A DNA stretch of 64,000 nt, taken from assembly GCA_040754915.1 (NCBI GenBank), contig JBFMCB010000001.1, positions 4,443 to 68,442 of the forward strand. The letters are read 5' to 3'. Positions within the stretch are counted from its first letter, which is position 1, and every line of letters begins with the position of its first letter. The position numbers and the translations under genes were made by a program. Below the pieces are notes generated by a model. That model was not told the DNA's origin. It made no database searches and saw nothing but the letters and a program-made list of their open reading frames with translations. Positions 1 through 64,000 of this stretch are shown one piece after another. The DNA comes from Chloroflexota bacterium. Lineage in GTDB: Bacteria > Chloroflexota > DTOL01 > JACQYG01.

Positions 1-236
1 TGGGCCCCACTGCCCTTCCTCCATTTGACCTGGTAGTCGCCAACATCATCGCCGGGGTTATCGTGGAGATGGCGCCCGGTCTCGCTGCCGTGCTGGCGAG
101 GGAAGGGATGCTCCTGGCCTCTGGCATCATCGCCGAGAGAGAGCAGGAGGTTTGCCGGGCCCTCCAAGAGGCGGGCTTCGCGATAAGCGAATCGCTTCAC
201 CAAGGCGACTGGGTTACCCTGGTCAGTAGCCGATGA
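1..236 (+). CDS. prmA: ribosomal protein L11 methyltransferase PrmA, C-terminal fragment (5' end outside window)
   Basis: Frame 3 translates without a stop from the window edge to TGA at 234-236 (...LANIIAGVIVEMAPGLAAVLAREGMLLASGIIAEREQEVCRALQEAGF...GDWVTLVSSR*), typical PrmA C-terminus; ATGA overlap with downstream rsmE start at 233. Confidence 0.75.
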   Translation, partial: GPTALPPFDLVVANIIAGVIVEMAPGLAAVLAREGMLLASGIIAEREQEVCRALQEAGFAISESLHQGDWVTLVSSR

Positions 237-1039
237 CGCACCGGTTTTTCGTGCCGGCGGAGTGGCTCCGCGGCGATCCCATTGACATTGCGGGCGGCTT
301 GGCGCATCGAATCGCCGACGTCTTGCGCCTGCGACCGGGTGAGCAGATAGTGCTGCTGGACAACTCCGGCTGGGAATATCGGGTTGAGCTGGTCCGCGTG
401 GCTTCCCTCCAGGCGACGGGGATTATTCGGGGCAAATCCCTGGCCACCCAGGAGCCTCGCACCAAGATCACCCTGTACCAAGCCTTGCTCAAGGGCGACC
501 ATTTTGAGTACGTGCTGCAAAAGGGCACGGAATTGGGCGTCATCGAATTCGTTCCATTGATCTGCGACCGCTGCGTGGTGGCAACCATGAGCCAGGCGTC
601 GGCCAAGCTGGCCCGCTACCAGCGCATCATCCTGGAGGCGGCAGAACAGTGCGGCCGCGCCAAGTTTCCGGCCTTAAGACCGGCGATCCTTTTCCGGCAG
701 GCTTGCGAGCAGAACGCCGGCAGGGGATTATCGCTCATCCCGTGGGAGGGAGAAAGGGTTCAAAGCCTTAAGGGGATCATTGGCGAAAGGGCGGTCTCGG
801 CTAGCAAACAGGCCAGGGAAGGAGAGGGTAGCGTCTCCAGGCCCGGCCTACGGCCCAGGCCCTTTTCTGTGAGCCTGTTCATCGGGCCGGAGGGGGGCTT
901 TTCCCCGGAGGAGGTTAGTTGGGCTCAGCGCTACGGTATAGTTCCTGTGACTTTGGGGCCCAGGATCCTTCGGGCAGAGACGGCTGGGCTGGCGGCCACG
1001 GCGGCCATACTCTATGAATTCGGCGACCTGGGAGGCTGA
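233..1039 (+). CDS. rsmE: 16S rRNA (uracil1498-N3)-methyltransferase RsmE
   Basis: 268 aa ORF; N-terminus MTHRFFVPAEWLRGDPIDIAGGLAHRIADVLRLRPGEQIVLLDNSGWEYRVELVRV is the RsmE PUA-like domain; C-terminal SPOUT-type region (IGPEGGFSPEEV...GPRILRAETAG); conserved prmA-rsmE synteny. Confidence 0.85.
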   Translation: MTHRFFVPAEWLRGDPIDIAGGLAHRIADVLRLRPGEQIVLLDNSGWEYRVELVRVASLQATGIIRGKSLATQEPRTKITLYQALLKGDHFEYVLQKGTELGVIEFVPLICDRCVVATMSQASAKLARYQRIILEAAEQCGRAKFPALRPAILFRQACEQNAGRGLSLIPWEGERVQSLKGIIGERAVSASKQAREGEGSVSRPGLRPRPFSVSLFIGPEGGFSPEEVSWAQRYGIVPVTLGPRILRAETAGLAATAAILYEFGDLGG

Positions 1040-1042
1040 GAG

Positions 1043-1966
1043 ATGGCCCAAATCGGCAAGTGCCGCCTGATCGTGAACCCGGTTTCGGCCAATGGTGCCA
1101 CGGCAAAGAAATGGCCTCGCATCAGAGCGCTCCTGGAAAGACAAGGCCTGTGGTTCGACCACTGCTTCACCGAACGGCCCGGCCATGCCGTGGAACTGGC
1201 GCGACGAGCAGTTGAAGATGGCTGCCAACTGGTGGTGGCGGTAGGAGGAGATGGCACGGTCAATGAGGTAACAAACGGCCTGGTGGGAAGCCAGGGGGAG
1301 ATACCAACCGGGATTGTATTGGGGATGATACCCACGGGCACCGGCGCGGATTTTGGGCGAACATTCGGCATCCCGCGTGACTACGAACAAGCGTGTCAGC
1401 ACCTGGTGGGCGAAACCACCAGGACCATTGACCTCGGCGTGATCGGTTACTCCAACGCGGCCGGCCCAGTGCACCGCTATTACGTGAATGTGGCAGGGTC
1501 GGGATTTGACGGCGAGGTCGCCGAGCGAGTCAATCGCAGCTCGAAGGCCTTGGGTGGCACTATTCCCTATTTGTCATGCCTGGTGGTCACGCTGATCGCC
1601 TACAAAAACAAGATGATTGAAATAATCCATGATGGTCAAAAGTCAACGCGCCGAGCCAACAGCTTGATTGTTTGTAATGGCCGCTATTTCGGCGGCGGCA
1701 TGTTCATCGCGCCTAATGCTGATCCATCGGATGGGTTCTTAGATGTAGTGGTCATCGGCGACACCGGCCGCCTGGAATTCCTACAGGCCGTCCCTCGCGT
1801 CTACAAAGGCACTCATCTGACGCATCCCAAAGTGGAATCCTTTCGCGCTCGAGAGATTAGGATAGAGACCCGGGAACGGATGATAATCCAGGCCGATGGA
1901 GAGCTTTTGGGCCAGGCGCCGGCCACGTTTTCGCTGATTCCTCGGGGCCTGGTGGTCAAGGTATAG
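1043..1966 (+). CDS. diacylglycerol kinase catalytic-domain family lipid kinase (YegS/BmrU-like)
   Basis: 307 aa; motif LVVAVGGDGTVNEVTNGL and IPTGTGADFGR typical of the DAGK_cat family; RBS GGGAGG upstream. Confidence 0.8.
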   Translation: MAQIGKCRLIVNPVSANGATAKKWPRIRALLERQGLWFDHCFTERPGHAVELARRAVEDGCQLVVAVGGDGTVNEVTNGLVGSQGEIPTGIVLGMIPTGTGADFGRTFGIPRDYEQACQHLVGETTRTIDLGVIGYSNAAGPVHRYYVNVAGSGFDGEVAERVNRSSKALGGTIPYLSCLVVTLIAYKNKMIEIIHDGQKSTRRANSLIVCNGRYFGGGMFIAPNADPSDGFLDVVVIGDTGRLEFLQAVPRVYKGTHLTHPKVESFRAREIRIETRERMIIQADGELLGQAPATFSLIPRGLVVKV

Positions 1967-2050
1967 CTCGCACCAACCTGGGCGATCGTCGCCTTGAAGC
2001 TCCTGGTGGATGTTGCGCCACCCCACAAAATGTAGAGAATGGAGGTAAAA

Positions 2051-2413
2051 ATGCCAGCAGTTCCCGCTTTCATGTTAAAAAAGCTGTTCGTGAAGGGCAG
2101 CCTGAAGAACAATCTGGAGGGCTTTGAGTTTCAGTTGAAGAACGTCCTGGCCCCCGGCACTATTACCGGCGTCCTTCCATTAGTGGTGGACGACCAGGCC
2201 TACCAGGCGGAGAGTCTTTACATAATACAAAGCGAGGAGCGAAGGGCCGCCAATCAGATCGGCAAGGAGCAGCCCTTCTCTTTTGCCCTCAACTCCCAGC
2301 TTACCATGGCCGTGAGGGGCCCTCAGCTCCCACCCGGCGCCCACCGCATTGTGATCGACGTGATCACCAAGGAGGCCGGTGAGCTCAAATGGGACGTGAC
2401 CGAAACGCTTTGA
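2051..2413 (+). CDS. hypothetical protein (about 120 aa)
   Basis: ORF 2039..2413 in track; internal ATG at 2051 has a perfect SD (GGAGGT, 5-nt spacing), so 2051 is the likelier start. No motif recognised. Confidence 0.5.
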   Translation: MPAVPAFMLKKLFVKGSLKNNLEGFEFQLKNVLAPGTITGVLPLVVDDQAYQAESLYIIQSEERRAANQIGKEQPFSFALNSQLTMAVRGPQLPPGAHRIVIDVITKEAGELKWDVTETL

Positions 2414-2432
2414 GCGTCAAGCGGGCGCTTCG

Positions 2433-4250
2433 GTGCTGATCCGCAAGTACATCTGGGTCATAGCGTGCGAACTCACCTTTCTGGCAGTGGCCCTATCTTC
2501 AGCCGCGTGGGCCTGGCGTTGGCTGGAGTCGGTGGGCGACTACCGGCCTCCTCTGCGCAGTCGGCCCTCCTTGCAAGGGGCTACCACCCCCGCCGTTCAA
2601 CAGGTGGTACTGGTGGTGTTGGACGGATACGAACCCAAGGTAGCTGAGGCTGCAGGCTTCTTGCCCGACTGGCCAGCGAAGGGTGGTGCTTGTCGCCTGA
2701 GTTATCGGTACGGCGCAGGCTATTTTCCTCCCTGGCTTCCTCTGGTCACCGGTGCTACGGTCGAGTTTGGCGGTGCCGGCAATTGGAAAGGCGTTCTGAA
2801 GAGCGGGCTCCCGGGGCCCTTTGGTTATAGCCTCCCGGGTGGCCCGGGCCGGGCTCGGTCTGAGGAAAGGTTCCAGCCAACCACTATCTTGAAGGCCGCC
2901 AAGAGTGCCGGTTACCTGACTGCGTTCGTGGGGCCTCCGGAGTGGGCCGCTTTCCTTCCTGCGGAGGACGTGACGGCTAGAAATACCATAGCCGCCTCGA
3001 GCCCCCTGGACGCTTTCACGCGGGCCGGGCTTGCTGCCCTGACCGACCTGAAACCCAACCTCCTCTTAACTGCATTGCCCTATCCTGCATCGTATGGCGT
3101 TAGCTCGTCGCCGGCATCCAATGTCGGCCCGGCTGAGAGCGTGGGTGCTTATCTTCGAGCCTTGTATGACGCGTTGGATCCGGCGAACGCTGTTTTAGTG
3201 GTGATAACTATTCCACCAATGATACAACCTGGATGGCGGAACCAAGAGGGCAGGCTATTCCTGGCGGGCGAGAAGGTTCGAGTCGGGGAACATCCCGACA
3301 TGAGGCTGGAGGATGTGGCGGCTGCGGTCATTGCCTTGCTGGGGACGCCAGTGCCGGAAGGTGCTACCGGCTCGGTTCCGTGGCACTTGCTGGCGTTGGA
3401 CGAACGCAGCAAAGCGGTGAAACAGTTGGCCTTTGCTGCCCAACGGGTGGCACTGGCAGATGCATACCTTTTTAGCCTGAAGATGGGAACGTCGGAGGAG
3501 CATGTGGTAAACGATCTGGCCATGTCCAGGAGTGCGCTGAACGTTGGAAATCTGACCGGTGCTTACCGTCTGGCCACCAACGCCATGGCACAAGCTGACT
3601 TGGCCATTGCTAAGGCCAAGGCAGCTAAATTGCAGAAAGACCGTTGGAGGAGGACACCACTCGTGGCTCTGGCGCTGGTGCCACTCGTGCTAGCCATGCT
3701 CGGTGTACTGGCGGTCGTGTTGAATCGATACCGGCCGATACGCGCCCTTCGTCTCTTTCCCCCCTTCGCTCTTTGGCTGGACTCGTCGCCAGGCAGGTTT
3801 GCGGTGGCCTTGGCTGGGTTTGGCGCGGCAATCACGGCTGGCTTTCTGGCAATCCAACCGGGCTCTTCTGTTTACTGGCAGCCGGGAGGCTGGCCAACGG
3901 CCGCCCTGGAGCGTATGCTGGGCGTGTCTTCTTGGTCACTGATCCTGCCATCGCTGGCCCTGGGGTTCTACCTGTTCAGAGAAAGGGTCGAACCGGGAGA
4001 GTTTTTTCGCCTGGGGCTGCTCCTCTCTGCCTGGCTGATCTACCTGGAACTGGTGCCGCTGCTGCTCTTATACTGGCACGACGGTCTGAGGCTGACCTGG
4101 TACATCCCGGACGCCTGGGTGTTATGGTTGTGGCCGACGGCGCTCTCACTCTTGTTCGCTTCGGCGGCCGCTGCTGTCGTTGTTCCGCCGGTCGTGGCCG
4201 CTTTCTATGCCCTGGCCTGGTCATCAAATAGCGACAACCGGAAGCTGTAA
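2433..4250 (+). CDS. hypothetical membrane protein (N-terminal TM, alkaline-phosphatase-like VVLVVLDGYEP segment, C-terminal polytopic region)
   Basis: 605-codon GTG-initiated ORF without stops in 63% GC DNA, far longer than expected by chance; N-terminal hydrophobic helix, Ala/Gly/Pro-rich middle, at least 6 C-terminal hydrophobic helices. Function not recognised. Confidence 0.55.
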   Translation: MLIRKYIWVIACELTFLAVALSSAAWAWRWLESVGDYRPPLRSRPSLQGATTPAVQQVVLVVLDGYEPKVAEAAGFLPDWPAKGGACRLSYRYGAGYFPPWLPLVTGATVEFGGAGNWKGVLKSGLPGPFGYSLPGGPGRARSEERFQPTTILKAAKSAGYLTAFVGPPEWAAFLPAEDVTARNTIAASSPLDAFTRAGLAALTDLKPNLLLTALPYPASYGVSSSPASNVGPAESVGAYLRALYDALDPANAVLVVITIPPMIQPGWRNQEGRLFLAGEKVRVGEHPDMRLEDVAAAVIALLGTPVPEGATGSVPWHLLALDERSKAVKQLAFAAQRVALADAYLFSLKMGTSEEHVVNDLAMSRSALNVGNLTGAYRLATNAMAQADLAIAKAKAAKLQKDRWRRTPLVALALVPLVLAMLGVLAVVLNRYRPIRALRLFPPFALWLDSSPGRFAVALAGFGAAITAGFLAIQPGSSVYWQPGGWPTAALERMLGVSSWSLILPSLALGFYLFRERVEPGEFFRLGLLLSAWLIYLELVPLLLLYWHDGLRLTWYIPDAWVLWLWPTALSLLFASAAAAVVVPPVVAAFYALAWSSNSDNRKL

Positions 4251-4277
4251 CGTTCTGCTAGGCACTTTCGTTATAAT
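4245..4277 (+). promoter_or_regulatory. ECF-sigma-type promoter (TGTAAC-N17-CGTT) plus overlapping TATAAT, upstream of the sigma gene at 4315
   Basis: AAC at 4248-4250 and CGTT at 4268-4271 with 17-bp spacer, the AAC-N16/17-CGT architecture of autoregulated ECF promoters; TATAAT at 4272-4277. Confidence 0.45.
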
Positions 4278-4314
4278 GGGTGAAGGCTGCCCCTTCACCT
4301 CAAAGGTAGAGGGC

Positions 4315-4842
4315 ATGCCGGAGGAAGTTGAGCTGGTGCGCCGGGCCGTGCGGCGCGAGGCGGAAGCCTTTGCCCGGCTCTACGAGCTGCATTTGGACGA
4401 GGTATTCCGCTACGTTTACTATAAGACCGGGGATACAGCGGAGGCCGAGGACCTGACGGAGCAGGTTTTCCTGAAAGCCTGGGAATCCATCGATCGCTTC
4501 CAGTGGCGGGGGACCCCTTTCAGGGCCTGGCTGTTGCGTCTGGCCCACAATCTGGTAGTTGACCGCTGGCGAGGTCGAAGGGAAACGCTGTCCTTAAATG
4601 ATGTTCAATCCGCGCCTACGCCTGGTCCGGAGGGCCAGGCCTACAAGACACTGGAGGCTCAGGAGCTGCGGCAGGTGCTCCTTAGCCTTTCGCCGGAGCA
4701 GCAGCAGGTCCTCATCCTGCGTTTTGTGGAGGACTTGAGCTACCAGGAGATCGCCTCGATCATGGGCAAATCCGAAGGCGCTCTCCGGGTGATCCAGCAC
4801 CGGGCTTTGGCCAATTTGCGAAAGGCCATGGCTGAGAGTTAG
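4315..4842 (+). CDS. ECF-type RNA polymerase sigma-70 family sigma factor
   Basis: Region 2 (FARLYELHLDEVFRYVYYKTGDTAEAEDLTQEVFLKAWE) and region 4 (LSPEQQQVLILRFVEDLSYQEIASIMGKSEGALRVIQHRALANLRK) motifs; start set at ATG 4315 (RBS AAGGTAGAGGG) rather than the track's upstream ATG 4180. Confidence 0.85.
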   Translation: MPEEVELVRRAVRREAEAFARLYELHLDEVFRYVYYKTGDTAEAEDLTEQVFLKAWESIDRFQWRGTPFRAWLLRLAHNLVVDRWRGRRETLSLNDVQSAPTPGPEGQAYKTLEAQELRQVLLSLSPEQQQVLILRFVEDLSYQEIASIMGKSEGALRVIQHRALANLRKAMAES

Positions 4843-4867
4843 CGCGCGTCAAAGCATGGGCGAATAG

Positions 4868-5815
4868 ATGAAAGCAATCGAACGCGCATTGTGGGACTGC
4901 CTGATCGAGATTCAAGACAAAGGCCGCTCGGTGGAGGAGTGCCTGGCTCGCTATCCTGAACTGGCCGACGAACTGGCTCCGCTGGTGCACACGGCCACTA
5001 TGGTGCATCAGGTGCCGCATCCTGAGCCCTCGCCCGGGTTCCGAAGTGGGGCCAGCGTCAGGCTCTTGAACCGGATTCAGGCCTGGGAGACGGCACGTTC
5101 CTCCCCAGGCGGTGCCATGCGGTGGTTCCCGTGGCTGGCCCGGCGGCGCTCCTGGGCGGTGACGTGGTTGGCTCGGGCCATGATCGCCATGATGTGTGCG
5201 GCCCTCTTCGGCGGCGGCGTGGTATTGGCGGCCAGGGAGAGCCTGCCGGATAGCCCCCTTTACGGGACTAAGCTGGTCATGGAGCGGGTACAGCTCAGGC
5301 TGGCAGTCACCGAGGGGACCAGGGCCACGCTGCTCATGGGGTTTGCCGATGAGCGCGTGAGGGAGATGCAGGCCCTGGCGGCCAAGGGCAAGGGTCGGGA
5401 GGCAGCCCAACTGGCGGTCCAGTATGCGAAGGACGTGACGCAGGTGCAGAAGTCAATTGAAAGCGGCCCGGAGGGGAACGGGAAGGCCCTGGAACTACTC
5501 CTGCGGTTTGATGCTCAGGTAAGACGGCATGAGGGTGCTTTGGACCGGGTGCGGCAGCAGGTGCCCGAGGAGGAGCGGCCCGCCATCAACGAAGCCCTGG
5601 AGGCCTCCCGGCGTGGCCAGGCCAAGGCCCGGGAGGCCATAGAGAAGCGAAAATCGCCTCCCGGCCAGGAGAAAAGGGAGACACCTCCACCGGGCAAGGA
5701 TCAGCCACCCGGACAGAGGAAATGGAGCTCATCGAATAGGGAGCGTGGTCACCTCACCGTTATGAGTTCCGTGAACACCTGCCGCCCTACCGCTAGCGTT
5801 ATGCTCTCGATTTGA
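4868..5815 (+). CDS. anti-sigma factor, single-pass membrane protein with DUF5667-like periplasmic domain
   Basis: Directly downstream of the ECF sigma gene; cytoplasmic N-terminus, one TM helix (AMIAMMCAALFGGGVVLAA), then DSPLYGTKLVMERVQLRLA... coiled, charged region typical of sigma-associated DUF5667 proteins. Confidence 0.65.
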   Translation: MKAIERALWDCLIEIQDKGRSVEECLARYPELADELAPLVHTATMVHQVPHPEPSPGFRSGASVRLLNRIQAWETARSSPGGAMRWFPWLARRRSWAVTWLARAMIAMMCAALFGGGVVLAARESLPDSPLYGTKLVMERVQLRLAVTEGTRATLLMGFADERVREMQALAAKGKGREAAQLAVQYAKDVTQVQKSIESGPEGNGKALELLLRFDAQVRRHEGALDRVRQQVPEEERPAINEALEASRRGQAKAREAIEKRKSPPGQEKRETPPPGKDQPPGQRKWSSSNRERGHLTVMSSVNTCRPTASVMLSI

Positions 5816-6030
5816 TACCTCTGGCGAAACATATCTAAAGGCTGCGTTTCCAATAACTCGTAGCTGTGGTCGCCAAGCATCCGGCTGTTGCCCGCCAGCG
5901 CCCGGGCCCGACGCTTTGAGGGCTGCCTCACGCCCAAGGCGGGCATGACCTTTGCCTGCCGTAGCTTCCCCGTCTGGGCCAGGGCCCCTTGCACTATAGA
6001 ACTGGAGAGGCAACCGGTCTTGCACCGGCG

Positions 6031-6059
6031 TAGACTTTTGATCCAAAATAGGGTACAAT
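6031..6059 (+). promoter_or_regulatory. possible sigma-70 promoter TAGACT-17-TACAAT upstream of lplA
   Basis: Read directly; imperfect hexamers with 17-bp spacing. Confidence 0.3.
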
Positions 6060-6078
6060 CTCCGCCGGACCCTGGCTG

Positions 6079-6930
6079 GTGAATCTTCTTCTCATGGCAG
6101 AGGAGCCATTGTCAATCAACCTCCCACAGTGGCGTTTGCTGCGCACCGCCCCCCGGCAGGGTGCCTGGAATATGGCGGTTGACGAGGCGCTATCCCTGCT
6201 GGTAGCGGAGGGCCGGGCGCCATTTACCTTTCGGCTCTATCGCTGGCAGCCTCCCTGTCTTTCTCTGGGATATTTTCAGGAGATAGGCCGGGTGAACCTG
6301 GAGGCCTGTGCTCGACGAGGTGTCGACGTAGTGCGGCGACCCACCGGTGGGAAGGCTATCTTGCACGATCGTGAGCTGACCTATAGCCTCGTGGTAGCCG
6401 AGAGCGAGCCTCAGGTCGCAGGCTCAGTGGTGGAGTCCTATCGCAAGATCAGCGCGGGGCTCGTTGCCGGGCTCCGCAGGCTGGGAATCTTAGTTGAGCT
6501 GGGGCTGGCCCAGCCTAACCCCTCCAATAGTGGAGGCGGGTCCCTCTGCTTCGAAACCCCGTCAGACCATGAACTCGTGGCGGCAGGCAAGAAGATCGTC
6601 GGCAGCGCCCAGATGCGCCGCAACGGCGTAATCTTACAACATGGCTCCATCCCTCTGGACTTTGCTGCCGCTCGATTACTCGAGCTGTTCAACTATCCAG
6701 CCCAGGAGCGTGCCAGTTTGGAGATACTACGCCAGCGCGCCACCTCCCTCAATGAGATACTGGGACGGCCGGTGGGCGTGGCCGAGGTCGAGGCAGCCCT
6801 GGTGGCAGGTTTCCAGGAAGCCCTGGGCGTGAGTCTGTTCCCGGGAGACCTTCAGCCCGATGAATTGAAGCTGGCCGATGAACTGGTCCAATGCCGGTAT
6901 AGCACCCGGGATTGGCTTCATCGGAGGTAG
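6079..6930 (+). CDS. lplA: lipoate-protein ligase A / octanoyltransferase family protein (BPL_LplA_LipB domain)
   Basis: 283 aa; RRPTGGKAILHD and KIVGSAQMRRNGVILQHGSIPL motifs of the LplA/LipB catalytic domain; GTG 6079 or ATG 6094 start. Confidence 0.8.
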   Translation: MNLLLMAEEPLSINLPQWRLLRTAPRQGAWNMAVDEALSLLVAEGRAPFTFRLYRWQPPCLSLGYFQEIGRVNLEACARRGVDVVRRPTGGKAILHDRELTYSLVVAESEPQVAGSVVESYRKISAGLVAGLRRLGILVELGLAQPNPSNSGGGSLCFETPSDHELVAAGKKIVGSAQMRRNGVILQHGSIPLDFAAARLLELFNYPAQERASLEILRQRATSLNEILGRPVGVAEVEAALVAGFQEALGVSLFPGDLQPDELKLADELVQCRYSTRDWLHRR

Positions 6931-6936
6931 GCACGG

Positions 6937-7764
6937 ATGAGCCTGAGTCCGTTTGTTCCATGGCGCCTGACCAGAATCATCGCGGGGCAGGCTTCAACTG
7001 TTCACGGAAGCGTCGTGGCCGAAGAGCCGCTGGAGATACAGCTCAATGGAGAGCCCGTAGCGGTTCTGATGCGTCTTCCGGGAGATGAAAAGGCGCTGGC
7101 CATCGGATTTTGTATCACTGAGGGATTGATCGCCCACTACGCGGACATTCGACTGGTCTTTCATTGCGGCAGTGCCACGGAGGGCGAGAGCGTGCCCGGT
7201 GAGGACTCCGCGAACCGCGTGCGCATCGTGGCCGACCGGACCGCGCCTGATCCGGCGGCAAAGCTCCTGAGGCTGATTCGATCGGGGTGCGGTGGGATCG
7301 AGGTGACTGAAGTTGCGGCGGACATCCCGGCAGTGAGCAGTGACCTCCATGTTTCCCCTGATGTGCTGTGGGCCTTGCCCAAGACGATGGCCGCGTCCCA
7401 ACGCTCCTACCGGGCGGCGGGAGGCGTACACGCCGCAGCGGTCTTCGACTCCGAGGGTCGCCTGGTGGTGGTTAAGGAGGACATCGGCCGCCACAATGCT
7501 GCGGATAAGGCCATCGGCGAGTGCATCATTCAGGGGGTGGGGCTCCAAGACAAGATCATGCTTATCACTGGCCGCGCCAGCCACGAAATGGTGATGAAGG
7601 CCGCCCGGGTCGGGATGCCGGTGCTGGTTTCTCTATCGTCCCCCACATCATTGGCCCTGCAGATGGCCGAGCGGCTCAATTGCACTACCATCGGCTATCT
7701 CCGGGGGCACCGCATGAGCGTGTACACCCATCCGTGGCGGGTGGCAGAGTCTCCCTCTAAATAG
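6937..7764 (+). CDS. fdhD: formate dehydrogenase accessory sulfurtransferase FdhD
   Basis: 275 aa; signature EDIGRHNAADKAIGECI and C-terminal ...LVSLSSPTSLALQMAERLNCTTIGYLRG; RBS GGAGG upstream. Confidence 0.85.
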   Translation: MSLSPFVPWRLTRIIAGQASTVHGSVVAEEPLEIQLNGEPVAVLMRLPGDEKALAIGFCITEGLIAHYADIRLVFHCGSATEGESVPGEDSANRVRIVADRTAPDPAAKLLRLIRSGCGGIEVTEVAADIPAVSSDLHVSPDVLWALPKTMAASQRSYRAAGGVHAAAVFDSEGRLVVVKEDIGRHNAADKAIGECIIQGVGLQDKIMLITGRASHEMVMKAARVGMPVLVSLSSPTSLALQMAERLNCTTIGYLRGHRMSVYTHPWRVAESPSK

Positions 7765-7820
7765 TCCGGTGCCTGGCCGTGCTCAGGTCGGCGTTCACCC
7801 GGTTGAGATAGAGAATATCC

Positions 7821-10442
7821 ATGAAGAAGGCCTCCTACCTGGGTATCCTCGTCCTGCCACTGGCGCTTTCCCTCCTCTTGTGGTCTAACCCTCGCAACTC
7901 CCTGGCCATTGCTCCTTCATTGGCCTCAGGTAGTGCCAGGATCCCGGTATTCTTCCTGGGCAGGGAAGGCAGTGTAAGAAGGGCCCTCTCCATATCTCCA
8001 GAGGTCAGCCTGGTTTCCCAGCCCTCTGATGTCAGGGCGGTGGTGATCGACAACGACCTGCTGGAGGAGGCCCAGGCACGGAGGCTGAACACAACCGTCC
8101 AGGCTGGCACAGGGATGGTGATCTTCCTGGGAAACCAGATCACCTCGTCCATGCTGGAGGCGTTGCTGGGAACCCCTGTGTCCCTGGAGCCGCGCTCTCA
8201 GGTGGAAAGCATTGTGGCCAACAAGGCCTTGGCCGATGCGCTCCTGAGCCAGATCACCTGGAACTCGGCCCCCCAGGTCCGCGAGAGGTCCGTACCGAGG
8301 TTTCGAGAGCTGCAGCCGCAGGCCCTGGTGCAAACCTACAAGGTGACCGACGCGGAGCCGGTGATCATGCGTTTCGTCGTGGGAAAAGGGACCGTCTACC
8401 TGCTCACCCCCTGGCTCTCCGAGAGGGCCAACGTACACCTGCAGCAGTGGCCGTATTTTAACTACCTGGTGTATCACCTCACCGCCCGGGCCGCTGGTGA
8501 CGAGGCCATGTCCTTTGCCGATTACCCGGTTTCGCCGGTCCCCCATTCCAACGAAAAGCTATTTCTGGTTTTCACACTGGTTCTAATGATCAGTACTACG
8601 GTGGGCGTTTTCATTGTCGTTCGTCGGTATAGTCTGAGACACCCGGAGAAGCTGCAACAGATCGTGGTCAACGGTGAGGGATACCAACAAGCGGAGACGG
8701 CCGAGTGGGAGGAGATAGGCTTCCACCGTCCCCTGGCCGGCTTTTTGCTCCTGCTGGCCATGGGGCTTGTGCTGTTCATCCCGCTGATGGTCTATCAGAG
8801 CATCGTCTTACCCCGGTTTCTTTTGCCCTCGGCCCAGGCCATCGGCATCACCTGGGCCGTCCCCCGCTTTTTCGAGCTCTTCTGGGTGCTGTTTGATTGG
8901 GGCACCAGCATCGCGCTGATCAAGTACTTCGCCGAATACCGTGTGGATCAGCCCGAGCGCGGCATCAAGTACGTCCAGCTCTTCGTCTGGTGGCAGGCCA
9001 TCACCGGTACCATCCAGTTAAGTTGGGTGGCCCTTCTGGCCGCCTTCGTAGTGCCCAACACCGCCTACGCCTATCTTTCCTACTACTTTGTGATTCACGC
9101 CATCATCCAGTTTCCTGGTTTCTTGCGGGTTTACCAGTACGTATTGCGGGCCTTCCAACGGCTGGACTACGATCAGATCTTGAACATCCTGGCGACCTTG
9201 GCCCCCGTAGTTGTCCAGACCGCTACCGTGTGGTTTATGGTCCGCTGGGGTATGGGCAACCCGGTCTTTGGGGAGGCCATGGGCGGGGTCTTCGGCGTGG
9301 GTTTGAGCCTGTACCTGATCGAGGTGAGCGTCTTCCTGGTGGGTTTTTGGCTGTACAGGCGCCTCGGCTACGGTGCCAGCGTGATCTTCCTGGCCCACTT
9401 CGACTGGGAGACGCTGAAAAGGGCCCTGAGGTTCGGGTTCGCGGTAACCGTGGCCGGGATATTCGGCTCCCTGGGCTGGGCCGTCCAGATAGTCTTGATG
9501 GAACGTTACCTGGTGAATTACTCCGAGGTGATGGGGAACTGGAACGTGGCCTTTGGGCTCATCCTGGCTTTCGCCGCGTTGGGCGGGCTCTACCAGGGGA
9601 TGATGCCGGGCATCTCTGAATCCTTCAGCCACAAGCGCCAGGAGTTGACGGCCTACTACGTAGCCCAGGGCTTCAAGTACGGGGGTTGGTTCAGTGGCTG
9701 GATCGGCGGCGCTCTCCTGGCGGTCTGCGACCGTTTCATCTTGGGCTCCCTCGGTAGCGAGTGGGCCAGGGCCGCGGAGATCGTGGGGGTATTGATCGTC
9801 TGGGGGGCAGTGCAGTACCCGGCCTGGTTTGCCGACCGGGTCCAGGAAGGCACGGGCAAGCCTTACCTCATGGCACTTCTCCTGATCATGGAACAGACCC
9901 TGCGCATCGTCCTCATGTTTGTGTTCGTCCCCACACTTCAGCTCTGGGGTCTCATCCTGGCCTATTTGATCGCCCTGCCGACGAAGGATGTGGTCGCCTG
10001 GCTGGTGAACTGGAAGCTCATCATCAGGCCCCGGATCTACTGGTGGCAGTCTTTCGTGGCTCCGCTCCTGGCAGCGGCGGTTACGTACCTGGCCCTGCGG
10101 TCCTTGGGGGACCTGCTCTGGCGTAGCGACATCGTCGCGAGCATGCTCCTCTTCTTCATCGCCATCCTGCCCTCTTTACCTTTCTTCTGTTTCTTCAATG
10201 GCCTCTTCGGTGGGTGGGAGGACCACGGGCTCCTGGAGCTGAGAAAGGCCGCCTCCATGAGCAGCTTCGCCCGGCCTTTTTCCTGGATGATCTACTGGTC
10301 TACGTACTGGGGGGCCAGGATATCGCCCCTGCACAACCGTTTTCCGATGGTGGTTTCCCCAGCCCTGGCCGAGGCCCGCTCCCTTACCAAGGAGAAGGTC
10401 TCTCTGGTGGGGCGGCCTCTGCCGGCCCAGCACGGGTCCTGA
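7821..10442 (+). CDS. large polytopic membrane protein with N-terminal periplasmic domain (possibly MOP-flippase-like); function unknown
   Basis: 873 aa; signal peptide (MKKASYLGILVLPLALSLLLW), roughly 250-aa soluble N-domain, then at least 14 predicted hydrophobic helices. No catalytic motif recognised. Confidence 0.6.
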   Translation: MKKASYLGILVLPLALSLLLWSNPRNSLAIAPSLASGSARIPVFFLGREGSVRRALSISPEVSLVSQPSDVRAVVIDNDLLEEAQARRLNTTVQAGTGMVIFLGNQITSSMLEALLGTPVSLEPRSQVESIVANKALADALLSQITWNSAPQVRERSVPRFRELQPQALVQTYKVTDAEPVIMRFVVGKGTVYLLTPWLSERANVHLQQWPYFNYLVYHLTARAAGDEAMSFADYPVSPVPHSNEKLFLVFTLVLMISTTVGVFIVVRRYSLRHPEKLQQIVVNGEGYQQAETAEWEEIGFHRPLAGFLLLLAMGLVLFIPLMVYQSIVLPRFLLPSAQAIGITWAVPRFFELFWVLFDWGTSIALIKYFAEYRVDQPERGIKYVQLFVWWQAITGTIQLSWVALLAAFVVPNTAYAYLSYYFVIHAIIQFPGFLRVYQYVLRAFQRLDYDQILNILATLAPVVVQTATVWFMVRWGMGNPVFGEAMGGVFGVGLSLYLIEVSVFLVGFWLYRRLGYGASVIFLAHFDWETLKRALRFGFAVTVAGIFGSLGWAVQIVLMERYLVNYSEVMGNWNVAFGLILAFAALGGLYQGMMPGISESFSHKRQELTAYYVAQGFKYGGWFSGWIGGALLAVCDRFILGSLGSEWARAAEIVGVLIVWGAVQYPAWFADRVQEGTGKPYLMALLLIMEQTLRIVLMFVFVPTLQLWGLILAYLIALPTKDVVAWLVNWKLIIRPRIYWWQSFVAPLLAAAVTYLALRSLGDLLWRSDIVASMLLFFIAILPSLPFFCFFNGLFGGWEDHGLLELRKAASMSSFARPFSWMIYWSTYWGARISPLHNRFPMVVSPALAEARSLTKEKVSLVGRPLPAQHGS

Positions 10443-10498
10443 AACCTGATATTAGATGTTTCGGTATATATTATGTTGCTAACATTTTCCGGCAGATT

Positions 10499-10508
10499 GT
10501 GCTATAAT
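10499..10508 (+). promoter_or_regulatory. extended -10 element TGcTATAAT in the AT-rich region upstream of nfnA
   Basis: Read directly, 31 nt upstream of the GTG start; no well-spaced -35. Confidence 0.4.
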
Positions 10509-10539
10509 TAACAACTTAGTAAACAGGAGGAGGTTTTAG

Positions 10540-11439
10540 GTGTTCAAGATCGTGGCCAGAGAAGACCTAGCGCCGGGTTTGGAACAGTTCGTCATTGCCG
10601 CGCCAGCGGTGGCCAGAAAGGCCCGGGCCGGCCAGTTCGTCGTGATAAGGGTGGACGAGTATGGCGAAAGGGTGCCTCTCACCATCGCCGACTGGGACGA
10701 AACGCAAGGCACGGTGACGATCGTTTCCCAGGAGGTGGGCGTTACCACCCGGAAGCTCGGCCGGCTTGGGGCCGGCGATTCGGTGCTGGACTTCATTGGC
10801 CCCCTGGGGCTGCCCAGCGAGGCGGAGCACTTCGGAGACGTGGTGGTCGTCGGCGGGGGCGTGGGCATCGCCGTGGCATACCCGGTGGCACGGGCCATGA
10901 AGGCCAACGGCAATCACGTCATCTCGATCATCGGCGCTCGTTGTCAAAACCTGATCTTCTGGGAAGATAGAGTTCGCGCGGTGAGCGATGAGGTCATTGT
11001 CACCACCGACGATGGTTCCTACGGCCGCAAGGCGCTCGTGACCCAACCGCTGAAGGAGCTCCTGGAGATCGGCAGAGCGATAGATCGTGTCATTGCCATT
11101 GGGCCCTCGATCATGATGAAGTTCGTGGCCAAGACCACAGAGCCCTTTGGCGTCAAGACCATCGTCAGCATCAACTCGATCATGGTGGATGGCACCGGCA
11201 TGTGCGGCGCCTGTCGCATTAGCGTTGGCGGCCAAACCAAGTTCGCTTGTGTGGACGGGCCGGATTTCGACGGCCATCTGGTGGATTGGGAACTCTTGAT
11301 GGCCCGGCAACGCATCTATCACGACGAAGAGAAGCGTGCCCTGGAGCTATTCCAGGAGAAGTGCCAATCGTGCCGTGAGGAGGAACGGCGTGTCGCAGCC
11401 CATCGACCAGACAAAATTGCTACCGCGGTGCGCGTGTAG
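10540..11439 (+). CDS. nfnA: NADH-dependent reduced ferredoxin:NADP+ oxidoreductase subunit A (NfnA / sulfide dehydrogenase SudB-like, FAD/[2Fe-2S])
   Basis: GTG start after strong SD (ACAGGAGGAGG); ferredoxin-NADP reductase-like fold (GQFVVIRV, VVVGGGVGIA) with C-terminal Cys cluster MCGACRISVGGQTKFACVDGPDF; paired with a GltD-like gene downstream. Confidence 0.8.
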   Translation: MFKIVAREDLAPGLEQFVIAAPAVARKARAGQFVVIRVDEYGERVPLTIADWDETQGTVTIVSQEVGVTTRKLGRLGAGDSVLDFIGPLGLPSEAEHFGDVVVVGGGVGIAVAYPVARAMKANGNHVISIIGARCQNLIFWEDRVRAVSDEVIVTTDDGSYGRKALVTQPLKELLEIGRAIDRVIAIGPSIMMKFVAKTTEPFGVKTIVSINSIMVDGTGMCGACRISVGGQTKFACVDGPDFDGHLVDWELLMARQRIYHDEEKRALELFQEKCQSCREEERRVAAHRPDKIATAVRV

Positions 11440-11453
11440 GAAAGGATGAATCA

Positions 11454-12842
11454 ATGCCAGTCAATCTTGAACGGCAGCCAATGCCCCATCAGAAGCCCCA
11501 GGTACGGGCGCGCAATTTCGAAGAGGTAGCCCTAGGCTATACCTGGGAGATGGCCATGGCCGAGGCGGCGCGCTGCCTGCAGTGCAAGAAGCCTTTCTGC
11601 CGTCAGGGGTGCCCGGTGGAAGTGGAGATCCCGAGCTTTATCAAGCTCCTCAGAGAGGCTGACATGCTGGCCGCGGTGGCGGCCCTGAAGAGCAAAAATA
11701 ACCTGCCAGGCATCTGCGGCCGGGTTTGTCCCCAGGAGACCCAGTGTGAGGAGCTGTGCGTCCTGAATAAGAAAGGTGCGCCGGTGGCCATCGGCCGGCT
11801 GGAACGTTTTGTGGCCGATTGGGAGCTGGCTAACGGGGTCAAGGAGCCGGAGGCCCCGCCCTCCACCGGCAAACGAGTAGCAGTGGTGGGGTCTGGCCCG
11901 GCCGGCGTCACTGCGGCGGCAGACCTGGCCCGCCTGGGACACCGGGTCACCGTCTTCGAGGCCCTGCACGTGCCCGGCGGGGTGCTCATGTATGGCATCC
12001 CGGAGTTCAGGTTGCCCAAGCGCATCGTCCAGGTCGAACTGGACTACGTACGTAAGCTGGGGGTGGACATCGTCGTGGATTCGGTGATCGGGAGGATAAA
12101 CACGGTGGACGAACTCCTGGCCGACGGCTTCCATGCAGTATTCCTGGGCACAGGGGCCGGCCTCCCTCAATTCCTGGGGATCCCTGGCGAGAACGCCAAC
12201 GGCGTCTACTCGGCTAACGAGTTTTTGACCAGGACCAACCTGATGAAGGCATACCTCTTCCCGGAGTACGACACCCCCATCAAGGTTGGGAAGAAGGTCG
12301 CGGTGGTGGGCGGTGGCAACGTGGCCATGGATGCCGCCCGCTGCGCTCTGCGCCTGGGAGCAGACCAGGTGACCATCGTCTATCGGCGGTCCCGGGCCGA
12401 GATGCCGGCCCGCCGCGAAGAGGTGGAGAATGCCGAGGAGGAAGGCATTGTCTTCAAACTGCTAACCAATCCCGTGCGCATCCATTCCAACGAGAACGGC
12501 TGGGTGACCGGCATGGAGTGTTTGGAGATGGAACTGGGAGAGCCCGATTCCAGCGGCCGGAGACGGCCCATTCCCAAACCGGGCTCAGAGTTCGTGCTGG
12601 AGTGCGATGTGGTGGTCATCGCCATCGGCACCAGCCCCAACCCCTTGGTGCCCCGGACCACCAAGGGCCTGGAGACCACCAGGCACGGTACAGTGGTGGC
12701 CGATGAGATCACCGGCGCCACCACCAAACCTCGGGTTTGGGCCGGGGGCGACGTGGTGACCGGCGCCGCCACGGTCATCAGCGCCATGGGCGCGGGCAAG
12801 CGGGCGGCGGCATCCATCGATGCCTTCCTGAGGTCAGACTGA
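11454..12842 (+). CDS. nfnB: NfnB / glutamate synthase small-subunit-like NADPH-dependent FAD oxidoreductase with two [4Fe-4S] clusters
   Basis: 462 aa; N-terminal Cys motifs (CLQCKKPFCRQGCPVEVEIP, CGRVCPQETQCEELC), dinucleotide-binding VAVVGSGPAGVTAAADLARLGHRVTVFEA and second Rossmann VAVVGGGNVAMDAARCALRLGA: the GltD/NfnB architecture. Confidence 0.85.
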   Translation: MPVNLERQPMPHQKPQVRARNFEEVALGYTWEMAMAEAARCLQCKKPFCRQGCPVEVEIPSFIKLLREADMLAAVAALKSKNNLPGICGRVCPQETQCEELCVLNKKGAPVAIGRLERFVADWELANGVKEPEAPPSTGKRVAVVGSGPAGVTAAADLARLGHRVTVFEALHVPGGVLMYGIPEFRLPKRIVQVELDYVRKLGVDIVVDSVIGRINTVDELLADGFHAVFLGTGAGLPQFLGIPGENANGVYSANEFLTRTNLMKAYLFPEYDTPIKVGKKVAVVGGGNVAMDAARCALRLGADQVTIVYRRSRAEMPARREEVENAEEEGIVFKLLTNPVRIHSNENGWVTGMECLEMELGEPDSSGRRRPIPKPGSEFVLECDVVVIAIGTSPNPLVPRTTKGLETTRHGTVVADEITGATTKPRVWAGGDVVTGAATVISAMGAGKRAAASIDAFLRSD

Positions 12843-12883
12843 GCGTAAGGAACGCGAGTACGCGTTTATCTCAGCCTGAGCCG

Positions 12884-13195
12884 ATGAACGTAGTTGACAG
12901 AAGGGACGGCACAGCCCTCACGTGCACGCTCACAGTCAAGGTCATCCCTCGATCCGGTCGCGACGAGATCGTCGGCCTGAAAGCTGATGGCGCTTGGAGA
13001 ATCCGCCTAAAAGCCCCACCGGTGGAGGGCCGTGCCAACGAGGCCCTGGTCAGTTTTCTTGCTGATAGTCTAGGCGTGGCGAAGGACCAATTGGAGATCG
13101 TAGCCGGACACGCCGGGCGCCGCAAGCTCCTCCGCCTGACCGGTCTGGCCGCCAGTGAAGCGGGGGGGCGGCTCGCCGCGTTCCAGCGGTCTTGA
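12884..13195 (+). CDS. DUF167 (YggU/UPF0235) family protein
   Basis: 103 aa from ATG 12884: MNVVDRRDGTALTCTLTVKVIPRSGRDEIVGL...RLKAPPVEGRANEALVSFLADSLGV matches the DUF167 pattern (KV.P.S.R..I........L.V.V...P..G.AN..L..FLA). The track ORF's upstream part overlaps nfnB and is not coding. Confidence 0.75.
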   Translation: MNVVDRRDGTALTCTLTVKVIPRSGRDEIVGLKADGAWRIRLKAPPVEGRANEALVSFLADSLGVAKDQLEIVAGHAGRRKLLRLTGLAASEAGGRLAAFQRS

Positions 13196-13539
13196 CAAAT
13201 CTGCTATAATGGATACATCGAGTCCAGTATTCCCAGGCCTCGATCCGCGCTATGGTAGCGCGGTATCGAGCACAGACGTCGGGACAGCGCTGCCCCTCGC
13301 AACGCAGCCTCTGTGCTTAGCCGCCTTTGATTCGCCGATCTCCCATGCTCCAATAGTCTGGCACTAGGTTGGGCCAGGCGTCTGAAAATATAGCGGGGCC
13401 GTGAGACTTTTCATCGAGGCTCTGAGGAGCAGTGTCTACGAAAGGAGGGCTTAGCCGCAAAGATAGAAAGGGAACACATAGCCAGGACGCCAGCTTTGAC
13501 CATTCGAAGTTTTTAGAGAAAGCCAGACTGGAGGGTACA

Positions 13540-14415
13540 ATGCTGTTGGATAATCGAAGGAAAGTTGTTCTAGGTACTATCGTGACCCTTATAGTAGCGC
13601 TGTCGCTCCTGGCGTGCTCCTTCGGGGCGGCGCCGACAGCACCCACCGCTACCCCATCGGCCGCCAAGCCCACGCTGCCGTCTGCAGCCACCCCTGTGCC
13701 GCCGACGCCTACGCCGGCACCTAAGCTATTCGGTGACCTTTGGACAGAGGCCCTGAATAAGGCCAAGACGGCCACCAAGTACCGGATGGCTATGTCGTTT
13801 ATCATTGGAGCGACTGAAAAGGGACAGTTCAAGGAACAACCGTTCATCGTGATGGAAGGCATAGTCGTTGACAAAGATTCTCAGCAAACCTTCACCGGCG
13901 GTTTGCTGAACGAGCTTTTGGGTGGCGCGAAGATCGAGATGGTCCAGGTTGGCGGCAAGTCGTACATGAAGGGCATGCAGATGTTCGGCATGACCGATCC
14001 GAACAAGTGGTACATCATGCCGGATACTTCGCAGTCCAAGCCGCCGGTCGAACCCGACGACATGTTTAACATGGCCGGTCAAGACCTGAAAGGGTCTAAG
14101 CAAGTTGGCACGGAGACGTTGGATGGCCAGGCGTGCCAGGTCTGGGCGTGGGACATGAAGTCCATCACGGCGCTGACCGGCTTCCTCGTCAGCCCGGAAG
14201 CGAAAGGTGAATTTAGTGCCCTTGACAAGGCCGAGGTCAAATCGTGGCTCTGCGCCGATGGCTATGTCCACCAAGTCGCGATGGAAATCGCCGGACACGA
14301 CGCCAAGGACCCCACCGCGAAGGGCTCCATGAAGATCAAGACGCGCATGTGGGACTTCAACAACCCAACGCTTTCGGTCAAGGCTCCGGAAGGTGCGGTG
14401 CCTTTCGCCCCGTAG
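13540..14415 (+). CDS. putative lipoprotein (LppX/LprG/LolA-like fold?), lower-GC gene
   Basis: ATG 13540 with SD GGAGGG; signal peptide with lipobox (LIVALSLLAC-S), Pro/Thr/Ala linker, then about 230-aa soluble domain. Local GC visibly lower than neighbours. The track's longer 13432 start adds a hydrophilic 36-aa extension and is less likely. Confidence 0.6.
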   Translation: MLLDNRRKVVLGTIVTLIVALSLLACSFGAAPTAPTATPSAAKPTLPSAATPVPPTPTPAPKLFGDLWTEALNKAKTATKYRMAMSFIIGATEKGQFKEQPFIVMEGIVVDKDSQQTFTGGLLNELLGGAKIEMVQVGGKSYMKGMQMFGMTDPNKWYIMPDTSQSKPPVEPDDMFNMAGQDLKGSKQVGTETLDGQACQVWAWDMKSITALTGFLVSPEAKGEFSALDKAEVKSWLCADGYVHQVAMEIAGHDAKDPTAKGSMKIKTRMWDFNNPTLSVKAPEGAVPFAP

Positions 14416-14432
14416 TCAGAAGCGAAAACAAG

Positions 14433-14458
14433 TAGGGCAGGGGGAACCCTGCCCTACT
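14433..14458 (+). terminator. GC-rich hairpin immediately after the lipoprotein stop (11-bp perfect stem GTAGGGCAGGG/CCCTGCCCTAC, GGAA loop); putative U-tract-less intrinsic terminator
   Basis: Perfect inverted repeat read directly from the sequence, 18 nt after the stop at 14415. Confidence 0.45.
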
Positions 14459-14677
14459 GCGTCAATGGCGGCTATTCATCGTCCTCAATACATTGTTAAG
14501 TTCACCCTCGTGCCCTTGCCCTCACCCGCGCTTCAGGGAATAGTCCAATATCCCGGCGACGATAAATACCAACCCCCTTCACCGCTTGTTGGTTATGAGG
14601 CGGCACTTCCATGCCGGGCTGGAGATCTCTAGAAGTGCAGCCGAAAAGCCGTTTTTACCGCAGAGCCCGCTGCCTGT

Positions 14678-14700
14678 GTCCCGGAGTGCAACTCCGGGAC
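14678..14700. repeat. palindromic repeat copy (GTCCCGGAGT-GCA-ACTCCGGGAC), inner-arm version of the window's REP-like family
   Basis: Perfect 10-bp arms; same inner arms as copies at 14737, 57540, 57746 and 58621. Confidence 0.7.
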
Positions 14701-14736
14701 GAGCGCAGAGATAGAAGAAAGATCCTTGCGAGCTCT

Positions 14737-14765
14737 GATGTCCCGGAGTTCAACTCCGGGACATC
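14737..14765. repeat. palindromic repeat copy (GATGTCCCGGAGTT-C-AACTCCGGGACATC)
   Basis: 29-bp perfect palindrome, 36 bp from the 14678 copy (paired arrangement like a BIME). Confidence 0.75.
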
Positions 14766-14854
14766 ACGTGGGGTTCTCGGCCGCATCTCTAGGACCGGCT
14801 AGATAGGGGAGATCAAGGCGCCCAAGTGATAGTTGGGAACAGAGTGAGAGCGAA

Positions 14855-14895
14855 GCGGGGAAGGATGGTGGAAATCCTTCCCCGCTTTCTTTTCG
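14855..14895. terminator. bidirectional intrinsic-terminator-like hairpin between convergent genes (GCGGGGAAGGAT-loop-ATCCTTCCCCGC followed by TTTCTTTTCG)
   Basis: 12-bp stem, 7-nt loop, T-rich tract on the plus strand; lies between the plus-strand lipoprotein gene and the minus-strand M1 peptidase gene whose stop is at 14905. Confidence 0.6.
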
Positions 14896-14904
14896 TGTTT
14901 CCTG

Positions 14905-16515
14905 TCACCTTCTCTTTCTCCCATGGCTGGGGCTTTTCAACAACCAGAACCAAACCAGGGAGGCCGATAAAACCAGGCCAATGAGCATTGCATACAGGAG
15001 CACCTCAGTAGTGGGATCACGTTCGCCCGGCGTGGCCGCTAACGTAGGTATCCCGGTGGCTGGTTTGGTGGCGGCCAGGGCTGGTAACACGGTCGCCGTG
15101 GCTGCTGCCGAGGGCGTAGCTGCGGGCCAGGACAGCCCCTTAAGCCAGGGATAAGTAAAGTATCTGGTGAAGAGCGGCCTCAAGTCCACCTCGCTCTGCC
15201 TTTGTGCCTGAGCGAAGAAACTCTGGGGGGTGGCGATGTCATAGGAGAAGTCGTTGACATAATCGCGTAGCAGCCTGAAATATGCTTCGTCGCCCAGGCT
15301 ATCACGTAGCTCCTCCAGGAACAAGGCCCCTCGGCGGTAGACCATGGCGAAATAGTAGAGCTCATCATCGTAGTCATAGATCGAAGTATTGACTGGCCTA
15401 TCGCCTTTCTCCAGGTGATATTTCTCGTATCCGTCGTTAACCCGGGAGCTCCAAAGGCTGGGGAAGGCCGTGGGATAATCTTGCTTGAAAAAGGCAAGGG
15501 TCGTATGGGTGGTGAGAGCTTCGTCGAGCCAAGGGTCGTTGACCTGATCGTTTCCCACCAGGCCGTAAAACCATTGATGGCCGATCTCATGAGCTACCAG
15601 GTAGCTCAGGTAGTCACCCATCCCCCCAGGATTGGCGTAGGGACCGCTGGCGACGAAGACCAGGTTGGGATATTCCTGCCCGGAGCCGATCCAGGTGGGG
15701 GCATAGATCTCAGCCACCCCCAGACTCGGGTATGGGTATCGCCCCAGGGTGGAACCGAACCAGCGCAGGCTCTCGGCGGCCGCCCGGAGTGCCAGCTCGC
15801 CGCCAGCCCGGTGCTCGGGCAAAAAGTAAGAGGTCACGATAGTCCCATCGACCTGCTGCGATGCAGATTGATAGTGCTTGCTGATCGCCAGGGCAAAGTC
15901 GCGGACCTTTTCTGCAAGGAAGACCCACTGGTTACCATCATGGCTGACCTGGGTGCCGCTGTGGGCCACTGTTACCGGCTCTGAAGACCACAAGGTCACC
16001 CGGTAGTCCACCACCTCGGTGTAGAAGGCGTCGCCAATTTCCACGTACTGATGGCGATCCCAGTCACCGTTGAAGACGGCCAGGACCGGATACCAGTTTC
16101 CCAGGGCAATGATGCCGTTGCCAACGCCAAAGCGCCCCTGGTGCGGTGGCACGACCAAGGTGAAAGCCATCTCCACCGTGACCTGGGCCTCCGTTTGCAA
16201 GGGCTCAGGTAAGGTGGCTTCCAACACTACGCCCTGCAACTTGTAGGGGATATCCTTGCCTTCGATGGAAATCCTTTGGAGACGGAAGGCCTGGTAGTAA
16301 GCGGGAGTGACGTTGAAAACCAAGGAGGAAAGGCTCTGCCCGGTACGGTTGTAGTAGGTGATTTTCTCCACGACCTGAAACGAGGCCGTGGCATAGTCCA
16401 GCGAGACCTGAAGGTCGTAGCTGGTCCTGGCCTCGGAGGCCTGGATGCACGGTGCAGACAGAGCTGAGCCGATAACCAGGAGAAAGACGTAGACGAGAGA
16501 GAGGGACTTGTTCAT
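14905..16515 (-). CDS. secreted/membrane-anchored M1-family zinc aminopeptidase (gluzincin, aminopeptidase N-like)
   Basis: 536 aa; signal peptide; HEIGHQWFYGLVGNDQVNDPWLDEA gives HExxH plus downstream E of M1 peptidases; C-terminal Pro/Thr/Ala linker and hydrophobic anchor (LLYAMLIGLVLSASLVWFWLL). Confidence 0.8.
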   Translation of the reverse strand: MNKSLSLVYVFLLVIGSALSAPCIQASEARTSYDLQVSLDYATASFQVVEKITYYNRTGQSLSSLVFNVTPAYYQAFRLQRISIEGKDIPYKLQGVVLEATLPEPLQTEAQVTVEMAFTLVVPPHQGRFGVGNGIIALGNWYPVLAVFNGDWDRHQYVEIGDAFYTEVVDYRVTLWSSEPVTVAHSGTQVSHDGNQWVFLAEKVRDFALAISKHYQSASQQVDGTIVTSYFLPEHRAGGELALRAAAESLRWFGSTLGRYPYPSLGVAEIYAPTWIGSGQEYPNLVFVASGPYANPGGMGDYLSYLVAHEIGHQWFYGLVGNDQVNDPWLDEALTTHTTLAFFKQDYPTAFPSLWSSRVNDGYEKYHLEKGDRPVNTSIYDYDDELYYFAMVYRRGALFLEELRDSLGDEAYFRLLRDYVNDFSYDIATPQSFFAQAQRQSEVDLRPLFTRYFTYPWLKGLSWPAATPSAAATATVLPALAATKPATGIPTLAATPGERDPTTEVLLYAMLIGLVLSASLVWFWLLKSPSHGRKRR

Positions 16516-16891
16516 GGCACCAGTATAGCAAAAAAAGCCCGAGAAGCAAGGGCCCTTATACGATGTCCATCTTGCCCTCCTCTGAAAATAACATTAGCAG
16601 TCGGAGTGCAGCCTTTAGGCTGCCCGTGTCAGAAATCATCGCCCTCCAGGTAATCAATAACCGGCTGACGTTGCCAGCAATCGGGCAGGCATTGACAGGC
16701 TGAAGCCTGTACTCCAGTCATTTTGGAAAGGTTTTGCGAACTTTGCGTATCCTCTGAAAATAACCATCATTTTCATGCGTCGTGGTGCACCGCGGCGCAT
16801 GGATAACTCTCCTGTATCTGCACCCGGTTTAAACCTAACTGCAGCGGGCCGAAGGCCTTGGCCCCAATTGTGGCTTGCAGCCTGCTTCTCC

Positions 16892-16917
16892 TTGCAACCA
16901 TTTGCGGTATAATACGT
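16892..16917 (+). promoter_or_regulatory. ECF-sigma-type promoter (GCAACC-N16-CGTA) overlapping a TATAAT box, upstream of the sigma gene at 16940
   Basis: AAC at 16895-16897, CGTA at 16914-16917 (16-bp spacer); TATAAT 16908-16913. Confidence 0.45.
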
Positions 16918-16939
16918 ATAGGCAAATGCGAGGGGACAT

Positions 16940-17560
16940 ATGAATGAGGGAGCCCTGGTCACCAGGGCGTTGGCCGGTGATCAGCAAGCCTTTGCGGCAT
17001 TGGTGGAAGCCTATCAGACCCCAGTCTACAACCTAAGCTATCGCATGTTAGGCAACGCGGCGGAGGCCGAAGACGCTGCCCAGGAGGCCTTCTTACGTGC
17101 CTATTTGCAACTAAAGACCTACGATCCAGCGAAAAGGTTCTCCACCTGGCTGTTCTCGATAGCCGCTCACTATTGCATCGACCAATTACGACGGCGGCGA
17201 TTCTCGTGGTCCACCCTGGAAAGCCTGGTGGGAAGGGATCGGCAGGACTTTGACGCCCTGGATCCAGAGGCTCGTGCCTTGCACAACGAGGAGGGCCGCG
17301 ACTTGCAGCGGGCACTGATGTTGCTGCCGGAAAGCTATCGCCTGGTACTGATCCTTCGCTACTGGCAAGACCTATCGTATGAGGAGATCATGGCCGTAAC
17401 CAGGCTATCGGAAAGCGCCCTTAAGACCCGCTTGCACCGGGCCAGAGAGATGCTAGCCGATAAAATGCGGGGCGGTCGGGCTACCCCTGCCGTGGCACAA
17501 GGGCTGGTCCAGACGGTCAACCGGAAGGAAGAGGGAGACGGTGTCTTGTCGGGATGTTAG
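16940..17560 (+). CDS. ECF-type RNA polymerase sigma-70 family sigma factor
   Basis: 206 aa; region 2 (AQEAFLRAYLQLKTYDPAKRFSTWLFSIAAHYCIDQLRRRR) and region 4 (LLPESYRLVLILRYWQDLSYEEIMAVTRLSESALKTRLHRAREML). Confidence 0.85.
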   Translation: MNEGALVTRALAGDQQAFAALVEAYQTPVYNLSYRMLGNAAEAEDAAQEAFLRAYLQLKTYDPAKRFSTWLFSIAAHYCIDQLRRRRFSWSTLESLVGRDRQDFDALDPEARALHNEEGRDLQRALMLLPESYRLVLILRYWQDLSYEEIMAVTRLSESALKTRLHRAREMLADKMRGGRATPAVAQGLVQTVNRKEEGDGVLSGC

Positions 17561-18101
17561 CAAACTCATGTCACTGCGACTGGATGGCCTCCTATGCTCG
17601 GAGGACAGCGCGGCCTTAGAGGGCCACCTGACCCGTTGCAGCACCTGTTGGGCGCATTGGCAGAACTGGCAGCATATTGACCGGCGTTTGCGTGAAGTGC
17701 CCTTAGCCACTGCACCCGGTGATTTCGTGCCAGAGGTCATGCGGCGGATCTCCCGGTACCAGGTTTTTCCCGTGCCCGCAGTCAGGGCGCCTGGCTGGGC
17801 CATCCTCGGTGCCAGTGCCCTGGCCGTGGTTTCTTTTGCCGCGTGGGTCATTTTCGCTGCCATCAGCGTTTACTGGCAGATGGACACGGTATGGTACCTG
17901 GGGCTCTGTGCCTTGAAGTCGGCGGGGGTGGCCCTTTCGGTAGTCGATGCACTCACGCTGACCGGTCGGTCACTGCTTTCAAAGTTGCTTGCGCCCACTA
18001 CAGTGGCTGGCCTGGTCAGTCTATCCGGGTTGTCCGTACTGGTTTTGGTAATCTGGTTGAGGCTCGTGACAAAATACTCTACTTGGCGGCGCGTGGCCTA
18101 G
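17541..18101 (+). CDS. membrane-bound anti-sigma factor (zf-HC2 type)
   Basis: GTG start overlapping the sigma stop by 20 nt with SD GAGGGAG; N-terminal zinc-finger-like motif (C..V..L.S..LDGLL......LEGHLTRCSTCWAHW), followed by 3-4 hydrophobic helices. Confidence 0.75.
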   Translation: MSCRDVSKLMSLRLDGLLCSEDSAALEGHLTRCSTCWAHWQNWQHIDRRLREVPLATAPGDFVPEVMRRISRYQVFPVPAVRAPGWAILGASALAVVSFAAWVIFAAISVYWQMDTVWYLGLCALKSAGVALSVVDALTLTGRSLLSKLLAPTTVAGLVSLSGLSVLVLVIWLRLVTKYSTWRRVA

Positions 18102-18128
18102 CCAGCGATTCTATAGGAGGTCCAGGCA

Positions 18129-19169
18129 ATGAAGAGAACCGTGTTTTTGCTCGTGCTCTTAGCGCTTCTTCTGGCTGGCTGTGCCCCTCAGGAGGGGGAC
18201 AGGGTGTTGTTTTCCCAGACCGGAGACGTGGTAGCTTTCGGCCGCGACGTGAATGTGACAGCCAACGAGGTGGTTAATGGCAGCGTGGTGGCCTTTGGCG
18301 GCATGGTCAACGTTCAGGGCAAGGTCTTGCGAGATGTGGTGGCCTTTGGCGGAAACGTCTCGATCTCCGGCGAGGTATACGGTGATGTGGTGGCTTTTGG
18401 CGGAAACGTGCACCTCCAACCCACTGCCGTTCTGCACCAAGACCTGGTGGCTTTCGGTGGGGAGGTGACAAGGGAAGAGGGGGCAAAAGTCCGGGGAAGC
18501 ACGGCATGGCCCCCGGAGTCTGTGACCCGGGTCTGGCCCACACCGCTACCAACAGTGCCTCAGATCAAGCTCGAGCTTCCATTCACCACGCTGTCGACTA
18601 TGGCGGTCTATCGAGGTTGGGAGGCAGTGATTGGCTTCATGTTGGGCTTGATCAAGGGCATTCTCTCCGCCCTGGTGTTGGCGGCCCTGGCTTTCTTGGT
18701 GGCGGCCCTATTCCCAGGGCAGGTCCAGGTGGTGAAGGACACCGCGGTTGCTCAGGCCGTGCCCAGCGCGCTCGTTGGCTTCGCTACCATCTTCCTGGCC
18801 ATGGTCCTGACTATACCGGTGATGCTCTTGACCATTTGTTTATTGGGACTGGGCGCACTGGCGATGTGGGCAGTGGTGGTCATCGCTGGGTTGCTCGGCA
18901 TCACTGCGGTGGGGGCCATGGCCGGAGAGAGTATATTGGTGGCGTTCAAAGTCTCCGGCTTCACTGTGCCGGTAGCGGCTATGGTGGGTGTCCTGGCGAT
19001 TTCGCTGGTGCTTTCGCTGGTGAGCCTGGTGCCCATCGTGAACTGCGTGGGCTGGCTGTTGTGGCTGATCTTCATCACACCGGGCCTGGGTGCTGCCGTG
19101 TTGAGCAAATTCGGCACCGAGCAGCTCCGAGTTCCACCTGGCGAGCCTTCGGTTCAGCCGGGCCAGTGA
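18129..19169 (+). CDS. lipoprotein with repeated (D)VVAFGGxV beta-strand-like repeats and C-terminal polytopic membrane domain
   Basis: Signal peptide plus lipobox (LLLAGC); at least 6 repeats of VVAFGG(N/M/E)V in residues 30-115; C-terminal about 200 aa strongly hydrophobic; third gene of the sigma/anti-sigma locus. Confidence 0.65.
   Translation: MKRTVFLLVLLALLLAGCAPQEGDRVLFSQTGDVVAFGRDVNVTANEVVNGSVVAFGGMVNVQGKVLRDVVAFGGNVSISGEVYGDVVAFGGNVHLQPTAVLHQDLVAFGGEVTREEGAKVRGSTAWPPESVTRVWPTPLPTVPQIKLELPFTTLSTMAVYRGWEAVIGFMLGLIKGILSALVLAALAFLVAALFPGQVQVVKDTAVAQAVPSALVGFATIFLAMVLTIPVMLLTICLLGLGALAMWAVVVIAGLLGITAVGAMAGESILVAFKVSGFTVPVAAMVGVLAISLVLSLVSLVPIVNCVGWLLWLIFITPGLGAAVLSKFGTEQLRVPPGEPSVQPGQ
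18230..18450 (+). repeat. intragenic degenerate tandem repeats (about 30-nt units containing GTGGTGGCCTTTGGCGG) encoding the VVAFGG repeats
   Basis: gtggtagctttcggc / gtggtggcctttggcgg (x3) / ctggtggctttcggtgg visible at roughly 30-nt period. Confidence 0.6.
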
Positions 19170-19181
19170 TGCTCATTCGGT

Positions 19182-20573
19182 TTACAGGCTCACTGTCTCT
19201 CCGCGCTCGGGCACCAGGATATTACGCACCCCCAGTTCCTGTATTCCCTGGGCCAGGGCCCGGGCTGGCCCCTCTTCACCGTGGACCACGTAGACGCCTT
19301 TCAGGCTGTCTTTGGTCCGCGAGATCCACCCCAGCAAATCGTTCCGATCGGCGTGAGCGCTGAAGCCATTGATCGCCTCCACCCTGGCTCTGACCTCATA
19401 CTCCTCGCCGAAGATGCGGACGATCTTCTCCCCATCTATCAGGCGGCGGCCCAGGGTGTTCTCCGCCTGGAAGCTCACGATCAGCACCGTGTTCCGTGGG
19501 TCGCCGACGTTATGAACCAGGTGGTGCCGGATCCGGCCGGCCTCACACATACCTGAGCCGGAGATGATGATGCAGGGCTCTTTGAGGCTGTTGAGGGATT
19601 TTGACTCCTGGGAATCGCGGATGTAATGGAGCTTTTTGAAGCCAAAGGGGTCTTCGTGTCGGGCAATGTACCCGCCGGTCTCCGGGTCAAAGCACTCGGG
19701 GTGCCGGCGAAAGACCTCCGTGGCCTCCAGCGCCAGGGGGCTGTCCACGTAGATCGGCAGGCCTGGCATCTTCCCGGCTTCCCGGAGCGAATGGAGGGTT
19801 AAGACGATTTCCTGGGTACGGCCCACTGAGAAGGCCGGGACCAGGACCTTTCCCCTCCGCTCAAAGGTCTCATTTATCACCCTCTGGAGGTCATCGGCGG
19901 TCTCCTCGATGGAGCCATGAAGGCGGTCCCCGTAGGTGCTCTCGATGATGAGATAGTCCGCGTCCTTCAAAGGCACGGGGTCGCGAATGATCGGCAGGTT
20001 CTTACGACCAAGGTCGCCGGTGAAGGCCAGTCTCACCGTCTTGCGATCCTGGGTGTGCTCCAGCAAAACTATGGCCGAGCCCAGGATGTGGCCGGCATCC
20101 AGGAACGTCAGGCGGCCTGCGTTTCCCAGGTTCACCCACTGGCCGTAGGGCACGCCTTTGAACAGCGGTAGCGCCCGTTCCACGTCGGCAACGGTGTATA
20201 AGGGCTCCACCGGCGGCAGGCCGCCCTTGCTCCTTCGAAAGCTGACGTACTCGGCGTCAGCTTCCTGGATATGCCCGCTATCGCGCAAGACGGCGGTGGC
20301 CAGGTCGGCGGTGGCTGAGGTACACAAGATGTCTTTATCAAACCCCTGGCTCACCAGATTGGGGATGTTGCCGCTGTGATCGATGTGGGCATGAGAGAGG
20401 ATCAAGAGATCTATAGAGTCAGGTCGGAAGGGGAAGCGGGTGTTTCGCTCGATGCTCTCGGCCCGGTGTCCTTGAAACAGCCCGCAATCCAGCAGGATGC
20501 GCTTGTCCGCCGTCTCCAGCAGGTGTATAGAGCCGGTGACTGTTCGGGCAGCACCCCAGAAGGTGATCTTCAT
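19182..20573 (-). CDS. MBL-fold beta-CASP ribonuclease (RNase J family, TTHA0252-like)
   Basis: Start at ATG 20573 (MKITFWGAARTVTGSIHLLETADKRILLDCGLFQG); LILSHAHIDHSGNIP and TYGDRLHGSIEET... match T. thermophilus TTHA0252-type beta-CASP RNases as I recall them. The track's 5' extension (Pro/Arg/Ser-rich) is not coding. Confidence 0.85.
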   Translation of the reverse strand: MKITFWGAARTVTGSIHLLETADKRILLDCGLFQGHRAESIERNTRFPFRPDSIDLLILSHAHIDHSGNIPNLVSQGFDKDILCTSATADLATAVLRDSGHIQEADAEYVSFRRSKGGLPPVEPLYTVADVERALPLFKGVPYGQWVNLGNAGRLTFLDAGHILGSAIVLLEHTQDRKTVRLAFTGDLGRKNLPIIRDPVPLKDADYLIIESTYGDRLHGSIEETADDLQRVINETFERRGKVLVPAFSVGRTQEIVLTLHSLREAGKMPGLPIYVDSPLALEATEVFRRHPECFDPETGGYIARHEDPFGFKKLHYIRDSQESKSLNSLKEPCIIISGSGMCEAGRIRHHLVHNVGDPRNTVLIVSFQAENTLGRRLIDGEKIVRIFGEEYEVRARVEAINGFSAHADRNDLLGWISRTKDSLKGVYVVHGEEGPARALAQGIQELGVRNILVPERGETVSL

Positions 20574-20595
20574 GCCAACACCCCTTTGCAGAATT

Positions 20596-21465
20596 CTATT
20601 GGTGGTTGGATGATCCTGGCTGCGACTCCTGGCTCCAACGGGCCGGGTGGGCATAACAATACAGGCAGGAATGCCAACAGACCTGGGAGTAGGCTCCGAT
20701 GTCGATGCTCTCGGTACAGCCGCACAGCTTACGCTGCCCTCTATCCTTAAGCAACGAGGCCGGCTCGCCACGAGGATGGAGGCTGGCCAGGAGCTGGCCA
20801 TCGATACAGCGCCCCTGGTGGATGTCCTCCAGGCCGAGCGCCTCTTGAGCGCAGATATAAAGCTCCACTTTAAACGGGGCTGCCATTTCCAGGAGGCGAC
20901 GGACTATCTCTCGCCTCTCGCCCGATGGGGGATCATACCACTCCACGCCCCGAGACCGCATTTTCGGGTAGATGGTGGCGAAGGAAAAACGGAAGCGGGT
21001 GACGCCACAGGCTGCGGCGGAGGCGAAGATGTCGTTGGCCAGGTCGACGTTGCTTCGCACCACGTTGCCTTGTTTCCACATCACTATGGGGTCGAAGCGC
21101 ACGCTGACGCGATCGGGGCTGCCGGTCAGGTCTATCAGTTCAGGGAGCTGATTCAAAGCCTGGGAGGGCCTGGGTGCCTGGGGCTCCATCTCGCCTCCCC
21201 CCAGGCCGGTGATGGTGATAAAGGCATAGAGTTGCTCGTAGGGCTGGAGCGCGTCGCGCACGCTGGCCAGGTTGTCCAGCAGAGGGCGGTAGTCCTTGGA
21301 CCAAAGCACCAGGGTGTGCACAGAAGATGGTGAAAGGTCCACCCGGCGTTCTCCGCCGTAGGGCAACGCCACCGTCACCTGGCCTCGCCTCAGGGCCTGG
21401 GCCAGCCAGGGCGAATACCAGCGCGGCACGTCGGTTCGGCGTGAGCAGGAGATGACGTTTTTCAT
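20596..21465 (-). CDS. DUF1848 family protein (putative Fe-S protein)
   Basis: 289 aa; C-terminal Cys cluster (CGCTESIDIGAYSQVCWHSCLYCYA) as described for DUF1848. Confidence 0.7.
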   Translation of the reverse strand: MKNVISCSRRTDVPRWYSPWLAQALRRGQVTVALPYGGERRVDLSPSSVHTLVLWSKDYRPLLDNLASVRDALQPYEQLYAFITITGLGGGEMEPQAPRPSQALNQLPELIDLTGSPDRVSVRFDPIVMWKQGNVVRSNVDLANDIFASAAACGVTRFRFSFATIYPKMRSRGVEWYDPPSGERREIVRRLLEMAAPFKVELYICAQEALGLEDIHQGRCIDGQLLASLHPRGEPASLLKDRGQRKLCGCTESIDIGAYSQVCWHSCLYCYAHPARWSQESQPGSSNHQ

Positions 21466-21648
21466 GACCGTGAATCCAGTATAGCACAGGGCAAAATGGC
21501 GAGCAATAAATCACTCCTTGTTTCCACCAACAAAAGGTGATAAACTACGGGACGTGGCCGCCGTGGACGGCGGGGGCGGGGCGGTACAAAGTCCCCTGCG
21601 GATCCACCTGATGGGCCGATCACTGCGTTTGCTCAGGTGCTGTAACTA

Positions 21649-23058
21649 ATGACTAAAAGCTTTGACGAGGAGGTCAAACAGGCTATGGGCAATTACTTTG
21701 TCGAGCCATTCCGCATCAAAATGGTGGAGCCTATCAAGCTGACCAGCCACCAGGAGCGAGAGAGGCTTTTGATGGAGGCCGGTTATAACCTCTTCCGGTT
21801 AAAGGCGGAGGATGTCTACGTCGACCTCCTCACCGACAGCGGCACCGGAGCCATGAGCGACTACCAGTGGGCGGGGATCATGCAGGGCGATGAGTCCTAC
21901 GCTGGCTGCAAGAACTTCTACCATCTGGATGAGACCATCAAGACCATATTCGGCTTCCAGCATTTCGTGCCCACCCACCAGGGCCGGGCGGCGGAGCATG
22001 TCCTGTTCTCTATTCTGGTGAAGCCGGGGCACGCCGTTCCGTCCAATATGCATTTCGACACCACCCGGGCCAATATTGAGGCGCTGGGCGGTAGGGCGGT
22101 TGACTTGGTCATAGACCAGGCCTACGACCCCCAGGTCCCCTTGCCTTTTAAGGGCAACATTGACCTGGATAAGCTGGAGAACTTCATCGAGCACTGGGGC
22201 GCGGACAAGATCCCCCTGGCCATGCTCACCATCACCAACAACTCCGGCGGGGGCCAGCCCGTCTCTATGGAAAATATATCCGGCATGAGTGCCATTCTCA
22301 AACGGCACAAGATCCCTTTCTTTATCGACGCCTGTCGTCACGCCGAAAACGCCTATTTCATCAAGCAGAGAGCCCCTGGGTACGGCGACAAGACGCCCTT
22401 GCAGATCGCCCAGGAGACATTCTCTTACGCCGACGGATGCACCATGAGCGCTAAGAAAGATGGGCTGGCGAACATCGGGGGCTTCCTGGCCATGAACGAC
22501 GGCGCCCTGTTCGAGAAGGTGTGTCAAAGGCTGATCCTGGTGGAGGGTTATCCTACCTACGGGGGCCTGGCCGGCCGGGACCTGGAGGCCATGGCCAGGG
22601 GTTTAATGGAAGCATTGGACGAGGGCTACCTGGCCTACCGCATTGGGCAGGCCCGTTACCTGGGAGAGTGCCTGCTGGAGGCGGGGGTGCCCATCCTTGA
22701 GCCCATTGGCGGCCATGCGGTCTACCTGGATGCCAGGCGCTTCCTACCGCACCTGCCACAAAGCCAGTTTCCGGCCCAGGCCCTGTCGTTGGAGCTTTAC
22801 CTGGAGGGAGGGGTACGAGCAGTGGAGATCGGCGGGGTGATGTTTGCCAGGAAAGACGAGAAGGGAGAGACCATTTACCCGTCCCTGGAGCTGGTACGGT
22901 TGGCCATTCCGCGGAGGGTGTACACTCAAAGCCATCTGGATTACGTGGTCGAGACCGTCACGCGGGTCTACGAGAGGAGGGCCCAGATCCGTGGCGTGAC
23001 GATCACCCGGGAGCCACCGGCCCTGCGCCATTTCACCGCTCAGTTTGCCTGGGCATAG
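21649..23058 (+). CDS. tnaA: tryptophanase / tyrosine phenol-lyase family PLP-dependent beta-eliminating lyase
   Basis: 469 aa alignable along its whole length to E. coli TnaA and Citrobacter TPL as I recall them ([72 protein letters not shown]). Confidence 0.85.
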
Positions 23059-23065
23059 GCGATGG

Positions 23066-23449
23066 TCAGAGGTCTTCCGGAGACCCCAGATCTGGCTCAG
23101 CCAGGCCCATGGCTCGCTCGACGCTCTCCGGGTCTTCGCCGGCCTCCAGCCGGCCCACCATTTCATCGAATTCGGGGCCCAGATCCTCACCGACCTGTTT
23201 GCTCATCTTCCGGGCCCACCGGGCCACCGATCTGGGATCATTCTCGTCCAGGTCGCCAAGCTGGCTGGGGTCCGCCAGGGCTTCCAACTGGCTTTCCTCG
23301 GAGCGCACCACGGAGAAGCGCGAGATCAGTCGGTTAGCCCGCTCGCTGCCACAGGATGGACAATGAGGGCTCGGCGGGGAGGAGAAGCCCCGGATCAGCA
23401 GGCTGAAACGTTTCTGGCAATTGAGGCAGCGATACTCGTAAATCGGCAT
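23066..23449 (-). CDS. FmdB/CxxC zinc-ribbon family putative regulatory protein
   Basis: MPIYEYRCLNCQKRFSLL...HCPSCGSERANRLIS: the FmdB zinc-ribbon signature; acidic C-terminal tail. Confidence 0.75.
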   Translation of the reverse strand: MPIYEYRCLNCQKRFSLLIRGFSSPPSPHCPSCGSERANRLISRFSVVRSEESQLEALADPSQLGDLDENDPRSVARWARKMSKQVGEDLGPEFDEMVGRLEAGEDPESVERAMGLAEPDLGSPEDL

Positions 23450-23482
23450 GAGTGAAGCCCTCTCTGGCCAGGTACAGTAAAT

Positions 23483-24592
23483 CTAGGAACCCTCGAGCAT
23501 TCTCAATTCCCAAGGGCCTACCCGCCAGCCAGGCGGCCTGGGGTTCTTGCCAGGAGGCGATTTTCCAAGAGGGGCACCGGCTGCCCCTGGTTCACCGGCA
23601 CTGGCAGGAGGTCCCGGATATACCAGGTTCAACTTCTTTACAAAGGTTGGCAGTGAATCGCCCCCATGAATGCGGAGGCGTTGCCACTCATACCGATCAA
23701 GAGCGGAATGGATGGCACCGTAGATGATGGTCACCGCCGCCTGGTAGCCCTGCTCCCTGGTAACGTCGATCACCGTCTGATTGTACTTGCCGGCTGGGTA
23801 TGACAGAAAGCGCACCGGCCTTTTGAGCTGAGCCTCCAGCATTTCCCGGGAGCCTTTCAACTGCCAGGTTATCTGCTCTCGGGAGCTTTTGGTTAGGTCC
23901 CGATGGTTGCGGGTGTGAGACTGGAAATCCATTCCCGTCTGAGCCATCTCCTGGATTTGCTTCCAGGAAAGATACTCGCCCTTCCCGACGAAATCGGTTA
24001 TCACGAAGAAGACGCCTATCAGGCCATGCCTCTTTAGAACGGGCCAGGCGCGGTGATACATTGTGTCGTAGCCATCGTCGAAGGTCAGGATGACCGGCTT
24101 TGGCGGGAGCGAGCGGCCCCGCTCCAGATAGTCAAGTAGGTCTTGTAGGGTCACCGAATGGAAACCGTTATCGGCCAGGTAGGCCATCTGCGACTCGAAG
24201 GCCTCCGGCGAGACGGACAGGTCCTTCCGAATGGCGTCAGCCGAGCCAGCGGGCACGTGGCCCACACGGTGATACATCAGGATCGGCACCACCGCTGACG
24301 GATTAGCCGGCACCTCTTTCCGGGGGCGGAGGTCCCTGGGCCATCGGTCCGGTAGATACACCGGCTCGGCGGTTGGCTCCACAGTCAAAATCGAATCGCC
24401 CATTTCCGGCTCGGGCTTGACGGCAGTTGATTGCGGGGGTGAGGCCATTGGAGAGCCTACCAGCAGTAGTGCCAAGCCGACGACCGCCAGGCTGGCCGGG
24501 CCTGGCAACAATCGGAAATGGTGCTTGGGCAAAACGCTCCTTTCCAACCGGGCGGAAGGGCCAATGATCGCGGGGTATAATAATATAATCAC
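23483..24592 (-). CDS. polysaccharide deacetylase family protein (NodB homology domain), secreted
   Basis: NodB motifs (ILMYHRV, LTFDDGYDTMYHRAWPVLKRHGLIGVFFVITDFV, LSYPAGKYN); signal-like N-terminus; GTG start at 24592 (start uncertain). Confidence 0.75.
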   Translation of the reverse strand: MIILLYPAIIGPSARLERSVLPKHHFRLLPGPASLAVVGLALLLVGSPMASPPQSTAVKPEPEMGDSILTVEPTAEPVYLPDRWPRDLRPRKEVPANPSAVVPILMYHRVGHVPAGSADAIRKDLSVSPEAFESQMAYLADNGFHSVTLQDLLDYLERGRSLPPKPVILTFDDGYDTMYHRAWPVLKRHGLIGVFFVITDFVGKGEYLSWKQIQEMAQTGMDFQSHTRNHRDLTKSSREQITWQLKGSREMLEAQLKRPVRFLSYPAGKYNQTVIDVTREQGYQAAVTIIYGAIHSALDRYEWQRLRIHGGDSLPTFVKKLNLVYPGPPASAGEPGAAGAPLGKSPPGKNPRPPGWRVGPWELRMLEGS

Positions 24593-24640
24593 CCGCGATC
24601 GTCAAGGCATTTCGCTCTTAGACCAGTAAGGAGGCAGAAA

Positions 24641-25615
24641 GTGCGAGCCATTGCATTGGGGGAAAGGCTTGAGGTCCTGGCCGACGTTCCCGTGCCCGAA
24701 AGACCGGCGGGTGAGGCCCTGGTGAGGGTCTCGCTCGCGGGCATCTGCAATACCGACCTGGAGATCATCAAGGGTTACCTGGGGTTTCGGGGGGTGCTGG
24801 GGCACGAATTCGTGGGGCTGGTGCAGGAGGCGGATGACCAAGGGTTAATAGGCGCCCGGGTCGTGGGCGAGATCAACGTCTATTGCGGGCAATGCGAGTA
24901 CTGCGCTGACGGCATGTTCACTCACTGCCTTCGGCGTACGGTCCTGGGAATCCATGGCCGCCACGGTGCCATGGCGGAGTACCTGGTGCTGCCCGAACGC
25001 AACCTGCACCGGGTCCCCGCCTCGGTTACCGATTCGGAGGCGGTTTTCACCGAGCCGCTGGCAGCAGCCCTGGAGATACTGGAGCAAACCCGGGTCAAGC
25101 CGTCCTCTGAGGTCGTAGTCATAGGAGATGGGAAACTGGGACTATTGGTGGCGCAGGTCCTGGCCCTCACCGGAGCCCGGGTGGTAGCCCTGGGCCGGCA
25201 TTCCAACAAGCTGGCCATACTGGCTGAAAGGGGCATCGAGACGCACGGCGAGGGCGACGCTTACGAGCGCAAGGCCGACGTGGTGGTGGAGTGCACCGGC
25301 CACCCCGGGGGCTTCCTGCACGCTCGGAGCCTGGTGAAGCCCAGGGGAACCATCGTTTTGAAGAGCACCTATCATGACACCAGTGAACTGGCTTTGTCGC
25401 CGATGGTGGTGGATGAGGTAAGTCTACTGGGGTCCCGGTGTGGGCCCTTCGCCCCGGCGCTGCGGCTCTTGCAACGCCGGCTCGTAGATGTGGAATCCCT
25501 GATCAGCGCCGTTTATCCGTTGGAGCGTGGGCTGGAGGCGTTCGAGGCGGCCAGGAAGAGGGACAACATCAAGGTACTGCTATCTAACCAGCAGACTGGT
25601 CCATCGCGACTTTAA
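24641..25615 (+). CDS. zinc-dependent alcohol dehydrogenase family (MDR) oxidoreductase
   Basis: GTG start after SD AAGGAGG; GICNTDLEIIKGYLGFRGVLGHEFVGLV, structural zinc CGQCEYCADGMFTHC, Rossmann VVVIGDGKLGLLVAQV. Confidence 0.85.
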   Translation: MRAIALGERLEVLADVPVPERPAGEALVRVSLAGICNTDLEIIKGYLGFRGVLGHEFVGLVQEADDQGLIGARVVGEINVYCGQCEYCADGMFTHCLRRTVLGIHGRHGAMAEYLVLPERNLHRVPASVTDSEAVFTEPLAAALEILEQTRVKPSSEVVVIGDGKLGLLVAQVLALTGARVVALGRHSNKLAILAERGIETHGEGDAYERKADVVVECTGHPGGFLHARSLVKPRGTIVLKSTYHDTSELALSPMVVDEVSLLGSRCGPFAPALRLLQRRLVDVESLISAVYPLERGLEAFEAARKRDNIKVLLSNQQTGPSRL

Positions 25616-26366
25616 GCTGTTGGGAGAGCCGAGCCACCTTAGGCAATGTTCGGCTTACGTCGCCTTTGACCAGCACCGTCGCCCGCGAATCGTAGGTGGT
25701 CCGCCCCCGGTTGAAAATGGCCAGCTTGGCACCGTGAGCCAGGGCAACCCCGGGCAGGTCCGCCGCCGGGGCTACCTCCAGGGAGGAGCCGACGACGATC
25801 ATCAGGTCACAACGCTCTACCATCTCCTGGGCCCGGTAGAAGGGGCCTACCGGCAACATCTCCCCGAAAAGCACCACATTGGGCTTTAGAACCGCGCCGC
25901 AATGGCACCGTGGGACCTGCCCATCACTCAGGAAACCGGCCAGGAAGCTGGCGGCGGGCACCAGGGAGTAGCATCTCAAGCAAGTGGCCTCGCGGAAATT
26001 GCCGTGCAGTTCCAGCACCGTTTTAGAACCGGCCTTTTGGTGCAGGTCGTCGATATTCTGAGTGATTACTCCCCGCAGCATGCCTGACTCCTCCAATTCC
26101 GCCAGGGCCAGATGGGCGGGATTGGGGTGGGCGCGCCAGGCCATCTCAGCCAGCGGTCGGAGCCAATCGTAAAAGGCCTGGGGTTGGCGCTGGAAGGCAT
26201 ACAACGAGGCCACTTCCATGGGGTCGTAATGGGCCCATAGCCCGGAACGGGGCGAACGAAAGTCGGGTATGCCCGAAGGGGTGGAGATGCCGGCCCCGGT
26301 GAGCGCCACCGCATAACTTGACCCGGCGATCAGTTGTGCCGCTCGTCTAAGCTCGCCTGATCTCAA
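25584..26366 (-). CDS. cobB: NAD-dependent protein deacylase, Sir2 family (CobB/sirtuin)
   Basis: 260 aa; GAGISTPSGIPDFRS, QNIDDLHQKAG, zinc-ribbon CLRC...CHCG, VVLFGE and VVGSSLEV motifs of class III/U sirtuins. Confidence 0.85.
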   Translation of the reverse strand: MRSGELRRAAQLIAGSSYAVALTGAGISTPSGIPDFRSPRSGLWAHYDPMEVASLYAFQRQPQAFYDWLRPLAEMAWRAHPNPAHLALAELEESGMLRGVITQNIDDLHQKAGSKTVLELHGNFREATCLRCYSLVPAASFLAGFLSDGQVPRCHCGAVLKPNVVLFGEMLPVGPFYRAQEMVERCDLMIVVGSSLEVAPAADLPGVALAHGAKLAIFNRGRTTYDSRATVLVKGDVSRTLPKVARLSQQLKVAMDQSAG

Positions 26367-26391
26367 TGGCTTTACTCTTGAGTCCCATCTG

Positions 26392-27090
26392 CTATAGTTC
26401 GAATAACGACCTCTGCCTTGGCTTCTCTTCGCCGCGGGCCTCGCCCGCCGCCAGGTGCGCCAAGCGCGTGGTTTCCGGCAGGCGGTTGTTCCGGCAGCAG
26501 GATAGGACGTAGTGAATGGCCGTGGGAAGATCGATCTTATGGCCTATAGAGACGAAGAGAGGGTCGGCGTCCGCTTTGCTGCGGACCACTGCGCCGATCA
26601 CCTCGCCTTGATCGTAAAGCCAGGACCAGGCGCCGGGCTCATTGCCCGGTTCCTGGTGCTCCCCACAGAGGCGGGACTTGGCACATCCAATGGACGGAAG
26701 GTCCAGGAAGACCCCCACGTGCGAAGCGATGCCCAGGCGCCGCGGGTGTGCCAGCCCCTGGCCGTCGAAGATAACCAGGTCCGGTATCACCGCGAGCTTT
26801 TCAAATGCCGCCAATATCGCCGGCGCCTCCCGGAAAGCCAAAAGCCCCGGCACATACGGGAACTGGACCGGCAGCTCAGCGGTGGCCCTCTCCTCCATGG
26901 CCAAATCAGGATAAGAGAGCACCACCACCGCTGCCCGGGCCAGGTTATGCCGAAAGCCGATGTCCACCCCGGCCACCGTTCTCACCGGCCCTAGCACGTT
27001 AACCGCCACGACCTTGTGGCGTAGCCTCTCCTGGATGCTCATTGCCTCCCGTGGAGACACATTCCAGCCGTGAGGGACAACTACTTTCAT
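26392..27090 (-). CDS. nfi: endonuclease V (deoxyinosine 3' endonuclease)
   Basis: 232 aa; GVDIGF, FPYVPGLLAFREAPAILAAFEKL, IFDGQGLAHPRRLGIASHVGV hallmarks of Nfi. Confidence 0.85.
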   Translation of the reverse strand: MKVVVPHGWNVSPREAMSIQERLRHKVVAVNVLGPVRTVAGVDIGFRHNLARAAVVVLSYPDLAMEERATAELPVQFPYVPGLLAFREAPAILAAFEKLAVIPDLVIFDGQGLAHPRRLGIASHVGVFLDLPSIGCAKSRLCGEHQEPGNEPGAWSWLYDQGEVIGAVVRSKADADPLFVSIGHKIDLPTAIHYVLSCCRNNRLPETTRLAHLAAGEARGEEKPRQRSLFEL

Positions 27091-28526
27091 GGCACGTTCG
27101 TGTTTTCTGTAGCCTCGTGTTGCGCTCGGCCGAATCTGGTGATCGCCACGGCCAGCCCCGTATAAAGCCAGAACATACCGACGGTATGGGGAAATTGCAG
27201 ATTGAAGAAGTAGTGGTCGAAGATGCCTGCCACCATGGCACCCACCAGGGCGGCGGTGAGGCCCAAAAGGGTGTTTTGCAAAGCCTGATCCGTCACCTGG
27301 CCCAGGCAGCGCCAGACATGGACGAAGAAAAGGCCCACCACTGAGAGGAAAACGCCCAGCCCGATGAGGCCCATCTCCTCGGCGATCAGAAGATACACAT
27401 TGGAGACCCCACGATACACATCAACAGAGGGAGCCTCGCCGAAGCCGATGCCAAATAAAGGATACCTGGAGATCAACGTCAGCGCGTCCCGATATTCCCC
27501 AAGGCGCATGGCCGCTGCCCGGTCCTCGAACTTGACCCCGGAAACGAGATGGCCAACGAAGATGTCCGCCTGGGGCAGGAGAAGCAGCATTGCCGTAAAG
27601 ATCAGGAGAAGCAGCCATAATCGCCGGTACTTCACGGTGGCGATGAACAAGAGGGCCGCGGCCAGCCCTACCCAGGAGCCGCGAGAATAGGTGAGGAGCA
27701 GGCAGATCACCATGGCCGTTCCCATGGGGACCAGGAGCCAACGGTTAACGGCTGGCTTCGGGGATAGAAGCTGGCTCGTGGCCAGGGTAGTCACCAATAC
27801 CAGTAAACCGCCCAAGACGTTGGGGTCAATGGATGTGGAGATGGCCCGCATGGGCAGGTTCGGGTCGTCGTTGATGAATCTCAATACTGAACCGCTGGGA
27901 TAGTTAAAAACCCGCAGGCTGGATAGCAAGGCGATGGCCGTGGTACGAGGAAGGAAATAAAGGACGATGCCAATGGTCGCCGCCGCGAAGCCACCGAGTA
28001 TGGCCAAGCGGACGATGCGCTCCAACTGCCCCTGGTTCTTTACATTGTTCACCACGCCGAAGTACAAGGAAACAGCCATCACGATCTCGACGAAGTGGCG
28101 CACCGTCTCCTGGGAAAACGAATAAGCGGAGCCCAGTACAAAAGACACAAAAGCCAGACCCAGGAAGACGATGAGCGGGACGTCCAAGGGAGTGCTGGCC
28201 AGCTTCTCCTCCGGCTCCGCCAGCAGGCGCAGAAGCCAGACCCCGAAGAAGAGCAGCATGGTCAGGTCCAGGAAAGTGGGTGTGAAGCCGATCTTCACTG
28301 GCAGCGCGGCGAAGGGTAATAGACAGGCAATAGCCACGAAGCCGAAGAGGCCCCACTGGGCGCTAGTGAGCGCCAGCAGGCCCCCAATTAGTGCCAAGAG
28401 GGCGGCGAAAACGAACCAGGGAGAGGTGGAAGCCACCAGGACACCCAGGCCCAGGCCCAGGGCAATCGCTGAAGCGATCCAGACCGCCACGGCGATCTTG
28501 CGATTGGAGAGGACATTCAATGCCAT
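27087..28526 (-). CDS. O-antigen ligase / polymerase family membrane protein (Wzy_C-like)
   Basis: 479 aa, 10-12 hydrophobic helices, large periplasmic loop near the C-terminal third; overlaps neighbours by 4 and 10 nt (operon). Confidence 0.7.
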   Translation of the reverse strand: MALNVLSNRKIAVAVWIASAIALGLGLGVLVASTSPWFVFAALLALIGGLLALTSAQWGLFGFVAIACLLPFAALPVKIGFTPTFLDLTMLLFFGVWLLRLLAEPEEKLASTPLDVPLIVFLGLAFVSFVLGSAYSFSQETVRHFVEIVMAVSLYFGVVNNVKNQGQLERIVRLAILGGFAAATIGIVLYFLPRTTAIALLSSLRVFNYPSGSVLRFINDDPNLPMRAISTSIDPNVLGGLLVLVTTLATSQLLSPKPAVNRWLLVPMGTAMVICLLLTYSRGSWVGLAAALLFIATVKYRRLWLLLLIFTAMLLLLPQADIFVGHLVSGVKFEDRAAAMRLGEYRDALTLISRYPLFGIGFGEAPSVDVYRGVSNVYLLIAEEMGLIGLGVFLSVVGLFFVHVWRCLGQVTDQALQNTLLGLTAALVGAMVAGIFDHYFFNLQFPHTVGMFWLYTGLAVAITRFGRAQHEATENTNVP

Positions 28527-29746
28527 GGCACTCCTGGATCGGTCTGGCCCATGATCGCTTCGTAGGCTTTCACCGACAGTCGGGCGATGTTGTCCCAGGT
28601 GAAGGCTTTGGCCAGGTGGCTGGCGCCTGAACCGAGCCTGGTGGATAGACTTGCCGAGCCGACCAATGCCTCCACTGCCTCGGCGATCTGGCCCGGGGAG
28701 CCCGGCGGCACCAGAAAGGCGTTCTCGCCATGAACGAGTTCAGGGAGACCGCCCGGACAAGGACGCCATGGTCCTGGAGGCGTCGTAGTGATGACCGGCA
28801 GGCCGTGAGCCAGGGCCGCCATCAGGCTCCCTCGCCTGAATGATGCACCGTCCCGATAAGGCAATACGCACAGGTCCGAGGCTAACAGGTTCGCCGTAAC
28901 CTCCTCTGGGGAGGTGTATCCCGTCCAACACACGTAGTCCCCCAAACCCAACGCCTCGATGAGGCCCTCTATTTTCTGTAAATAAGCTACGTTGGTTGGA
29001 TCGCTGTCCCCAACCTGCCCGCCCACCATGATTAACTTGACCGCCTGGCCCTTCTGGCGCAAGATCGCCATGGCCTTAACCAGGTCCTCGCCGCCTTTGC
29101 TCGAGTTCAGGAAGCCAAAGTATGAGATCAGCGTCTCGCCCTCAGTCACCGCCAGTTTCTCCCGCCAGGCGGCGCGGTCGTAGCCGGGTGGAGGTGAGGG
29201 CCTGATGTTGCTGCCAATGGGGATCAGCCTGACCGGATGTCGCGTATGATACTCTGCCGCTTTAACATAGTCACCCTGGTTGGTCACGATGGCCAGGTCG
29301 GCGCTTCGAGCCAACTCCCGGTTCACCCACTCCCTCATGGGGCCCGCCCCCTTGAAGAGAAAGGGCACCAGGAGATCGTGAAAAGTAACCGCCACTTTAA
29401 ACGGGGCGCGCTGGAAAGAAAGCCACCGGGGCAGGAAATTGATCGCCGGGTGCATGCCGTAGGCGGCGGTCTGATACTGGATGTGCAACACTTGCGGGGC
29501 CCACTCCCGCGCAATCTGATAAATCAACCCCCAGCTTCGCCAGTCCCAGACCGAGACCCGCGCGTAGACTAGTGGCTTGATCCTGGCGACCGCTGCCGGC
29601 TGGCTATCCTGAACCCGGCCAGAGGTTACAACGGCAACCTGGACGCCTTGTTCCATTAGGGTCCGGCTCAATTCCCTGGTGTAGTCGCCCATACCCCCCT
29701 GCATGGGCGGATACTCGCCGGTGACGAAGCAGACCCTCATGCTCAT
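28517..29746 (-). CDS. glycosyltransferase family 4 protein
   Basis: Start MSMRVCFVTGEYPPMQGGMGDYTRELSRTL (GT4 N-domain), C-terminal ...GLPVITT...E.V..GENAFLV.PG; ATGA overlap with the upstream GT2 stop. Confidence 0.8.
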   Translation of the reverse strand: MSMRVCFVTGEYPPMQGGMGDYTRELSRTLMEQGVQVAVVTSGRVQDSQPAAVARIKPLVYARVSVWDWRSWGLIYQIAREWAPQVLHIQYQTAAYGMHPAINFLPRWLSFQRAPFKVAVTFHDLLVPFLFKGAGPMREWVNRELARSADLAIVTNQGDYVKAAEYHTRHPVRLIPIGSNIRPSPPPGYDRAAWREKLAVTEGETLISYFGFLNSSKGGEDLVKAMAILRQKGQAVKLIMVGGQVGDSDPTNVAYLQKIEGLIEALGLGDYVCWTGYTSPEEVTANLLASDLCVLPYRDGASFRRGSLMAALAHGLPVITTTPPGPWRPCPGGLPELVHGENAFLVPPGSPGQIAEAVEALVGSASLSTRLGSGASHLAKAFTWDNIARLSVKAYEAIMGQTDPGVPWH

Positions 29747-30756
29747 GGTGTCTTCAACCCTGAACGCAACACGGCCAGATAGGCGCCCATGCGCTCTCGC
29801 CGCAGCCGGCGCTTGTGGCCCAGGAGCCATTTTGCCGATTCCACCAGAAGCTGGATCACAAACGTGCAGAGAAGGAAGGCTCGCAACGCCTCACCCTGCC
29901 AGCGGCCGAAGTGCTTACGGAAATAGTGCACCTTGCTGGAATTGAAGTAGATATGCCGGGAGGCCACGGCCTGCTCGCTGCTCTTGCCTTCGTGGTGGAT
30001 CACCTGAGCCGTGGGGAGATACACCACTTTCCACCCTTTTCGTTTGATCCGATAGCACCAGTCCATCTCTTCCGAGTACATAAAGAAGTGCTCATCCAAG
30101 GAGCCAACCTCTTCCACCACCTGCCGTTTGACCATCAGGCAAGCGCCGACCAGCCAGTCTACTTCCTGGGGCAGGTCCTCGGGCACGTCTCGGACATAAT
30201 AACGGCTCAGGAGGCGGCGCTGCGAGCACCAGGGCTGGACGATGGTGCTCTCTACAAAGGCCGTGGCCAGGGTGGGAAATCGGCGTCGGGAGGGCTGCAC
30301 AGAGCCATCGGCATTGAGTAGCTGAGGGCCCAGAACTCCCACCTCAGGATGGGCCTCCATGTAGCCAACCATTCTCGCCAAAGCATCTCCCAGGACCTCG
30401 GTGTCGGAGTTGAGCAAAAGGATGAATCGTCCCTGGCTCTTGGCGATGGCCTGGTTGTTGGCCCGGGCAAAGCCAGCGTTGGTGGGGTTGGCGATCAGTT
30501 GCACCTGCGGATGGCTTTCCCTCACCAGTTGAGCGCTGCCGTCAGTGGAGGCGTTATCGACGACGATGACCTCGATAGTCAAAGGTCGACAAGCGGTGGA
30601 AGACACCCCAAGGGGCCTCTGGCCCCTTGGTGACTCCAGAGGAGATGTCCCGAGTTTTTCGACCTTTTGGGAGAGGCTGGCGTAGATGGATCGTAGGCAT
30701 CTGTCCAGCAGAGGGGCCACGTTCCAACTGACGATGGCTACGGAGAGATCGACCAT
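29743..30756 (-). CDS. glycosyltransferase family 2 protein
   Basis: Start at ATG 30756 (MVDLSVAIVSWNVAPLLDRCLRSI...); VVDNASTDGS...ANPTNAGFARANNQAI...LLLNSDTEV are GT2 DXD-region motifs; 10 nt downstream of the polyprenyl synthase stop. Confidence 0.8.
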   Translation of the reverse strand: MVDLSVAIVSWNVAPLLDRCLRSIYASLSQKVEKLGTSPLESPRGQRPLGVSSTACRPLTIEVIVVDNASTDGSAQLVRESHPQVQLIANPTNAGFARANNQAIAKSQGRFILLLNSDTEVLGDALARMVGYMEAHPEVGVLGPQLLNADGSVQPSRRRFPTLATAFVESTIVQPWCSQRRLLSRYYVRDVPEDLPQEVDWLVGACLMVKRQVVEEVGSLDEHFFMYSEEMDWCYRIKRKGWKVVYLPTAQVIHHEGKSSEQAVASRHIYFNSSKVHYFRKHFGRWQGEALRAFLLCTFVIQLLVESAKWLLGHKRRLRRERMGAYLAVLRSGLKTP

Positions 30757-30766
30757 TCTCAGGGCC

Positions 30767-31792
30767 TTAGACCCGCCGCTCGATGACGTAGTCGGCCAGC
30801 TCCAAAAGGGTGTGGCGATATCCAGTGTCGGGCAGAGCCAGGGCGGCTTCCTTGGCTCTGGAAATGAATTCCCTGGCATTATCATAGGATAGTTCAATGG
30901 CCTTGGAGCCGATTATACATTGGACGGCGGTCTGCAGGGCATCATCCCGGCCTTTCGCATCACTAGTGTTCGCCAGGTAGTGCGACACGGGGTTGTCCCC
31001 TGGGTTGGCCCGAAGATAGTGAATGGTCGGCAGGGTGATGGTGCCCTGGCGCAGATCACTCCCCACGGGCTTGCCCAGTTCCCCTTCCGTCCCAGTGAAA
31101 TCCAGTATGTCATCGACGATTTGAAAGGCCATACCAAGATGCAAGCCGTAATCGTGCAGGGCCTGGCAGTGCGCCGGGGTTGCCCCGGCCAGAACCGCGC
31201 CGGACTTGCTGGAGGAGGCGAAAAGAGAGGCGGTCTTGCTGAATATCCGCTCCAGGTATTCGGAGATCGTCGGTTGGCTATTTCCAATGCTGAAGGCCTG
31301 CCTCAGTTCACCGCGGCAGATCACGCCCAGGGTCTGGGCGAATAGAGAGGCCACCTCGGTGGATTCCGACTCTGCAGCCAGCTCGGCGGCCTTGGCGAAG
31401 AGGTAGTCACCCACCAGGACCACCACCCCGCCGTGCCATCTGGTGTTCATGGTGGGGTTGCCGCGGCGCAGGAGAGAATTATCGATCAGGTCGTCGTGCA
31501 CCAGGGTAGCCGTATGCAGGGTTTCCACCGCCGCGGCCAGAGGTATCAGGCGGGAGCGGTCATAGGTGCCAAAGTGGCCGGCCAATAGCACCAGGGCCGG
31601 ACGGAGCCTTTTGCCGCCGCTTCGGAACAGGTCGGCCAGCATGGTCGCCAGGATAGGAAATTCCACCTGCGCGATCTGGTGCAGGCGTTGCTCCACGCGT
31701 TGCAGGTCCTCAGTAACGGCGCCCAAGATGGTTAGCGTCTTCAAATTCGGCCTTTCCTCAGCTATGGTTGAAGTCGAAGAGGAGCTTGGCAT
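30767..31792 (-). CDS. polyprenyl diphosphate synthase (trans-isoprenyl diphosphate synthase, IspB-like)
   Basis: First DDxxD (LVHDDLIDNSLLRRG) and second DDxxD (QIVDDILDFTG) motifs. Start could alternatively be TTG 31744, coupled to the tatD stop, instead of ATG 31792, which overlaps tatD by 35 nt. Confidence 0.8.
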   Translation of the reverse strand: MPSSSSTSTIAEERPNLKTLTILGAVTEDLQRVEQRLHQIAQVEFPILATMLADLFRSGGKRLRPALVLLAGHFGTYDRSRLIPLAAAVETLHTATLVHDDLIDNSLLRRGNPTMNTRWHGGVVVLVGDYLFAKAAELAAESESTEVASLFAQTLGVICRGELRQAFSIGNSQPTISEYLERIFSKTASLFASSSKSGAVLAGATPAHCQALHDYGLHLGMAFQIVDDILDFTGTEGELGKPVGSDLRQGTITLPTIHYLRANPGDNPVSHYLANTSDAKGRDDALQTAVQCIIGSKAIELSYDNAREFISRAKEAALALPDTGYRHTLLELADYVIERRV

Positions 31793-32567
31793 TTATGGTG
31801 GTTTGTTTGCGCACGATCGCCGGGCTTAAGTTGCGCAGCTCTGCCACCTGGTCGGCCACGTAACGGACATAGGCCGGTTCATTGCGCTGGCCCCGGTGGG
31901 GCTCCGGGGCCAGGAATGGGCAATCGGTCTCTAGCAGCAGCCTATCCAGGGGGATCTTCTGCGCCATGTCTTTAGTCGCCCGGGCATTGGCGAAGGTCAC
32001 CGGGCCCGCCAGCGAGATGAAAAACCCCATTTCCACCACTCGCTGGGCCATGGCCAGGTCCCCGGAGAAACAGTGCAGGACCCCTACAGGTTTGGCCGGG
32101 CCTCTGGTGTTAGCCTGCGACTGGGGCAGCCACTCGGCGAACGTAGACATAACATCTGAGTGGGCGGCGCGGTCGTGGATGATCACCGGCAGCCCCATCT
32201 GGCTTGCCAGTTCCAACTGCTGCCGGAAAGCCGCGAGCTGGGCTTTGCGGGGAGAGAGGTTCCGATAAAAGTCCAGGCCGATCTCTCCCACTGCCACCAC
32301 CCTGGGATGGCGGCACAGCTCTCGCAGGCTGGCGATGGCCGCCCAGTTCATGGACTTGGCCTCGTGAGGGTGCACCCCCACTGCGGCACGAACGCTCGCA
32401 AACCTTTCGGCGATGCCGATGGCTTTTCGGCTGGTGGGCAAGTCTACCCCCACGGTGACTATGCCCTGGATACCAGCCTGGCCGGCTCTCTCGATCACAC
32501 TTTCCAGGTCATGGGCGTACTCATCTGAATCTAGGTGAGCATGTGTATCTATCAGTTGAGACATCAC
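31758..32567 (-). CDS. tatD: TatD family metal-dependent DNase/hydrolase
   Basis: MMSQLIDTHAHLD...VAVGEIGLDFYRN...PVIIHDR...VLHCFSG...ETDCPFLAP. Confidence 0.85.
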   Translation of the reverse strand: MMSQLIDTHAHLDSDEYAHDLESVIERAGQAGIQGIVTVGVDLPTSRKAIGIAERFASVRAAVGVHPHEAKSMNWAAIASLRELCRHPRVVAVGEIGLDFYRNLSPRKAQLAAFRQQLELASQMGLPVIIHDRAAHSDVMSTFAEWLPQSQANTRGPAKPVGVLHCFSGDLAMAQRVVEMGFFISLAGPVTFANARATKDMAQKIPLDRLLLETDCPFLAPEPHRGQRNEPAYVRYVADQVAELRNLSPAIVRKQTTINAKLLFDFNHS

Positions 32568-32630
32568 AAGCCAGGCCCGCTGTTCCCGTGCCTAGATAGA
32601 AACCTGGTTTCTGGCCAAAGTGGCCGGCGG

Positions 32631-34292
32631 TTACTTCCCCAGCCTGGCCACCTCCTCTTCGGCCAGGGTCTCGTCTAGCTTCTTGAACAGCGGTGTGGGG
32701 TCGCGCAAGACCTGCCCCGCGGGCAATTCACTCCACCGCCAGTCCCCTGGGCCGATCGGTTCGTTGTACCCCAGATAACCCTGGAGCCTCTGAGAGCTGA
32801 AGGGCAGAAAGGGGTAGAACAGGAGCTTCAGCGCGTTGATCACCTGGAGGGCCACGAACAGGCTCGTGGCAGCGGCAGGACGATCGGCCTTGATCTGTTT
32901 CCAGGGAGCCCTGGCGTCCAGGTAGCGGTTGGCCTCCTGGGCCAGCCCCATGATCTCGCGGAGGGCGGCCTTGAACTGGCAGCCGGCCAGGAGTCCATCC
33001 ACTACCGTGAGAGTGGCCCGGGCCCGGTCCAGCATGGCCTTATCCGCCTCCTCCAGATTGGCTGGCTTAGGGACCTGGCGATCGAAATTCCGATAGGTGA
33101 AGGTCAGGACCCGGTGAACCAGGTTGCCGTAGGTGGCCACCAGTTCGTCGTTGTTGCGCCGGACGAATTCCCGCCAGGTGAAGTCGGAGTCGCTGGTCTC
33201 CGGGGCATTTGCCGCCAGATAGTAGCGCAGCGGATCGGGTTCGTACCGGGACAGATAATCAGGGATCCAAACCCCCCAATGTCGGCTCTTGGAGATCTTC
33301 TGTCCCTCCAGGTTCAAAAACTCGTTAGCTGGCACGTCGTACGGCAGATTGTAATCCCCATGCCCCATGAGCATGGCTGGCCAGATTACGGTGTGGAAGA
33401 AAATGTTATCTTTGCCGATGAAATAGTAGGTCTTTGCCTCTTGCTGCCACCACTCCCGCCATTTCTCCGGCTGCCCTTGGCGCTGGGCCCACTCGATGCT
33501 GGCCGACAGGTAGCCGATCACCGCCTCGAACCAAACGTAGATGCGCTTGCTCTCGAAACCGGGAAGCGGCACAGAAATGCCCCAATCGATGTCCCGGGTT
33601 ATGGGTCGGCTGCGGAGCCCGGAATTCAATATGTTGAGCGTGAAAGCACGCACGTTGGGCCGCCAGTGGGCCTGCCGATCCACCCAGGCGCGCAGCCTAG
33701 CCTCGAAGGCCCCCAGATCCAGGAAGAAATGCTCGGTGTCGCGGATCTCGGGGGTGTGGCCGCAGAAGCGGCAATGAGGCTCCAGGAGATCTATGGAGTT
33801 GAGCGGCTTGCCGCAAACATCGCACTGATCGCCGCGAGCGCCTGGAGCCCCGCAATAGGGACACTTCCCTTCCACGTAGCGATCGGGCAGGTAACGGTGA
33901 CAACGCTCGCAGTAGAGAGATTGCATCACCTCTTTGTGAATGTAGCCCTTGTTCAAGAGTGTCAGGAAGATGTCGTGGGCGACTTGCTTATGGTTTTCGG
34001 TTTCAGTCTTGGTGAACAGGTCATAGCTGATCCCCAGTTTCTGCCAGGATTCCAGGAAGCTCTCGTGGTAGAACTCGGCCACCTCTTTGGGTGACCTGCC
34101 TTCCTGCTCGGCGGTCACGGTGATCGGCGTGCCGTGTTGGTCGCTGCCGGAGACCATGAGCACCAGGTTGCCCTTGGCCCGGTGATAGCGGCCAAAGACG
34201 TCGGCCGGAAGGTACGCGCCGGCGATGCCGCCGGCATGAAGGTACCCAGCGGCGTAGGGCCAGGCCACGCAGACCAGTATATGCTCTGGCAT
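32631..34292 (-). CDS. metG: methionine--tRNA ligase
   Basis: Start at ATG 34292 (MPEHILVCVAWPYAAGYLHAGGIAG = HIGH region), KISKSRHWGV = KMSKS, Cys-rich zinc knuckles (CERCHRYL...CPYCG...CDVCG). The track's 27-codon 5' extension is translation of a palindromic repeat and is rejected. Confidence 0.9.
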   Translation of the reverse strand: MPEHILVCVAWPYAAGYLHAGGIAGAYLPADVFGRYHRAKGNLVLMVSGSDQHGTPITVTAEQEGRSPKEVAEFYHESFLESWQKLGISYDLFTKTETENHKQVAHDIFLTLLNKGYIHKEVMQSLYCERCHRYLPDRYVEGKCPYCGAPGARGDQCDVCGKPLNSIDLLEPHCRFCGHTPEIRDTEHFFLDLGAFEARLRAWVDRQAHWRPNVRAFTLNILNSGLRSRPITRDIDWGISVPLPGFESKRIYVWFEAVIGYLSASIEWAQRQGQPEKWREWWQQEAKTYYFIGKDNIFFHTVIWPAMLMGHGDYNLPYDVPANEFLNLEGQKISKSRHWGVWIPDYLSRYEPDPLRYYLAANAPETSDSDFTWREFVRRNNDELVATYGNLVHRVLTFTYRNFDRQVPKPANLEEADKAMLDRARATLTVVDGLLAGCQFKAALREIMGLAQEANRYLDARAPWKQIKADRPAAATSLFVALQVINALKLLFYPFLPFSSQRLQGYLGYNEPIGPGDWRWSELPAGQVLRDPTPLFKKLDETLAEEEVARLGK

Positions 34293-34306
34293 TTCAACTC
34301 CAGTTA

Positions 34307-34329
34307 GGTTCAGGAGTTCAACTCCTGAA
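34307..34329. repeat. 23-bp perfect palindrome GTTCAGGAGTT-C-AACTCCTGAAC (variant of the CCGGAGTT-N-AACTCCGG family) in the metG 5' region
   Basis: Read directly; flanked by partial outer symmetry (caactccag...aacaactccagg). Confidence 0.65.
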
Positions 34330-34399
34330 CAACTCCAGGCATGGTCATGAAACCCTTGCCCCAGATGGCGCATATTCTATCACAAACCAGTAAAAAACT

Positions 34400-35260
34400 C
34401 TAACCGCCTGGCGGCCGCTTCTCCGGGTGTTTCTCTCTCCGGCTTGACCAGACCCGGTATACATCTCTCTTGGATCGCCCCGATTCCCGGGCTACCTGGG
34501 CGGTGGCCGTCTTGCGGTCCAGGCCCGAGGCCTGCAGGTGGGCCAGGCGCTCCTGGAGTTCCTGGTCGGTGGTGGTCACCGAGTCCTCCTCTCGGGCCCC
34601 TTCGATCACCAGCGTGAACTCTCCCCGGGGCCTGGTCGTGGCAAAGTGGGCCACTTCTTCGGAGATGGTGCTACGCCGGATCTCCTCGTAAACCTTGGTG
34701 AGCTCTCGAGCAACCACGATCCTCCGGTTGCCCCAGGCCTCCCGCATCGCCTGCAAGCTGGACTCAAGACGGTGGGGTGCCTCAAACACCACCAGGGTCC
34801 TCTTCTCGTGGGCAACTGATTTCAGGAACCCCTCCCTTTTCCTAGCCTGGCGAGGGAGGTAGCCAAGGTAGACGAATTGGTCCGTGGGCAGACCGGATAC
34901 AGCCAGGGCGCTGATCAGGGCCGAGGGCCCGGGGACCGGGACCACCGGTATGCCCCGGGCAATGACCGCAGAAACCAGCTCAAAACCGGGGTCGGAAATG
35001 CCTGGCATTCCCGCATCCGACACCAGGGCCACGTCCATGCCGTCTTGGAGCACAGACAGGATCTGGCTCAGCTTGCTCAGCTTGTTGTGTTCGTGGTAAC
35101 TGGTGACCGCTGTGGCAATCCCGTGCCGGGACAGTAGGAGCCTGGTCCTCCTGGTATCCTCGGCGGCGATAAGCCTCACCTCCCGGAGCACCCGGAGGGC
35201 CCGCAGGGTGATGTCCTCTAGGTTGCCGATAGGTGTGCCGACCACAAAGAGGGTGGACAT
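34400..35260 (-). CDS. rsmI: 16S rRNA (cytidine1402-2'-O)-methyltransferase RsmI
   Basis: MSTLFVVGTPIGNLEDITLRALRVLREVRLIAAEDTRRTRLLL... tetrapyrrole-methylase fold; classic tatD-metG-rsmI neighbourhood. Confidence 0.85.
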   Translation of the reverse strand: MSTLFVVGTPIGNLEDITLRALRVLREVRLIAAEDTRRTRLLLSRHGIATAVTSYHEHNKLSKLSQILSVLQDGMDVALVSDAGMPGISDPGFELVSAVIARGIPVVPVPGPSALISALAVSGLPTDQFVYLGYLPRQARKREGFLKSVAHEKRTLVVFEAPHRLESSLQAMREAWGNRRIVVARELTKVYEEIRRSTISEEVAHFATTRPRGEFTLVIEGAREEDSVTTTDQELQERLAHLQASGLDRKTATAQVARESGRSKRDVYRVWSSRREKHPEKRPPGG

Positions 35261-35280
35261 TTTCTCTACTAGTAAAGAAA
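35261..35280. repeat. CTAG-centred palindromic motif TTTCTCTACTAGTAAAGAAA (copy 1 of 3)
   Basis: Immediately upstream of the rsmI start, in the divergent promoter region with the 35400 gene; near-identical to 55671..55690 and 57785..57802. Confidence 0.6.
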
Positions 35281-35399
35281 CGTGCTGTAGGCCAGCCCGC
35301 CGAACAATCTGGCCGGCTATTGAAAAGCGCTTGTCACCGGAAAGGCAAGACGGTATAATCTAGGCCGTATTTTAGCACAGTATCCGGCCGAATGGAAAT

Positions 35400-35864
35400 G
35401 TGATTTTTGGTACGACCCTAGGCCGAAATGGTGACACAGTGAAAATCTTCCTATCCGGCATAATTCAAGGCTCTAATCTGGGCCGGGAGCTCAACGACCA
35501 GGGTTACCGCCACGCGATCAAGGCTATCCTGCGGGCTCACTGTCCCGCGGTCGAAGTCGTCTGCCCCATGGACCTTCATCCCGATAGCGTAGACTATGCC
35601 CCGGACCTGGGGAAGGAGACGTTTCTCACCCTGGTTCAGGAAGCGAAGGCTGCTGACGCCCTCATCGCCTACCTGCCCAGTGCCAGCATGGGCACGGCCA
35701 TTGAGATCTGGGAGGCCTATCGTGCAGGCGTGCCTATCTACACTATCACCCCCATGACCACGAACTGGGTGATCAATTTCTTTTCCACCCGCGTCTTCGA
35801 GACTTTGCCGGAATTTGAATTTTTCGTTTCTCAGGGTGGGTTGGATTGGTTGGCGAGAAAATAG
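35400..35864 (+). CDS. hypothetical protein, nucleoside 2-deoxyribosyltransferase-like (flavodoxin-like) fold suspected
   Basis: 154 aa; KIFLSGIIQGS near the N-terminus and ADALIAYLPSASMGTAIEIWEAYRAGVPIYTI resemble the NDT/LOG-like pattern (KIYLAG...AD.V.A......D.GT..E.G.A.A.GKPV). Start uncertain (ATG 35400 or GTG 35439). Confidence 0.45.
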   Translation: MIFGTTLGRNGDTVKIFLSGIIQGSNLGRELNDQGYRHAIKAILRAHCPAVEVVCPMDLHPDSVDYAPDLGKETFLTLVQEAKAADALIAYLPSASMGTAIEIWEAYRAGVPIYTITPMTTNWVINFFSTRVFETLPEFEFFVSQGGLDWLARK

Positions 35865-37459
35865 GACAGGGTGGCGCCAGGGTGTTGGTGGCCCTGATGC
35901 TGGCCACAGCGGCGGTGTCCATCTTGGTGGCTGATGGGTGCACCCCGAGGGCCCGGACCCTGGTCGCCCCCTCACCAACCGCTTGGGTCAGGCCGACCGG
36001 GCTAACCACACCGACAGCGCCGCCCACCACGCCGCCCGTGACTACCTCAGCCACAGAAACCAGGTTTCTAGAGCCGACGGCGACTGCGGTGGCGAGGGCT
36101 TCCCCCTCTCCGGCGCTGACCCCCACCCCTTCTCCGCCGGGAAAGACCACCAAGATGACTGTTTCCACCCTGTCGATCCCCGCCTATCCCTATCAGAGGT
36201 ACCTGCACGATGCTCGAGATGAGGCCAAGAACGTGGTCTATAAGACCTTGGACTGGGATGCCTACCATGCGGCGCAGCCTTTCCCCCAGACGAAGAGCTT
36301 CACTGCCCTGGTTTTGGAGAACGAATACCTGCGCCTGACCATCCTGCCGGAGCTGGGAGGGCGGATATACTCTTTGATCTTCAAACCCACCGGGGCCGAC
36401 CAATTCTATCGTAATCCGGTGCTGAAGCCCACCCGCTGGGGACCGGCGCAGCAAGGCTGGTGGCTCGCCGCCGGCGGGATGGAGTGGTGCCTGCCGGTGG
36501 AGGAGCACGGCTACGAATCGGCCATGCCCTGGAGTTACACGCTGGGCGGCTCTCCCCGCGAGGCCACGGTCACGGTCCGAGACACCGCCGAGGGTGGGCG
36601 GCTGCGGGCCAGTGTGACCATTTCCCTTCCGGCCAATAGGGGTTACCTCCAGGTGACGCCGCGTCTGGAAAACCCCACTGGCCAAAGGCTCCAATTCAAG
36701 TTCTGGCTCAATGCCATGCTGGCCCTGGGCGGGGCGAATCGGGTGGGCGAGGACACGGAGTTCATTTTCCCCAGCGAGCAGGTGGTGATCCACTCCAGCG
36801 GCGATAGGTCCTTGCCGGGTGAGCGCCAGTTGATGTCGTTTCCGACCTTCAACGGGGTGGACTACGGTTGGTACCGAAACTGGGGGCGCTCCTGGCTGGG
36901 CTTCTTCGCCTGGCCCCAGACCCGGCAAGGCTACGCTGGGGCTTATGACCACCGGAGCCAGCAGGGCATGGTGCGAGTTTTCCCGGCCCAGTCGGCCCGA
37001 GGTCTCAAGCTGTTCGCGGGAAAGGGCCTGGACCCCAAGCTTTGGACCGACGATGGCTCGAGCTATTTTGAGCTCCACGGCGGCGTGGCTCCGACCTTCT
37101 GGGACGAGGCGACGCTGGGGCCAGGGGAGGCCTTTAGCTGGACCGAATACTGGTATCCGATCTGGCAGATCGGTGGCTTCGACTACGCCACCTCCGAGGC
37201 GGCGGTGAAGCTGGCACTGCTGCCCGGCAAAAGGGTCTGGGTCGGCGCCTTTGTTACCGCCGCAGAGGCGGCAACAGTCGTGCTTTCAGCTAACACCCAG
37301 GAGATAATCCGGCGCCAGGTAGCCCTGAGCCCAGCGTTGCCTCTGGCCTGGGAGATAGCGCTGCCCGCCGAAGCCCCTGACAGCGGGACCTACCTTCTGA
37401 GCCTGATCGGCCAGAATGGGAAGGTGCTGGCTCAGATCGCAAAGAGCTTCCGGTGGTAG
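35846..37459 (+). CDS. secreted protein with Pro/Thr-rich linker and DUF5107-like C-terminal domain (function unknown)
   Basis: 537 aa; likely real start GTG 35882 (MLVALMLATAAVSILVADGC, lipoprotein-type signal); PTxPPT linker; domain containing LENEYLRLTILPELGGRIYS. Confidence 0.6.
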   Translation: MVGEKIGQGGARVLVALMLATAAVSILVADGCTPRARTLVAPSPTAWVRPTGLTTPTAPPTTPPVTTSATETRFLEPTATAVARASPSPALTPTPSPPGKTTKMTVSTLSIPAYPYQRYLHDARDEAKNVVYKTLDWDAYHAAQPFPQTKSFTALVLENEYLRLTILPELGGRIYSLIFKPTGADQFYRNPVLKPTRWGPAQQGWWLAAGGMEWCLPVEEHGYESAMPWSYTLGGSPREATVTVRDTAEGGRLRASVTISLPANRGYLQVTPRLENPTGQRLQFKFWLNAMLALGGANRVGEDTEFIFPSEQVVIHSSGDRSLPGERQLMSFPTFNGVDYGWYRNWGRSWLGFFAWPQTRQGYAGAYDHRSQQGMVRVFPAQSARGLKLFAGKGLDPKLWTDDGSSYFELHGGVAPTFWDEATLGPGEAFSWTEYWYPIWQIGGFDYATSEAAVKLALLPGKRVWVGAFVTAAEAATVVLSANTQEIIRRQVALSPALPLAWEIALPAEAPDSGTYLLSLIGQNGKVLAQIAKSFRW

Positions 37460-37474
37460 AAGGTGGGCCATCGG

Positions 37475-40216
37475 CTACGCCGGCTGGCGATCCGCCAGGG
37501 GCGCTGCCGCCAGCCAGGCTCTGACGAAGGCCATCTCGTCCTCCAGTGATTCCACCTTCCCGTTCAGTTTAGCCTGATAAAGATCGTTTAAGAGGCGACG
37601 ATACACGGGCCCGGGCCGGAGGCCAAAGCTTTTCAAGGTTTCACCATTAACCTGGACCTTGAGCCACTTGAGCTTGTGGAGAAATAGCTCCACCGATTCT
37701 GAGACCGCAAACGGTAGCGGTTCCTCCGGTTTCCCGGGAACCTCATCGGTGAACCATAACACGTAGAGCAGTTCGGCTGGCGATTTCTGGTAGAGCGCGT
37801 AGATCGCTGTCGGCGACGGCCCTGGCTGTAGCGTTATCCTGGCCTTGCTAGAAAATTGTCCCAGCTCGCGCAGCAGCCGACTATTCTCACCGGTTATCTT
37901 CAGCCGACCGGTGAAGTCTACGACCTGGTCCTCTCTCATCGGGTATACCAGTAGCGCCAGGTAGACTCTAGGCAAGGAGCGCTGTGGCGCCAGGGCTGCG
38001 CGCGGGAATCGTTCGTTCCATTCCGCTATCTTCTCTCGGGCCTGAGCACAGTGCGAGCCCAGCCAGTCAGTATAGCGCAGCTCTCGATGCAGGTAAGCCA
38101 AGAGGCCGCACTGATCCAGTCGGCGGAGTATCTTCTCCGGCTCTTCTTCCTGCAGCGATAGATATAGTTCATGCCGCAGTCTCTCCCCGGAGACCCGTTC
38201 CAGGAGGTCCCGGGCGTCAACCATTAGCTCCTCCGTTCGTTTCTCGATCCTGAAGCCAAGCCTTTGCTCCAATCGCACCGCCCGGAGTATCCGGGTGGCA
38301 TCCTCCACGAAGCTCAGGCTATGAAGGACACGGATCAGTTTGCGATCAAGGTCCTTCTTGCCGCCGTAGAAGTCCACCAGCTCGCCATAGCGCTCGCGAT
38401 CCAGGCAGATGGCCATGGTGTTTATGGTGAAATCCCTGCGATATAGATCCTGCTTGAGAGAGCCGGCTTCCACCTCCGGCAGGGCCGCAGGGTGTTCGTA
38501 AAACTCGGTGCGGGCGGTCACGAAATCGATGGCCAGGGCGGCATGGCTGGAGGCCAGGCGGCGCTCGCTCACGTCGCCTATCTTCTCCCGGGGATGGCTG
38601 GGGGCCAGGGACAGCACCTCCCCGGGAGCCACCAGGGCTTCGGGCACTAACCATTTGGCTGTGCCGAAGCGCTCGTGAGCCTTGACCCGGCCGCCCAGCT
38701 CGGCCGCCAGCATACGGGCCAAGGCGATGGCGTCTCCCTCGACCACCAGGTCCAGGTCGAAGTTCGGTATGCCCAGGAGCAGGTCTCGCACTATGCCCCC
38801 TACCAGGTATAGGGAAGATCCCATATGCCTGGCAGCATGGCTGGCCCCTTGCAGGAGCTTCCGCAACGATGGTTGGAGGGCCTGGTCCAGTTGCGCCGCC
38901 AGATTGGGGTAACCCTTGGACCTGCCCGGGGGTAGCCCGCCCCAATGTGCGATGACGTCGGTGCGGGTCACTATGCCCACCAGTTGCCCGTTTTCCACCA
39001 CCGGCAACTGCCCCGCATCGTGCTCCATCATCAACTGCATGATCCTGGGCACCGGGAGGTCGGGGCTGATGGCCGGCACGTTCACGGTCATGTACATCCG
39101 CACCGCCGCGTTGCCCAGCCGGTGGTGTATGGCCCGGTCCAGGTCCCGGCGGGTGACGATGCCCATCAACCTCCCGTCCTGCACCACCGGCAGGCCTTCG
39201 TGGCCGTATCGCACCAAGAGAGATGCGGCCTCGCTAATGGTAGTATCCGGGGAAACACTTCGAGCCTGGCGGGTCATGATGGTGGAGGCCGTGGCGGCAG
39301 GCTTAATCTGGGAGCGAAGGCCCTGCCGCAGGCTTTCGGCGACCAAAGACAGCTCTCGGTCCTTCAACAGCGCCGCCGCGGCGCGATTGTGGCCGCCGCC
39401 TCCCCACGGGCGCAATATGGCCGCCACGTCGACGTAGTCGCTCTTGCTGCGGGCGACGATCTGCAGGTGGTGGCCCATCTGAACCAGGACGAAGGAGGCC
39501 TCGGCGTCGTAGAGCTCGTTTAAGCGGTGGGCCACGGTGGAGACCTCCTCCACGTATTCGGGGGACTGGGCAGCGGCGATGAGCACGTGGTGTCCCTGGA
39601 TGTCCTCGATCTTGGCCTCCCTGGCCAGTTGGTCGTAGAGCAATCGCTGTTTGCCGGTCAGGGGCCGGTTCAGGAAGCTGTTCAGCACTTGCAGGCTGGC
39701 CTCATGGGTCAGGAGCCAGGCTGCGCACCGGACGTCCTGGGAGGTGGTATTGATGTAGGTGAGGGAGCCCGTGTCCTCGTAAATGCCCAGCAATAGCAGG
39801 GTGGCCTCGGCCGGGGACAGCGGGACCTTCTTCTCCATGAGTTGCCTGACCAGAATGGCCGTGGTGGAGGCGACCTCTTCAGTGGTGTATGACATGCCTT
39901 CCGGTAGCTCCCGGTCCAGGGGGTGGTGGTCGATTATCTCCACCGGCAGCCCGGGCCGATGGATCCCGCTCTGAAACCCCTCCACCGCGGGCAAGTACTG
40001 GGTGTCCACCAGGATCACAGAATCTACGTCCTTATCAGGCAGCTCGTCGAGCTTTCTGAAGGGCAGATCGCCCCCGTACAGGGCCAGAAAGTCACGGAGG
40101 TTGCGATTGACGGCGCCCACCAATACCGGGATGGCGCCGGGGTAGAGCTTGGCCGCCGCCAGCATGGAGGCCAGGCCATCGAAGTCGGTATTAGGATGGG
40201 TCAGTATGAGACGCAT
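37475..40216 (-). CDS. multidomain DHH/DHHA1 phosphoesterase - tandem CBS - poly(A) polymerase/tRNA nucleotidyltransferase (CCA-adding family) protein
   Basis: Start at ATG 40216 (MRLILTHPNTDFDGLASMLAAAKLY = DHH); DHHA1 GGGH (RPWGGGGHNRAAA); two CBS domains; pol-beta NT motif LYLVGGIVRDLLLGIPNFDLDLVVEG and head-domain RRDFTINTMAI. Confidence 0.8.
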   Translation of the reverse strand: MRLILTHPNTDFDGLASMLAAAKLYPGAIPVLVGAVNRNLRDFLALYGGDLPFRKLDELPDKDVDSVILVDTQYLPAVEGFQSGIHRPGLPVEIIDHHPLDRELPEGMSYTTEEVASTTAILVRQLMEKKVPLSPAEATLLLLGIYEDTGSLTYINTTSQDVRCAAWLLTHEASLQVLNSFLNRPLTGKQRLLYDQLAREAKIEDIQGHHVLIAAAQSPEYVEEVSTVAHRLNELYDAEASFVLVQMGHHLQIVARSKSDYVDVAAILRPWGGGGHNRAAAALLKDRELSLVAESLRQGLRSQIKPAATASTIMTRQARSVSPDTTISEAASLLVRYGHEGLPVVQDGRLMGIVTRRDLDRAIHHRLGNAAVRMYMTVNVPAISPDLPVPRIMQLMMEHDAGQLPVVENGQLVGIVTRTDVIAHWGGLPPGRSKGYPNLAAQLDQALQPSLRKLLQGASHAARHMGSSLYLVGGIVRDLLLGIPNFDLDLVVEGDAIALARMLAAELGGRVKAHERFGTAKWLVPEALVAPGEVLSLAPSHPREKIGDVSERRLASSHAALAIDFVTARTEFYEHPAALPEVEAGSLKQDLYRRDFTINTMAICLDRERYGELVDFYGGKKDLDRKLIRVLHSLSFVEDATRILRAVRLEQRLGFRIEKRTEELMVDARDLLERVSGERLRHELYLSLQEEEPEKILRRLDQCGLLAYLHRELRYTDWLGSHCAQAREKIAEWNERFPRAALAPQRSLPRVYLALLVYPMREDQVVDFTGRLKITGENSRLLRELGQFSSKARITLQPGPSPTAIYALYQKSPAELLYVLWFTDEVPGKPEEPLPFAVSESVELFLHKLKWLKVQVNGETLKSFGLRPGPVYRRLLNDLYQAKLNGKVESLEDEMAFVRAWLAAAPLADRQPA

Positions 40217-40314
40217 GTCGGTTCCGCCGCCCGCACGCCTTAGAGCCTGATTAGGAGATGAGATCACTCCATAACCATTATAACACAAACTGCTGCATCT
40301 ATGCCCGCAGGCTG

Positions 40315-40342
40315 TTGACAAAAGTTCCCTCTATGGTATAAT
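40315..40342 (+). promoter_or_regulatory. consensus sigma-70 promoter (TTGACA-16-TATAAT) for the GntR-family gene
   Basis: Perfect -35 (40315-40320) and -10 (40337-40342) hexamers with 16-bp spacer, 39 nt upstream of ATG 40381. Confidence 0.65.
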
Positions 40343-40348
40343 GAATAT

Positions 40349-40370
40349 TGTATACGATATATGATATACA
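40349..40370. promoter_or_regulatory. AT-rich inverted repeat TGTATAcgatatatgaTATACA between -10 box and RBS; candidate GntR/FCD autoregulatory operator (contains GT-N-AC core GTATAC)
   Basis: 6-10-6 inverted repeat read from the sequence; FadR/FCD-type operators have a (T)nGT-N-ACn(A) core. Confidence 0.4.
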
Positions 40371-40380
40371 GGAGTTGCCA

Positions 40381-41052
40381 ATGGAATCCCCTTTTCAGTT
40401 GGCCAGGGTTGAAGGGCCACTCTCGCTTAAGGACAAAGCCTACGCCGCCATCAAAGATGCCATACTCTCCCTCCAACTCAAGCCAGGCGAACCGCTGGTG
40501 GAAACCGAGTTGGCTGAGCAATTGGGCATTAGCAAGACGCCGGTGCGAGACGCACTACAGCAGCTGGAGCGAGGGGGATTCGTCACCCGGGTCCTGTTCA
40601 AGGGGACCTACGTTACCGAGGTGACCTTGAAGGACGTGAAGGAAGTCTTCCAACTCCGGGCTGTTTTGGAGGGCTTGGCCGCCCGCCTGGCCGCCCCCCT
40701 TCTTACCCCTGAGGAATGGGACGAGGGGGAGCGGCTGATCGGCACCGCAGAGGCTGCCCTGGCTCAAGGAAACCGGGAACTCTGCTCCCAACTGGGAAAA
40801 CAGTTCCACAACCTGGTCATCCAGAAGACGGACAACCAGCGTCTGATACCCATCCTCCACAATCTGGATGACCACCTGCAGCGTTTCCGTCTGGTCTCTG
40901 ACCAGATCAGCGGTCGCTTGGAGAAATCGGTCCAGGAGCATCGTCGGGTGTTGGAAGCGCTGCGGCAACGCGACCCCGCCCTGGCCGAGCAGGCCATGCG
41001 CGATCACCTTCACAGTGTGCTGCAAGATCTGTCTGAGGAGAAGGAACAATGA
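40381..41052 (+). CDS. GntR family transcriptional regulator (FadR/FCD subfamily)
   Basis: Start ATG 40381 after SD AGGAG; wHTH (LKPGEPLVETELAEQLGISKTPVRDALQQLERGGFV) and FCD-type helical C-domain. Confidence 0.85.
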   Translation: MESPFQLARVEGPLSLKDKAYAAIKDAILSLQLKPGEPLVETELAEQLGISKTPVRDALQQLERGGFVTRVLFKGTYVTEVTLKDVKEVFQLRAVLEGLAARLAAPLLTPEEWDEGERLIGTAEAALAQGNRELCSQLGKQFHNLVIQKTDNQRLIPILHNLDDHLQRFRLVSDQISGRLEKSVQEHRRVLEALRQRDPALAEQAMRDHLHSVLQDLSEEKEQ

Positions 41053-42779
41053 GAGGCAGCCAGGCTGTCGTGGAGATGCTCAAGGCGCACCAGGTGAGGT
41101 ATATCTTCGGCTTGCCCGGCGACACCAGCATGCCCCTCTATGATGCCCTGTATCGGGCCCGGGGTGAGGTCACCCATGTGCTGACCCGCGACGAGCGCTC
41201 GGCTTCCTTTATGGCCGATGTCTATGCGCGGGTGAGCTACCGTCCTGGCGTGTGCGAGGCTCCCAGCGGGGCCGGGGCTACCTACCTCGCCCCCGGGGTG
41301 GCCGAGGCCCATGCTTCCTCGATTCCGGTCATCGCCCTTACTACCGACATCCCTCTCTCCAACGAAGGCAAGAACGTGCTCACCGCTCTGAACCAGGAGG
41401 CGCTTTTCTCTCCCATTACTAAGTGGCGCGCTCTAGTCAAGAAAGCCGATCTGATCCCGGACATCATGCGCCGTGCCTTCCGCCTGGCCACGACTGGTCG
41501 TCCTGGGGCGGTGCAGATCACCTTGCCCAATGATGTACTGGATGAAGAGCTGGCCCATCCTGCCCTGCACGGCGATGATAACTGCACTGTCTATCCCGCT
41601 TACCGCATCCGCCCCAATGGCACGGTTGTGCGGCAGGCGGCGGAACTCCTGCTCCAGGCCGAGCGCCCGATCATCGTCGCTGGCGGGGGAGTGGTCAGCT
41701 CCCAGGCCTGGGCCGAATTGACCGCCCTGGCTGAGGCCTTGTCCATTCCCGTGGGCACCACCATCACCGGCAAGGGCGACATAGCCGAGGATCATCCGCT
41801 CAGCATTGGTGTAGTGGGAGGCAACGGGGGGCGGGACTACGCTAATTGCCTGGTGCAGGAGGCTGACCTCATCCTGTACGTGGGTTGCAAGACGGACTCG
41901 GTGACTACGGTCAACTGGACCCTGCCGGCCCCGGAGGCGGGCAAGACCATCATCCACCTGGACGTGGACCCGGGCGAGATTGGGAACAACTACCCCAGCG
42001 CGGTGGGCCTGGTCGGCGATGCCCGGCTGGCCCTGGCTGACCTACTGGAAGCGGTGCAGGTCAGGGCCGGCGGTAGTTCGGCCCTCGGTCAGGCCCGGCG
42101 GGATGAGATCGAGAAGCTGAGTCGCCGCTGGTGGTCCGAGGCCCAGGAAAAGATGACCTCCGACAGCGTGCCCATCAAGCCGCTGCGGGTGATCAAGGGG
42201 TTGGTCGACGCCCTGCCCAGGGACAGCATCATCGTCGCCGATGCCGGCACACCCACCCCCTTCGTCGCCGCTTACTTTGTCAGCCGGGCTGGGCGCCAGG
42301 TCATCATCCCGCGTGGCTACGGGGGACTGGGTTACGCCCTGCCCGGTGTGGTGGGAGCCAAGCTGGCCCAGCCGAAGGCCATCGTAGTCGGTCTTATGGG
42401 TGATGGCAGCTTCGGCATGTCCGCCGGCGAGCTGGAGACCATCGCCCGCCTGAAGCTGCCGGCGACCATCATCCAGTTCAACAACGCTTGCTTTGGCTGG
42501 ATCAAAGCCTTGCAAGAACTGTACCACCAGGGCAGGTATTTCTCCGTGGATTTCTCCGCCGATACCGACCACGCCGCCATTGCGCGGGGCTTCGGGCTGA
42601 ATGGCCTGCGGGTCGAGCAACCAGGCCACCTGGAGCCGGCCATCCGGCAAGCCCTGGCCAGCGATGTGGCCACCTTCATCGACGTGATCACCGAGTCGGA
42701 AGAGACCGAACTGCCACCGGTGACAAAGTGGGTTGAAGCAGCCAAGGGCAGAAAGCAAGAAAAAGCTGAATTGGCATAA
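41049..42779 (+). CDS. thiamine pyrophosphate-dependent enzyme (acetolactate synthase large subunit / sulfoacetaldehyde acetyltransferase-like)
   Basis: 576 aa; N-terminal Pyr domain (QVRYIFGLPGDTSMPLYDAL), central domain, C-terminal TPP-binding GDGSFGMSAGELETIARLKLPATIIQFNNACFGWI. ATGA overlap with the GntR gene. Confidence 0.8.
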   Translation: MRGSQAVVEMLKAHQVRYIFGLPGDTSMPLYDALYRARGEVTHVLTRDERSASFMADVYARVSYRPGVCEAPSGAGATYLAPGVAEAHASSIPVIALTTDIPLSNEGKNVLTALNQEALFSPITKWRALVKKADLIPDIMRRAFRLATTGRPGAVQITLPNDVLDEELAHPALHGDDNCTVYPAYRIRPNGTVVRQAAELLLQAERPIIVAGGGVVSSQAWAELTALAEALSIPVGTTITGKGDIAEDHPLSIGVVGGNGGRDYANCLVQEADLILYVGCKTDSVTTVNWTLPAPEAGKTIIHLDVDPGEIGNNYPSAVGLVGDARLALADLLEAVQVRAGGSSALGQARRDEIEKLSRRWWSEAQEKMTSDSVPIKPLRVIKGLVDALPRDSIIVADAGTPTPFVAAYFVSRAGRQVIIPRGYGGLGYALPGVVGAKLAQPKAIVVGLMGDGSFGMSAGELETIARLKLPATIIQFNNACFGWIKALQELYHQGRYFSVDFSADTDHAAIARGFGLNGLRVEQPGHLEPAIRQALASDVATFIDVITESEETELPPVTKWVEAAKGRKQEKAELA

Positions 42780-42813
42780 TGGCGGTGTCTGGTCTCCGCC
42801 CAGGGAGAAAGCG

Positions 42814-44100
42814 ATGCCAAGGGTTGTGGTCATCGGTGGTGGATGGGCCGGCTGTGCGGCGGCCATGTCGGCCAAACAGGCCGGGGCCGAGGTGATCTTG
42901 CTGGAGAGGGCCGACACCCTGTTGGGCTCGGGCCAGGTGGGTGGCATCATGCGCAACAACGGTCGCTTCACCGCCGCCGAAGAGATGATCGCTATGGGCG
43001 GCGGTGACCTGTTCAGGCTGACCGACCAGAACGCCCGGCATACGAACATCGAGTTTCCTGGCCACAAACACGCCAATCTGTACGATGTGGCCACCATGGA
43101 AGCCATCGTCCGCCGCTACCTGCAAGAAAAGGGGACGGAGATCTGGCTGATGGCCCGGGTGACCGAGGTGACCAGGGATGACGGCGCTATCGCGGCTGTC
43201 GCGGCAGAGAACGGGGATGCCATCGAAGGCGACGTGTTCGTGGAAACCACCGGCACCATGGGGCCCCAGGGCAACTGCCGCAAGTATGGCAACGGCTGTG
43301 CCATGTGCATCACCCGCTGCCCCAGCTTCGGCGGCCGCGTCAGCATCGCCGCCCGGGCTGGGGTGAAGGAGGTGATGGGACGGCGGCCCGGCGGGGGCTT
43401 CGGAGCCATGAGCGGCTCGTGCAAACTGAACCGGGAATCGGTGGATAGAAACATCGTCCGAGAACTCGATCGCACCGGCGTGGCGGTGATCCCGGTGCCC
43501 AAGGAACTGGCAGAGAAAGAAAAGGGACTGTTGGCCGTCAAGTGCTGCCAGCAATACGCTCTCAAGGAGTTCGCCGAGAATGTGGTGCTGCTCGACACCG
43601 GCCACGTCAAGCTGATGACGCCCTTCTATCCTCTAGCCGACCTGCGACGCATCCCCGGCCTGGAGAACGCCCGCTACGAAGATCCCTACGCCGGCGGCAT
43701 CGGTAATTCAATTCGCTACCTGGCCATGTCGCCGCGAGACAACACCCTCAAGGTCGAAGGCCTGGAAAACCTGTTCTGCGCTGGCGAGAAAGCAGGGCTG
43801 CTGGTGGGCCACACCGAGGCCATTTGTACCGGCGTCCTGGCCGGCCACAACGCCGTGCGCCACGCCCTGGGCAGGCCCCTGCTGGAGCTGCCGCGCAGCA
43901 CGGCCATCGGCGATGCCATCGCCTTCGTGCGAGAGCAGATGCAGACCGAGGAGGGGCTGATGCAGAAGTACACCTTCTCCGGTTCGGTGTACTTCGAGCG
44001 CATGAAGGAACTGGGGCTCTACACCACAGACGCAAACGCCATCCGCCAACGCGTGCGGGCAGCAGGCTTCGAGAACTTCTTCGCCCATCACGTGGTATAA
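42814..44100 (+). CDS. FAD-dependent oxidoreductase, short GidA/TrmFO-like family
   Basis: Start ATG 42814 (SD GGGAGA); VVVIGGGWAGCAAAMSAKQAGAEVILLE FAD-binding motif; C-terminal LFCAGEKAGLLVGHTEAICTGVLAGHNAV resembles the GidA-family C-terminus; Cys-rich insert CRKYGNGCAMCITRCP. Confidence 0.65.
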   Translation: MPRVVVIGGGWAGCAAAMSAKQAGAEVILLERADTLLGSGQVGGIMRNNGRFTAAEEMIAMGGGDLFRLTDQNARHTNIEFPGHKHANLYDVATMEAIVRRYLQEKGTEIWLMARVTEVTRDDGAIAAVAAENGDAIEGDVFVETTGTMGPQGNCRKYGNGCAMCITRCPSFGGRVSIAARAGVKEVMGRRPGGGFGAMSGSCKLNRESVDRNIVRELDRTGVAVIPVPKELAEKEKGLLAVKCCQQYALKEFAENVVLLDTGHVKLMTPFYPLADLRRIPGLENARYEDPYAGGIGNSIRYLAMSPRDNTLKVEGLENLFCAGEKAGLLVGHTEAICTGVLAGHNAVRHALGRPLLELPRSTAIGDAIAFVREQMQTEEGLMQKYTFSGSVYFERMKELGLYTTDANAIRQRVRAAGFENFFAHHVV

Positions 44101-44208
44101 CCGTCTCTGCGATCGGGTGGATCTTTCCGGGGAAGCAAGGAGGTGAGATATGACAAGAGCCCATTGCTAACCTCCATGTATCTCGGTTCATGAAGAGGAG
44201 AGAAACAG

Positions 44209-45771
44209 ATGAAAGCAAGGTTCTATTGGCTACTGACCATGGTGGTTCTGGCTTCGCTGTTGCTGTCCGCCTGCGGGCCAACGCCCACGCCGGTGCCCCC
44301 CACGCCCGTACCACCCGCGGCCACACCGGTGCCTCCAACTCCCACGCCCAAACCAGTGCAGGTGGTCATCGCCATCGGCGGCGACCCGTCCACCCTCGAC
44401 CCCCAGTACGCTGATGACGGGAACGAGCGGGCAGTGAACGACAACGTCTATGAGATGTTGCTCTTCCGCGATCCTAAGACCATGGCCATTGCGCCCGGCC
44501 TGGCCGAGTCCTACAAGCAGGTCGACGCCACCACCTGGCGCCTGACTTTGAAGAAGGGGATCAAGTTCCACAACGGGGAAGAGCTCAACGCCGCAGCCGT
44601 CGTCTTCAGCGTCAAGCGGATTCTTGATCCGGCCTTCAAGTCGCAGCAACTATCCTACGTGGAAGGCATCACCGACGCCAAGGCGGTGGACGACTACACG
44701 GTGGACATCATCACCAGCGGCCCGCTGCCCATCCTGCCGGTCCGCCTGACCTGGCTGAAGATCGTGCCGCCAAAGTATGCCACGGAGAAGGCGGCCGAGT
44801 TTCCCAACTACCCCGTCGGGACCGGGCCCTACAAGTTCGTGGAGTGGAAGAAGGGCGATCACGTCACCCTGGAGGCCAACCCGGCCTACTGGGGTGGAGC
44901 ACCCAAGATCAATAGGGTGATCATACGCCCCATCCCGGAGGAAGCCACACGGCTGGCGGCGTTGAAGGCCGGCGAGGTGGACCTGGTGAGGGGCCTCATC
45001 CCCGAGTACGTCAAGGATGTGCCCAAAGCAGCCCACATGCCTGGATTGGAGTTTCCCTGGATCCGCATCAACACCAGGAAGGGTAAACTGGCAGACCTGA
45101 AGGTGCGCCAGGCACTGAACCACGCCGTTGACAAAGAGGCCCTGGCCAAGAGTCTCTATGGTGGCTTCGCCGTGCCTGCCGATGGGCAACTGCTGACCAA
45201 AGGGCACTTCGGCTACAACCCGGGGGTCAAGGCTTTCCCCTATGACCTGACCAAGGCCAAGGCGCTGCTCAAGGAGGCTGGAGCGGTGGGGATGTCGGTG
45301 GATCTCATTGGCGAGAGCGGCCGCTGGCTCAAGGACAAGGAGCTGATCGAGGCCGTGGCCGGGCAGCTCACCGAGGCCGGGCTCAAGGTCAACGTCAAGA
45401 TCGTGGAATGGAAGGCCTGGCTAGATCTGCTCTTCGCCGGCGCGGAGAAGGCTCCCGATCTCCAGTTCTCTTCCCACGACAACGAGCTTCTAGATGCCAG
45501 CCGCACCCTTTCCGGGCTCTTCACCAGCAAGGGCAGCCAGGCCGCCTATGCCAATCCTGAGGTGGACAAGCTCGTCGAGGCGGCGGCAACGGAGACCGAT
45601 CCGGCCAAGCGGGAGGACATGTACCGCAAGGCGGTCAAGATCATCAACGAGGAGGCAGCCTGCATCTTCCTGCTCAACCTGGAGAACATCTATGGGCTGT
45701 CCAAGCGTCTGGAGTGGACGCCACGGCTTGACGGCCGCGTGTTGGTCAAGGAAATGACGGTCAGTCAGTAA
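44209..45771 (+). CDS. ABC transporter substrate-binding lipoprotein, family 5 (peptide/nickel/opine type)
   Basis: 520 aa; lipoprotein signal (LLLSAC) plus Pro/Thr linker; SBP_bac_5 features (TLDPQ..., GPYKFVEWKKGDHVTLEANPAYWGG). Confidence 0.85.
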   Translation: MKARFYWLLTMVVLASLLLSACGPTPTPVPPTPVPPAATPVPPTPTPKPVQVVIAIGGDPSTLDPQYADDGNERAVNDNVYEMLLFRDPKTMAIAPGLAESYKQVDATTWRLTLKKGIKFHNGEELNAAAVVFSVKRILDPAFKSQQLSYVEGITDAKAVDDYTVDIITSGPLPILPVRLTWLKIVPPKYATEKAAEFPNYPVGTGPYKFVEWKKGDHVTLEANPAYWGGAPKINRVIIRPIPEEATRLAALKAGEVDLVRGLIPEYVKDVPKAAHMPGLEFPWIRINTRKGKLADLKVRQALNHAVDKEALAKSLYGGFAVPADGQLLTKGHFGYNPGVKAFPYDLTKAKALLKEAGAVGMSVDLIGESGRWLKDKELIEAVAGQLTEAGLKVNVKIVEWKAWLDLLFAGAEKAPDLQFSSHDNELLDASRTLSGLFTSKGSQAAYANPEVDKLVEAAATETDPAKREDMYRKAVKIINEEAACIFLLNLENIYGLSKRLEWTPRLDGRVLVKEMTVSQ

Positions 45772-45844
45772 GGGCCTGTCCGAAGACCCGGGCGGTGAGC
45801 CCTCGGCCTCGACCAGTTTCCAGATCGGCACCAAACGGCACGCA

Positions 45845-45883
45845 GCGCTCAGGCGAGGGTTCGATCCTCGCCTGAGCGCCATC
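45845..45883 (+). other. intercistronic perfect hairpin resembling a tRNA acceptor-stem/T-arm minihelix with 3' GCCA (GCGCTCAGGCGAGG-GTTCGAT-CCTCGCCTGAGCGC-CA)
   Basis: 14-bp perfect stem, 7-nt loop containing TTCGA; 3' strand reads CCTCG (T-stem) + CCTGAGC (7-nt acceptor strand) + G + CCA; located between the SBP and first permease genes. Confidence 0.5.
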
Positions 45884-45896
45884 AGCAAATTGGGGG

Positions 45897-46823
45897 ATGA
45901 CGATGACCAACTATCTGATCAGACGTCTCATCTGGTCGGTCCTGGTGGTGGTGGGCGTCTCGTTGATCGTCTTCATCGTCACCCATGCCATCGGTGACCC
46001 AGTGCGCATCATGCTTCCCCTCGAGGCCAGCCAGGAGGAGTACCTGACCATGCGCCACGCCTGGGGCTTCGATGACCCGCTGTACGTGCAATTCTGGCGC
46101 TTCGCCGTCAAGGCAGCGCGGGGAGACTTCGGTGACTCCCTGTGGCAGCGCACGCCGGCCCTGGCTCTGGTCATAGATAGGTTGCCGGCATCCTTCCTGC
46201 TATCCTTTGTGGCCATCGCCCTCGCCGTTCTCGGCTCCATCCCTTTGGGTATCCTGGCCAGCTTGAGACTCCGCTCGCTCCTCGATCGTCTATGCGTCAT
46301 GGGATCGCTCCTGGGGGTCTGCATCCCTGTCTTCTGGCTGGGTATCATGCTCATCATGTTCTTCGCCGTGGACCTGGGTTGGTTCTACACCTCCGGTTAC
46401 GGTACCTGGAAGCACCTGGTGCTACCGGCGGTGACCCTGGCCGCCCTGCCCATGGGCCGCATCACCCAGATCGTGCGCTCCAGCATGCTGGACGAGCTGC
46501 ACCGCCAATACATGACCACGGCTCGGGCTAAGGGACTGGCCGAGGGCTATATCATCGTCCGCCACGCTTTGAAGAACGCCGCCATTCCCATCGTCACCCT
46601 GGCGGCCTGGGAACTGACCCGTATGCTGGCCGGCTACACCATCATTGTGGAGAAGGTCTTCGCCTGGCCGGGCTTCGGATTGCTGGCCATGCAGGCCATC
46701 GAGCGCCACGATCTCCCGCTCATCCAGGCTGACGTCTTCGTAGTGGCTCTGATCGTGGTGGTGCTCAACATCGTCATTGATTTCGTCTACGCGGCGCTGG
46801 ACCCGAGGGTTCGCTTTGAGTGA
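45897..46823 (+). CDS. ABC transporter permease (DppB/OppB-like)
   Basis: 308 aa; N-terminal YLIRRLIWSVLVVVGVSLIVFIV, EAA-loop region (ARAKGLAEGYIIVRHALKNA), 6 TM. Confidence 0.85.
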   Translation: MTMTNYLIRRLIWSVLVVVGVSLIVFIVTHAIGDPVRIMLPLEASQEEYLTMRHAWGFDDPLYVQFWRFAVKAARGDFGDSLWQRTPALALVIDRLPASFLLSFVAIALAVLGSIPLGILASLRLRSLLDRLCVMGSLLGVCIPVFWLGIMLIMFFAVDLGWFYTSGYGTWKHLVLPAVTLAALPMGRITQIVRSSMLDELHRQYMTTARAKGLAEGYIIVRHALKNAAIPIVTLAAWELTRMLAGYTIIVEKVFAWPGFGLLAMQAIERHDLPLIQADVFVVALIVVVLNIVIDFVYAALDPRVRFE

Positions 46824-47788
46824 GGAGAGTAACGGCCATGAAAAGTTCACCGGCCAGTGCGGCGGTCCTGCCGCGAGTGAGGGCCATCGAGGAAGAACGG
46901 TTTGTCTACTGGCGCAACCTCTGGAAGCTGATTCAGGATCTGATCCGGGATCGGGTGGCTCTGTTGGGTGTTCTCATCGTCCTCACCGTGGTTTTCGCGG
47001 CGGTGGCTGCACCCCTGGTCGCGCCCTATGACCCCACCAAGCAGAACATCGCCAGGCGACTGACGCCGCCGGCCTGGGCCGCCAAGGGAGAGGCCGGGTA
47101 CTGGCTGGGCACAGACCAGTTGGGGAGAGACGTGTTGAGCCGCATCATCTACGGCGGCCGCGTGTCCCTCACCGTTGGCCTGAGCGTGGTGGCCATCGCC
47201 GGCAGCTTTGGCATTCTTCTCGGCCTCGTCTCCGGCTACTTCGGCGGCCGTGCCGATGACGTTCTCATGCGCCTGACCGACGTCCAGACCGCCTTCCCCG
47301 GCCTGCTTTTGGCCCTGACCATCATTACCATGATCGGGCCCAGTGTGCGCAACATCATCATCGTCCTGTCCATCAACGGCTGGATGGTCTACGCCCGCAT
47401 CACGCGGGGCATCATGCTTTCTTTGCGCGAGACACCCTTCATTGAGGCAGCTCGGGCCATCGGCTGCTGCGACCGGCGCATCATCTTCCGCCATGCTCTG
47501 CCCAACCTGCTGTCGCCCTTACTGACCCTGGGCACCCTGGAACTGGCGCGCATCATCCTGGCCGAGGCCTCGCTGAGCTTCCTGGGGCTGGGGGTGCAGC
47601 CGCCAGCCGCCTCGTGGGGCTTGATGATCGCCGACGGGCATCAGTATATCACCCGTGGTTGGTGGCTGGTGACTTTTCCCGGCCTGGCCATCGCCATCAC
47701 CGTCTTCGGGGTGAACCTGGTGGCCAGTTGGCTCAGGACATATTCCGATCCCAGTCAGCGGTATCGTCAGATCAGGACGGTGGAGTAA
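46820..47788 (+). CDS. ABC transporter permease (DppC/OppC-like)
   Basis: 322 aa; ATGA overlap with the previous permease; conserved region GTDQLGRDVLSRIIYGGRVSL and EAA-like motif. Confidence 0.85.
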   Translation: MRRVTAMKSSPASAAVLPRVRAIEEERFVYWRNLWKLIQDLIRDRVALLGVLIVLTVVFAAVAAPLVAPYDPTKQNIARRLTPPAWAAKGEAGYWLGTDQLGRDVLSRIIYGGRVSLTVGLSVVAIAGSFGILLGLVSGYFGGRADDVLMRLTDVQTAFPGLLLALTIITMIGPSVRNIIIVLSINGWMVYARITRGIMLSLRETPFIEAARAIGCCDRRIIFRHALPNLLSPLLTLGTLELARIILAEASLSFLGLGVQPPAASWGLMIADGHQYITRGWWLVTFPGLAIAITVFGVNLVASWLRTYSDPSQRYRQIRTVE

Positions 47789-47807
47789 ACGAATCACAGG
47801 GAGGAAG

Positions 47808-48350
47808 ATGTTCAAGAAGATAATGGTTCCATTGGATGGCTCAGAGCTGGCCGAGGCGGCACTGCCGGTGGTGGAGGGACTGGCGACCTGTCTGGGGTCA
47901 GAGGTCATCCTGGTACAGGTGGTTCCAAGTCCCCGGGGACGTTCCGCGGCCAAGTTTCGCCCCTTTTCGGCCGATCTTCCCGTGGCCGTCCCCCGCGCCC
48001 GGGAGGATGTGGAGATGGCCCGGCATCCCATCTACAAAGACCAGGAGATGATCAGCCTGAAGGCGAAGGCGAAGGTTTCCCTGGCCCGGGCCGAGAAGCG
48101 GCTGCGGGATCAGGGCATCCAGGTGAAGGTGGATGTCCTCTTCGGCCGGCCGGCCGAGGAGATCATCGCCTACGCTGAGCAGGCGGGTGTGGATGTAATC
48201 CTCCTCTCCACCCATGGAGAAAGCGGCCTGGGTCCCTGGAACATGGGGGCTACGGCCGAGCGGGTGCTGCGGGGAGCCAACGTTCCTGTCCTTCTGGTGC
48301 GGCCGGCCCAGGCGCGGGTCCGGCGGGGGGACTGGCCGGGTTCTCTATAA
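47808..48350 (+). CDS. universal stress protein UspA family
   Basis: KKIMVPLDGSELAEAAL...VDVILLSTHGESGLGPWNMGATAERVLRGANVPVLLVRP (ATP-binding G-2x-G-9x-G(S/T) motif). Confidence 0.8.
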   Translation: MFKKIMVPLDGSELAEAALPVVEGLATCLGSEVILVQVVPSPRGRSAAKFRPFSADLPVAVPRAREDVEMARHPIYKDQEMISLKAKAKVSLARAEKRLRDQGIQVKVDVLFGRPAEEIIAYAEQAGVDVILLSTHGESGLGPWNMGATAERVLRGANVPVLLVRPAQARVRRGDWPGSL

Positions 48351-48368
48351 TTCTAAGGAGGTCTCACA

Positions 48369-49280
48369 TTGCGACCAACTGGCTCCTGGGTGGCCCTGGT
48401 CACCCCCTTCACCGAAGCCAGCGAGGTGGACTTTGCCGGCTTCGAACGCTTGATAGACTTCCAGGTCGGGAACGGCACCGCCGGCCTGCTCCTCATGGGC
48501 TCCACCGGCGAGCCGACGCTGCTCGCTTTGGACGAGCGGCGGGAGATCCTCGACCGGGTGTGTGCCTACGCCAAAGGCAAGATCCCCGTCTTCGCCGGCA
48601 CCACCTGCGGCAGCACCGGCGAGACCATCGCCCTAAGCCGCTACGCCGAGCGAGCCGGGGCCGACGGGCTGCTCCTGGTCGTCCCAGCCTACAGCCAGCC
48701 GCCCCAGGAGGGCCTCTACGCCCACTTCAAGGCCGTGGCCGAGGCGGTGAGCATCCCCATCGCTATCTACAACAACCCCTCCCGCGTGGGGGTGAACATT
48801 GACCCGGCCACCATCATCAGGTTGGCCGAGCTGCCCAACATCGTAGCCGACAAAGAGGCTACGGGCAACATCGGCCAACTGGTGGAGGTGCTCAGGGGCA
48901 CCAACGGCCGGCTGCATCTTCTTTGCTGCGATTACCCCGGCTATGGGTTGATCATCCCTACCCTGGCTATGGGCGGTCACGGCACGGCCAACATCGCCGG
49001 CAACGTCATCCCCCGGGAGATGGCCGAGATGTCCCAGCCGTGGCGGTCGTGGGACGACGTAGGGCGGACGAGAGGGCTCTATTTCAGGTTCGTGCCTTTG
49101 CTCTCGGCCTTGTACAGCCTGTCCAATCCCATCGCCGTGAAGGCGGCCCTGCGGCTGATGGGCCTGCCCGGCGGCCCGGTGCGCCGCCCGCTGGTGGAGC
49201 TGGGTGGCGACAAGCTGCGTCAGCTTGACCAGTTGCTGGAGAGCCTGGGGGTAAAGGCGGAGTATGGTGTCGGTGTCTGA
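48369..49280 (+). CDS. dihydrodipicolinate synthase (DapA) family lyase (exact substrate unknown)
   Basis: TTG start after SD AAGGAGG; VALVTPF, GLLLMGSTGE, catalytic-Lys region IVADKEATGN, Tyr region YNNPSRVG. Confidence 0.75.
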   Translation: MRPTGSWVALVTPFTEASEVDFAGFERLIDFQVGNGTAGLLLMGSTGEPTLLALDERREILDRVCAYAKGKIPVFAGTTCGSTGETIALSRYAERAGADGLLLVVPAYSQPPQEGLYAHFKAVAEAVSIPIAIYNNPSRVGVNIDPATIIRLAELPNIVADKEATGNIGQLVEVLRGTNGRLHLLCCDYPGYGLIIPTLAMGGHGTANIAGNVIPREMAEMSQPWRSWDDVGRTRGLYFRFVPLLSALYSLSNPIAVKAALRLMGLPGGPVRRPLVELGGDKLRQLDQLLESLGVKAEYGVGV

Positions 49281-50655
49281 CCTCCGGCCAGGTCCTCATC
49301 CCCGCCGCTGGCTGATCCTGGCCACCGTCCTCATCGGCACCCTGACCGGCACCCTGGGCAACAGCATGGCCAACGTGGCCCTGCCGGCCATCATGGACCA
49401 CTTCTCTGTGGACATCGGCCAGGCCACGTGGGTGGTGACGGTCTATATCCTGCTCTTCGCCGTGCCCCTGCCCGTCTTCGGCCGCCTGGGCGACATGTAT
49501 GGCTACAAGCGCATCTACCTGGTCGGCATGAGCGTCTTCGCCTTCGCCGCCCTCCTGGCTGCCCTGGCCCCCACTTTTCCCGCCCTCATCGCCTTTCGCG
49601 CTCTGCAAGGATTGGCCAACGCTCCCACCTTGCCCTCGGTCATGGCCATCGTTGCCTACGTTTTCCCGCCCCAGGAGCGGGGCCGGGCCATGGGGGTGTG
49701 GGCCCTGGTTAATAGCTCGGCCCACGCCATCGGCCCGCCCCTGAGCGGCTTCCTGACACAGTATCTGGGCTGGCCGGCGATGTTTTACGTCAATGTCCCG
49801 CTCTGTGTCGTGGGGGCGATATTCATCTGGCGTCTGGTGCCGCCCGATGCCAGGCGCGGTGGCGGCAGCTTCGACTACATCGGGGCCATCACCCTCACCC
49901 TGGCCACCCTGACCCTCATGTTCAACCTGACCCAAGGGCGCAAAGCGGGTTGGGCTTCGCCGACGGGCATCGCCTTGTGGGCGATCTTCATCGGCCTGAT
50001 GGGGGCTTTCCTGATCGCCGAGAGGACCGTCAGGTCGGCCTTCGTCGAGCTGAGCCTTTTTGGCAACCGCCCCTACACTGCGGCCACGGTCGTGGTATCG
50101 TTGCAACTCTTCTGCCAGTTCGGCCTGGCTCTGATCATGCCTCTCTTTCTCATTCGCATCCAGGGCTACACCAGCGGCCAGGCAGGACTATTGGTCTTTC
50201 CTTTGCCTATCGCCATGGCCCTGGTGGCACCTCTGGCCGGCCGCCTGACCGATAGCTACGGCTGTCGGCTGTCCTGCATCAGCGGGATGGGGCTTGTGGC
50301 CCTGGCGGGGTTAGGGCTGCTTCCCCTGGGGGCGGGCACACCGGCCTGGTACGTGGCGGCTGCACTCATGCTGATGGGTGTGGGCATGGGCATGATCCAA
50401 TCGCCTACGGCGGCGGCGGTGACCCATGCAGTGGCTCAGGAGCGGTTAGGGTTGGCCCTGGGGCTGTTCAATATGTTCCGCTTCGTGGGAGGGACCCTGG
50501 GGGCGACGGTGTTCGGCATGATCCTGGGGAGCTTCAGCGCCAGCCTGGACCTGGTCGGTGCCTTCCACCTGGATTTCGGGCTGGTGGTGGGACTAGCCCT
50601 GGTAGCCTCCCTAGTGGCACTGAATGTGCCGGAAAGGGTGAAGGACGAACGATAG
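49264..50655 (+). CDS. MFS transporter (DHA2-like, 14 TMS)
   Basis: 463 aa; motif A-like GRLGDMYGYKRIYLVGM, many hydrophobic helices. Confidence 0.8.
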   Translation: MVSVSDLRPGPHPRRWLILATVLIGTLTGTLGNSMANVALPAIMDHFSVDIGQATWVVTVYILLFAVPLPVFGRLGDMYGYKRIYLVGMSVFAFAALLAALAPTFPALIAFRALQGLANAPTLPSVMAIVAYVFPPQERGRAMGVWALVNSSAHAIGPPLSGFLTQYLGWPAMFYVNVPLCVVGAIFIWRLVPPDARRGGGSFDYIGAITLTLATLTLMFNLTQGRKAGWASPTGIALWAIFIGLMGAFLIAERTVRSAFVELSLFGNRPYTAATVVVSLQLFCQFGLALIMPLFLIRIQGYTSGQAGLLVFPLPIAMALVAPLAGRLTDSYGCRLSCISGMGLVALAGLGLLPLGAGTPAWYVAAALMLMGVGMGMIQSPTAAAVTHAVAQERLGLALGLFNMFRFVGGTLGATVFGMILGSFSASLDLVGAFHLDFGLVVGLALVASLVALNVPERVKDER

Positions 50656-50663
50656 GAGGTAAG

Positions 50664-51137
50664 ATGCCCAAGGAACCACATCTTGGGGGGATACTGGACA
50701 AGTACCCCTACGCCGCCAAGGACGACGTGGAGGGCCGAGTCGTGTGCCTGCTGGAGGCCCAGTCGGAGAACCGGGGCATGGAGTTGGCCACCCACCTCTC
50801 CCGGGCCGTGCCTCGAGGCCAGATTCACGAGCTGGTGCTGACCGACCAGGCCGAGGCGGCGCCGGGTAGCGTGGTGGATCGGGTGGCCTACGTTGGCTTC
50901 TTCGAAGTGGAGCATGGCGGGCTGATCCTGGTCGGAGACCGGGTGACAGTAGACGGCCAGGAACTGGGCAAGGTGGCAGGGTTCGATGAGACTCACTTCC
51001 CCAACCACATGAACGTGCTGCTCAAGGCCCGGGTGCGACAGACGGGGGTGGAATTAGGGGTGAAGCTGGGGGCCAAAGTAGTGTTCAGGATGGCGGAGCA
51101 GGCGGCTCACAACTATGGTATAATGTTGGGGTTTTAG
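50664..51137 (+). CDS. hypothetical protein (157 aa)
   Basis: Clean ORF with ATG and plausible RBS; no motif recognised with confidence. Confidence 0.5.
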   Translation: MPKEPHLGGILDKYPYAAKDDVEGRVVCLLEAQSENRGMELATHLSRAVPRGQIHELVLTDQAEAAPGSVVDRVAYVGFFEVEHGGLILVGDRVTVDGQELGKVAGFDETHFPNHMNVLLKARVRQTGVELGVKLGAKVVFRMAEQAAHNYGIMLGF

Positions 51138-51168
51138 GCCTGGTCAGCCTTCGTTGTTCGGGGATTAG

Positions 51169-51954
51169 ATGGTGGAAGCGGTCAGCCTGCCCGCCGGGGC
51201 CGGCCCATATCAGGTGAACCTGATGGTGTTCCAGGGGCCTCTGGATCTGTTGCTCCAGCTGGTCGAGCAGCGGAAGTTAGACATAACTACAATCTCCCTG
51301 GCCCAGGTAGCTGACCAGTACGTGGAGTACATCGGCCGAATGCCAGAGCACGATCCGGAGGTGCTGTCCGGGTTCCTGGTGGTTGCCGCCAAACTGCTCC
51401 TCTTGAAATCCTGGGCGCTCTTGCCCCGCCCCCCACAGGAGACGGCCGAGGAGGAGGGCGATCCTGGAGAGGAGCTGGCTCGCCAGCTTTTGGAGTACAA
51501 ACGGTTCAAAGAAGCGGCGGCGCATCTCAGGGCCTGGGAGGAACGGGGAGAACGTAGCTACGTCCGGATCGCGCCGCCCCCTAAGGTCGTCGGTGAGCTG
51601 CGTCTGGAGGGGGTGACCCTGGCCGACCTGGCCCAGGCCGTCAGGCGGGCCCTGGCGACGATGCCTGGCCAGGAACCGGGCCGCCTGGTGCTTCCCGAGA
51701 TCTTCTCCATCGACGACAAGATGGGACTCATCGAAAGCCTGCTGGACGGGCAGGGAGAGGTCGCCTTCTCTAGCTTGCTTTCTGCCGCCGCATCCAAGCT
51801 GGAGGTCATCGTGACCTTTTTGGCTTTGTTGGAGCTCCTGAAACAAGGGCGGGCCTTTGCCTATCAGCACTGCGTCTTCGGTGAGATCAGAATCGCCAGG
51901 GCCGAAGGCGATGCCGTCGAAGCATCTCTGCCGGGTCCGGCCCTGGCGTCTTAA
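51169..51954 (+). CDS. scpA: segregation and condensation protein A
   Basis: LMVFQGPLDLLLQLVEQRKLDITTISLAQVADQYVEYI is the ScpA N-terminal signature; length 261 aa. Confidence 0.85.
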   Translation: MVEAVSLPAGAGPYQVNLMVFQGPLDLLLQLVEQRKLDITTISLAQVADQYVEYIGRMPEHDPEVLSGFLVVAAKLLLLKSWALLPRPPQETAEEEGDPGEELARQLLEYKRFKEAAAHLRAWEERGERSYVRIAPPPKVVGELRLEGVTLADLAQAVRRALATMPGQEPGRLVLPEIFSIDDKMGLIESLLDGQGEVAFSSLLSAAASKLEVIVTFLALLELLKQGRAFAYQHCVFGEIRIARAEGDAVEASLPGPALAS

Positions 51955-52007
51955 GCCAAGGAGAAACAGCCATGGCGATTTTTGATCACTGATTATGGAG
52001 CAGGCCC

Positions 52008-53171
52008 ATGGGTTGGAGCACAGCGAGGGCGCCGTTGCCCCCGGGAAGACACCTATGGCAGGGCGATGAGGCCTGCGCTGAGGGGGCCATCGCGGCGGGC
52101 TGCCGGTTCTATGCCGGCTATCCCATTACCCCGGCCAGCGAGATCATGCAGCGGATGGCCCGTCGCTTCCACGAGATGGGCGAAGGCGTCTTCATTCAGA
52201 TGGAGGACGAGATCGCGTCCATGGCCTCGGTCATCGGGGCCTCCTGGGCCGGGGCCAAGGCCATGACTGCCACCTCGGGCCCGGGCTTCACCCTGATGCT
52301 GGAGAACATCGGATATGCCATTATGACCGAGACCCCCTGCGTGGTGGTGGACGTTCAAAGGGCCGGCCCCAGCACAGGGCAGGCCACCCGCCCTGCCTCT
52401 GGCGACGTGATGGAGGCCCGTTGGGGGACCCACGGGGATTTCGAGATCATCGCCCTCTCCCCATGGTCGGCCCAGGAGATGTTCGACCTGACAGTTCGTG
52501 CCTTCAATCTGGCCGAACGATTCCGGGTGCCGGTCTTCGTCCTGGCTGACGAAGCGGTGGGCCACATGCGAGAAAATGTGGTGACTCCGGCGGAGATCCA
52601 GGTCTACGAGCGCGAGCGAAGCGCGGGCCTGGCCCCTTTTGGCAGCGAGGCCGATGATGGTGTGCCGCCCATGCCGGCCTTCGGCCAGGGCGAGAGGCTC
52701 CTGGTCACCGGTTCCACCCACGACCCCTGGGGCTACCGCAAGGTCAGCGATTCGGCAGTTCAGGACAGGCTCACTCGGCGGTTGGTGCAGAAGATACGGG
52801 CCCATCAGGGCGAGATCATTGCCACCGAGCCCTACATGGCCGATGAAGATCTGGATGTGCTCGTGGTCGCCTACGGCTTCACCGCCCGCAGCGCCCGCCA
52901 CGCGGTCAAGCTGGCCCGACAGGCTGGCATAAGGGCGGGGCTCTTGAGGTTGATTACGTTTTTCCCCTTTGCCGAGGAGGCGGTCCTGCACCACGGGGAG
53001 AAGGCACGCAACATACTGATCCCGGAGATGAACCAGGGCCAGGTGGTCCGGGAAGTGCAGCGGGCAATGGCGGGCAATGCCAATCGAGTGCACCTGTACG
53101 CTCAAACCAACGGGGAGGTGATCTGTCCCCTGAGGATCTTATCTGAGATCAAGAGGCTGGTGGAAACATAG
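52008..53171 (+). CDS. korA: 2-oxoacid:ferredoxin oxidoreductase subunit alpha (KorA/VorA-type, without fused gamma domain)
   Basis: 387 aa; GDEACAEGAIAAGCRFYAGYPITPASEI and ATSGPGFTLMLENIGYAIMTETPCVVVDVQRAGPSTG are OFOR alpha domain I/II motifs. Start uncertain (ATG 52008 or TTG 52035). Confidence 0.85.
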   Translation: MGWSTARAPLPPGRHLWQGDEACAEGAIAAGCRFYAGYPITPASEIMQRMARRFHEMGEGVFIQMEDEIASMASVIGASWAGAKAMTATSGPGFTLMLENIGYAIMTETPCVVVDVQRAGPSTGQATRPASGDVMEARWGTHGDFEIIALSPWSAQEMFDLTVRAFNLAERFRVPVFVLADEAVGHMRENVVTPAEIQVYERERSAGLAPFGSEADDGVPPMPAFGQGERLLVTGSTHDPWGYRKVSDSAVQDRLTRRLVQKIRAHQGEIIATEPYMADEDLDVLVVAYGFTARSARHAVKLARQAGIRAGLLRLITFFPFAEEAVLHHGEKARNILIPEMNQGQVVREVQRAMAGNANRVHLYAQTNGEVICPLRILSEIKRLVET

Positions 53172-53939
53172 ATGAGCAGACAGTTGTACGGCTATTTCCG
53201 AACCGAATCCTTTCCGACGCCGTTTTGCAGCGGATGCGGCCACGGCACGCTCATGGCGGCCTTGATCCGGGCCATTAACTCTTTGAACTGGGACATGAGT
53301 GAGGTGCTCTTCGTCTCCGGCATCGGCTGCGCCGGGTGGATACCCAGCCCTCACTACGCCGCCGACACCCTGCATACCACTCACGGCCGGCCCATCGCCT
53401 TTGCCACCGGAGCTAAGCTATTCAATCCCCGGTTGAAGGTGGTGGTCGTCGGAGGCGACGGTGACATTGCCTCCATCGGCGGTAACCACCTGATCCATGC
53501 TGCCAGGCGCAACACCGACCTCACGGTGATATGCGCCAATAACATGATCTATGGCATGACCGGGGGACAGGTAGCGGCGACGACCCCACCCGGGGCGATA
53601 ACCGCCACCACCGAGGCAGGCAACCCCGACCGGGCCTTCGACCTCTGCCGCCTGGTAGAGGCCGCCGGTGCCACGTACGTAGCCCGCAGTACGGTTTATC
53701 ACGTGGTGCACCTGGTCAAGGTCTTGAAGAATGCGCTGCAGCACCGGGGTTTTGCCTTTGTGGAAGTGCTCTCCTCCTGTCCCACCCACTACGGCCGGCG
53801 CAACAGTGCGGCCTCTCCCACGGACATGCTGAACCTGTACAAGGGCCTCTGCGTCGGCCTGGATTCGGCGGCCCGAGACTCGGCGGCGATTCAAGGGAAA
53901 ATCCTCATCGGCGAGTTCGTAAGAGGTGGCCGAGCATGA
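53172..53939 (+). CDS. korB: 2-oxoacid:ferredoxin oxidoreductase subunit beta (TPP-binding)
   Basis: FCSGCGHG, TPP-binding GDGD (VVVGGDGDIASIGGNHLIHAARRN), CANNMIYGMTGGQ. Confidence 0.85.
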   Translation: MSRQLYGYFRTESFPTPFCSGCGHGTLMAALIRAINSLNWDMSEVLFVSGIGCAGWIPSPHYAADTLHTTHGRPIAFATGAKLFNPRLKVVVVGGDGDIASIGGNHLIHAARRNTDLTVICANNMIYGMTGGQVAATTPPGAITATTEAGNPDRAFDLCRLVEAAGATYVARSTVYHVVHLVKVLKNALQHRGFAFVEVLSSCPTHYGRRNSAASPTDMLNLYKGLCVGLDSAARDSAAIQGKILIGEFVRGGRA

Positions 53940-54262
53940 GAATCAAGGTGCGAATGGGGGAACCTCTGTGGAAAGCCGTGGGCCAGAAGATGATAACGCT
54001 GGCCCTTCCGGACAAGGACAACACTCTAGCTGACGTGCTAGAGGCCCTGGTGGCCACCTACCCCAATCTGGAAAGCGAGCTCCACGGCAGCGGTGAGAGG
54101 CGGGAGTTCTATTACACGCTTTTCCTGAACGGCCAAATCGCGAGTTTTTCCGAGAGGGCCAAGGTGCCGGTTCAAGAGGGAGACGAGGTGTTGATCCTGC
54201 TCCCAGTGGCCGGGGGCTCAGGCTATATTTCTTTACTAGATGAAGAAAGCCAGAGCCGTTGA
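53936..54262 (+). CDS. MoaD/ThiS-family beta-grasp (ubiquitin-like) protein with internal GG followed by a 14-aa C-terminal tail
   Basis: 108 aa, ATGA-coupled to korB; ...EGDEVLILLPVAGGSGYISLLDEESQSR: a Gly-Gly where MoaD/ThiS proteins normally end, plus extension. Confidence 0.6.
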   Translation: MRIKVRMGEPLWKAVGQKMITLALPDKDNTLADVLEALVATYPNLESELHGSGERREFYYTLFLNGQIASFSERAKVPVQEGDEVLILLPVAGGSGYISLLDEESQSR

Positions 54263-54287
54263 CTTCTTTGGATCATTGTGCTAGTAT
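54259..54287 (+). promoter_or_regulatory. sigma-70-type promoter TTGACT-17-TAGTAT (with TGn extended -10) for the acyl-CoA dehydrogenase/etf operon, giving a roughly 230-nt leader
   Basis: -35 at 54259-54264 overlapping the moaD-like stop, 17-bp spacer, -10 at 54282-54287. Confidence 0.5.
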
Positions 54288-54523
54288 CGTGTGCGTATAT
54301 TTTCACAAGCTTCGTCATTTCACAGGCAGTTTTGGCATTCCAAAGCCGGGACAAGCATCCTGAGGCCAGAAAAAGGAAAAATAACCTGGAATGAAGCAAG
54401 TTGCTTTCGAACGGCTGATGCCTGGATAGGCTAACCCCTCTTCCTTTTCCGCACCATCTTTCCCTCGTCTCAGGGCTCCGCGCCCAGATTTCGAAAACCA
54501 AAAACACCTAAGGAGGGACAAGG

Positions 54524-55666
54524 GTGTACCGGCTAGCCGATGCGCAAAGGATGCTCCAGGCTGTCGTTCGCGAGCTGGCTCAGGAGAAGATCGCGCCCCG
54601 GGCGGCGGAGATTGACGACAAGGGCGAGTATCCCTGGGACATGAAAGAGCTCCTGGCGCGACAGGACCTCCTGGCATTGCCCTTTCCCGAGAAGTACGGC
54701 GGCACCGGATCGGACCTATTTACTTTTTGTTTGGTAGTGGAGGAGATCGCCAAGGTTTGCGCCTCTTCGTCGCTCATCGTCCTCGTCCAGGCCCTGGGCT
54801 CCTTTCCGATCCTGATCGCCGGGACAGAGACCCAGAAACAGAGGTATTTCCCCAAGCTGGCCTCCGGGGATTGGCTTGCTGCCTTTGCCCTGACCGAGCC
54901 CGGCGCGGGCTCCGATGCAGCGGCCATGAAGACCAGGGCGGTCCTTGAGGGAGACCATTACGTCCTGAACGGCAGCAAGTGCTTCATTACCAACGCCGGC
55001 ATCGCCCAGGTCTACTCCGTCTTCGCCATGACCGATCCCCACAAGGGAGTGAAAGGCATCAGCGCCTTCATCGTGGACGCCGATTCGCCCGGCTTTCGCC
55101 TGGGCAAGATCGAGCACAAAATGGGCATCCGAGGCTCCCAGACCGGTGAACTGGTCTTCGACAACTGCATAGTTCCGGTGGGTAACTTGCTGGGCAACGA
55201 GGGCGATGGCTTTAAGATCGCCATGATGACTCTGGACAAATCACGCCCGGGCGTGGGTGCCCAGGCCGTGGGCATCGCCCAGGGTGCTCTGGACTACGCC
55301 GCCAGGTATGCCAAGGAACGGGTTCAGTTCGGCGCTCCCATTGCCAACCTGCAGGCCATCCAGTTCATGCTGGCGGACATGGCCATGCAGGTGGAGGCGG
55401 CCAGGTGCCTGGTATACGAGGCCGCGGCCAGGGTGGACGCCGGAGAGAAGGGAATCACCATGTCCTCGGCCATGGCCAAGTGCTTCGCCGGGGACGTCGC
55501 CATGCGGGTCACCACCGATGCCCTGCAGGTGTTGGGGGGCTATGGTTACATGAAAGAATACCCCCTGGAGCGCATGATGCGAGATGCCAAGATAACGCAG
55601 ATCTACGAGGGCACCAATCAGATCCAGCGCCTGGTCATTGCCCGGGCCTTGTTGGCCAGCTATTAA
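54524..55666 (+). CDS. acyl-CoA dehydrogenase (short/medium-chain, butyryl-CoA dehydrogenase-like)
   Basis: GTG start after SD AAGGAGGG; LTEPGAGSDAAAMKTRA, catalytic-glutamate region IYEGTNQIQRLVIARALL at the C-terminus. Confidence 0.9.
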   Translation: MYRLADAQRMLQAVVRELAQEKIAPRAAEIDDKGEYPWDMKELLARQDLLALPFPEKYGGTGSDLFTFCLVVEEIAKVCASSSLIVLVQALGSFPILIAGTETQKQRYFPKLASGDWLAAFALTEPGAGSDAAAMKTRAVLEGDHYVLNGSKCFITNAGIAQVYSVFAMTDPHKGVKGISAFIVDADSPGFRLGKIEHKMGIRGSQTGELVFDNCIVPVGNLLGNEGDGFKIAMMTLDKSRPGVGAQAVGIAQGALDYAARYAKERVQFGAPIANLQAIQFMLADMAMQVEAARCLVYEAAARVDAGEKGITMSSAMAKCFAGDVAMRVTTDALQVLGGYGYMKEYPLERMMRDAKITQIYEGTNQIQRLVIARALLASY

Positions 55667-55670
55667 GAGA

Positions 55671-55690
55671 TTTCTTTGCTAGTAAAGAAA
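55671..55690. repeat. CTAG-centred palindromic motif TTTCTTTGCTAGTAAAGAAA (copy 2 of 3), 5 nt after the acdh stop
   Basis: One mismatch (G/A, G-U compatible as RNA) from a perfect 20-bp palindrome. Confidence 0.6.
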
Positions 55691-55734
55691 TCACCACGGA
55701 CGAGGCAAACTAATCATCATCGCGGAGGTGTGAA

Positions 55735-56514
55735 TTGAACATCGTCGTTTGCGTCAAACAGGTCCCCGATACCACGGCCGAGAAGCGGCTGGACGCCAAT
55801 CTACGGCTGGACCGGGCCAGCGTGGACAACATCATCAATCCCTTCGACGAGTATGCCATTGAGGAAGGCCTGCGCCTCCAGGAGGCCCACGGCGGTGAGG
55901 TGGCGCTGCTCTGCATGGGCACGGAATCGGCCCAGGAGACCCTACGAAAAGGACTGGCCATGGGGGCCGATCGGGGCGTGTTGGTGACCGATCCAGCGTT
56001 AGCGGGCTCCGACGCCTGGGCCACTTCCTACGTACTGGCCCAGGCCTTGAAGAGGATGAGCTATGACGTGATCCTCTGCGGCATGCAGACCACCGACTCC
56101 GGCACCGCTCAGGTGCCGGGGGGAGTGGCCGAGTTTCTGGGCCTGCCCCAACTGACCTGGGCCAACAAGGTGGAGATCTCCGATGGAAAGGCCACCATCC
56201 AGCGACAGAGCGATGCCGGCTACGACGTGGTGGAGGCACCGCTGCCGGTGGTGATCAGCGTGATCAAAGGCATCAATGAACCCCGCTATCCATCTCTCAA
56301 AGGGATCATGCAGGCCAGACGCAAGGAACTGCAAATCTGGTCCCTGGATGACCTGGGGATCAGCCAAGACATGGTGGGAGTGCTGGGCGCCAAGACGAAG
56401 GTGCTGGGTTACTCCCGGCCGGCGCCCCGGGCGAAAGGCCAGCTCATCCAGGAGGATAGCCAAACGGCAGCGACCAGGATCGCCGATTTCCTGGTCCAAG
56501 CCAGGGTGCTGTAG
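55735..56514 (+). CDS. etfB: electron transfer flavoprotein subunit beta
   Basis: TTG start after SD GCGGAGGTG; (M)NIVVCVKQVPDTTAEKRLD... is the EtfB N-terminus; 259 aa. Confidence 0.9.
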   Translation: MNIVVCVKQVPDTTAEKRLDANLRLDRASVDNIINPFDEYAIEEGLRLQEAHGGEVALLCMGTESAQETLRKGLAMGADRGVLVTDPALAGSDAWATSYVLAQALKRMSYDVILCGMQTTDSGTAQVPGGVAEFLGLPQLTWANKVEISDGKATIQRQSDAGYDVVEAPLPVVISVIKGINEPRYPSLKGIMQARRKELQIWSLDDLGISQDMVGVLGAKTKVLGYSRPAPRAKGQLIQEDSQTAATRIADFLVQARVL

Positions 56515-56545
56515 AGACGCTCAATTTACTTTAAGGAGGACTGCC

Positions 56546-57532
56546 TTGGGCACGGCGAATGTCATATGGGTCTATGCCGAGCTGAGCGGCAAGGAGCCCA
56601 AGAAGATTGCCCTGGAGCTCATGACCAAGGCCCGGGAGCTGGCCGAGGCCATGGGCGGCAGTGCCGCTGCTGTGGTCCTGGGAACCGGGGCCAGGACCGC
56701 CGCGGAGAAGCTGGCGCAGCACGGGGCCAGTGTGGTCTACGTGGCTGAGGATGAACGGTTCGGCAATGTCCTGACCACCCCCCACGCCGACGCGCTCTCC
56801 GGCCTGATCAAAGAGAAGTCGCCCCGGGCCGTATTATTCGGCGCCACTAACTCCAGCAAGGACATCGCGGCCAGGGTTTCAGCCCGCCTGGGGCTGGGTG
56901 TGATCGCCGACGCTATTGCCATACAAGTAAACGGTAACGAGCTACACGTGGTCAACCCGGCCTTCGGAGGCAGCCTGCTGGTGACCAGCACCTTTACCGA
57001 TGCCAACACCGCCTTCATCATCGCCCGGGCCAAGGCCTTTGCCGCCGAGGAGAGGCCCCAGCCACTGAAGATAGAGGAGGTAAAGCCAGTTTACACCGCA
57101 GCGCCCCAAGCCAGGATCACCGGTGCGGTGGCCCAACCGGAGGCCCGGGTCAGCCTGGAGGAGGCGAACGTCATCGTCTCCGGGGGCCGGGGGCTGGGGG
57201 CGCCGGAGAACTTCAAGCTGGTGGAGGAGCTGGCCCAGGCGTTTGAGGCAGCGGTAGGGGCCTCCCGTGCGGCCGTGGATGCTGGCTGGATCAGCTACCC
57301 CCATCAGGTAGGACAAACGGGCAAGACCGTCAAGCCCAAGGTCTACATCGCCTGTGGCATCTCCGGGGCCATCCAGCATAAGGTGGGCATGCAGACCAGC
57401 GACATCATCATCGCCATTAACAAAGACCCTGATGCGCCGATTTTCAGCTTCGCCGACCTGGGTGTGGTGGGCGATCTCCACCAGATCGTCCCGCTCCTGG
57501 CGAAGGAGATCAGGAAGCGCAAAGGGGCTTAG
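56546..57532 (+). CDS. etfA: electron transfer flavoprotein subunit alpha
   Basis: TTG start 56546 after SD AAGGAGGA (5-nt spacing); ...ANVIWVYAELSGKEPKKIALELMTKAREL; C-terminal FAD-binding region (KVYIACGISGAIQHKVGMQTSDIIIAINKDPDAPIFSFADLGVVGD). The track ORF's 5' part overlaps etfB out of context and is rejected. Confidence 0.9.
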   Translation: MGTANVIWVYAELSGKEPKKIALELMTKARELAEAMGGSAAAVVLGTGARTAAEKLAQHGASVVYVAEDERFGNVLTTPHADALSGLIKEKSPRAVLFGATNSSKDIAARVSARLGLGVIADAIAIQVNGNELHVVNPAFGGSLLVTSTFTDANTAFIIARAKAFAAEERPQPLKIEEVKPVYTAAPQARITGAVAQPEARVSLEEANVIVSGGRGLGAPENFKLVEELAQAFEAAVGASRAAVDAGWISYPHQVGQTGKTVKPKVYIACGISGAIQHKVGMQTSDIIIAINKDPDAPIFSFADLGVVGDLHQIVPLLAKEIRKRKGA

Positions 57533-57539
57533 GCCGCCG

Positions 57540-57576
57540 CCCCGATGTCCCGGAGTTGAACTCCGGGACATCGGGG
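57540..57576. repeat. 37-bp perfect palindrome CCCCGATGTCCCGGAGTT-G-AACTCCGGGACATCGGGG (full-length REP-like copy), intergenic etfA / Fe-S oxidoreductase
   Basis: Read directly; 18-bp arms. Confidence 0.8.
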
Positions 57577-57602
57577 TCATCCTCGTCCCATAGGGGGCTT
57601 TC

Positions 57603-59684
57603 ATGGGGTCGATCTTCCGCGACACCTTCTGGAACGTACCGGTGTGGGCTCAGGCCGTCCATTACCTCCTGTCCATAGCCGCCCTGCTCATTCTCAGCTA
57701 CGGCGTCTACCGGCGGGTCTCCCTCTGGCGCCAGGGCCAGAAAACCCCCCGATGTCCCGGAGTTAAACTCCGGGACATCGGGGGTTCTTTACTAGTAAAG
57801 AAGCGGGTGAAGGCCTTTCTGCTCTACGCCATCGCACAGTTGCGCCTGCTCAGGGAGAGGTATCCGGGGATAATGCACCTCTTTATCTTCTGGGGCATGG
57901 TGGTCCTCTTCCTGGGCACGGCCACGGTCACCCTGGACTATGACGTGGCCCACCTGATATTCCGGACCCAGTTTCTAACCGATGGATTCTACCTGGTTTT
58001 CAAGCTTACTTTGGACATCTTAGGCGCCTTGCTCATCGTTGGCGTGCTCCTGGCGGCTTACCGGCGCTACGTCCTCCGCCCTTCGAGGTTGGATAACCTC
58101 TGGCAGGATGCCTATCAGCTCGGGATGCTCTTCGCCATCGGGCTCATGGGCTTTCTCCTGGAGGCCATGCGCCTCGCGGCCTTTAAGCAGCCGGAGGTGG
58201 CCATCTGGTCTCCGGTGGGCTATCTTCTGGCTCAGCCCTTCTGGGGCGTCACTAAGGAGACCATCCGGCCCTACTATGTGGGAACCTGGTTCGTCCACTC
58301 CACCATGGCCCTGGTCTTCATCGCCAGCCTGCCCTACACTAAGCTCTGGCACATCGTCGCCTCTCCGACCAACATCTTCTTCCGCTCCTTGAGGCCAGCC
58401 GGGGAGCTCTTGCCCATCGAGAACCTCGAGGAACAGGAGACCTTCGGTGTGGGGAAGTTCGAGGAATTCACCTGGAAACAGCGCCTGGATTTCGATGCCT
58501 GTACCCGCTGTGGCCGCTGCCAGGACGCCTGTCCGGCCTGGGCCAGCGGCGCCTCGCTCTCCCCCAAGAAACTGATCCTGGAGCTGCAGCAATGCATGCT
58601 GGAAAAGCCCACCCTGGATACCCCCGATGTCCCCCCGATGTCCCGGAGTTCAACTCCGAGACATCGGGGGACATCGGGCTCGAAAGACCTGCACGGGAAG
58701 GTGGTGGCCGCCGACGAGCTCTGGGCCTGCACCACCTGCCGCGCCTGTGTGCAGGAGTGCCCGGTCTTCATCGAGCACGTGGATACCATTGTGGACATGC
58801 GCCGCTATCTCACCCTCTCCGAGGGGGCGGTGCCGGCGACTACCGCCACCACCCTGAAGCAGATGACTAACCAAGGTAATCCATGGGGGCTCTCCAAGAA
58901 TGACCGGCTGAAGTGGGCTGAGGGTCTGGACGTGAAGGCCATCGCCCCGGGCCAGGAGGTGGAGTATCTCTATTGGGTGGGGTGTTCGGCAGCTTACGAC
59001 GCGCGAAACCAGAAGGTGGCAAAGGCCATGGTGCGGGTGCTTAAGGCGGCCGGGGTGGACTTCGCCATCCTGGGCAACCAGGAGAGATGCTGTGGGGACT
59101 CTGCCCGGCGCTTAGGTGAGGAGTACCTCTTCCAGACTCTGGCCATGGAGAACATCGATAATCTAAAGAAATACCGTTTCCAGAAGATCGTCACTGCCTG
59201 CCCCCACGGCTACAACACGATCAAGAACGAGTACCCGCAGCTCGGCGGAAATTACACCGTCATCCACCACACTGAGTTATTGGCCCAGTTGGTCCAGGAG
59301 GGAAGGCTCGAGCTTTCCAGGCCTTTATACAAGAACATCACCTACCACGATTCGTGCTACCTGGGCCGGTACAACGACATCTTCCAGGCACCCCGCCAGG
59401 TATTGGCCGCCCTCCCCGGCGCTCTGCTCAAGGAGATGGACCGGTCTGGCGATCGGGGCTTCTGCTGCGGCGGTGGCGGCGGCCAGATGTGGATGGAGGC
59501 CAAGGTAGAAAAACGGGTGAACCACATTCGGCTGGAGGATGCCCTGTCGATCAAGCCGGACTGTGTGGGCACCGCCTGCCCCTTCTGCCTGACCATGTTC
59601 GTGGACGCGGCGAAGGTCAAGGGCATCGAAGACTCCTTACCGGTAAAAGACGTGGTGGAGCTCATCGCCGAAGCCTTGGTTTAG
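57603..59684 (+). CDS. membrane-anchored Fe-S oxidoreductase (NarI-like N-terminal membrane domain, 2x[4Fe-4S] ferredoxin motifs, two CCG/HdrD-like Cys-rich domains); putative Etf:quinone oxidoreductase
   Basis: 693 aa; 5 N-terminal hydrophobic helices; CTRCGRCQDACP and CTTCRACVQECP cluster motifs; CCG-domain motifs (CSAAYDARNQ...CCGDSA; CYLGRYN...GFCCGGGGG). Gene order acdh-etfB-etfA-FeS matches syntrophic butyrate oxidiser loci as I recall them. Contains two in-frame palindromic-repeat insertions. Confidence 0.85.
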   Translation: MGSIFRDTFWNVPVWAQAVHYLLSIAALLILSYGVYRRVSLWRQGQKTPRCPGVKLRDIGGSLLVKKRVKAFLLYAIAQLRLLRERYPGIMHLFIFWGMVVLFLGTATVTLDYDVAHLIFRTQFLTDGFYLVFKLTLDILGALLIVGVLLAAYRRYVLRPSRLDNLWQDAYQLGMLFAIGLMGFLLEAMRLAAFKQPEVAIWSPVGYLLAQPFWGVTKETIRPYYVGTWFVHSTMALVFIASLPYTKLWHIVASPTNIFFRSLRPAGELLPIENLEEQETFGVGKFEEFTWKQRLDFDACTRCGRCQDACPAWASGASLSPKKLILELQQCMLEKPTLDTPDVPPMSRSSTPRHRGTSGSKDLHGKVVAADELWACTTCRACVQECPVFIEHVDTIVDMRRYLTLSEGAVPATTATTLKQMTNQGNPWGLSKNDRLKWAEGLDVKAIAPGQEVEYLYWVGCSAAYDARNQKVAKAMVRVLKAAGVDFAILGNQERCCGDSARRLGEEYLFQTLAMENIDNLKKYRFQKIVTACPHGYNTIKNEYPQLGGNYTVIHHTELLAQLVQEGRLELSRPLYKNITYHDSCYLGRYNDIFQAPRQVLAALPGALLKEMDRSGDRGFCCGGGGGQMWMEAKVEKRVNHIRLEDALSIKPDCVGTACPFCLTMFVDAAKVKGIEDSLPVKDVVELIAEALV
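57746..57784. repeat. 39-bp perfect palindrome CCCCCGATGTCCCGGAGTT-A-AACTCCGGGACATCGGGGG located in-frame inside the Fe-S oxidoreductase CDS (encodes TPRCPGVKLRDIGG)
   Basis: Read directly; lies in the loop after the first TM helix; reading frame uninterrupted. Confidence 0.8.
57785..57802. repeat. CTAG-centred perfect palindrome TTCTTTACTAGTAAAGAA (copy 3 of 3), in-frame inside the Fe-S oxidoreductase CDS immediately after the REP-like copy
   Basis: 18-bp perfect palindrome abutting 57746..57784; encodes SLLVKK. Confidence 0.6.
58621..58678. repeat. about 58-bp nested palindrome (CCCCCGATGT + CCCCCCGATGTCCCGGAGTT-C-AACTCCGAGACATCGGGGG + ACATCGGG) in-frame inside the Fe-S oxidoreductase CDS between the two ferredoxin-type Cys motifs
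   Basis: Outer-arm unit CCCCGATGT duplicated; one arm mismatch (CCGAG vs CCGGG); encodes ...DTPDVPPMSRSSTPRHRGTSGS... Confidence 0.8.
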
Positions 59685-59706
59685 AGGCTCAAAAGTGTCA
59701 GAGGCA

Positions 59707-59726
59707 TCCCCGATGTCGACATCGGG
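59707..59726. repeat. 20-bp perfect palindrome CCCCGATGTC-GACATCGGGG (outer-arm-only 'minimal' copy), intergenic Fe-S oxidoreductase / acdh
   Basis: Shares the CCCCGATGTC outer arms of the long copies but lacks the CCGGAGTT inner arms. Confidence 0.7.
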
Positions 59727-59754
59727 GCGATTCTGCGAAAGGGGGTAAACGACT

Positions 59755-60966
59755 ATGGAATTCAGACTGACCACGGAGCAGGAGCTGTTCAAGAAGATGG
59801 TCCGGGAATTTGTGGACAAGAAGGTGTTCCCCCGGGCTAGAGAGATTGACTCAAGCGATGCCAATCTGCCAGAAGACATTCTTAGAGAGATGGCCGGCCT
59901 GGGCATCTTCGGCGTGACCATCCCGGAGAAATACGGCGGCACGGCGATGCCCGGCGAGGAGATGGTGTACGCCATGCTGGCGGTGCACGAACTCGCCCGG
60001 GGCGACATATCGATGTCCCTGCCGGTGTACACGCTGTTGTGCCTGGGCTGGGGCTATCTGGTGACTCGCTTAGGCACCGAGCAACTGAAAAAGGAACTTC
60101 TCCCCAAGGTCGCTGCGGGCCAGGCCTTCCTGGGCATCTGCACCACGGAGCCTAGCGGCGGCTCTGACCTGGCAAGGATCACCACGACAGCGGTCAAGAA
60201 GGGTGACGGGTACGCCCTTAACGGTGAAAAGGTGTACATCTCCGGCTGCAAAGAGGCGGCCAAGCGCGGCGGCGGCCACCTCACCCTGTTCCGCACCGAC
60301 CCCGCGGCAGGCATCAGGGGCATGACCTTTGCCTACGTGCCGGTGGACACCCCCGGTCTCGCCTGGAAGATGTACGAGGACATGGGCCGGGGCGGCCTCT
60401 CCACCAGCGGCATCATCTACAAAGGCGTGGAAATCCCCAGCTACTACGTCTTGGGCCAGGAAAACCGGGGGTTCCACGCCGCGATGGAAGGCTTCAACGT
60501 CGCCCGGACCCTGGTGTCAGCGGCATGCACCGGTGGTGCCGAAAAATCCCTGGAGATGGGTGCGGAGTACATCAAACAGCGAAACCTGTTCGGGCAGCCA
60601 TTGGCCAAGTTCCAGGGAATTTCGTTCGAGATCGCCGAGGACCGGGCCAAGCTGTACATGCTGATGAACACGCTGCTCAAAGGCGCCTGGATGATCGACC
60701 AGTTCTACCGGAATGGCAGCTTCAGCCGCAAGGAGATCAATGAGATCGTCGCCATCTGCAAGCTCACCGCGCCATCCCTGGCCCTGGACATCGTCAAGCA
60801 TGCCATGACCTACTACGGAGCCTTCAGCTTCACCAAGGACTGCCCGCTGGAGATGTGCTTGCGGGGCCTGATGTCCTACGTGGTGGGCGCCGAGGGGGGC
60901 GCGAACATCATGAAGATCATCATCGGCCGGGAGTTCATCGGCGACATTTCTGTGGCGTATCGATAA
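59755..60966 (+). CDS. acyl-CoA dehydrogenase (second paralog)
   Basis: 403 aa; IPEKYGGTAM, CTTEPSGGSDLARITTTA, C-terminal ANIMKIIIGREFIG region. Confidence 0.85.
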   Translation: MEFRLTTEQELFKKMVREFVDKKVFPRAREIDSSDANLPEDILREMAGLGIFGVTIPEKYGGTAMPGEEMVYAMLAVHELARGDISMSLPVYTLLCLGWGYLVTRLGTEQLKKELLPKVAAGQAFLGICTTEPSGGSDLARITTTAVKKGDGYALNGEKVYISGCKEAAKRGGGHLTLFRTDPAAGIRGMTFAYVPVDTPGLAWKMYEDMGRGGLSTSGIIYKGVEIPSYYVLGQENRGFHAAMEGFNVARTLVSAACTGGAEKSLEMGAEYIKQRNLFGQPLAKFQGISFEIAEDRAKLYMLMNTLLKGAWMIDQFYRNGSFSRKEINEIVAICKLTAPSLALDIVKHAMTYYGAFSFTKDCPLEMCLRGLMSYVVGAEGGANIMKIIIGREFIGDISVAYR

Positions 60967-60978
60967 ACCAAAAGCAGG

Positions 60979-61057
60979 GTAGTCCGTAGTCCGTGGTCCA
61001 TAGTCCGTTGACTAACGACCACGGACCAATGACCAATGACTAGGGACCAAGGACTAC
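60979..61057. repeat. heptamer-periodic inverted array: GTAGTCC GTAGTCC GTGGTCC ATAGTCC GTTGACTAAC GACCACGGACCAATGACCAATGACTAGGGACCAAGGACTAC
   Basis: Four direct (R)TAGTCC-like 7-mers followed by their imperfect inverted counterparts (GGACCAA/GGACTAC), immediately upstream of the fixC RBS. Confidence 0.6.
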
Positions 61058-61068
61058 ATAAGGAAACT

Positions 61069-62364
61069 ATGGAAAGGGTCGACGTAGTCATAGTGGGCGC
61101 AGGGCTGGCGGGGCTGGCCTGTGCCTACGCCCTGGCTGGCAATGGATTGGACGTGATGGTGGTGGAACGGGGCGACTACCCGGGTGCGAAAAACGTTTCG
61201 GGTGGCCGCCTCTACCTGGGGCCCGTGCGCCCCTATCTGCCGGAGGATCTCTGGGACCACGCCCCCTTTGAGCGCATCGTCAGCAAAGAGCGGCTGACCA
61301 TGATGGCCGATGGCGGCTCCACCACCCTGGAGTTGTCCAGCGTTGCCTTCCGTCGTGGCACTCCGCCTCACAGCGTCACCGTGCTGCGAGGCAAGTTGGA
61401 CCGCTGGCTCGCTGACGTGGTGGCGGAAAAGGGCATTTTGATCATCCCCAAGTACAAGGTAGAGGAACTCCTGTTACAGGATGGCAAGGTATCAGGCATC
61501 CGGGCCGGCGGTGAGGACATCGGCGCGAGTGTGGTGGTGGCCGCGGACGGCGCACTCTCGTTCATCGCCGAGCAGGCTGGGTGGTGGGGCAACCACCAGC
61601 CCCGCAACTTCGCTTTAGGTTTCAAGGAGATCATCGAACTCCCGGCTAAAACCATTGACGATCGGTTTGCCGTTTCCCCCGGCCAGGGCGCAGCACAGCT
61701 TTTCTTTGGTAGCATCACCCAGGGCCTGTTTGGCGGTGGCTTCCTCTATACCAACCGGGAGAGCCTGTCCCTGGGCCTGGTGCTGGGCATCCAGGGACTC
61801 ATGGACCGCCAGCCGCCGGTGGAGGTCCACACCTTGCTGGACGCCTTCAAGGAGCGGCCGGAGGTTGTTCCCCTCATCGACGGCGGCACGACGGTCGAGT
61901 ATTCCGCCCACATCATCCCGGAGGGGGGCATTAACGCCCTTCCGAGGCTCTACGGTGACGGCTTCCTGGTGGTTGGTGACGCGGCCGGGCTGGCGCTGAA
62001 CATGGGCCTGACGGTGCGGGGCATGGACTTTGCCCTGGCCTCCGGCGTCATCGCCGGCCGGGCCATCCTGGCCGCCAGGCAGCGCGGTGATTTCTCTGCT
62101 GCGTCCCTGGCCCAGTACGAGGCGCTCTTGAAAAACAGCTTCGTTCTTAAAGATTTAGCGACCTTCAAGAAGGCCCTCCAGGTGCTGGACAACCCTCGGC
62201 TATACACCGTCTACCCTCAGGCCGTCACCGGTATTCTTGAGCAGTTGTTGACCATTGGCCCGGGGCCGAAGGGGAGATTGTCGGCGACGGTGATTGGAGA
62301 GATTAGAAGGCGGCTGCTAAGCTGGGAGACGGTGCGAGATGCCGTTGGTTTTCTGAAGATGTGA
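61069..62364 (+). CDS. fixC: electron-transfer-flavoprotein:quinone oxidoreductase FixC family (FAD-dependent)
   Basis: Start ATG 61069 (SD AAGGAAA): MERVDVVIVGAGLAGLACAYALAGNGLDVMVVERGDYPG (FAD motif); length and downstream fixX fit FixC. The track's 61036 start lies in the repeat array. Confidence 0.85.
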   Translation: MERVDVVIVGAGLAGLACAYALAGNGLDVMVVERGDYPGAKNVSGGRLYLGPVRPYLPEDLWDHAPFERIVSKERLTMMADGGSTTLELSSVAFRRGTPPHSVTVLRGKLDRWLADVVAEKGILIIPKYKVEELLLQDGKVSGIRAGGEDIGASVVVAADGALSFIAEQAGWWGNHQPRNFALGFKEIIELPAKTIDDRFAVSPGQGAAQLFFGSITQGLFGGGFLYTNRESLSLGLVLGIQGLMDRQPPVEVHTLLDAFKERPEVVPLIDGGTTVEYSAHIIPEGGINALPRLYGDGFLVVGDAAGLALNMGLTVRGMDFALASGVIAGRAILAARQRGDFSAASLAQYEALLKNSFVLKDLATFKKALQVLDNPRLYTVYPQAVTGILEQLLTIGPGPKGRLSATVIGEIRRRLLSWETVRDAVGFLKM

Positions 62365-62429
62365 GACGATCGCGAAGCAACCGGGCAAGCCAGTGAAAGT
62401 CAGTATCCTCCGTGCAGGGGAGAAACCCC

Positions 62430-62705
62430 ATGAACATCGAGGCTAAACTTGGCCTGGACGTCTTTGGGCTGGACAAAAAGCCTCACATTGCCATCGATCA
62501 GCAAGTCTGCCAGGCGATCTGCAAGCTCCGACCGTGCCTTTTCGTTTGCCCGGCACACCTCTACACCTTGGACCCAGAGGGTCGGGTCCAGGTCAACTGG
62601 GAAGGTTGCCTGGAGTGCGGCGCCTGCATGATCGCCTGTCAGGATAAGGGCCTGGAGTGGCACTATCCCCGGGCCGGCTTTGGGGTACAATACCGGTTGG
62701 GATAG
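62430..62705 (+). CDS. fixX: ferredoxin-like protein FixX
   Basis: 91 aa from ATG 62430 (SD GGGGAGA); Cys motifs CQAICKLRPCLFVCP...CLECGACMIAC typical of FixX. Confidence 0.8.
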   Translation: MNIEAKLGLDVFGLDKKPHIAIDQQVCQAICKLRPCLFVCPAHLYTLDPEGRVQVNWEGCLECGACMIACQDKGLEWHYPRAGFGVQYRLG

Positions 62706-62742
62706 ATGCTCGGGCTGCGCTGGTGACACTCCCACGACGCAG

Positions 62743-62808
62743 CAACGTTGAACAATCCTCCCGCAGGTTCCAAACCTGCGGGAGGATTAGGCTTTGGACG
62801 TTCAACGC
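62743..62808 (+). terminator. long nested hairpin after fixX (inner perfect 16-bp stem AATCCTCCCGCAGGTT-CCAA-AACCTGCGGGAGGATT; outer arms ACGTTGAAC/GTTCAACG); terminator/attenuator candidate
   Basis: Inner stem 62754..62789 read directly; followed by GGCTTTGG. Confidence 0.55.
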
Positions 62809-62867
62809 GTACCGTGGTGTCGGAGCCTCACCAGGCGAAGGCCCCGAGTTGTCTACCAAGGCATGAC

Positions 62868-63608
62868 ATGACCACAAACATATACGAGCAGTCGTGGCAG
62901 GGACGAGAGCGGGCCCGGCAGTGGGAACGGCGGGCGGATCTAGTCATCCCCAAACGCCAGGAGATCTTCAGCGTGATGGTCCAGGTGTTGCCGTTCAATG
63001 AGGAAGCACCTTTACGGATGCTCGATCTAGGCTGCGGCACCGGCTCGCTGGCGGAGGTGGCCTTGGCCCGCTATCCCAACGCTACCGTCACCTGCCTGGA
63101 CAACTCTTTGGAGATGTTGGAGATTGGCCAGGCCAAGTACGTGGACCAGACCGAGCATGTCCGTTTCCTGCTGCGGGACCTGGAGCAGCCCGACTGGAAC
63201 AACGATCTGGGCGACGGCTACGACGCCATACTGTCCTGCCTGGCAATTCACCTGATCAGCGATGATGCTAAGCGCCGCCTTTACCGCCAGGCGTTCCAGA
63301 TGCTCACGCCGGCGGGTTGTTTCGTCTCCGCGGACCGGCTGAGGGCGGCCACGCCAGCCTTGGATGTGCTGTACCATGAACTCTGGCTCCAATTCATCGT
63401 CCGCCGCACCAAAGAGGTTTTGGATAAGGACGTACCGCTGGAGACGGTGCGGGAGCGACAAAGGACTATGGATGCCAGCGCTGGCCTTAAATGCGTGACC
63501 CTGGAGGAGAACCTGGCCTGGCTGCGGGAGGCGGGGTTCCCGGTGGTGGAGTGTTTCTGGAAGGATTATCAACGGGCAGTGTTTGGGGGTTTCAAGGTAG
63601 ACAGGTGA
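62868..63608 (+). CDS. class I SAM-dependent methyltransferase
   Basis: Start ATG 62868 (MTTNIYEQSW...); motif I MLDLGCGTGSLAEVAL, post-I LDNSLEML. The track's 5' extension is translation of the hairpin and is rejected. Confidence 0.8.
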   Translation: MTTNIYEQSWQGRERARQWERRADLVIPKRQEIFSVMVQVLPFNEEAPLRMLDLGCGTGSLAEVALARYPNATVTCLDNSLEMLEIGQAKYVDQTEHVRFLLRDLEQPDWNNDLGDGYDAILSCLAIHLISDDAKRRLYRQAFQMLTPAGCFVSADRLRAATPALDVLYHELWLQFIVRRTKEVLDKDVPLETVRERQRTMDASAGLKCVTLEENLAWLREAGFPVVECFWKDYQRAVFGGFKVDR

Positions 63609-63644
63609 GCCGGGATGCCCTGCTCCCTTCGAAGGAGACGTACC

Positions 63645-64000
63645 ATGGAGGTTGTGGTCTGTATCAAGCAGGTGGTAGACTTAAAACAGGTTCGCATCAA
63701 ACGAGACACCCGGGAGCCGGTGCTGGAGGGACTGCCGCTGGTCTTGAGCGATATTGACAAGAATGCCCTGGAGGAGGCCGTACGCCTTAAGGAGAGGTTG
63801 GGCGAGGCGAAGGTCACGGCTCTGTCTCTGGGCAGCGGCAAGTTACGGGAGACCATTAAAGAGGCCTTGGCGATAGGGGCGGATGAGGCGATCTTAGTCA
63901 CCGATCCGGCCCTGCAAGGCGGCGATCCTTCCATCACGGCCAGAGCCCTGGCCGCCGCCGTTGGCAAGCTGGGCCACGTTGACCTCGTGCTCCTCGGTGA
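63645..64000 (+). CDS. electron transfer flavoprotein beta subunit (second copy, FixA-like), 5' fragment continuing beyond the window
   Basis: ATG 63645 after SD GAAGGAG; MEVVVCIKQVVDLKQVRI...ALSLGSGKLRETIKEALAIGADEAILVTDPALQG is an EtfB/FixA N-terminus; no stop before the window end. Confidence 0.8.
   Translation, partial: MEVVVCIKQVVDLKQVRIKRDTREPVLEGLPLVLSDIDKNALEEAVRLKERLGEAKVTALSLGSGKLRETIKEALAIGADEAILVTDPALQGGDPSITARALAAAVGKLGHVDLVLLG

Follow-up and report, generated by a model that had tools for sequence, protein, structure and literature searches.

A lineage-specific family of small palindromic repeats in uncultivated Chloroflexota, apparently still active and tolerated in frame within genes

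Seven copies of a short, symmetric palindrome lie in the 64-kb stretch of Chloroflexota DNA that we analysed (the window). They belong to a lineage-specific family that, judged from alignments of closely related strains, is still active: its copies are gained, lost and rearranged from one strain to the next. That we are dealing with an active, selfish palindromic repeat that is tolerated in frame in genes is very probable. As a whole, our preferred explanation, to which we give a probability of about 0.6, is that lineage-specific, selfish and active palindromes are mobilised in trans as hairpins and are rearranged at those hairpins. The family itself is new; it is related in kind to the small palindromic repeats of other bacteria (REP, RPE) but carries no tag.

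The consensus palindrome, CCTGATGTCCCGGAGTT-S-AACTCCGGGACATCAGG, is symmetric and 35 nt long, and the family unit measures 35-37 bp with the core GATGTCCCGGAGTT-N-AACTCCGGGACATC. Seven sites had been listed in a first-pass annotation of the window; all seven exist, against about 0.05 expected randomly, and both the chance tests and an independent ranking of repeats agree with them. CCGGAGTTNAACTCCGG, allowed up to 2 mismatches, has 6 matches in the window (0.05 expected; six or more in 0 of 100 shuffles), the half-arm GATGTCCCGGAGTT has 8 (0.4 expected) and GGAGTTNAACTCC has 6 (0.16 expected). In an unguided repeat search of the window, the palindromes came out as the top dispersed repeats (D1 and D2). 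The copies, and two larger features that hold some of them, are the following:

14628..14793, plus strand: MITE-like composite repeat of ~165 nt that holds both 14.7-kb palindromes; related copies in L061 and L063
14678..14700, no strand: core-only copy, GTCCCGGAGT-GCA-ACTCCGGGAC, 23 nt, inner arms only, loop GCA; inside the MITE-like repeat
14736..14766, no strand: perfect palindrome of 31 nt, type I arms (TGAT/ATCA), centre C; second palindrome within the MITE-like repeat
34308..34330, no strand: copy of a variant subfamily, GTTCAGGAGTT-C-AACTCCTGAAC; 5' UTR of metG
57540..57576, no strand: copy A, perfect palindrome of 37 nt, CCCCGAT arms, centre G; intergenic, 3' of etfA
57603..59684, plus strand: host gene, 693-aa membrane Fe-S oxidoreductase with 4Fe-4S and CCG domains (MEW6230731.1)
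57746..57784, no strand: copy B, 39-nt perfect palindrome with centre A; in frame within the Fe-S oxidoreductase ORF
58622..58679, no strand: copy C, full element nested in a second outer-arm pair, centre C, one arm mismatch; in frame within the same ORF as copy B
59708..59727, no strand: copy D, a remnant reduced to its outer arms, CCCCGATGTC|GACATCGGGG; inner 17 nt lost

Five of these seven copies are extragenic and two lie within an ORF. Four fall within 2.2 kb, all of them members of a local subfamily with CCCCGAT arms at 57.5-59.7 kb (P about 0.002-0.005). The metG-side variant stands 15 nt upstream of the likely metG start (ATG at 34292, minus strand; with this start the MetRS Pfam domain begins at residue 5), and a related variant, GGTTCAGGAGTTGCACTCCTGAACC, adjoins a canonical copy in L006.

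Across the window copies and about 70 copies in relatives, sizes run from 23 to 41 nt, occasionally up to 53 nt. A 29-nt core is kept across subfamilies and the edges of the unit are sharp: arm complementarity is 0.80-0.90 at the five pairs immediately outside the 23-nt core and drops to the chance level (~0.28) past the seventh pair. The centre base, counted in 83 copies, is G in 42, C in 33, T in 5 and A in 3. Variation of the loop base had been emphasised by the first-pass annotation, and the centre does differ, but in a palindrome with an odd centre C and G (or A and T) are the same element read on opposite strands, so that much of this loop variation is not variation. Its description of the arms as perfectly complementary fails for 58622-58679, which has CCGG...CCGA and unequal C/G runs. 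Its view of the element as modular is borne out, since inner-only, outer-only and nested forms all occur. As RNA the copies would fold into hairpins of -38 to -48 kcal/mol (z about -8), with copy A at -38.2 kcal/mol. Covariation is limited to three outer arm pairs and may stem from subfamily descent. When 69 copies were oriented by their centre base, the consensus flanks were symmetric; GTAG was present in 4 flanks on the left side and 2 on the right side, and CGTC in 4 and 1, respectively.

Outside the window, about 70 distinct copies at unrelated loci were found in sister MAGs (JACQYG, DYIS) and in the metagenome Ga0315314. The family is therefore dispersed, as had been proposed from the window against the alternative that no copies would exist beyond it. 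Its hosts are a group of uncultivated groundwater Chloroflexota. The loci of relatives (numbered with L) were collected by matching the palindrome pattern itself, which biases the estimates of copy density, of clustering beyond the window and of how invariant the core is. The element is present in independent assemblies, namely NCBI MAGs, two JGI metagenomes and one Logan assembly. Many of the relatives' copies sit at contig ends (L006, L009, L020, L067), so these repeats disturb short-read assembly; in Chloroflexota MAGs the palindromes cause both mis-annotation and contig breaks. No copies were found in the viral contig collection, and a literature search with the element sequence returned unrelated primer matches only. 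Among five window proteins queried by exact-protein look-up, EtfB led to contig L071, which stops short of site A; the other four led to no contig, and the peptidase, P0121, was without a record. The same genomes also hold a second, unrelated palindrome family, whose symmetry is kept via a CG-to-TA double change.

Comparing copy positions between related strains, a check that the first-pass annotation had proposed, uncovers strong presence/absence polymorphism. We aligned the window with the near-identical (96-97%) loci L032, L068, L073 and L074 at sites A to D, of which L068 covers C and D only. All four sites are empty in L074, only D is filled in L032, A and C are filled in L073, C and D are filled in L068, and in the window A, B and C are filled and D has its core deleted. 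Site A is in the gap that separates the etfA stop (57532) from the following gene, which starts at 57603. Empty in L032 and L074, it carries in L073 a clean 38-nt insertion into GCAAGC^TCATCC beside a retained GCGGGCAAGC; the window has additionally lost these 11 nt. L032 and L074 lack copy C, whereas L073 and L068 have it; the L068 copy has centre G and compensating -1/+1 indels, so that it is read in another frame. Site D has the full 37-nt element in L032 (centre G) and L068 (centre C), has an unrelated 10 nt (the empty site) in L073 and L074, and in the window has lost the inner 17 nt, CCGGAGTT-S-AACTCCGG, exactly at GTC|GAC. The four-gamete test is violated for A/C versus D, which calls for strains that recombine or for repeated gain and loss. 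Most indels of at least 6 nt between the window and three sister strains (3-10 kb compared) are due to the palindrome family, with 4 of 6 at or beside palindromes against L073, 4 of 4 against L032 and 1 of 2 against L068.

Seven comparisons of filled and empty alleles were possible, none of them with a target duplication beyond an ambiguity of 1-2 nt. The insertion is clean in one pair (L073 site A); in the other six the element replaces 1-16 unrelated nt, which could reflect an insertion that removed bases as it landed, a deletion that came after the insertion, or an "empty" allele left by imprecise excision. A target motif AAR was considered (AAA or AAG occurs in six of the seven replaced segments); it was found post hoc and conflicts with the clean insertion at site A, and we keep it as a weak lead only. 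Long palindromes at L008, L017 and L022 had suggested palindromic targets as a rule. Flank complementarity is at chance level past the seventh pair, so hairpin-loop targets are occasional. Taken together, these alignments show a discrete unit that is copied into new positions, in many cases only a few kb away, and that lands in intergenic DNA, UTRs, hairpin loops, other mobile elements and coding sequence.

Existing copies are also rearranged. Of about 10 pairs of orthologous filled sites, diverged by only 3-8%, at least 5 have the centre flipped between G and C. Window copy C and L042:1840 are nested at GTC|GAC, L040 and L043 have one arm duplicated, one arm is truncated in 13 of 74 copies, and host DNA beside a copy has been deleted (11 nt in the window, 133 nt in L073).

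The earlier annotation had overlooked that an intact ORF contains the copies at 57746 and 58622. This Fe-S oxidoreductase gene belongs to an etfBA/acyl-CoA dehydrogenase cluster and stays open despite its two in-frame palindromes. Relative to the 96%-identical orthologue P0001, copy B encodes PRCPGVKLRDIGG with a net gain of 33 nt (11 aa), and copy C adds a net 39 nt (13 aa) in a variable linker between two Cys motifs. Copy B is present neither in L032, L073 and L074 nor in any of eight distant homologues, and alleles without it are of ancestral length. In an AlphaFold2 model of the host protein (pLDDT 58.5) both inserts fall in non-helical, low-confidence segments. At least seven of the relatives' copies are inside Pfam-verified genes, in frame within URO-D (hemE), ferrochelatase (hemH), HemN-like, radical-SAM, AOR, FhaA and FHA genes, which brings the copies inside housekeeping ORFs to at least nine overall. 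Only copies that keep the frame open are seen in coding sequence, with inserts of 8-19 aa; the element-derived peptide segments include PRCPGVKLRDIGG and PDVPEFNSGTSG. Copies in the MSRSSTPG frame have C as the sense-strand centre in 5 of 5 cases, where G would make a TGA stop. The genes that carry inserts are presumably still working. As the segments of 8-19 residues are added to enzymes of haem synthesis and electron transfer and to an Fe-S oxidoreductase, the family is a real source of protein variation.

The two copies at 14.7 kb have a different setting. They had been described as a pair 36 bp apart, resembling a BIME; the gap is 35 nt, and both lie within the ~165-nt composite repeat, CTAGAAG(T/C)GCAGCCGAAAAGCC ... 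GGTTCTCGGCCGCATCTCTAG, which does look like a MITE and has imperfect terminal inverted repeats of ~22 nt. L061:165-329 is 97% identical to it with other flanks, and L063:528-661 is 78% identical and without the first hairpin, and is therefore an empty site for the 14678 copy. That hairpin recurs with the same flanks in L061, L043 and L041, and the orthologous intergenic region of L072 is without window positions 14612-14866. We rejected the 14678/14736 pair as a REPIN or BIME dimer, given its position inside a repeat with terminal inverted repeats of its own and the missing hairpin in L063. The pair is predicted to fold as two separate hairpins, and as the unit is symmetric, the orientation on which the inverted-pair criterion of REPINs depends is not definable. 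A structured RNA gene at 14.4-14.9 kb was rejected as well: Rfam matches at E up to 10 were only chance miRNA-like hairpins, there were 0 matches in the whole window at the gathering threshold, and ARAGORN found neither tRNA nor tmRNA at 14.4-14.9 kb. The core does not mimic a tRNA T-arm either, as the base pairing does not fit.

How might such a unit move? Our preferred explanation holds that it would do so as a single-stranded hairpin, at a replication fork or a break, mobilised in trans by an activity encoded outside the window. The single-strand-hairpin route is a tentative proposal, somewhat short of even odds. As to the mobiliser, a RAYT/IS200-like HUH enzyme and host replication/repair alone each have, roughly, a minority chance of the same order, and some other enzyme has a smaller one. 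Once inserted, each copy could form a hairpin or cruciform and so become a hotspot where templates are switched and the centre breaks; mutation by template switching is well established for quasipalindromes (PMC7202029). Outcomes at such hotspots would include G/C flips of the centre, removal of precisely the inner 17 nt at GTC|GAC, entry of another copy at that point, one-arm duplications, truncations and deletion of adjacent host DNA. A bolder reading is a palindrome that spreads without a dedicated transposase, even into essential genes, with the hairpin as both substrate and target of host replication and repair: a self-propagating structure. In this reading the centre would break, the hairpin would be released or copied, and forks or breaks close by would capture it. 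We regard this as rather unlikely.

The search for a mobilising enzyme gave little. The absence of a RAYT from the window, claimed earlier, is consistent with the window ORFs checked and says little about the whole genome. A Pfam scan of 20 window ORFs, including small ones of 108-234 aa, gave housekeeping genes only and no Y1/HUH gene, and the ORFs between paired copies in relatives were likewise housekeeping genes without Y1/HUH. tblastn with RAYT queries against the window and 361 kb of element-rich loci gave only noise; this search is weak because the queries were approximate consensus sequences and the sequence covered is less than 10% of a genome. Its best match, in L011, is a fragment of a membrane protein.

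Could the family simply be classical REPs or REPINs, extragenic palindromes that a RAYT, its gene lying elsewhere in the genome, cuts out and inserts again? The size of 23-41 bp, high copy number, lineage restriction, hairpins and lack of target duplication would fit HUH single-strand transposition, and the sharp edges and the 29-nt core kept across subfamilies suggest sequence-specific recognition. Intragenic REPs are documented in other phyla, and the Chloroflexi species T. roseum has GTAG REPs (PMC3733652), which also counts in favour. However, the two REP superfamilies are defined by their GTAG and CGTC tags, and RAYTs cleave at GTAG (PMC3733652), whereas here neither end carries either tag and the flanks of copies oriented by centre base are not asymmetric. 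The arms are perfect where those of REPs are bulged, and no Y1/HUH gene appeared in the checked window ORFs or in the 361 kb of element-rich sequence, a weak test. The strict label "REP-like" given by the first-pass annotation is thus hard to maintain for a perfect palindrome that has no unpaired tag and is often intragenic in frame, and we consider a classical REP origin rather improbable. A second possibility dispenses with a dedicated enzyme and invokes template switching to a nearby hairpin, SbcCD-like breakage at the centre and end-joining capture of released hairpin DNA. It accommodates the variable target loss (1-16 nt) with junction homology of only 1-2 nt, the one-sided truncations, arm duplications and adjacent deletions, the frequent centre inversion, the exact central deletion and centre nesting, and the tight local clustering of one subfamily; complete symmetry offers an oriented transposase nothing to read, and the second palindrome family keeps its symmetry via a CG-to-TA double change. 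Yet these processes are universal and the sequence is amplified in one lineage only, at dozens of unlinked loci and not just local ones. An element-recognising activity more easily explains an identical 35-37-nt unit at unrelated sites, and end joining and free hairpin intermediates are putative steps. We judge a purely host-driven origin unlikely, though a serious contender.

The first-pass annotation had inferred selection on hairpin structure from the perfect arms and variable loop. A C/G centre is a matter of orientation or inversion, and recent copying or intrastrand template-switch correction also predict identical arms, which undercuts this inference. The broader idea, of host hairpins under structural selection that act as terminators or attenuators, mRNA stabilisers, or nucleoid-protein or regulator sites, does draw on the very stable RNA hairpins and the covarying outer-arm pairs. 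Several copies directly follow a stop codon, separate the genes of an operon (etfA/Fe-S gene; atpA/atpG in L026/L030) or occupy the loop of a terminator-like hairpin (L017/L036), one variant is in the metG 5' UTR beside the ribosome-binding site, and copy B followed by TTCTTTAC matches a terminator pattern. Against this, at least nine copies are within housekeeping ORFs, presence differs at every examined site between 96-97%-identical strains, of the seven window copies only B, within an ORF, is followed by a T-rich stretch and the other six lack a T-tract, Rfam gave no match, and the covariation, limited to three outer pairs, is compatible with subfamily descent. A cellular function is possible for some intergenic copies; as an account of the family it is quite improbable. 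Chance similarity or an assembly or sequencing artefact, to which the many copies at contig ends might point, is a negligible prospect given that the observed counts were reached in 0 of 100 shuffles, that the same element occurs in independent assemblies and that ORFs are read in frame through copies. To our knowledge, the element is also unlike Illumina, Nextera and SMRTbell adaptor sequences.

Among known systems, REPs are the obvious point of reference, being defined as palindromic units of 20-40 bp repeated many times per genome (PMC3733652). The present family shares with REPs and REPINs a short (20-40 bp), GC-rich, hairpin-forming and lineage-amplified unit (PMC3733652, PMC3116915), along with the lack of target duplication, the sometimes intragenic position and the complementary arm changes between subfamilies. 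It differs in that the palindrome is untagged with perfect arms, that no RAYT was found in the sampled sequence, that a seemingly high share of copies are in frame within genes and that nesting occurs at the exact centre. Being fully symmetric, it has neither head nor tail, unlike a REP.

In-frame palindromes that add short peptide segments to intact housekeeping genes also recall the Rickettsia palindromic elements (RPEs) and CGTC REPs (PMC3733652). For the latter no dedicated transposase is known. The Rickettsia elements were reportedly described by Ogata and colleagues in 2000, with RPE-1 said to measure 100-150 bp. Here the unit is 35-37 nt and has no CGTC tag (RPE-4 and RPE-6 are CGTC-tagged), the sequences are unrelated, and the host belongs to the Chloroflexota whereas Rickettsia is one of the Alphaproteobacteria. 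Closer in some respects are the cyanobacterial repeats SDR1-8, mobile repeats of 21-27 nt that Elhai and colleagues are said to have reported in 2008 as forming hairpins with compensatory changes, nesting in themselves and inserting into other small elements. By this description the likeness lies in the very small size, the hairpin, the nested self-insertion and the insertion into other elements. SDRs differ in sequence and phylum and are not perfect 35-nt palindromes. No enzyme is known to be associated with SDRs, and neither frequent in-frame coding insertions nor centre flipping is known to have been described in them.

MITEs measure 70-300 bp, with terminal inverted repeats and target-site duplications of fixed size (PMC3184786, PMC10969869). 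Our family resembles them as a non-autonomous element, sometimes in frame in genes, whose 35-nt unit may be viewed as a pair of adjoining 17-nt inverted repeats; it differs in that a palindrome of 35-37 nt falls outside the 70-300 bp range and has no fixed target duplication. Hairpin loop inversions would explain the inversion of the central base without selection. Similarly, template switching at quasipalindromes (PMC7202029) explains perfect arms and symmetric double changes without selection, but it acts on existing repeats and does not by itself explain dozens of unlinked loci. Small palindromic repeats are common, and among them movement is settled only for the RAYT/GTAG REPs. The four sites within 2.2 kb described here offer a natural time series in which elements have inserted cleanly, lost their core, nested and inverted at the centre, and in which neighbouring DNA has been deleted, and such a strain series could separate enzyme-driven from repair-driven spread.

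All sites that the first-pass annotation had listed for a dispersed REP-like palindrome family are present in the window, where an independent repeat finder also ranks the family first (families D1 and D2). Matches to the inner motif CCGGAGTTNAACTCCGG, allowing at most two mismatches, number 6 against 0.05 expected, and those to the half-arm GATGTCCCGGAGTT 8 against 0.4; the outer arm CCCCGATGTC has exactly nine, every one within 57540-59727.

Palindromic sites in the window
14678-14700: perfect, 23 nt, loop GCA
14736-14766: perfect, 31 nt
34308-34330: variant GTTCAGGAGTT-C-AACTCCTGAAC
57540-57576 (A): perfect, 37 nt
57746-57784 (B): perfect, 39 nt
58622-58679 (C): nested, one mismatch
59708-59727 (D): outer arms only

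The family consensus is the symmetric 35-mer CCTGATGTCCCGGAGTT-S-AACTCCGGGACATCAGG; we gathered 83 copies, 70 of them distinct in their 41-nt context. Arm complementarity is 0.80-0.90 in five pairs outside the 23-nt core, then 0.62 and 0.42, and since it drops to chance (~0.28) past the seventh outer pair, the palindrome is a discrete unit. Hairpin stability is very high, at -38 to -48 kcal/mol. CCCCGAT arms mark a local subfamily at 57.5-59.7 kb, and the copy at 14736 carries the common TGAT arms. Beyond the window, whose contig encodes MEW6230692.1 and MEW6230731.1, a scan of one genome per species gave about 27 core matches in the Chloroflexi MAG JACQYG01, 2 in the MAG DYIS01 and elsewhere isolated matches only, most of them chance-looking. 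A metagenome scan added 36 stretches with the core, almost all from the single sample Ga0315314. The core-bearing genomes are the window's own lineage, with 90-97% nucleotide identity in overlaps. A viral contig collection contained no copies, Rfam gave no match, and the sequence is absent from the searchable literature. The DYIS01 MAG (stretches L026, L007 and L074), deposited as 'Ktedonobacter racemifer isolate FI88_62_8', shares genes with the window and JACQYG contigs at 91-96% identity; it is part of the same uncultivated lineage, so its species label appears to be wrong.

The palindrome inserts without target duplication, its copies spread locally, and differences between strains testify to recent activity. 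We compared the 57.5-59.7 kb cluster between the window and four related stretches.

Palindrome sites in the window and its relatives (filled, palindrome present; empty, absent; centre base in brackets)
L074 (DYIS), 91% to the window: A, B, C and D all empty
L032 (JACRBP), 93% over a gapped alignment: A, B and C empty; D filled (G)
L073, 96.2% over 9.9 kb: A filled (C), B empty, C filled (C), D empty
L068, 96.9% to the window: A and B not covered; C filled (G), D filled (C)
Window: A filled (G), B filled (A), C filled (C), D outer arms only

At site A, L073 has a clean 38-nt insertion into GCAAGC^TCATCC, consisting of the 37-nt unit and a 1-2 nt junction repeat, and the window has additionally lost the neighbouring 11 nt. 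In six further filled/empty pairs the palindrome stands where the empty allele has 1-16 unrelated bases, and target duplication is absent. Indels of at least 6 nt relative to the window lie at or beside palindromes in 4/6 cases for L073, 4/4 for L032 and 1/2 for L068. A span of 2.2 kb holds four of the window's seven copies (P ~0.002-0.005), and these four have a private arm variant in common, which points to local propagation. The A/C versus D pattern breaks the four-gamete test; therefore strain recombination or recurrent gain and loss is also at work.

Copies B and C, as the first-pass annotation overlooked, lie inside an intact 693-aa ORF (57603-59684) for a membrane Fe-S oxidoreductase, adjoining etfBA and acyl-CoA dehydrogenase genes. 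Its 96%-identical, 669-aa orthologue P0001 is without precisely these two segments (11 and 13 aa). The copy B segment is missing from eight distant homologues too; that of copy C falls within a length-variable linker separating two Cys-cluster motifs. In relatives the palindrome is read through in frame within several Pfam-verified genes, namely those for URO-D (hemE), ferrochelatase, a HemN-like enzyme, a further radical-SAM protein, aldehyde:ferredoxin oxidoreductase (its AFOR_N match divided in two), and FhaA plus a second FHA protein. ORFs tolerate the palindrome only if the frame stays open. One of the three frames reads PDVPE(F/L)NSGTSG; the second, (L/P)MSRSSTPGH(Q/R), is open solely with C or T at the sense-strand centre, and all five copies so read have C; the third, PRCPGV(K/Q/E)LRDIG, meets a TGA stop in the common CCTGAT arm and is open with CCCCGAT. 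This is the picture to be expected if purifying selection removes disrupted genes.

Inserted copies are unstable, with centre flips, core loss, nesting, arm duplication and flanking deletion. At the window's site D precisely the inner 17 nt are gone, at GTC|GAC, and at the same GTC|GAC centre window copy C and L042:1840 hold a complete element nested within a second arm pair. Copy C of L068 departs from that of the window in compensating -1/+1 arm indels and a flipped centre; it is therefore read in another frame, and the gene is still open. At least 5 of about 10 orthologous filled pairs, though just 3-8% diverged, have G in one centre and C in the other, a frequency far exceeding the substitution rate and the outcome expected if a 1-nt loop is inverted. 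In the related stretches L017 (3967-4019, a 53-nt perfect palindrome) and L036 (1290-1345, with one more outer arm pair at the same site and the opposite centre base), a terminator-like hairpin, AAAAAGCCAGAC...GTCTGGCTTCCTTTT, has the palindrome as part of its loop.

The probable start codon of metG, an ATG at 34292 (GGAG 8 nt upstream; MetRS domain from residue 5), has the 34308-34330 variant 15 nt upstream of it; a terminator-like hairpin for the preceding gene is at 34402-34416. In the related stretch L006 a sister variant lies directly against a canonical copy, which makes the form a minor subfamily and not a chance match. A second dispersed palindrome family, the 18-nt TTCTTTACTAGTAAAGAA, occurs at 35262-35279, 55672-55689 and 57785-57802 and in L009, L011, L015, L022, L058 and L065, with two exact matches in viral contigs. 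One copy precedes a start codon by 1 nt and one follows a stop codon by 5 nt; another, in the Fe-S oxidoreductase ORF, directly abuts copy B and encodes SLLVKK at the same length as homologues. The orthologous position in L074 reads TTCTTTACCGGTAAAGAA; this CG-to-TA change is symmetric and preserves the palindrome. In L073 a 133-nt deletion (at 3992; window 57803-57935) begins directly after the second-family palindrome, a further case of sequence loss beside a palindrome, and splits the Fe-S oxidoreductase gene into ORFs of 62 and 579 aa, either a pseudogene or a minority allele. Separately, the window has three tandem 51-nt repeats (18282-18410, 77-88% identical), unrelated to the palindromes; two long open frames on the + strand (18129-19169 and 18506-19363) overlap them.

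The pair at 14678 and 14736, previously read as a BIME-like dimer, instead belongs to a ~165-nt MITE-like block (14628-14793), whose 22-nt terminal inverted repeats are imperfect (17/22 matching). The block recurs at 97% identity between unrelated flanks in L061, without the first hairpin in L063 and in variant form in L043 and L041; in the orthologous intergenic region of L072, window 14612-14866 is entirely missing. A MITE-like element has thus been invaded by the small palindromes as well, or else carries them along. L072 also lacks a 69-nt segment (14489-14557) separate from this insertion, and the left end of the repeat (TCTAG) is the source of the upstream gene's TAG stop at L061:165-170 and L063:528-533. 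A ~155-nt insertion in L036 (2096-2252) relative to its orthologue L017, with internal inverted repeats CACCGCGGAGAACGC ... GCACTCTGCGGTTAAA and flanks TTTACTGA / TTTACCAGTAAA, probably represents a further family of MITEs, akin to the L043/L041 form of the 14628-14793 block; a 117-nt insertion at L075:5385-5501 resembles it.

The palindrome may move, at forks or breaks, as a single strand able to fold into a hairpin, and the secondary rearrangements would come from template switching and centre breakage. Revision by centre breaks is an established process at palindromes. Template switching is established at quasipalindromes (PMC7202029). The sharply bounded unit and the absent target duplication would suit a RAYT-like HUH enzyme. 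Yet this palindrome has neither a GTAG or CGTC tag nor asymmetry, the features by which REPs and the site of RAYT cleavage are defined (PMC3733652); as a weak test, neither the window nor 361 kb of loci rich in the element yielded a Y1 gene. Host processes alone would account for truncated copies, for symmetry and for a target loss that varies, but less easily for the arrival of this one sequence at dozens of unlinked loci.

Copies inside genes and polymorphism among strains make it unlikely that a structural function, for example as terminators or binding sites, explains the family in general. Copy B and the T-rich second palindrome (57746-57802) do match an intrinsic-terminator pattern on both strands inside the ORF and may, in this strain only, be an intragenic attenuation site. 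With such stable hairpins, effects on expression are therefore possible.

The strain series catches each step, making this a useful system in which enzyme-independent spread is possible. The palindrome can be likened to cyanobacterial small dispersed repeats. It works like intragenic REPs and Rickettsia palindromic elements (RPEs) (PMC3733652), but differs from REPs in lacking their defining tag, from RPEs in size and tag, and from MITEs in size and in the missing duplication. The first-pass annotation thus observed correctly and rightly saw a dispersed family, while its REP assignment, taken strictly, is not supported, the tag being absent. We file the element as a miniature palindromic repeat in Chloroflexota that is perfectly symmetric and bears no tag, of a class that is itself familiar.

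Follow-up and report, generated by a model that had tools for sequence, protein, structure and literature searches.

What is the AT-rich, CTAG-centred palindrome that abuts the start of rsmI, and why does the same sequence recur in the surrounding DNA? The window (the whole 64,000-nucleotide stretch of Chloroflexota DNA analysed here) contains copies at 35261..35280, 55671..55690 and 57785..57802, none of them assigned to a strand, and their sequences are exactly those described in an earlier note made from the sequence alone. Copy 1 (TTTCTCTACTAGTAAAGAAA), a 20-mer, comprises the 20 nt immediately upstream of the ATG of rsmI, the gene for the 16S rRNA C1402 2'-O-methyltransferase (34400..35260, minus strand; assigned from the ORF, the source names and PF00590). 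Copy 2 (TTTCTTTGCTAGTAAAGAAA) is located in the intergenic spacer between the acyl-CoA dehydrogenase gene acdh, which lies 5' of it (54524..55666, plus strand), and etfB; it starts 4 nt past the acdh TAA and ends 44 nt before etfB. Copy 3 (TTCTTTACTAGTAAAGAA) lies in-frame about 180 nt into the ORF of a membrane Fe-S oxidoreductase with CCG and 4Fe-4S domains (57603..59684, plus strand), where it is translated as SLLVKK in the loop that follows the first transmembrane helix; it directly adjoins a 39-bp GC-rich palindrome (REP) at 57746-57784. Since copies 1 and 2 each have one asymmetric substitution, only copy 3, an 18-mer, is a perfect palindrome among the three, as had been reported. All three occurrences are thus real, but a fourth, degenerate copy (TTTCTTTACTAGaTgAAGAAA / TTTCTTTACTAGATGAAGAAA; 54228..54248, no strand assigned) had been overlooked. 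Its left arm and centre are perfect, its right arm is altered by one inserted nucleotide and one substitution, and it lies near the 3' end of a ThiS-family ORF, within a 14-codon tail that extends this ORF beyond its GG motif.

The recurrence is not due to chance, in agreement with the expectation of the earlier note. Within the window, the 18-mer at up to 3 mismatches finds copies 1 to 3 and no other site, and 100 dinucleotide-preserving shuffles of the window gave 0 matches. A sequencing or assembly linker artefact was considered because of the SpeI site and the perfect symmetry, and was rejected: in related genomes the copies occupy orthologous positions in independent assemblies from different studies, they carry point variants, and they keep reading frames.

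The palindrome is a dispersed repeat scattered between and inside the genes of one narrow uncultured Chloroflexota group. The further copies that the note had expected genome-wide are abundant, with about 85 at up to 3 mismatches in a sample of approximately 300 kb that covers four or five Chloroflexota genomes closely related to one another. In this sample the classes with 0, 1, 2, 3 and 4 mismatches hold 38, 23, 15, 10 and 2 copies, respectively, against an expectation of 0 in each class in composition-matched random sequence. The 5-mismatch class holds 11 against 1.3 expected, and half copies at the ends of longer elements are among them. The core of the repeat is TTCTTTACTAGTAAAGAA, and the 20-mer extension (T...A) is found in about half of the copies, the flanking T/A being present in 49%. 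Beyond it the sequence on either side is background, so that conservation drops at the edge. Each occurrence of the 8-mer core TACTAGTA in the clade loci lies within an 18-mer copy at most 3 mismatches from the consensus.

We scanned TTCTYTRCTAGYARAGAA against 185,579 species genomes, one per bacterial or archaeal species, which yielded at least 105 matching stretches. Among the matches listed, 33 are high-GC loci from two MAGs, JACQYG01 (groundwater) and DYIS01 (mine), and the remainder are single matches, almost all in unrelated AT-rich genomes, as chance predicts. In JGI metagenomes the exact 18-mer is restricted to the same species group, plus chance matches in AT-rich contigs, and in viral contigs it gave only 2 chance matches, both in AT-rich contigs. 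A literature search for the core sequence returned unrelated primer or spacer matches only. The clade that carries the repeat comprises JACQYG01, DYIS01, JACRBP01 (loci L106 and L148) and a few metagenome contigs, with 93-96% nucleotide identity including the window. The nearest outgroups share 75-79% amino-acid identity in the dehydrogenase and have the same gene order, acdh-etfB-etfA-Fe-S oxidoreductase; 40 kb of their sequence, from two syntenic loci, contain 0 copies at up to 5 mismatches. The family therefore arose after the split from the outgroups and before the group diverged, and the repeat is a clean metagenome marker for this Chloroflexota clade.

Genes were called with a simple codon-usage caller trained on the clade loci, by which 88% of the sequence is coding. 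At up to 2 mismatches, 39 of 68 copies (57%) are intergenic and 29 (43%) lie inside predicted genes, an enrichment between genes of about 5-fold. Many intergenic copies are only a few bases from a start or stop codon, and four are clustered in 170 bp of one spacer (L082). The genic copies use only the two stop-free frames, encoding FFTSKE (14 copies) or SLLVKK (15 copies); the third frame reads TAG TAA on either strand. Their host genes are unrelated in function and include selB, polA, valS, ruvX, xdhC and comEC as well as GGDEF, radical-SAM, glycosyltransferase and kinase genes, and ABC transporter and kinase genes are also among those that hold or adjoin copies in relatives. Where domains could be mapped, the genic copies fall in linkers, loops and tails. 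The copy in PolA lies at residue 295, in the linker between the 5' nuclease and 3'-5' exonuclease domains, that in ComEC at residue 483, between the Competence and beta-lactamase-fold domains, that in the GGDEF protein at residue 33, and that in the radical-SAM protein at residue 511 of 536. The FFTSKE and SLLVKK patches of clade proteins, like the peptides encoded by REPs, should be read as repeat-derived and not as functional motifs.

Within proteins, the palindrome replaces sequence of equal length. In all four proteins that align well, the six codons stand in place of existing residues and the length is the same or within one residue, so that none of them (the Fe-S oxidoreductase, RuvX, XdhC and a UbiE-like methyltransferase) has gained six residues by insertion. 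In P0001, the Fe-S oxidoreductase from the closest relative (96% identical), the sequence is ...QKTKISLLVKKRAK...; eight distant homologues and two outgroups have x-R-[LFT]-D-x-x-P-x-R there, in a segment of precisely equal length. Copy 3 displaces this conserved R-x-D-x-x-P-x-R stretch with the length unchanged, and the outgroup nucleotide sequence at its position has no resemblance to the palindrome. RuvX aligns without gaps across the palindrome with three PDB homologues, XdhC is one residue shorter than its homologues at the palindrome, and the UbiE-like methyltransferase is within one residue of homologue length; the alignment of SelB across the palindrome is ambiguous. Unlike in genes, the palindrome in the acdh-etfB spacer is accompanied by a net gain of 37-55 bp of sequence, this spacer measuring 68 bp in the window versus 31 and 13 bp in the outgroups, which have no palindrome there. 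The persistence of the repeat in-frame is reminiscent of Rickettsia palindromic elements, which also reside in genes, including housekeeping genes, and mostly in change-tolerant regions. Those elements, however, are 100-150 bp long and add residues, whereas the palindrome described here is 18 bp long and replaces six residues in the four aligned cases.

The contact between copy 3 and the GC-rich REP had led to the proposal that the two palindromes form one composite mobile unit. The closest relative (L106, 96% amino-acid identity) refutes this, as it has copy 3 intact at the same codons (ATTTCTTTACTAGTAAAGAAG) but neither the neighbouring REP nor the other two of the three GC-rich REPs found here in the window. 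The Fe-S oxidoreductase gene of the window contains two of the GC-rich REPs as in-frame insertions, at 57746-57784 and 58633-58669, and comparison with L106 indicates that the window REPs have replaced 6, 10 and 17 bp of target. Because the relative has the palindrome and no REP, the REP is a later, independent insertion beside an older palindrome. Adjacency to a REP is not a general property either: copies 1 and 2 adjoin no REP, and the other two REP copies of the window (57540 and 58633) adjoin no AT palindrome. The two kinds of repeat also differ in hairpin energy as DNA, which is -24 kcal/mol for the GC-rich REP, -3.8 kcal/mol for the consensus 20-mer and -0.7 kcal/mol for copy 1, and so weak a hairpin suggests that the palindrome is recognised as duplex DNA rather than as a structure. 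As in REP/BIME systems, the genome also contains other families of palindromic repeats. The palindrome differs from REPs mobilised by RAYTs in that it lacks GT(A/G)G (there is no GTAG or GTGG), in its weak hairpin and in not being confined to extragenic DNA, with 29 of 68 copies in predicted coding sequence, and no RAYT or transposase gene with the repeats was found in approximately 350 kb of clade sequence.

The arm TTCTTTACTAG additionally forms the terminal inverted repeats of longer, non-coding MITE-like elements (66-430 bp), of which there are at least three. Matches with 5-6 mismatches include half copies in which a perfect TTCTTTACTAG is followed by other sequence; several of these are paired in inverted orientation, and elements A, B and C are bounded in this way by TTCTTTACTAG...CTAGTAAAGAA. 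Family A is represented at L007:1741-1988 and L025:5695-6128, with ends also in L116 and L009, family B at L008:303-648 and, in an internally deleted 66-bp form, at L082:3143-3208, and family C at L057:326-518. Families B and C have longer inverted repeats that begin with the palindrome arm. Family A has no inverted repeat besides the arm, so that the arms themselves appear to serve as the terminal repeats of a MITE. The family A element of L007 is absent from the orthologous L075 site, where the allele consists of 40 different bp and is neither a clean empty site nor an intact palindrome, part of it resembling an end of element A. No transposase gene flanked by these termini (TTTCTTTACTAG...CTAGTAAAGAAA) and no autonomous element among the half sites was found in the approximately 350 kb examined, and the MITE-like elements have no match in a plasmid collection. 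No target-site duplication is visible around elements A to C, and direct repeats of 1-6 nt flank 70 non-redundant copies of the palindrome at chance frequency.

Taken together, we consider that the odds lean slightly towards the palindrome belonging to a family of miniature dispersed repeats that is specific to the lineage, selfish or neutral, and tied to these MITEs. A mobile-element origin, which the earlier note had entertained, fits both the dispersal of copies through the clade and the presence of the arm at the ends of three MITE-like element families. Like MITEs, the palindrome is short, non-coding, present in high copy number, lineage-specific, enriched between genes and clustered in some spacers, and it has inverted terminal arms, two of 9 bp in the 18-mer, which also end the three longer elements. 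The differences are that the commonest form here is 18-20 bp long, consisting of two termini with nothing between them, that no target-site duplication is seen, and that 43% of the copies are genic. A single trans-acting transposase or recombinase might read a terminal sequence of about 10 bp as double-stranded DNA, and the same enzyme could have moved the longer elements as well as the 18-mer, in which the two ends are joined directly. Integration in this lineage would delete a variable stretch of target and leave no target-site duplication, as is directly visible for the GC-rich REPs, which have replaced 6-17 bp; at the only polymorphic MITE-A site, the relative has 40 different bp instead of the element. 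Within genes, only in-frame events with a near-zero net change in length would then be tolerated. If so, the three copies in the window do not serve a common function in rsmI or the acdh-etf operon.

Several observations weigh against such a mobile repeat. Neither an autonomous element nor a flanked transposase gene came to light in the approximately 350 kb, the lack of target-site duplication is unusual for DDE transposons, and 18 bp is too short for a conventional two-ended transpososome. The preservation of length in four of four genic copies demands variable target deletion followed by selection if the copies are insertions. All 14 orthologous pairs share the 18-mer site, and no presence/absence polymorphism of the 18-mer was seen. 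Finally, the half sites at the ends of the longer elements fit equally well with MITE integration at the CTAG centre of pre-existing palindromes.

The strongest alternative is a recognised motif that evolves in place. A dimeric protein similar to ParB/Noc or SlmA, or a DNA uptake receptor, would read the 18-20 bp, and selection or uptake-biased recombination would drive loci to the consensus by point substitution, also in genes; the MITE-like elements would be secondary and would integrate at the CTAG centre. We regard this as unlikely, and it keeps about a quarter of the probability because it predicts just such a preservation of length as all four well-aligned genic copies show. USS/DUS, HIP1, Streptomyces parS and Bacillus Noc sites likewise keep gene length, and IS5- and IS630-type elements target CTAG. 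The graded conservation at the edge (flanking T/A in 49%), the sharing of all 14 orthologous sites, the four clustered copies in the L082 spacer and the presence of a comEC gene in the clade point in the same direction. Integration at CTAG accounts for the half sites, but we favour the arm as the terminus of a MITE superfamily over MITEs that integrate at the centre of the palindrome, because one agent then explains both the 18-mers and the longer elements, and because family A otherwise lacks terminal repeats.

The likeness to known in-place motifs goes some way. HIP1 of cyanobacteria (GCGATCGC), which is palindromic too, and the USS/DUS of Pasteurellaceae and Neisseriaceae are also over-represented, occur in genes and spacers, keep length and lie in tolerated frames. 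They differ in having 8-12 specified bases, in occurring about once per kb and in spreading by substitution under selection or uptake drive, whereas the palindrome here is 18-20 bp long, has a density of about 1 per 5-20 kb, decays by indels and ends MITE-like elements. This density is far below that of known uptake sequences (the 64-kb window has 3-4 copies, and even loci that were selected because they contain a copy have only about 1 per 4-5 kb), and to our knowledge competence has not been described in Chloroflexota. The sites parS and Noc-binding sites (NBS) are 14-16 bp palindromes bound by ParB-family proteins; they resemble the repeat in their near-perfect symmetry, in their length and in their copy number (from tens to about a hundred), and are often genic in high-GC genomes with length unchanged. 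Compared by eye with the consensus sequences, however, the half sites match at only 4 of 8 positions for parS (TGTTNCACGTGAAACA) and 5 of 8 for NBS (ATTTCCCGGGAAAT); no ParB-like gene is linked to the palindromes, and the rsmI copy is not maintained.

The distribution of variants and the host sequences also tell against evolution in place. There is a gap at 4 mismatches, with 2 copies, and the 5-mismatch excess includes element-end half copies rather than graded weak sites. The conserved R-x-D-x-x-P-x-R stretch of the Fe-S oxidoreductase is replaced outright, which is hard to achieve through tolerated single steps. The palindrome between acdh and etfB came with the net gain of 37-55 bp over the outgroup spacers, and therefore did not arise in place. 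Element A, for its part, has the appearance of a MITE with the arms as its terminal repeats.

How the copies decay bears on both readings. An ortholog of copy 1 with the same variant is intact in L084 and L148, but in L149 and L150, which are about 99% identical to the window, this copy has lost 5 bp of its left arm, leaving it half an arm short, and its CTAG has become CTGG. The window itself has lost 19 bp directly beside copy 1. Copy 2 is identical in L141, and other copies also carry indels; such loss in near-identical strains argues against a motif held in place. Across the family, most mismatches are AT>GC transitions, and the count in each copy follows an approximately Poisson distribution with a mean close to 1.1, which fits a burst followed by decay. 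Four of 25 multiply-mutated copies, on the other hand, are symmetric compensated double variants, including three independent CCGG-centred copies, and these symmetric changes count against pure neutrality and for the recognised motif. Between orthologous loci, divergence is 7.4% in intergenic DNA and 7.5%, 2.8% and 2.0% at third, first and second codon positions, respectively. Within palindromes of loci that were chosen for matching, it is 2.8% (4/145 positions) for intergenic copies, less than in other intergenic DNA, and 5.0% (5/101) for genic copies. Overall, 9 of 246 palindrome positions differ against a neutral level of about 7.5%, which hints at some mild constraint, a comparison that is biased because the loci were retrieved by matching the pattern. 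To that extent the low divergence of intergenic copies favours the in-place motif and weighs against a purely selfish repeat.

A broader conclusion would span the mobile and the in-place readings, and we advance it with considerable doubt: the clade may have, or may recently have had, an undescribed process that overwrites DNA of equal length with a fixed 18-20 bp palindrome, even in essential genes, among them valS, polA, ruvX and selB. The agent would be either a replacing mobile element, the smallest known and one that makes no target duplication, or the first uptake-signal-like or chromosome-organising motif of the phylum, spread via molecular drive. If the miniature repeat is indeed mobile, it would be the smallest unit among the palindromic repeats known to disperse within bacterial genomes, it would survive inside housekeeping proteins as a six-residue patch, and it would provide the second case, after the Rickettsia palindromic elements, of selfish DNA that reshapes proteins, here by replacement. 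If instead the motif evolves in place, it would point, in an uncultured phylum-level lineage, to a novel sequence-reading protein that organises the chromosome or serves DNA uptake.

A CTAG- or ACTAGT-specific methylation or restriction system, which the earlier note had offered as an explanation, is highly improbable. CTAG is indeed 4.3-fold under-represented in the window (52 observed versus 225 expected), and the centre variants CTGG and CCGG that we observe are the changes expected from very-short-patch-type repair. Known restriction-modification specificities span 4-8 bp, however, and here 18 positions are conserved up to a sharp edge. In addition, the window has 52 CTAG and 4 ACTAGT sites, of which 48 and 2, respectively, lack the arms, and no methyltransferase is linked to the sites, so that such a system fails to explain the 18-20 bp unit.

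Least probable of all, and very much so, is the operator of a local dimeric transcription factor controlling rsmI and the operon of acdh, etf and the Fe-S oxidoreductase, as the dyad symmetry and the presence of two copies in the acdh-etf operon had suggested. Such symmetry would fit binding by a dimeric helix-turn-helix protein, the window has three of its four copies inside 3.6 kb around the operon, and copy 1 is placed in a divergent promoter region, close to promoter-like hexamers. The proposal is unsupported by the wider distribution: elsewhere in the clade, the genes that contain or flank copies have no functional relation to one another, 43% of all copies fall within coding sequence, and the syntenic operon of the outgroups has no site. 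Within the operon itself, copy 2 comes after a stop codon and copy 3 is inside a gene, 180 nt from its start. Conservation extends to nearly all 18 positions, which is not the pattern of a regulon motif, and no regulator gene adjoins the operon. Moreover, the rsmI copy is not kept as a dyad in close strains, and a dimeric operator is not expected to tolerate the arm loss seen there. The palindrome sites should hence not be annotated as operators. A terminator or RNA-stabilising hairpin is rejected on account of the weak stem already described and the lack of any terminator-like site in 35100-35500; no Rfam families or tRNAs were found in the window. Copy 1 occupies the Shine-Dalgarno position of rsmI, downstream of a promoter-like site on the minus strand.

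The GC-rich REP-like palindromes of the window form a family that shares the core GTCCCGGAGTTnAACTCCGGGAC, and the hairpin is estimated at about -24 kcal/mol. Three copies are located near or within the Fe-S oxidoreductase gene (positions 57540-57576, 57746-57784 and 58633-58669), and further copies are observed at 14678-14700 and 14736-14766. Two of the three are located within the Fe-S oxidoreductase gene, in frame, and add 11 and 13 residues to its product. None of the three was found near this gene in L106, the closest related locus, which is 96% identical, and each replaces a target of 6-17 bp with no duplication. The absence of these copies from so close a relative, together with target replacement without duplication, points to recent activity of the REP family. 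The REP copy at 59708-59727, CCCCGATGTCGACATCGGGG, lacks the 17-bp centre of the full-length copy present at the same site in L106, which demonstrates that palindromic elements in these genomes can collapse to shorter perfect palindromes. The longest ORF that can be drawn for metG has another REP variant, GTTCAGGAGTTCAACTCCTGAAC, in its 5' portion (34308-34330). The real metG start is probably a downstream Met, and this variant would thus fall in the leader.

A third palindromic family, represented by AATCCTCCCGCAGGTTC...GAACCTGCGGGAGGATT and its variants, is observed at 62754-62788, with related copies in three other retrieved loci (L061; L025:5832-5869; L057:2995-3044). This family is also polymorphic among related MAGs. 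Since such palindromes are nearly absent from L144 and L147, the nearest outgroup loci, hairpin repeats appear to have invaded the whole clade.

The dispersed AT-rich palindrome clusters locally, with four copies inside 170 bp of the intergenic stretch that separates valS from a Ser/Thr kinase-FHA gene (L082:6481-6652) and two further copies within 1.3 kb of them. An orthologue of this cluster is present at L101:1455-1625. A true single-site operator has quite a different appearance from this dispersed repeat, as illustrated by the 26-bp palindrome GCATATAGAACATATGTTCTATATGC located upstream of an imuB/dnaE2-type cassette in the outgroup (L144:15591-15616), which looks like a LexA box (GAAC-N4-GTTC).

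The ThiS/MoaD-family ORF (53936-54262) runs 14 codons beyond its GG motif, ending in …VAGGSGYISLLDEESQSR and the stop codon, and this extension contains a degenerate copy of the AT-rich palindrome. The ThiS-like proteins encoded at the same genomic place in the outgroups terminate at GG. The carrier may either require processing at its C terminus or be impaired. Finally, 239 bp within rsmI (34828-35066) are present in both the window and L148, from the JACRBP01 MAG, and absent from the JACQYG01 MAG contig (L084), where the gap comes either from a deletion or from misassembly of that MAG.

Follow-up and report, generated by a model that had tools for sequence, protein, structure and literature searches.

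Does the perfect hairpin that lies between the substrate-binding protein (SBP) gene and the permease gene of a Chloroflexota ABC operon imitate a tRNA, or does it serve as a plain stabiliser of the message in front of it? The hairpin is found in the window, which here means the whole stretch of DNA that was analysed, 64,000 nucleotides (64 kb) in length. A sequence-only reading had presented it as a tRNA minihelix (acceptor stem, T-arm and GCCA), and offered a 3'-stabilising stem-loop for the SBP transcript or the remnant of a tRNA 3' end as alternatives.

The same reading placed the hairpin between the SBP and permease genes of an ABC operon, and the Pfam-supported flanking genes agree. These genes are part of a co-directional cluster in the order GntR/FCD regulator, TPP enzyme, FAD oxidoreductase (GIDA-like flavoprotein), SBP, permease, permease, Usp, DHDPS and MFS. 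The SBP-permease gap (125-131 nt) is the only real spacer of the cluster, since the remaining junctions measure 0-19 nt or overlap. The hairpin starts 73 nt past the SBP stop codon and ends 23 nt ahead of the start of the DppB-like permease gene; it leaves the Shine-Dalgarno-like sequence of the permease free. Orthologous permeases begin M[T/V]NYLIRRL, in agreement with the start codon given in the table. The weaker stem-loop that is predicted right behind the SBP stop codon is absent from more distant orthologues.

Features of the SBP-permease junction in the window
Feature	Position	Strand	Basis or remark
SBP_bac_5 gene (substrate-binding protein, peptide/nickel type; upstream cistron)	44209..45771	+	Pfam E = 1.7e-85
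Weaker stem-loop right behind the SBP stop codon	45772..45802	+	predicted in spacer fold
Intercistronic RNA hairpin	45845..45879	+	fold, complementarity, perfect-stem count, orthologue comparison
Hairpin 5' arm	45845-45858		GCGCTCAGGCGAGG
Hairpin loop	45859-45865		GTTCGAT, 7 nt
Hairpin 3' arm	45866-45879		CCTCGCCTGAGCGC
Unpaired CA completing the apparent GCCA (45878-45881)	45880..45881	+	G45878 and C45879 belong to the helix
Shine-Dalgarno-like GGGGGA for the permease	45892..45897	+	5 nt ahead of the ATG at 45903
DppB-like BPD_transp_1 permease gene (downstream cistron)	45903..46823	+	ORF from 45897, likely start 45903
DppC-like OppC_N/BPD_transp_1 permease gene	46820..47788	+	overlaps the preceding stop codon

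Several further observations concern the surroundings of the junction. The SBP-permease-permease cluster has no adjoining ABC ATPase genes, as Usp, DHDPS and MFS come after the permeases; no ABC ATPase family matches are found among the larger ORFs scanned at 33-58 kb. On the minus strand, about 5.5 kb upstream of the hairpin, positions 37475-40321 encode a 948-aa protein with DHH, CBS and PolyA_pol domains (CCA-adding enzyme / poly(A) polymerase family); it has no evident link to the hairpin. An exact-sequence look-up of the window's own SBP gave no record. A 98% identical protein occurs in a Chloroflexi MAG, and the nearest proteins come from uncultured Chloroflexota MAGs. In the 98%-identical MAG (L001; GCA_016234455.1, JACRBP010000170.1, positions 4458-4471), the contig stops 14 nt past the SBP stop codon, just short of the structured spacer. 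The strong secondary structure may have broken the assembly there, or the contig may end at that point by chance.

The 37-nt string GCGCTCAGGCGAGGGTTCGATCCTCGCCTGAGCGCCA occurs once in the 64-kb window, at 45845-45881. Its two 14-nt arms are 100% complementary and stand 7 nt apart, so the perfect 14-bp helix that had been claimed is there. The span first assigned to it, 45845-45883, begins at the right base and runs 2 nt too far at its end, taking in an extra TC. The predicted RNA fold of the 37-mer has an energy of -32.6 kcal/mol, compared with a mean of -12.7 for dinucleotide shuffles (z = -7.2), and none of 200 shuffles folds as stably. In the minimum free energy structure given by RNAfold, a G-U and a U-A pair shut the 7-nt loop, which leaves 16 bp and a UCG triloop. 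Just 12 perfect stems of at least 10 bp are present in the window, and this hairpin is among the strongest of them; it is also the most stable 44-nt fold of positions 41000-51000. About 0.003 perfect 14-bp stems with a loop of 3-9 nt are expected by chance in 64 kb at 61% GC, as estimated from base composition. On account of its fold energy, the shuffles, the rarity of perfect stems and this low expectation, the hairpin is a real, non-random structure.

Exact-protein look-ups, together with a scan of genomes and another of metagenomes, supplied the orthologous operons; tblastn and the conservation of gene order served to check their orthology. The metagenome scan with the permease alignment gave 5 loci only; the orthologue set was therefore filled up by exact-protein look-ups. 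The order GIDA-SBP-perm-perm-Usp-DHDPS/MFS is conserved across the orthologues, and L002, L003 and L010 have the same gene order as the cluster in the window.

The nearest relative, L010 (SBP 97% identical), has an identical stem and the loop TTCGAT, which is one base shorter. The 14-bp stem is also identical in L002 (SBP 76%), where the loop is CTTCCCTC and the tail is GCCCA. L016 (permease 91%) keeps the stem core GCTCAGGCG/CGCCTGAGC and has a different top, GGGG/CCCC, with the loop GTGTA and the tail ATCC; L017 (permease 86%) shares this core, top and tail and has a different base, AT/AT, and the loop GCAC. In L003/L004 (SBP 80%) the base reads TCAGGTG/CACCTGA, which includes a further C-G to U-A change, the top is longer and the loop is TTC. 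L003 thus retains a base of the form TCAGGYG/CRCCTGA with an expanded top. In more distant orthologues this place is taken by unrelated hairpins: in L018 (GGGCTGGGCCTC...), L022 (GCGCTGGCGGGGG-CGCGAT) and L027 (GTTGGTGCAGGAG-CTCGA), and in L023, L028, L029 and L032. These last four, from another branch of the orthologues, have a second hairpin type in common: its stem core, GGGCGGGGCC/GGCCCCGCCC, is conserved, and its loop is free (AAGAGC, GGTATT, GCGT).

Rates of change between the window and L002 make a stronger argument than pair counts. All 28 stem bases are identical between the two, although in the neighbouring permease gene four-fold-type third codon positions agree at only 47%; outside the stem the spacer cannot be aligned, and the loops are wholly different. 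In the five aligned orthologues 98.6% of cells are paired, compared with 34-49% in slid registers, and a 9-bp stem core is invariant. Compensatory double changes (GC to AU, CG to UA and AU to GC) occur in 3 of the 14 pairs; since the other 11 are invariant and the sample is small (5-7 sequences from about three lineages), this covariation is supportive, not decisive. The pair counts leave out L022 and L003, whose hairpin is expanded, because MAFFT could not align them in register; covariance model R1, built from the five orthologues, scores L022 at 23.6 bits and does not detect L003. Because the stem is fully identical at 47% synonymous identity while the loop and the spacer are unalignable, it is the helix that selection maintains, and the loop and the tail, which give the tRNA look, can vary freely. 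This is the opposite of what a mimic of a T-loop and CCA end would predict.

Structure persists here even where the sequence is replaced. In 13 of 15 orthologous loci, each spanning 3-10 kb, no 44-nt fold anywhere is more stable than the one in the SBP-permease spacer, and at least five unrelated stem sequences are found among these spacers. In L030 a long-range 12-bp stem stands in place of a local hairpin. The hairpin is not indispensable, as L021 (49-nt spacer) has a weak hairpin only, and L020, which is more distant, has none in its short spacer. It usually starts 9-30 nt past the SBP stop codon, the exceptions being the window (73 nt) and L010 (72 nt); this distance ties it to the 3' end of the SBP cistron, not to the ribosome-binding site of the permease.

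The comparative evidence favours one of the roles first suggested, a plain 3'-stabilising stem-loop for the SBP transcript. The hairpin is probably an intercistronic stabiliser or attenuator that uncouples SBP from permease expression. A stable stem-loop lies 3' of the upstream SBP cistron, between co-directional genes, and across five sequences its helix is conserved with compensatory changes and its loop is variable. Transcription presumably continues past the SBP gene into those for the permeases. After a cut by an endonuclease, or a stochastic stop, further downstream, a GC-rich hairpin of 14-16 bp would block 3'-to-5' exonucleases, and the SBP-only mRNA would then outlive the distal permease part. 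Alternatively or additionally, the hairpin may halt a fraction of polymerases. Either route would give more soluble binding protein than membrane subunits. The hairpin is likely to be part of the operon mRNA and to alter the SBP:permease ratio.

The strong conservation of the stem could also mean that its core is bound or cut by a specific factor, such as an RNA-binding protein, an RNase III-type endonuclease for double-stranded RNA, or a regulator that binds DNA as a dimer and controls an internal promoter. The identity of the whole stem in L002 despite near-saturated synonymous sites, the invariant 9-bp core and the GntR/FCD regulator gene at the head of the cluster are all consistent with such a factor. 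This explanation is nevertheless unlikely. Since completely different stems are found at the same place in L018, in L023, L028, L029 and L032, and in L027, no single stem sequence is required, and structural constraint alone makes stems evolve slowly. The half-site is not enriched in the window, with 17 matches (up to 2 mismatches) compared with 13.4 expected. FadR/FCD-type GntR regulators have operators of the GT-N-AC type; the palindrome is unlike these, and the region ahead of the SBP gene contains no half-sites related to it. A more elaborate proposal has the sequence of the invariant core recognised by a dedicated endonuclease or RNA-binding protein that would set the SBP:permease stoichiometry in this Chloroflexota lineage, and adds that, only in the sub-lineage of the window and L010, the tRNA-like loop and tail could recruit a tRNA-processing enzyme. 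It is quite improbable; if core recognition were true, the hairpin would be more than a passive exonuclease barrier.

The hairpin is unlikely to be an ordinary intrinsic terminator or one of the generic repeated palindromes (REP/BIME/MITE-type). Its GC-rich, perfectly palindromic sequence and its intergenic place suit either identity, and a genuine family of repeated palindromes, different in sequence, is present in the window. The generic recurrence that would mark a REP is not seen, however, as the hairpin is single-copy. A search with the 37-mer that allowed up to 3 mismatches found one copy in the window; covariance model R1 gives the target 60.9 bits and the next hit in the window 11.7 bits. 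The single-copy statement covers 64 kb of the source genome, and one copy is present in the genome of the 97%-identical relative L010, a MAG. Of 185,579 species genomes, only 11 have the 11+11 stem pattern (3-12 nt loop), each at a single site, and L010 alone among them is orthologous; the other sites lie in unrelated taxa and contexts, which is consistent with chance GC-rich hairpins. The terminator reading is rejected because the U-tract is missing. The tail of the hairpin is CATCAGCAAATT, a terminator scan of 43500-51000 is negative at the hairpin, and no T-run follows the hairpin in any orthologue. Canonical hairpins with a T-run do occur elsewhere in the window, at 14852-14888 (+) and 14458-14431 (-).

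One of the chance-like matches falls in a similar setting. In an uncultured Oscillospiraceae genome (L009; CANRIU010000004.1, 5494-5521), the same 11-bp stem, CTCAGGCGAGG/CCTCGCCTGAG, with the loop TTTTTA, lies between a Dpp/Opp-type SBP gene (24% identity) and a permease gene (33%), about 20 nt ahead of the permease start. This is probably a coincidence among about 10 chance hits.

Other palindromes in the window deserve description in their own right. The repeated family consists of a 40-nt element, CCCCCCGATGTCCCGGAGTT-N-AACTCCGGGACATCGGGGG, at 14677-14766, 57538-57577, 57745-57784 and 58631-58670; its half-site has 8 matches in the window compared with 0.17 expected, and the element is absent from all 33 fetched loci. 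Two copies lie inside a 693-aa ORF (57603-59684; NarI-like/4Fe-4S/CCG Fe-S oxidoreductase). Both are translated in frame, as ...PRCPGVKLRDIGG... and ...SRSSTPRHRGTSG..., and one of them is within a stretch that matches a 4Fe-4S dicluster domain. In being in-frame insertions these copies resemble Rickettsia palindromic elements. Another copy of the repeated palindrome is located in the spacer between convergent genes at 14415-14905, together with one terminator-like site per strand. These are the two T-run sites given above, and each is nearer to the stop codon of the opposite-strand gene than to that of its own gene.

The tRNA-minihelix mimic, which would be cut by RNase P (or RNase Z) and would so separate SBP mRNA from permease mRNA, is very unlikely. 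A 12-bp helix, TTCGA in the loop and a GCCA can all be read in the window and in L010. The proposed parsing into a 7-bp acceptor stem, a 5-bp T-stem, a discriminator base and CCA does not fit the letters, which divide into 9+5 in the 5' arm and 5+7 in the 3' arm. Only CA is unpaired, because the supposed discriminator G45878 and the first C (C45879) pair with C45846 and G45845. The sequence-only reading rightly admitted a shift in the T-loop register: in the register that yields CCA, the loop is G54-T55-T56-C57-G58-A59-T60 and not T54-Psi55-C56...A58. The canonical register brings a mispair into the T-stem (A50/G64), and the tail is then C-CAT, with no CCA behind it.

Folding and tRNA models, which had been proposed as a check, give no tRNA-like match. 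ARAGORN finds no tRNAs in the 64-kb window. In an Rfam cmscan of 45500-46200 (E<=10), neither the tRNA clan nor any tRNA-like family comes up, and the matches obtained are chance ones to generic miRNA hairpin models; the loop that should resemble a T-loop closes to a triloop. The letters on which the resemblance depends are also not conserved: the loop is one base short in L010 and different in L002, L016 and L017, and the last three have other tails (GCCCA in L002, ATCC in L016 and L017). In combining RNase Z with CCA the idea is also at odds with itself, since cleavage by RNase Z is disfavoured by a 3' CCA, which acts as an anti-determinant. On the sequences compared, the tRNA-like features are coincidental and confined to the window and L010. 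The idea was not unreasonable a priori, because RNase P and RNase Z are among the specialised endonucleases with targets in some E. coli mRNAs, intergenic regions of operons included (reviewed in PMC3997798; its refs 42, 43, 45).

It is extremely improbable that the hairpin is the 3' end of a tRNA gene left as the attachment-site scar of an integrative element, a reading whose one support is the resemblance of GGTTCGATCC...GCCA and whose parent tRNA would end ...GTTCGATCCTCGCCTGAGCGCCA: the gene order on both sides, which no inserted element interrupts in orthologues with as little as 76% SBP identity, and the lack of any tRNA gene in the window argue against it, a tRNA 3' half would not bring a 5' acceptor strand abutting the T-stem (here the hairpin is perfect), and the 22-mer TTCGATCCTCGCCTGAGCGCCA from the 3' half is unmatched in 2.9 million viral contigs.

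The stabiliser or attenuator reading has modest consequences, with little importance beyond annotation. Orthologous Dpp/Opp-type operons of uncultured Chloroflexota keep a strong hairpin without a U-tract directly after the SBP gene, and this would extend a classical enterobacterial theme, the intercistronic stem-loop with unequal expression of an ABC operon, to a poorly studied phylum. The locus also advises caution: chance can give a GC-rich hairpin both a TTCGA loop and a CCA close by, and comparison with one close relative is enough to expose it.

Three kinds of known system can be compared with the hairpin. Rho-independent terminators and attenuators likewise have a GC-rich hairpin at the end of a cistron, but here no T-run stands behind the stem, in the window or in any orthologue. 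With tRNA minihelices and RNase P substrates the window shares a continuous GC-rich helix of at least 12 bp, a pyrimidine-rich loop with TTCGA and a nearby CCA; it differs in its shifted T-loop register, its partly paired NCCA, the silence of tRNA models and the lack of conservation of the tRNA-like letters in orthologues. RNase P cleavage in operon intergenic regions is attributed to Li and Altman 2003, as cited in PMC3997798.

The closest likeness is to the REP stem-loops of E. coli malE-malF and Salmonella hisJ-hisQ. As in these operons, a stem-loop without a U-tract lies just 3' of the binding-protein cistron and before the permease cistrons, and an excess of binding protein would be expected. 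Newbury et al. 1987 reportedly dealt with malE-malF. The window differs in that its hairpin is single-copy and locus-specific, with no genome-wide repeat family, and in that its host is an uncultured Chloroflexota lineage. REP hairpins set 3' of malE raise MalE expression (PMC4942690), and transcripts that contain REP sequences are stabilised against decay (PMC10100675).
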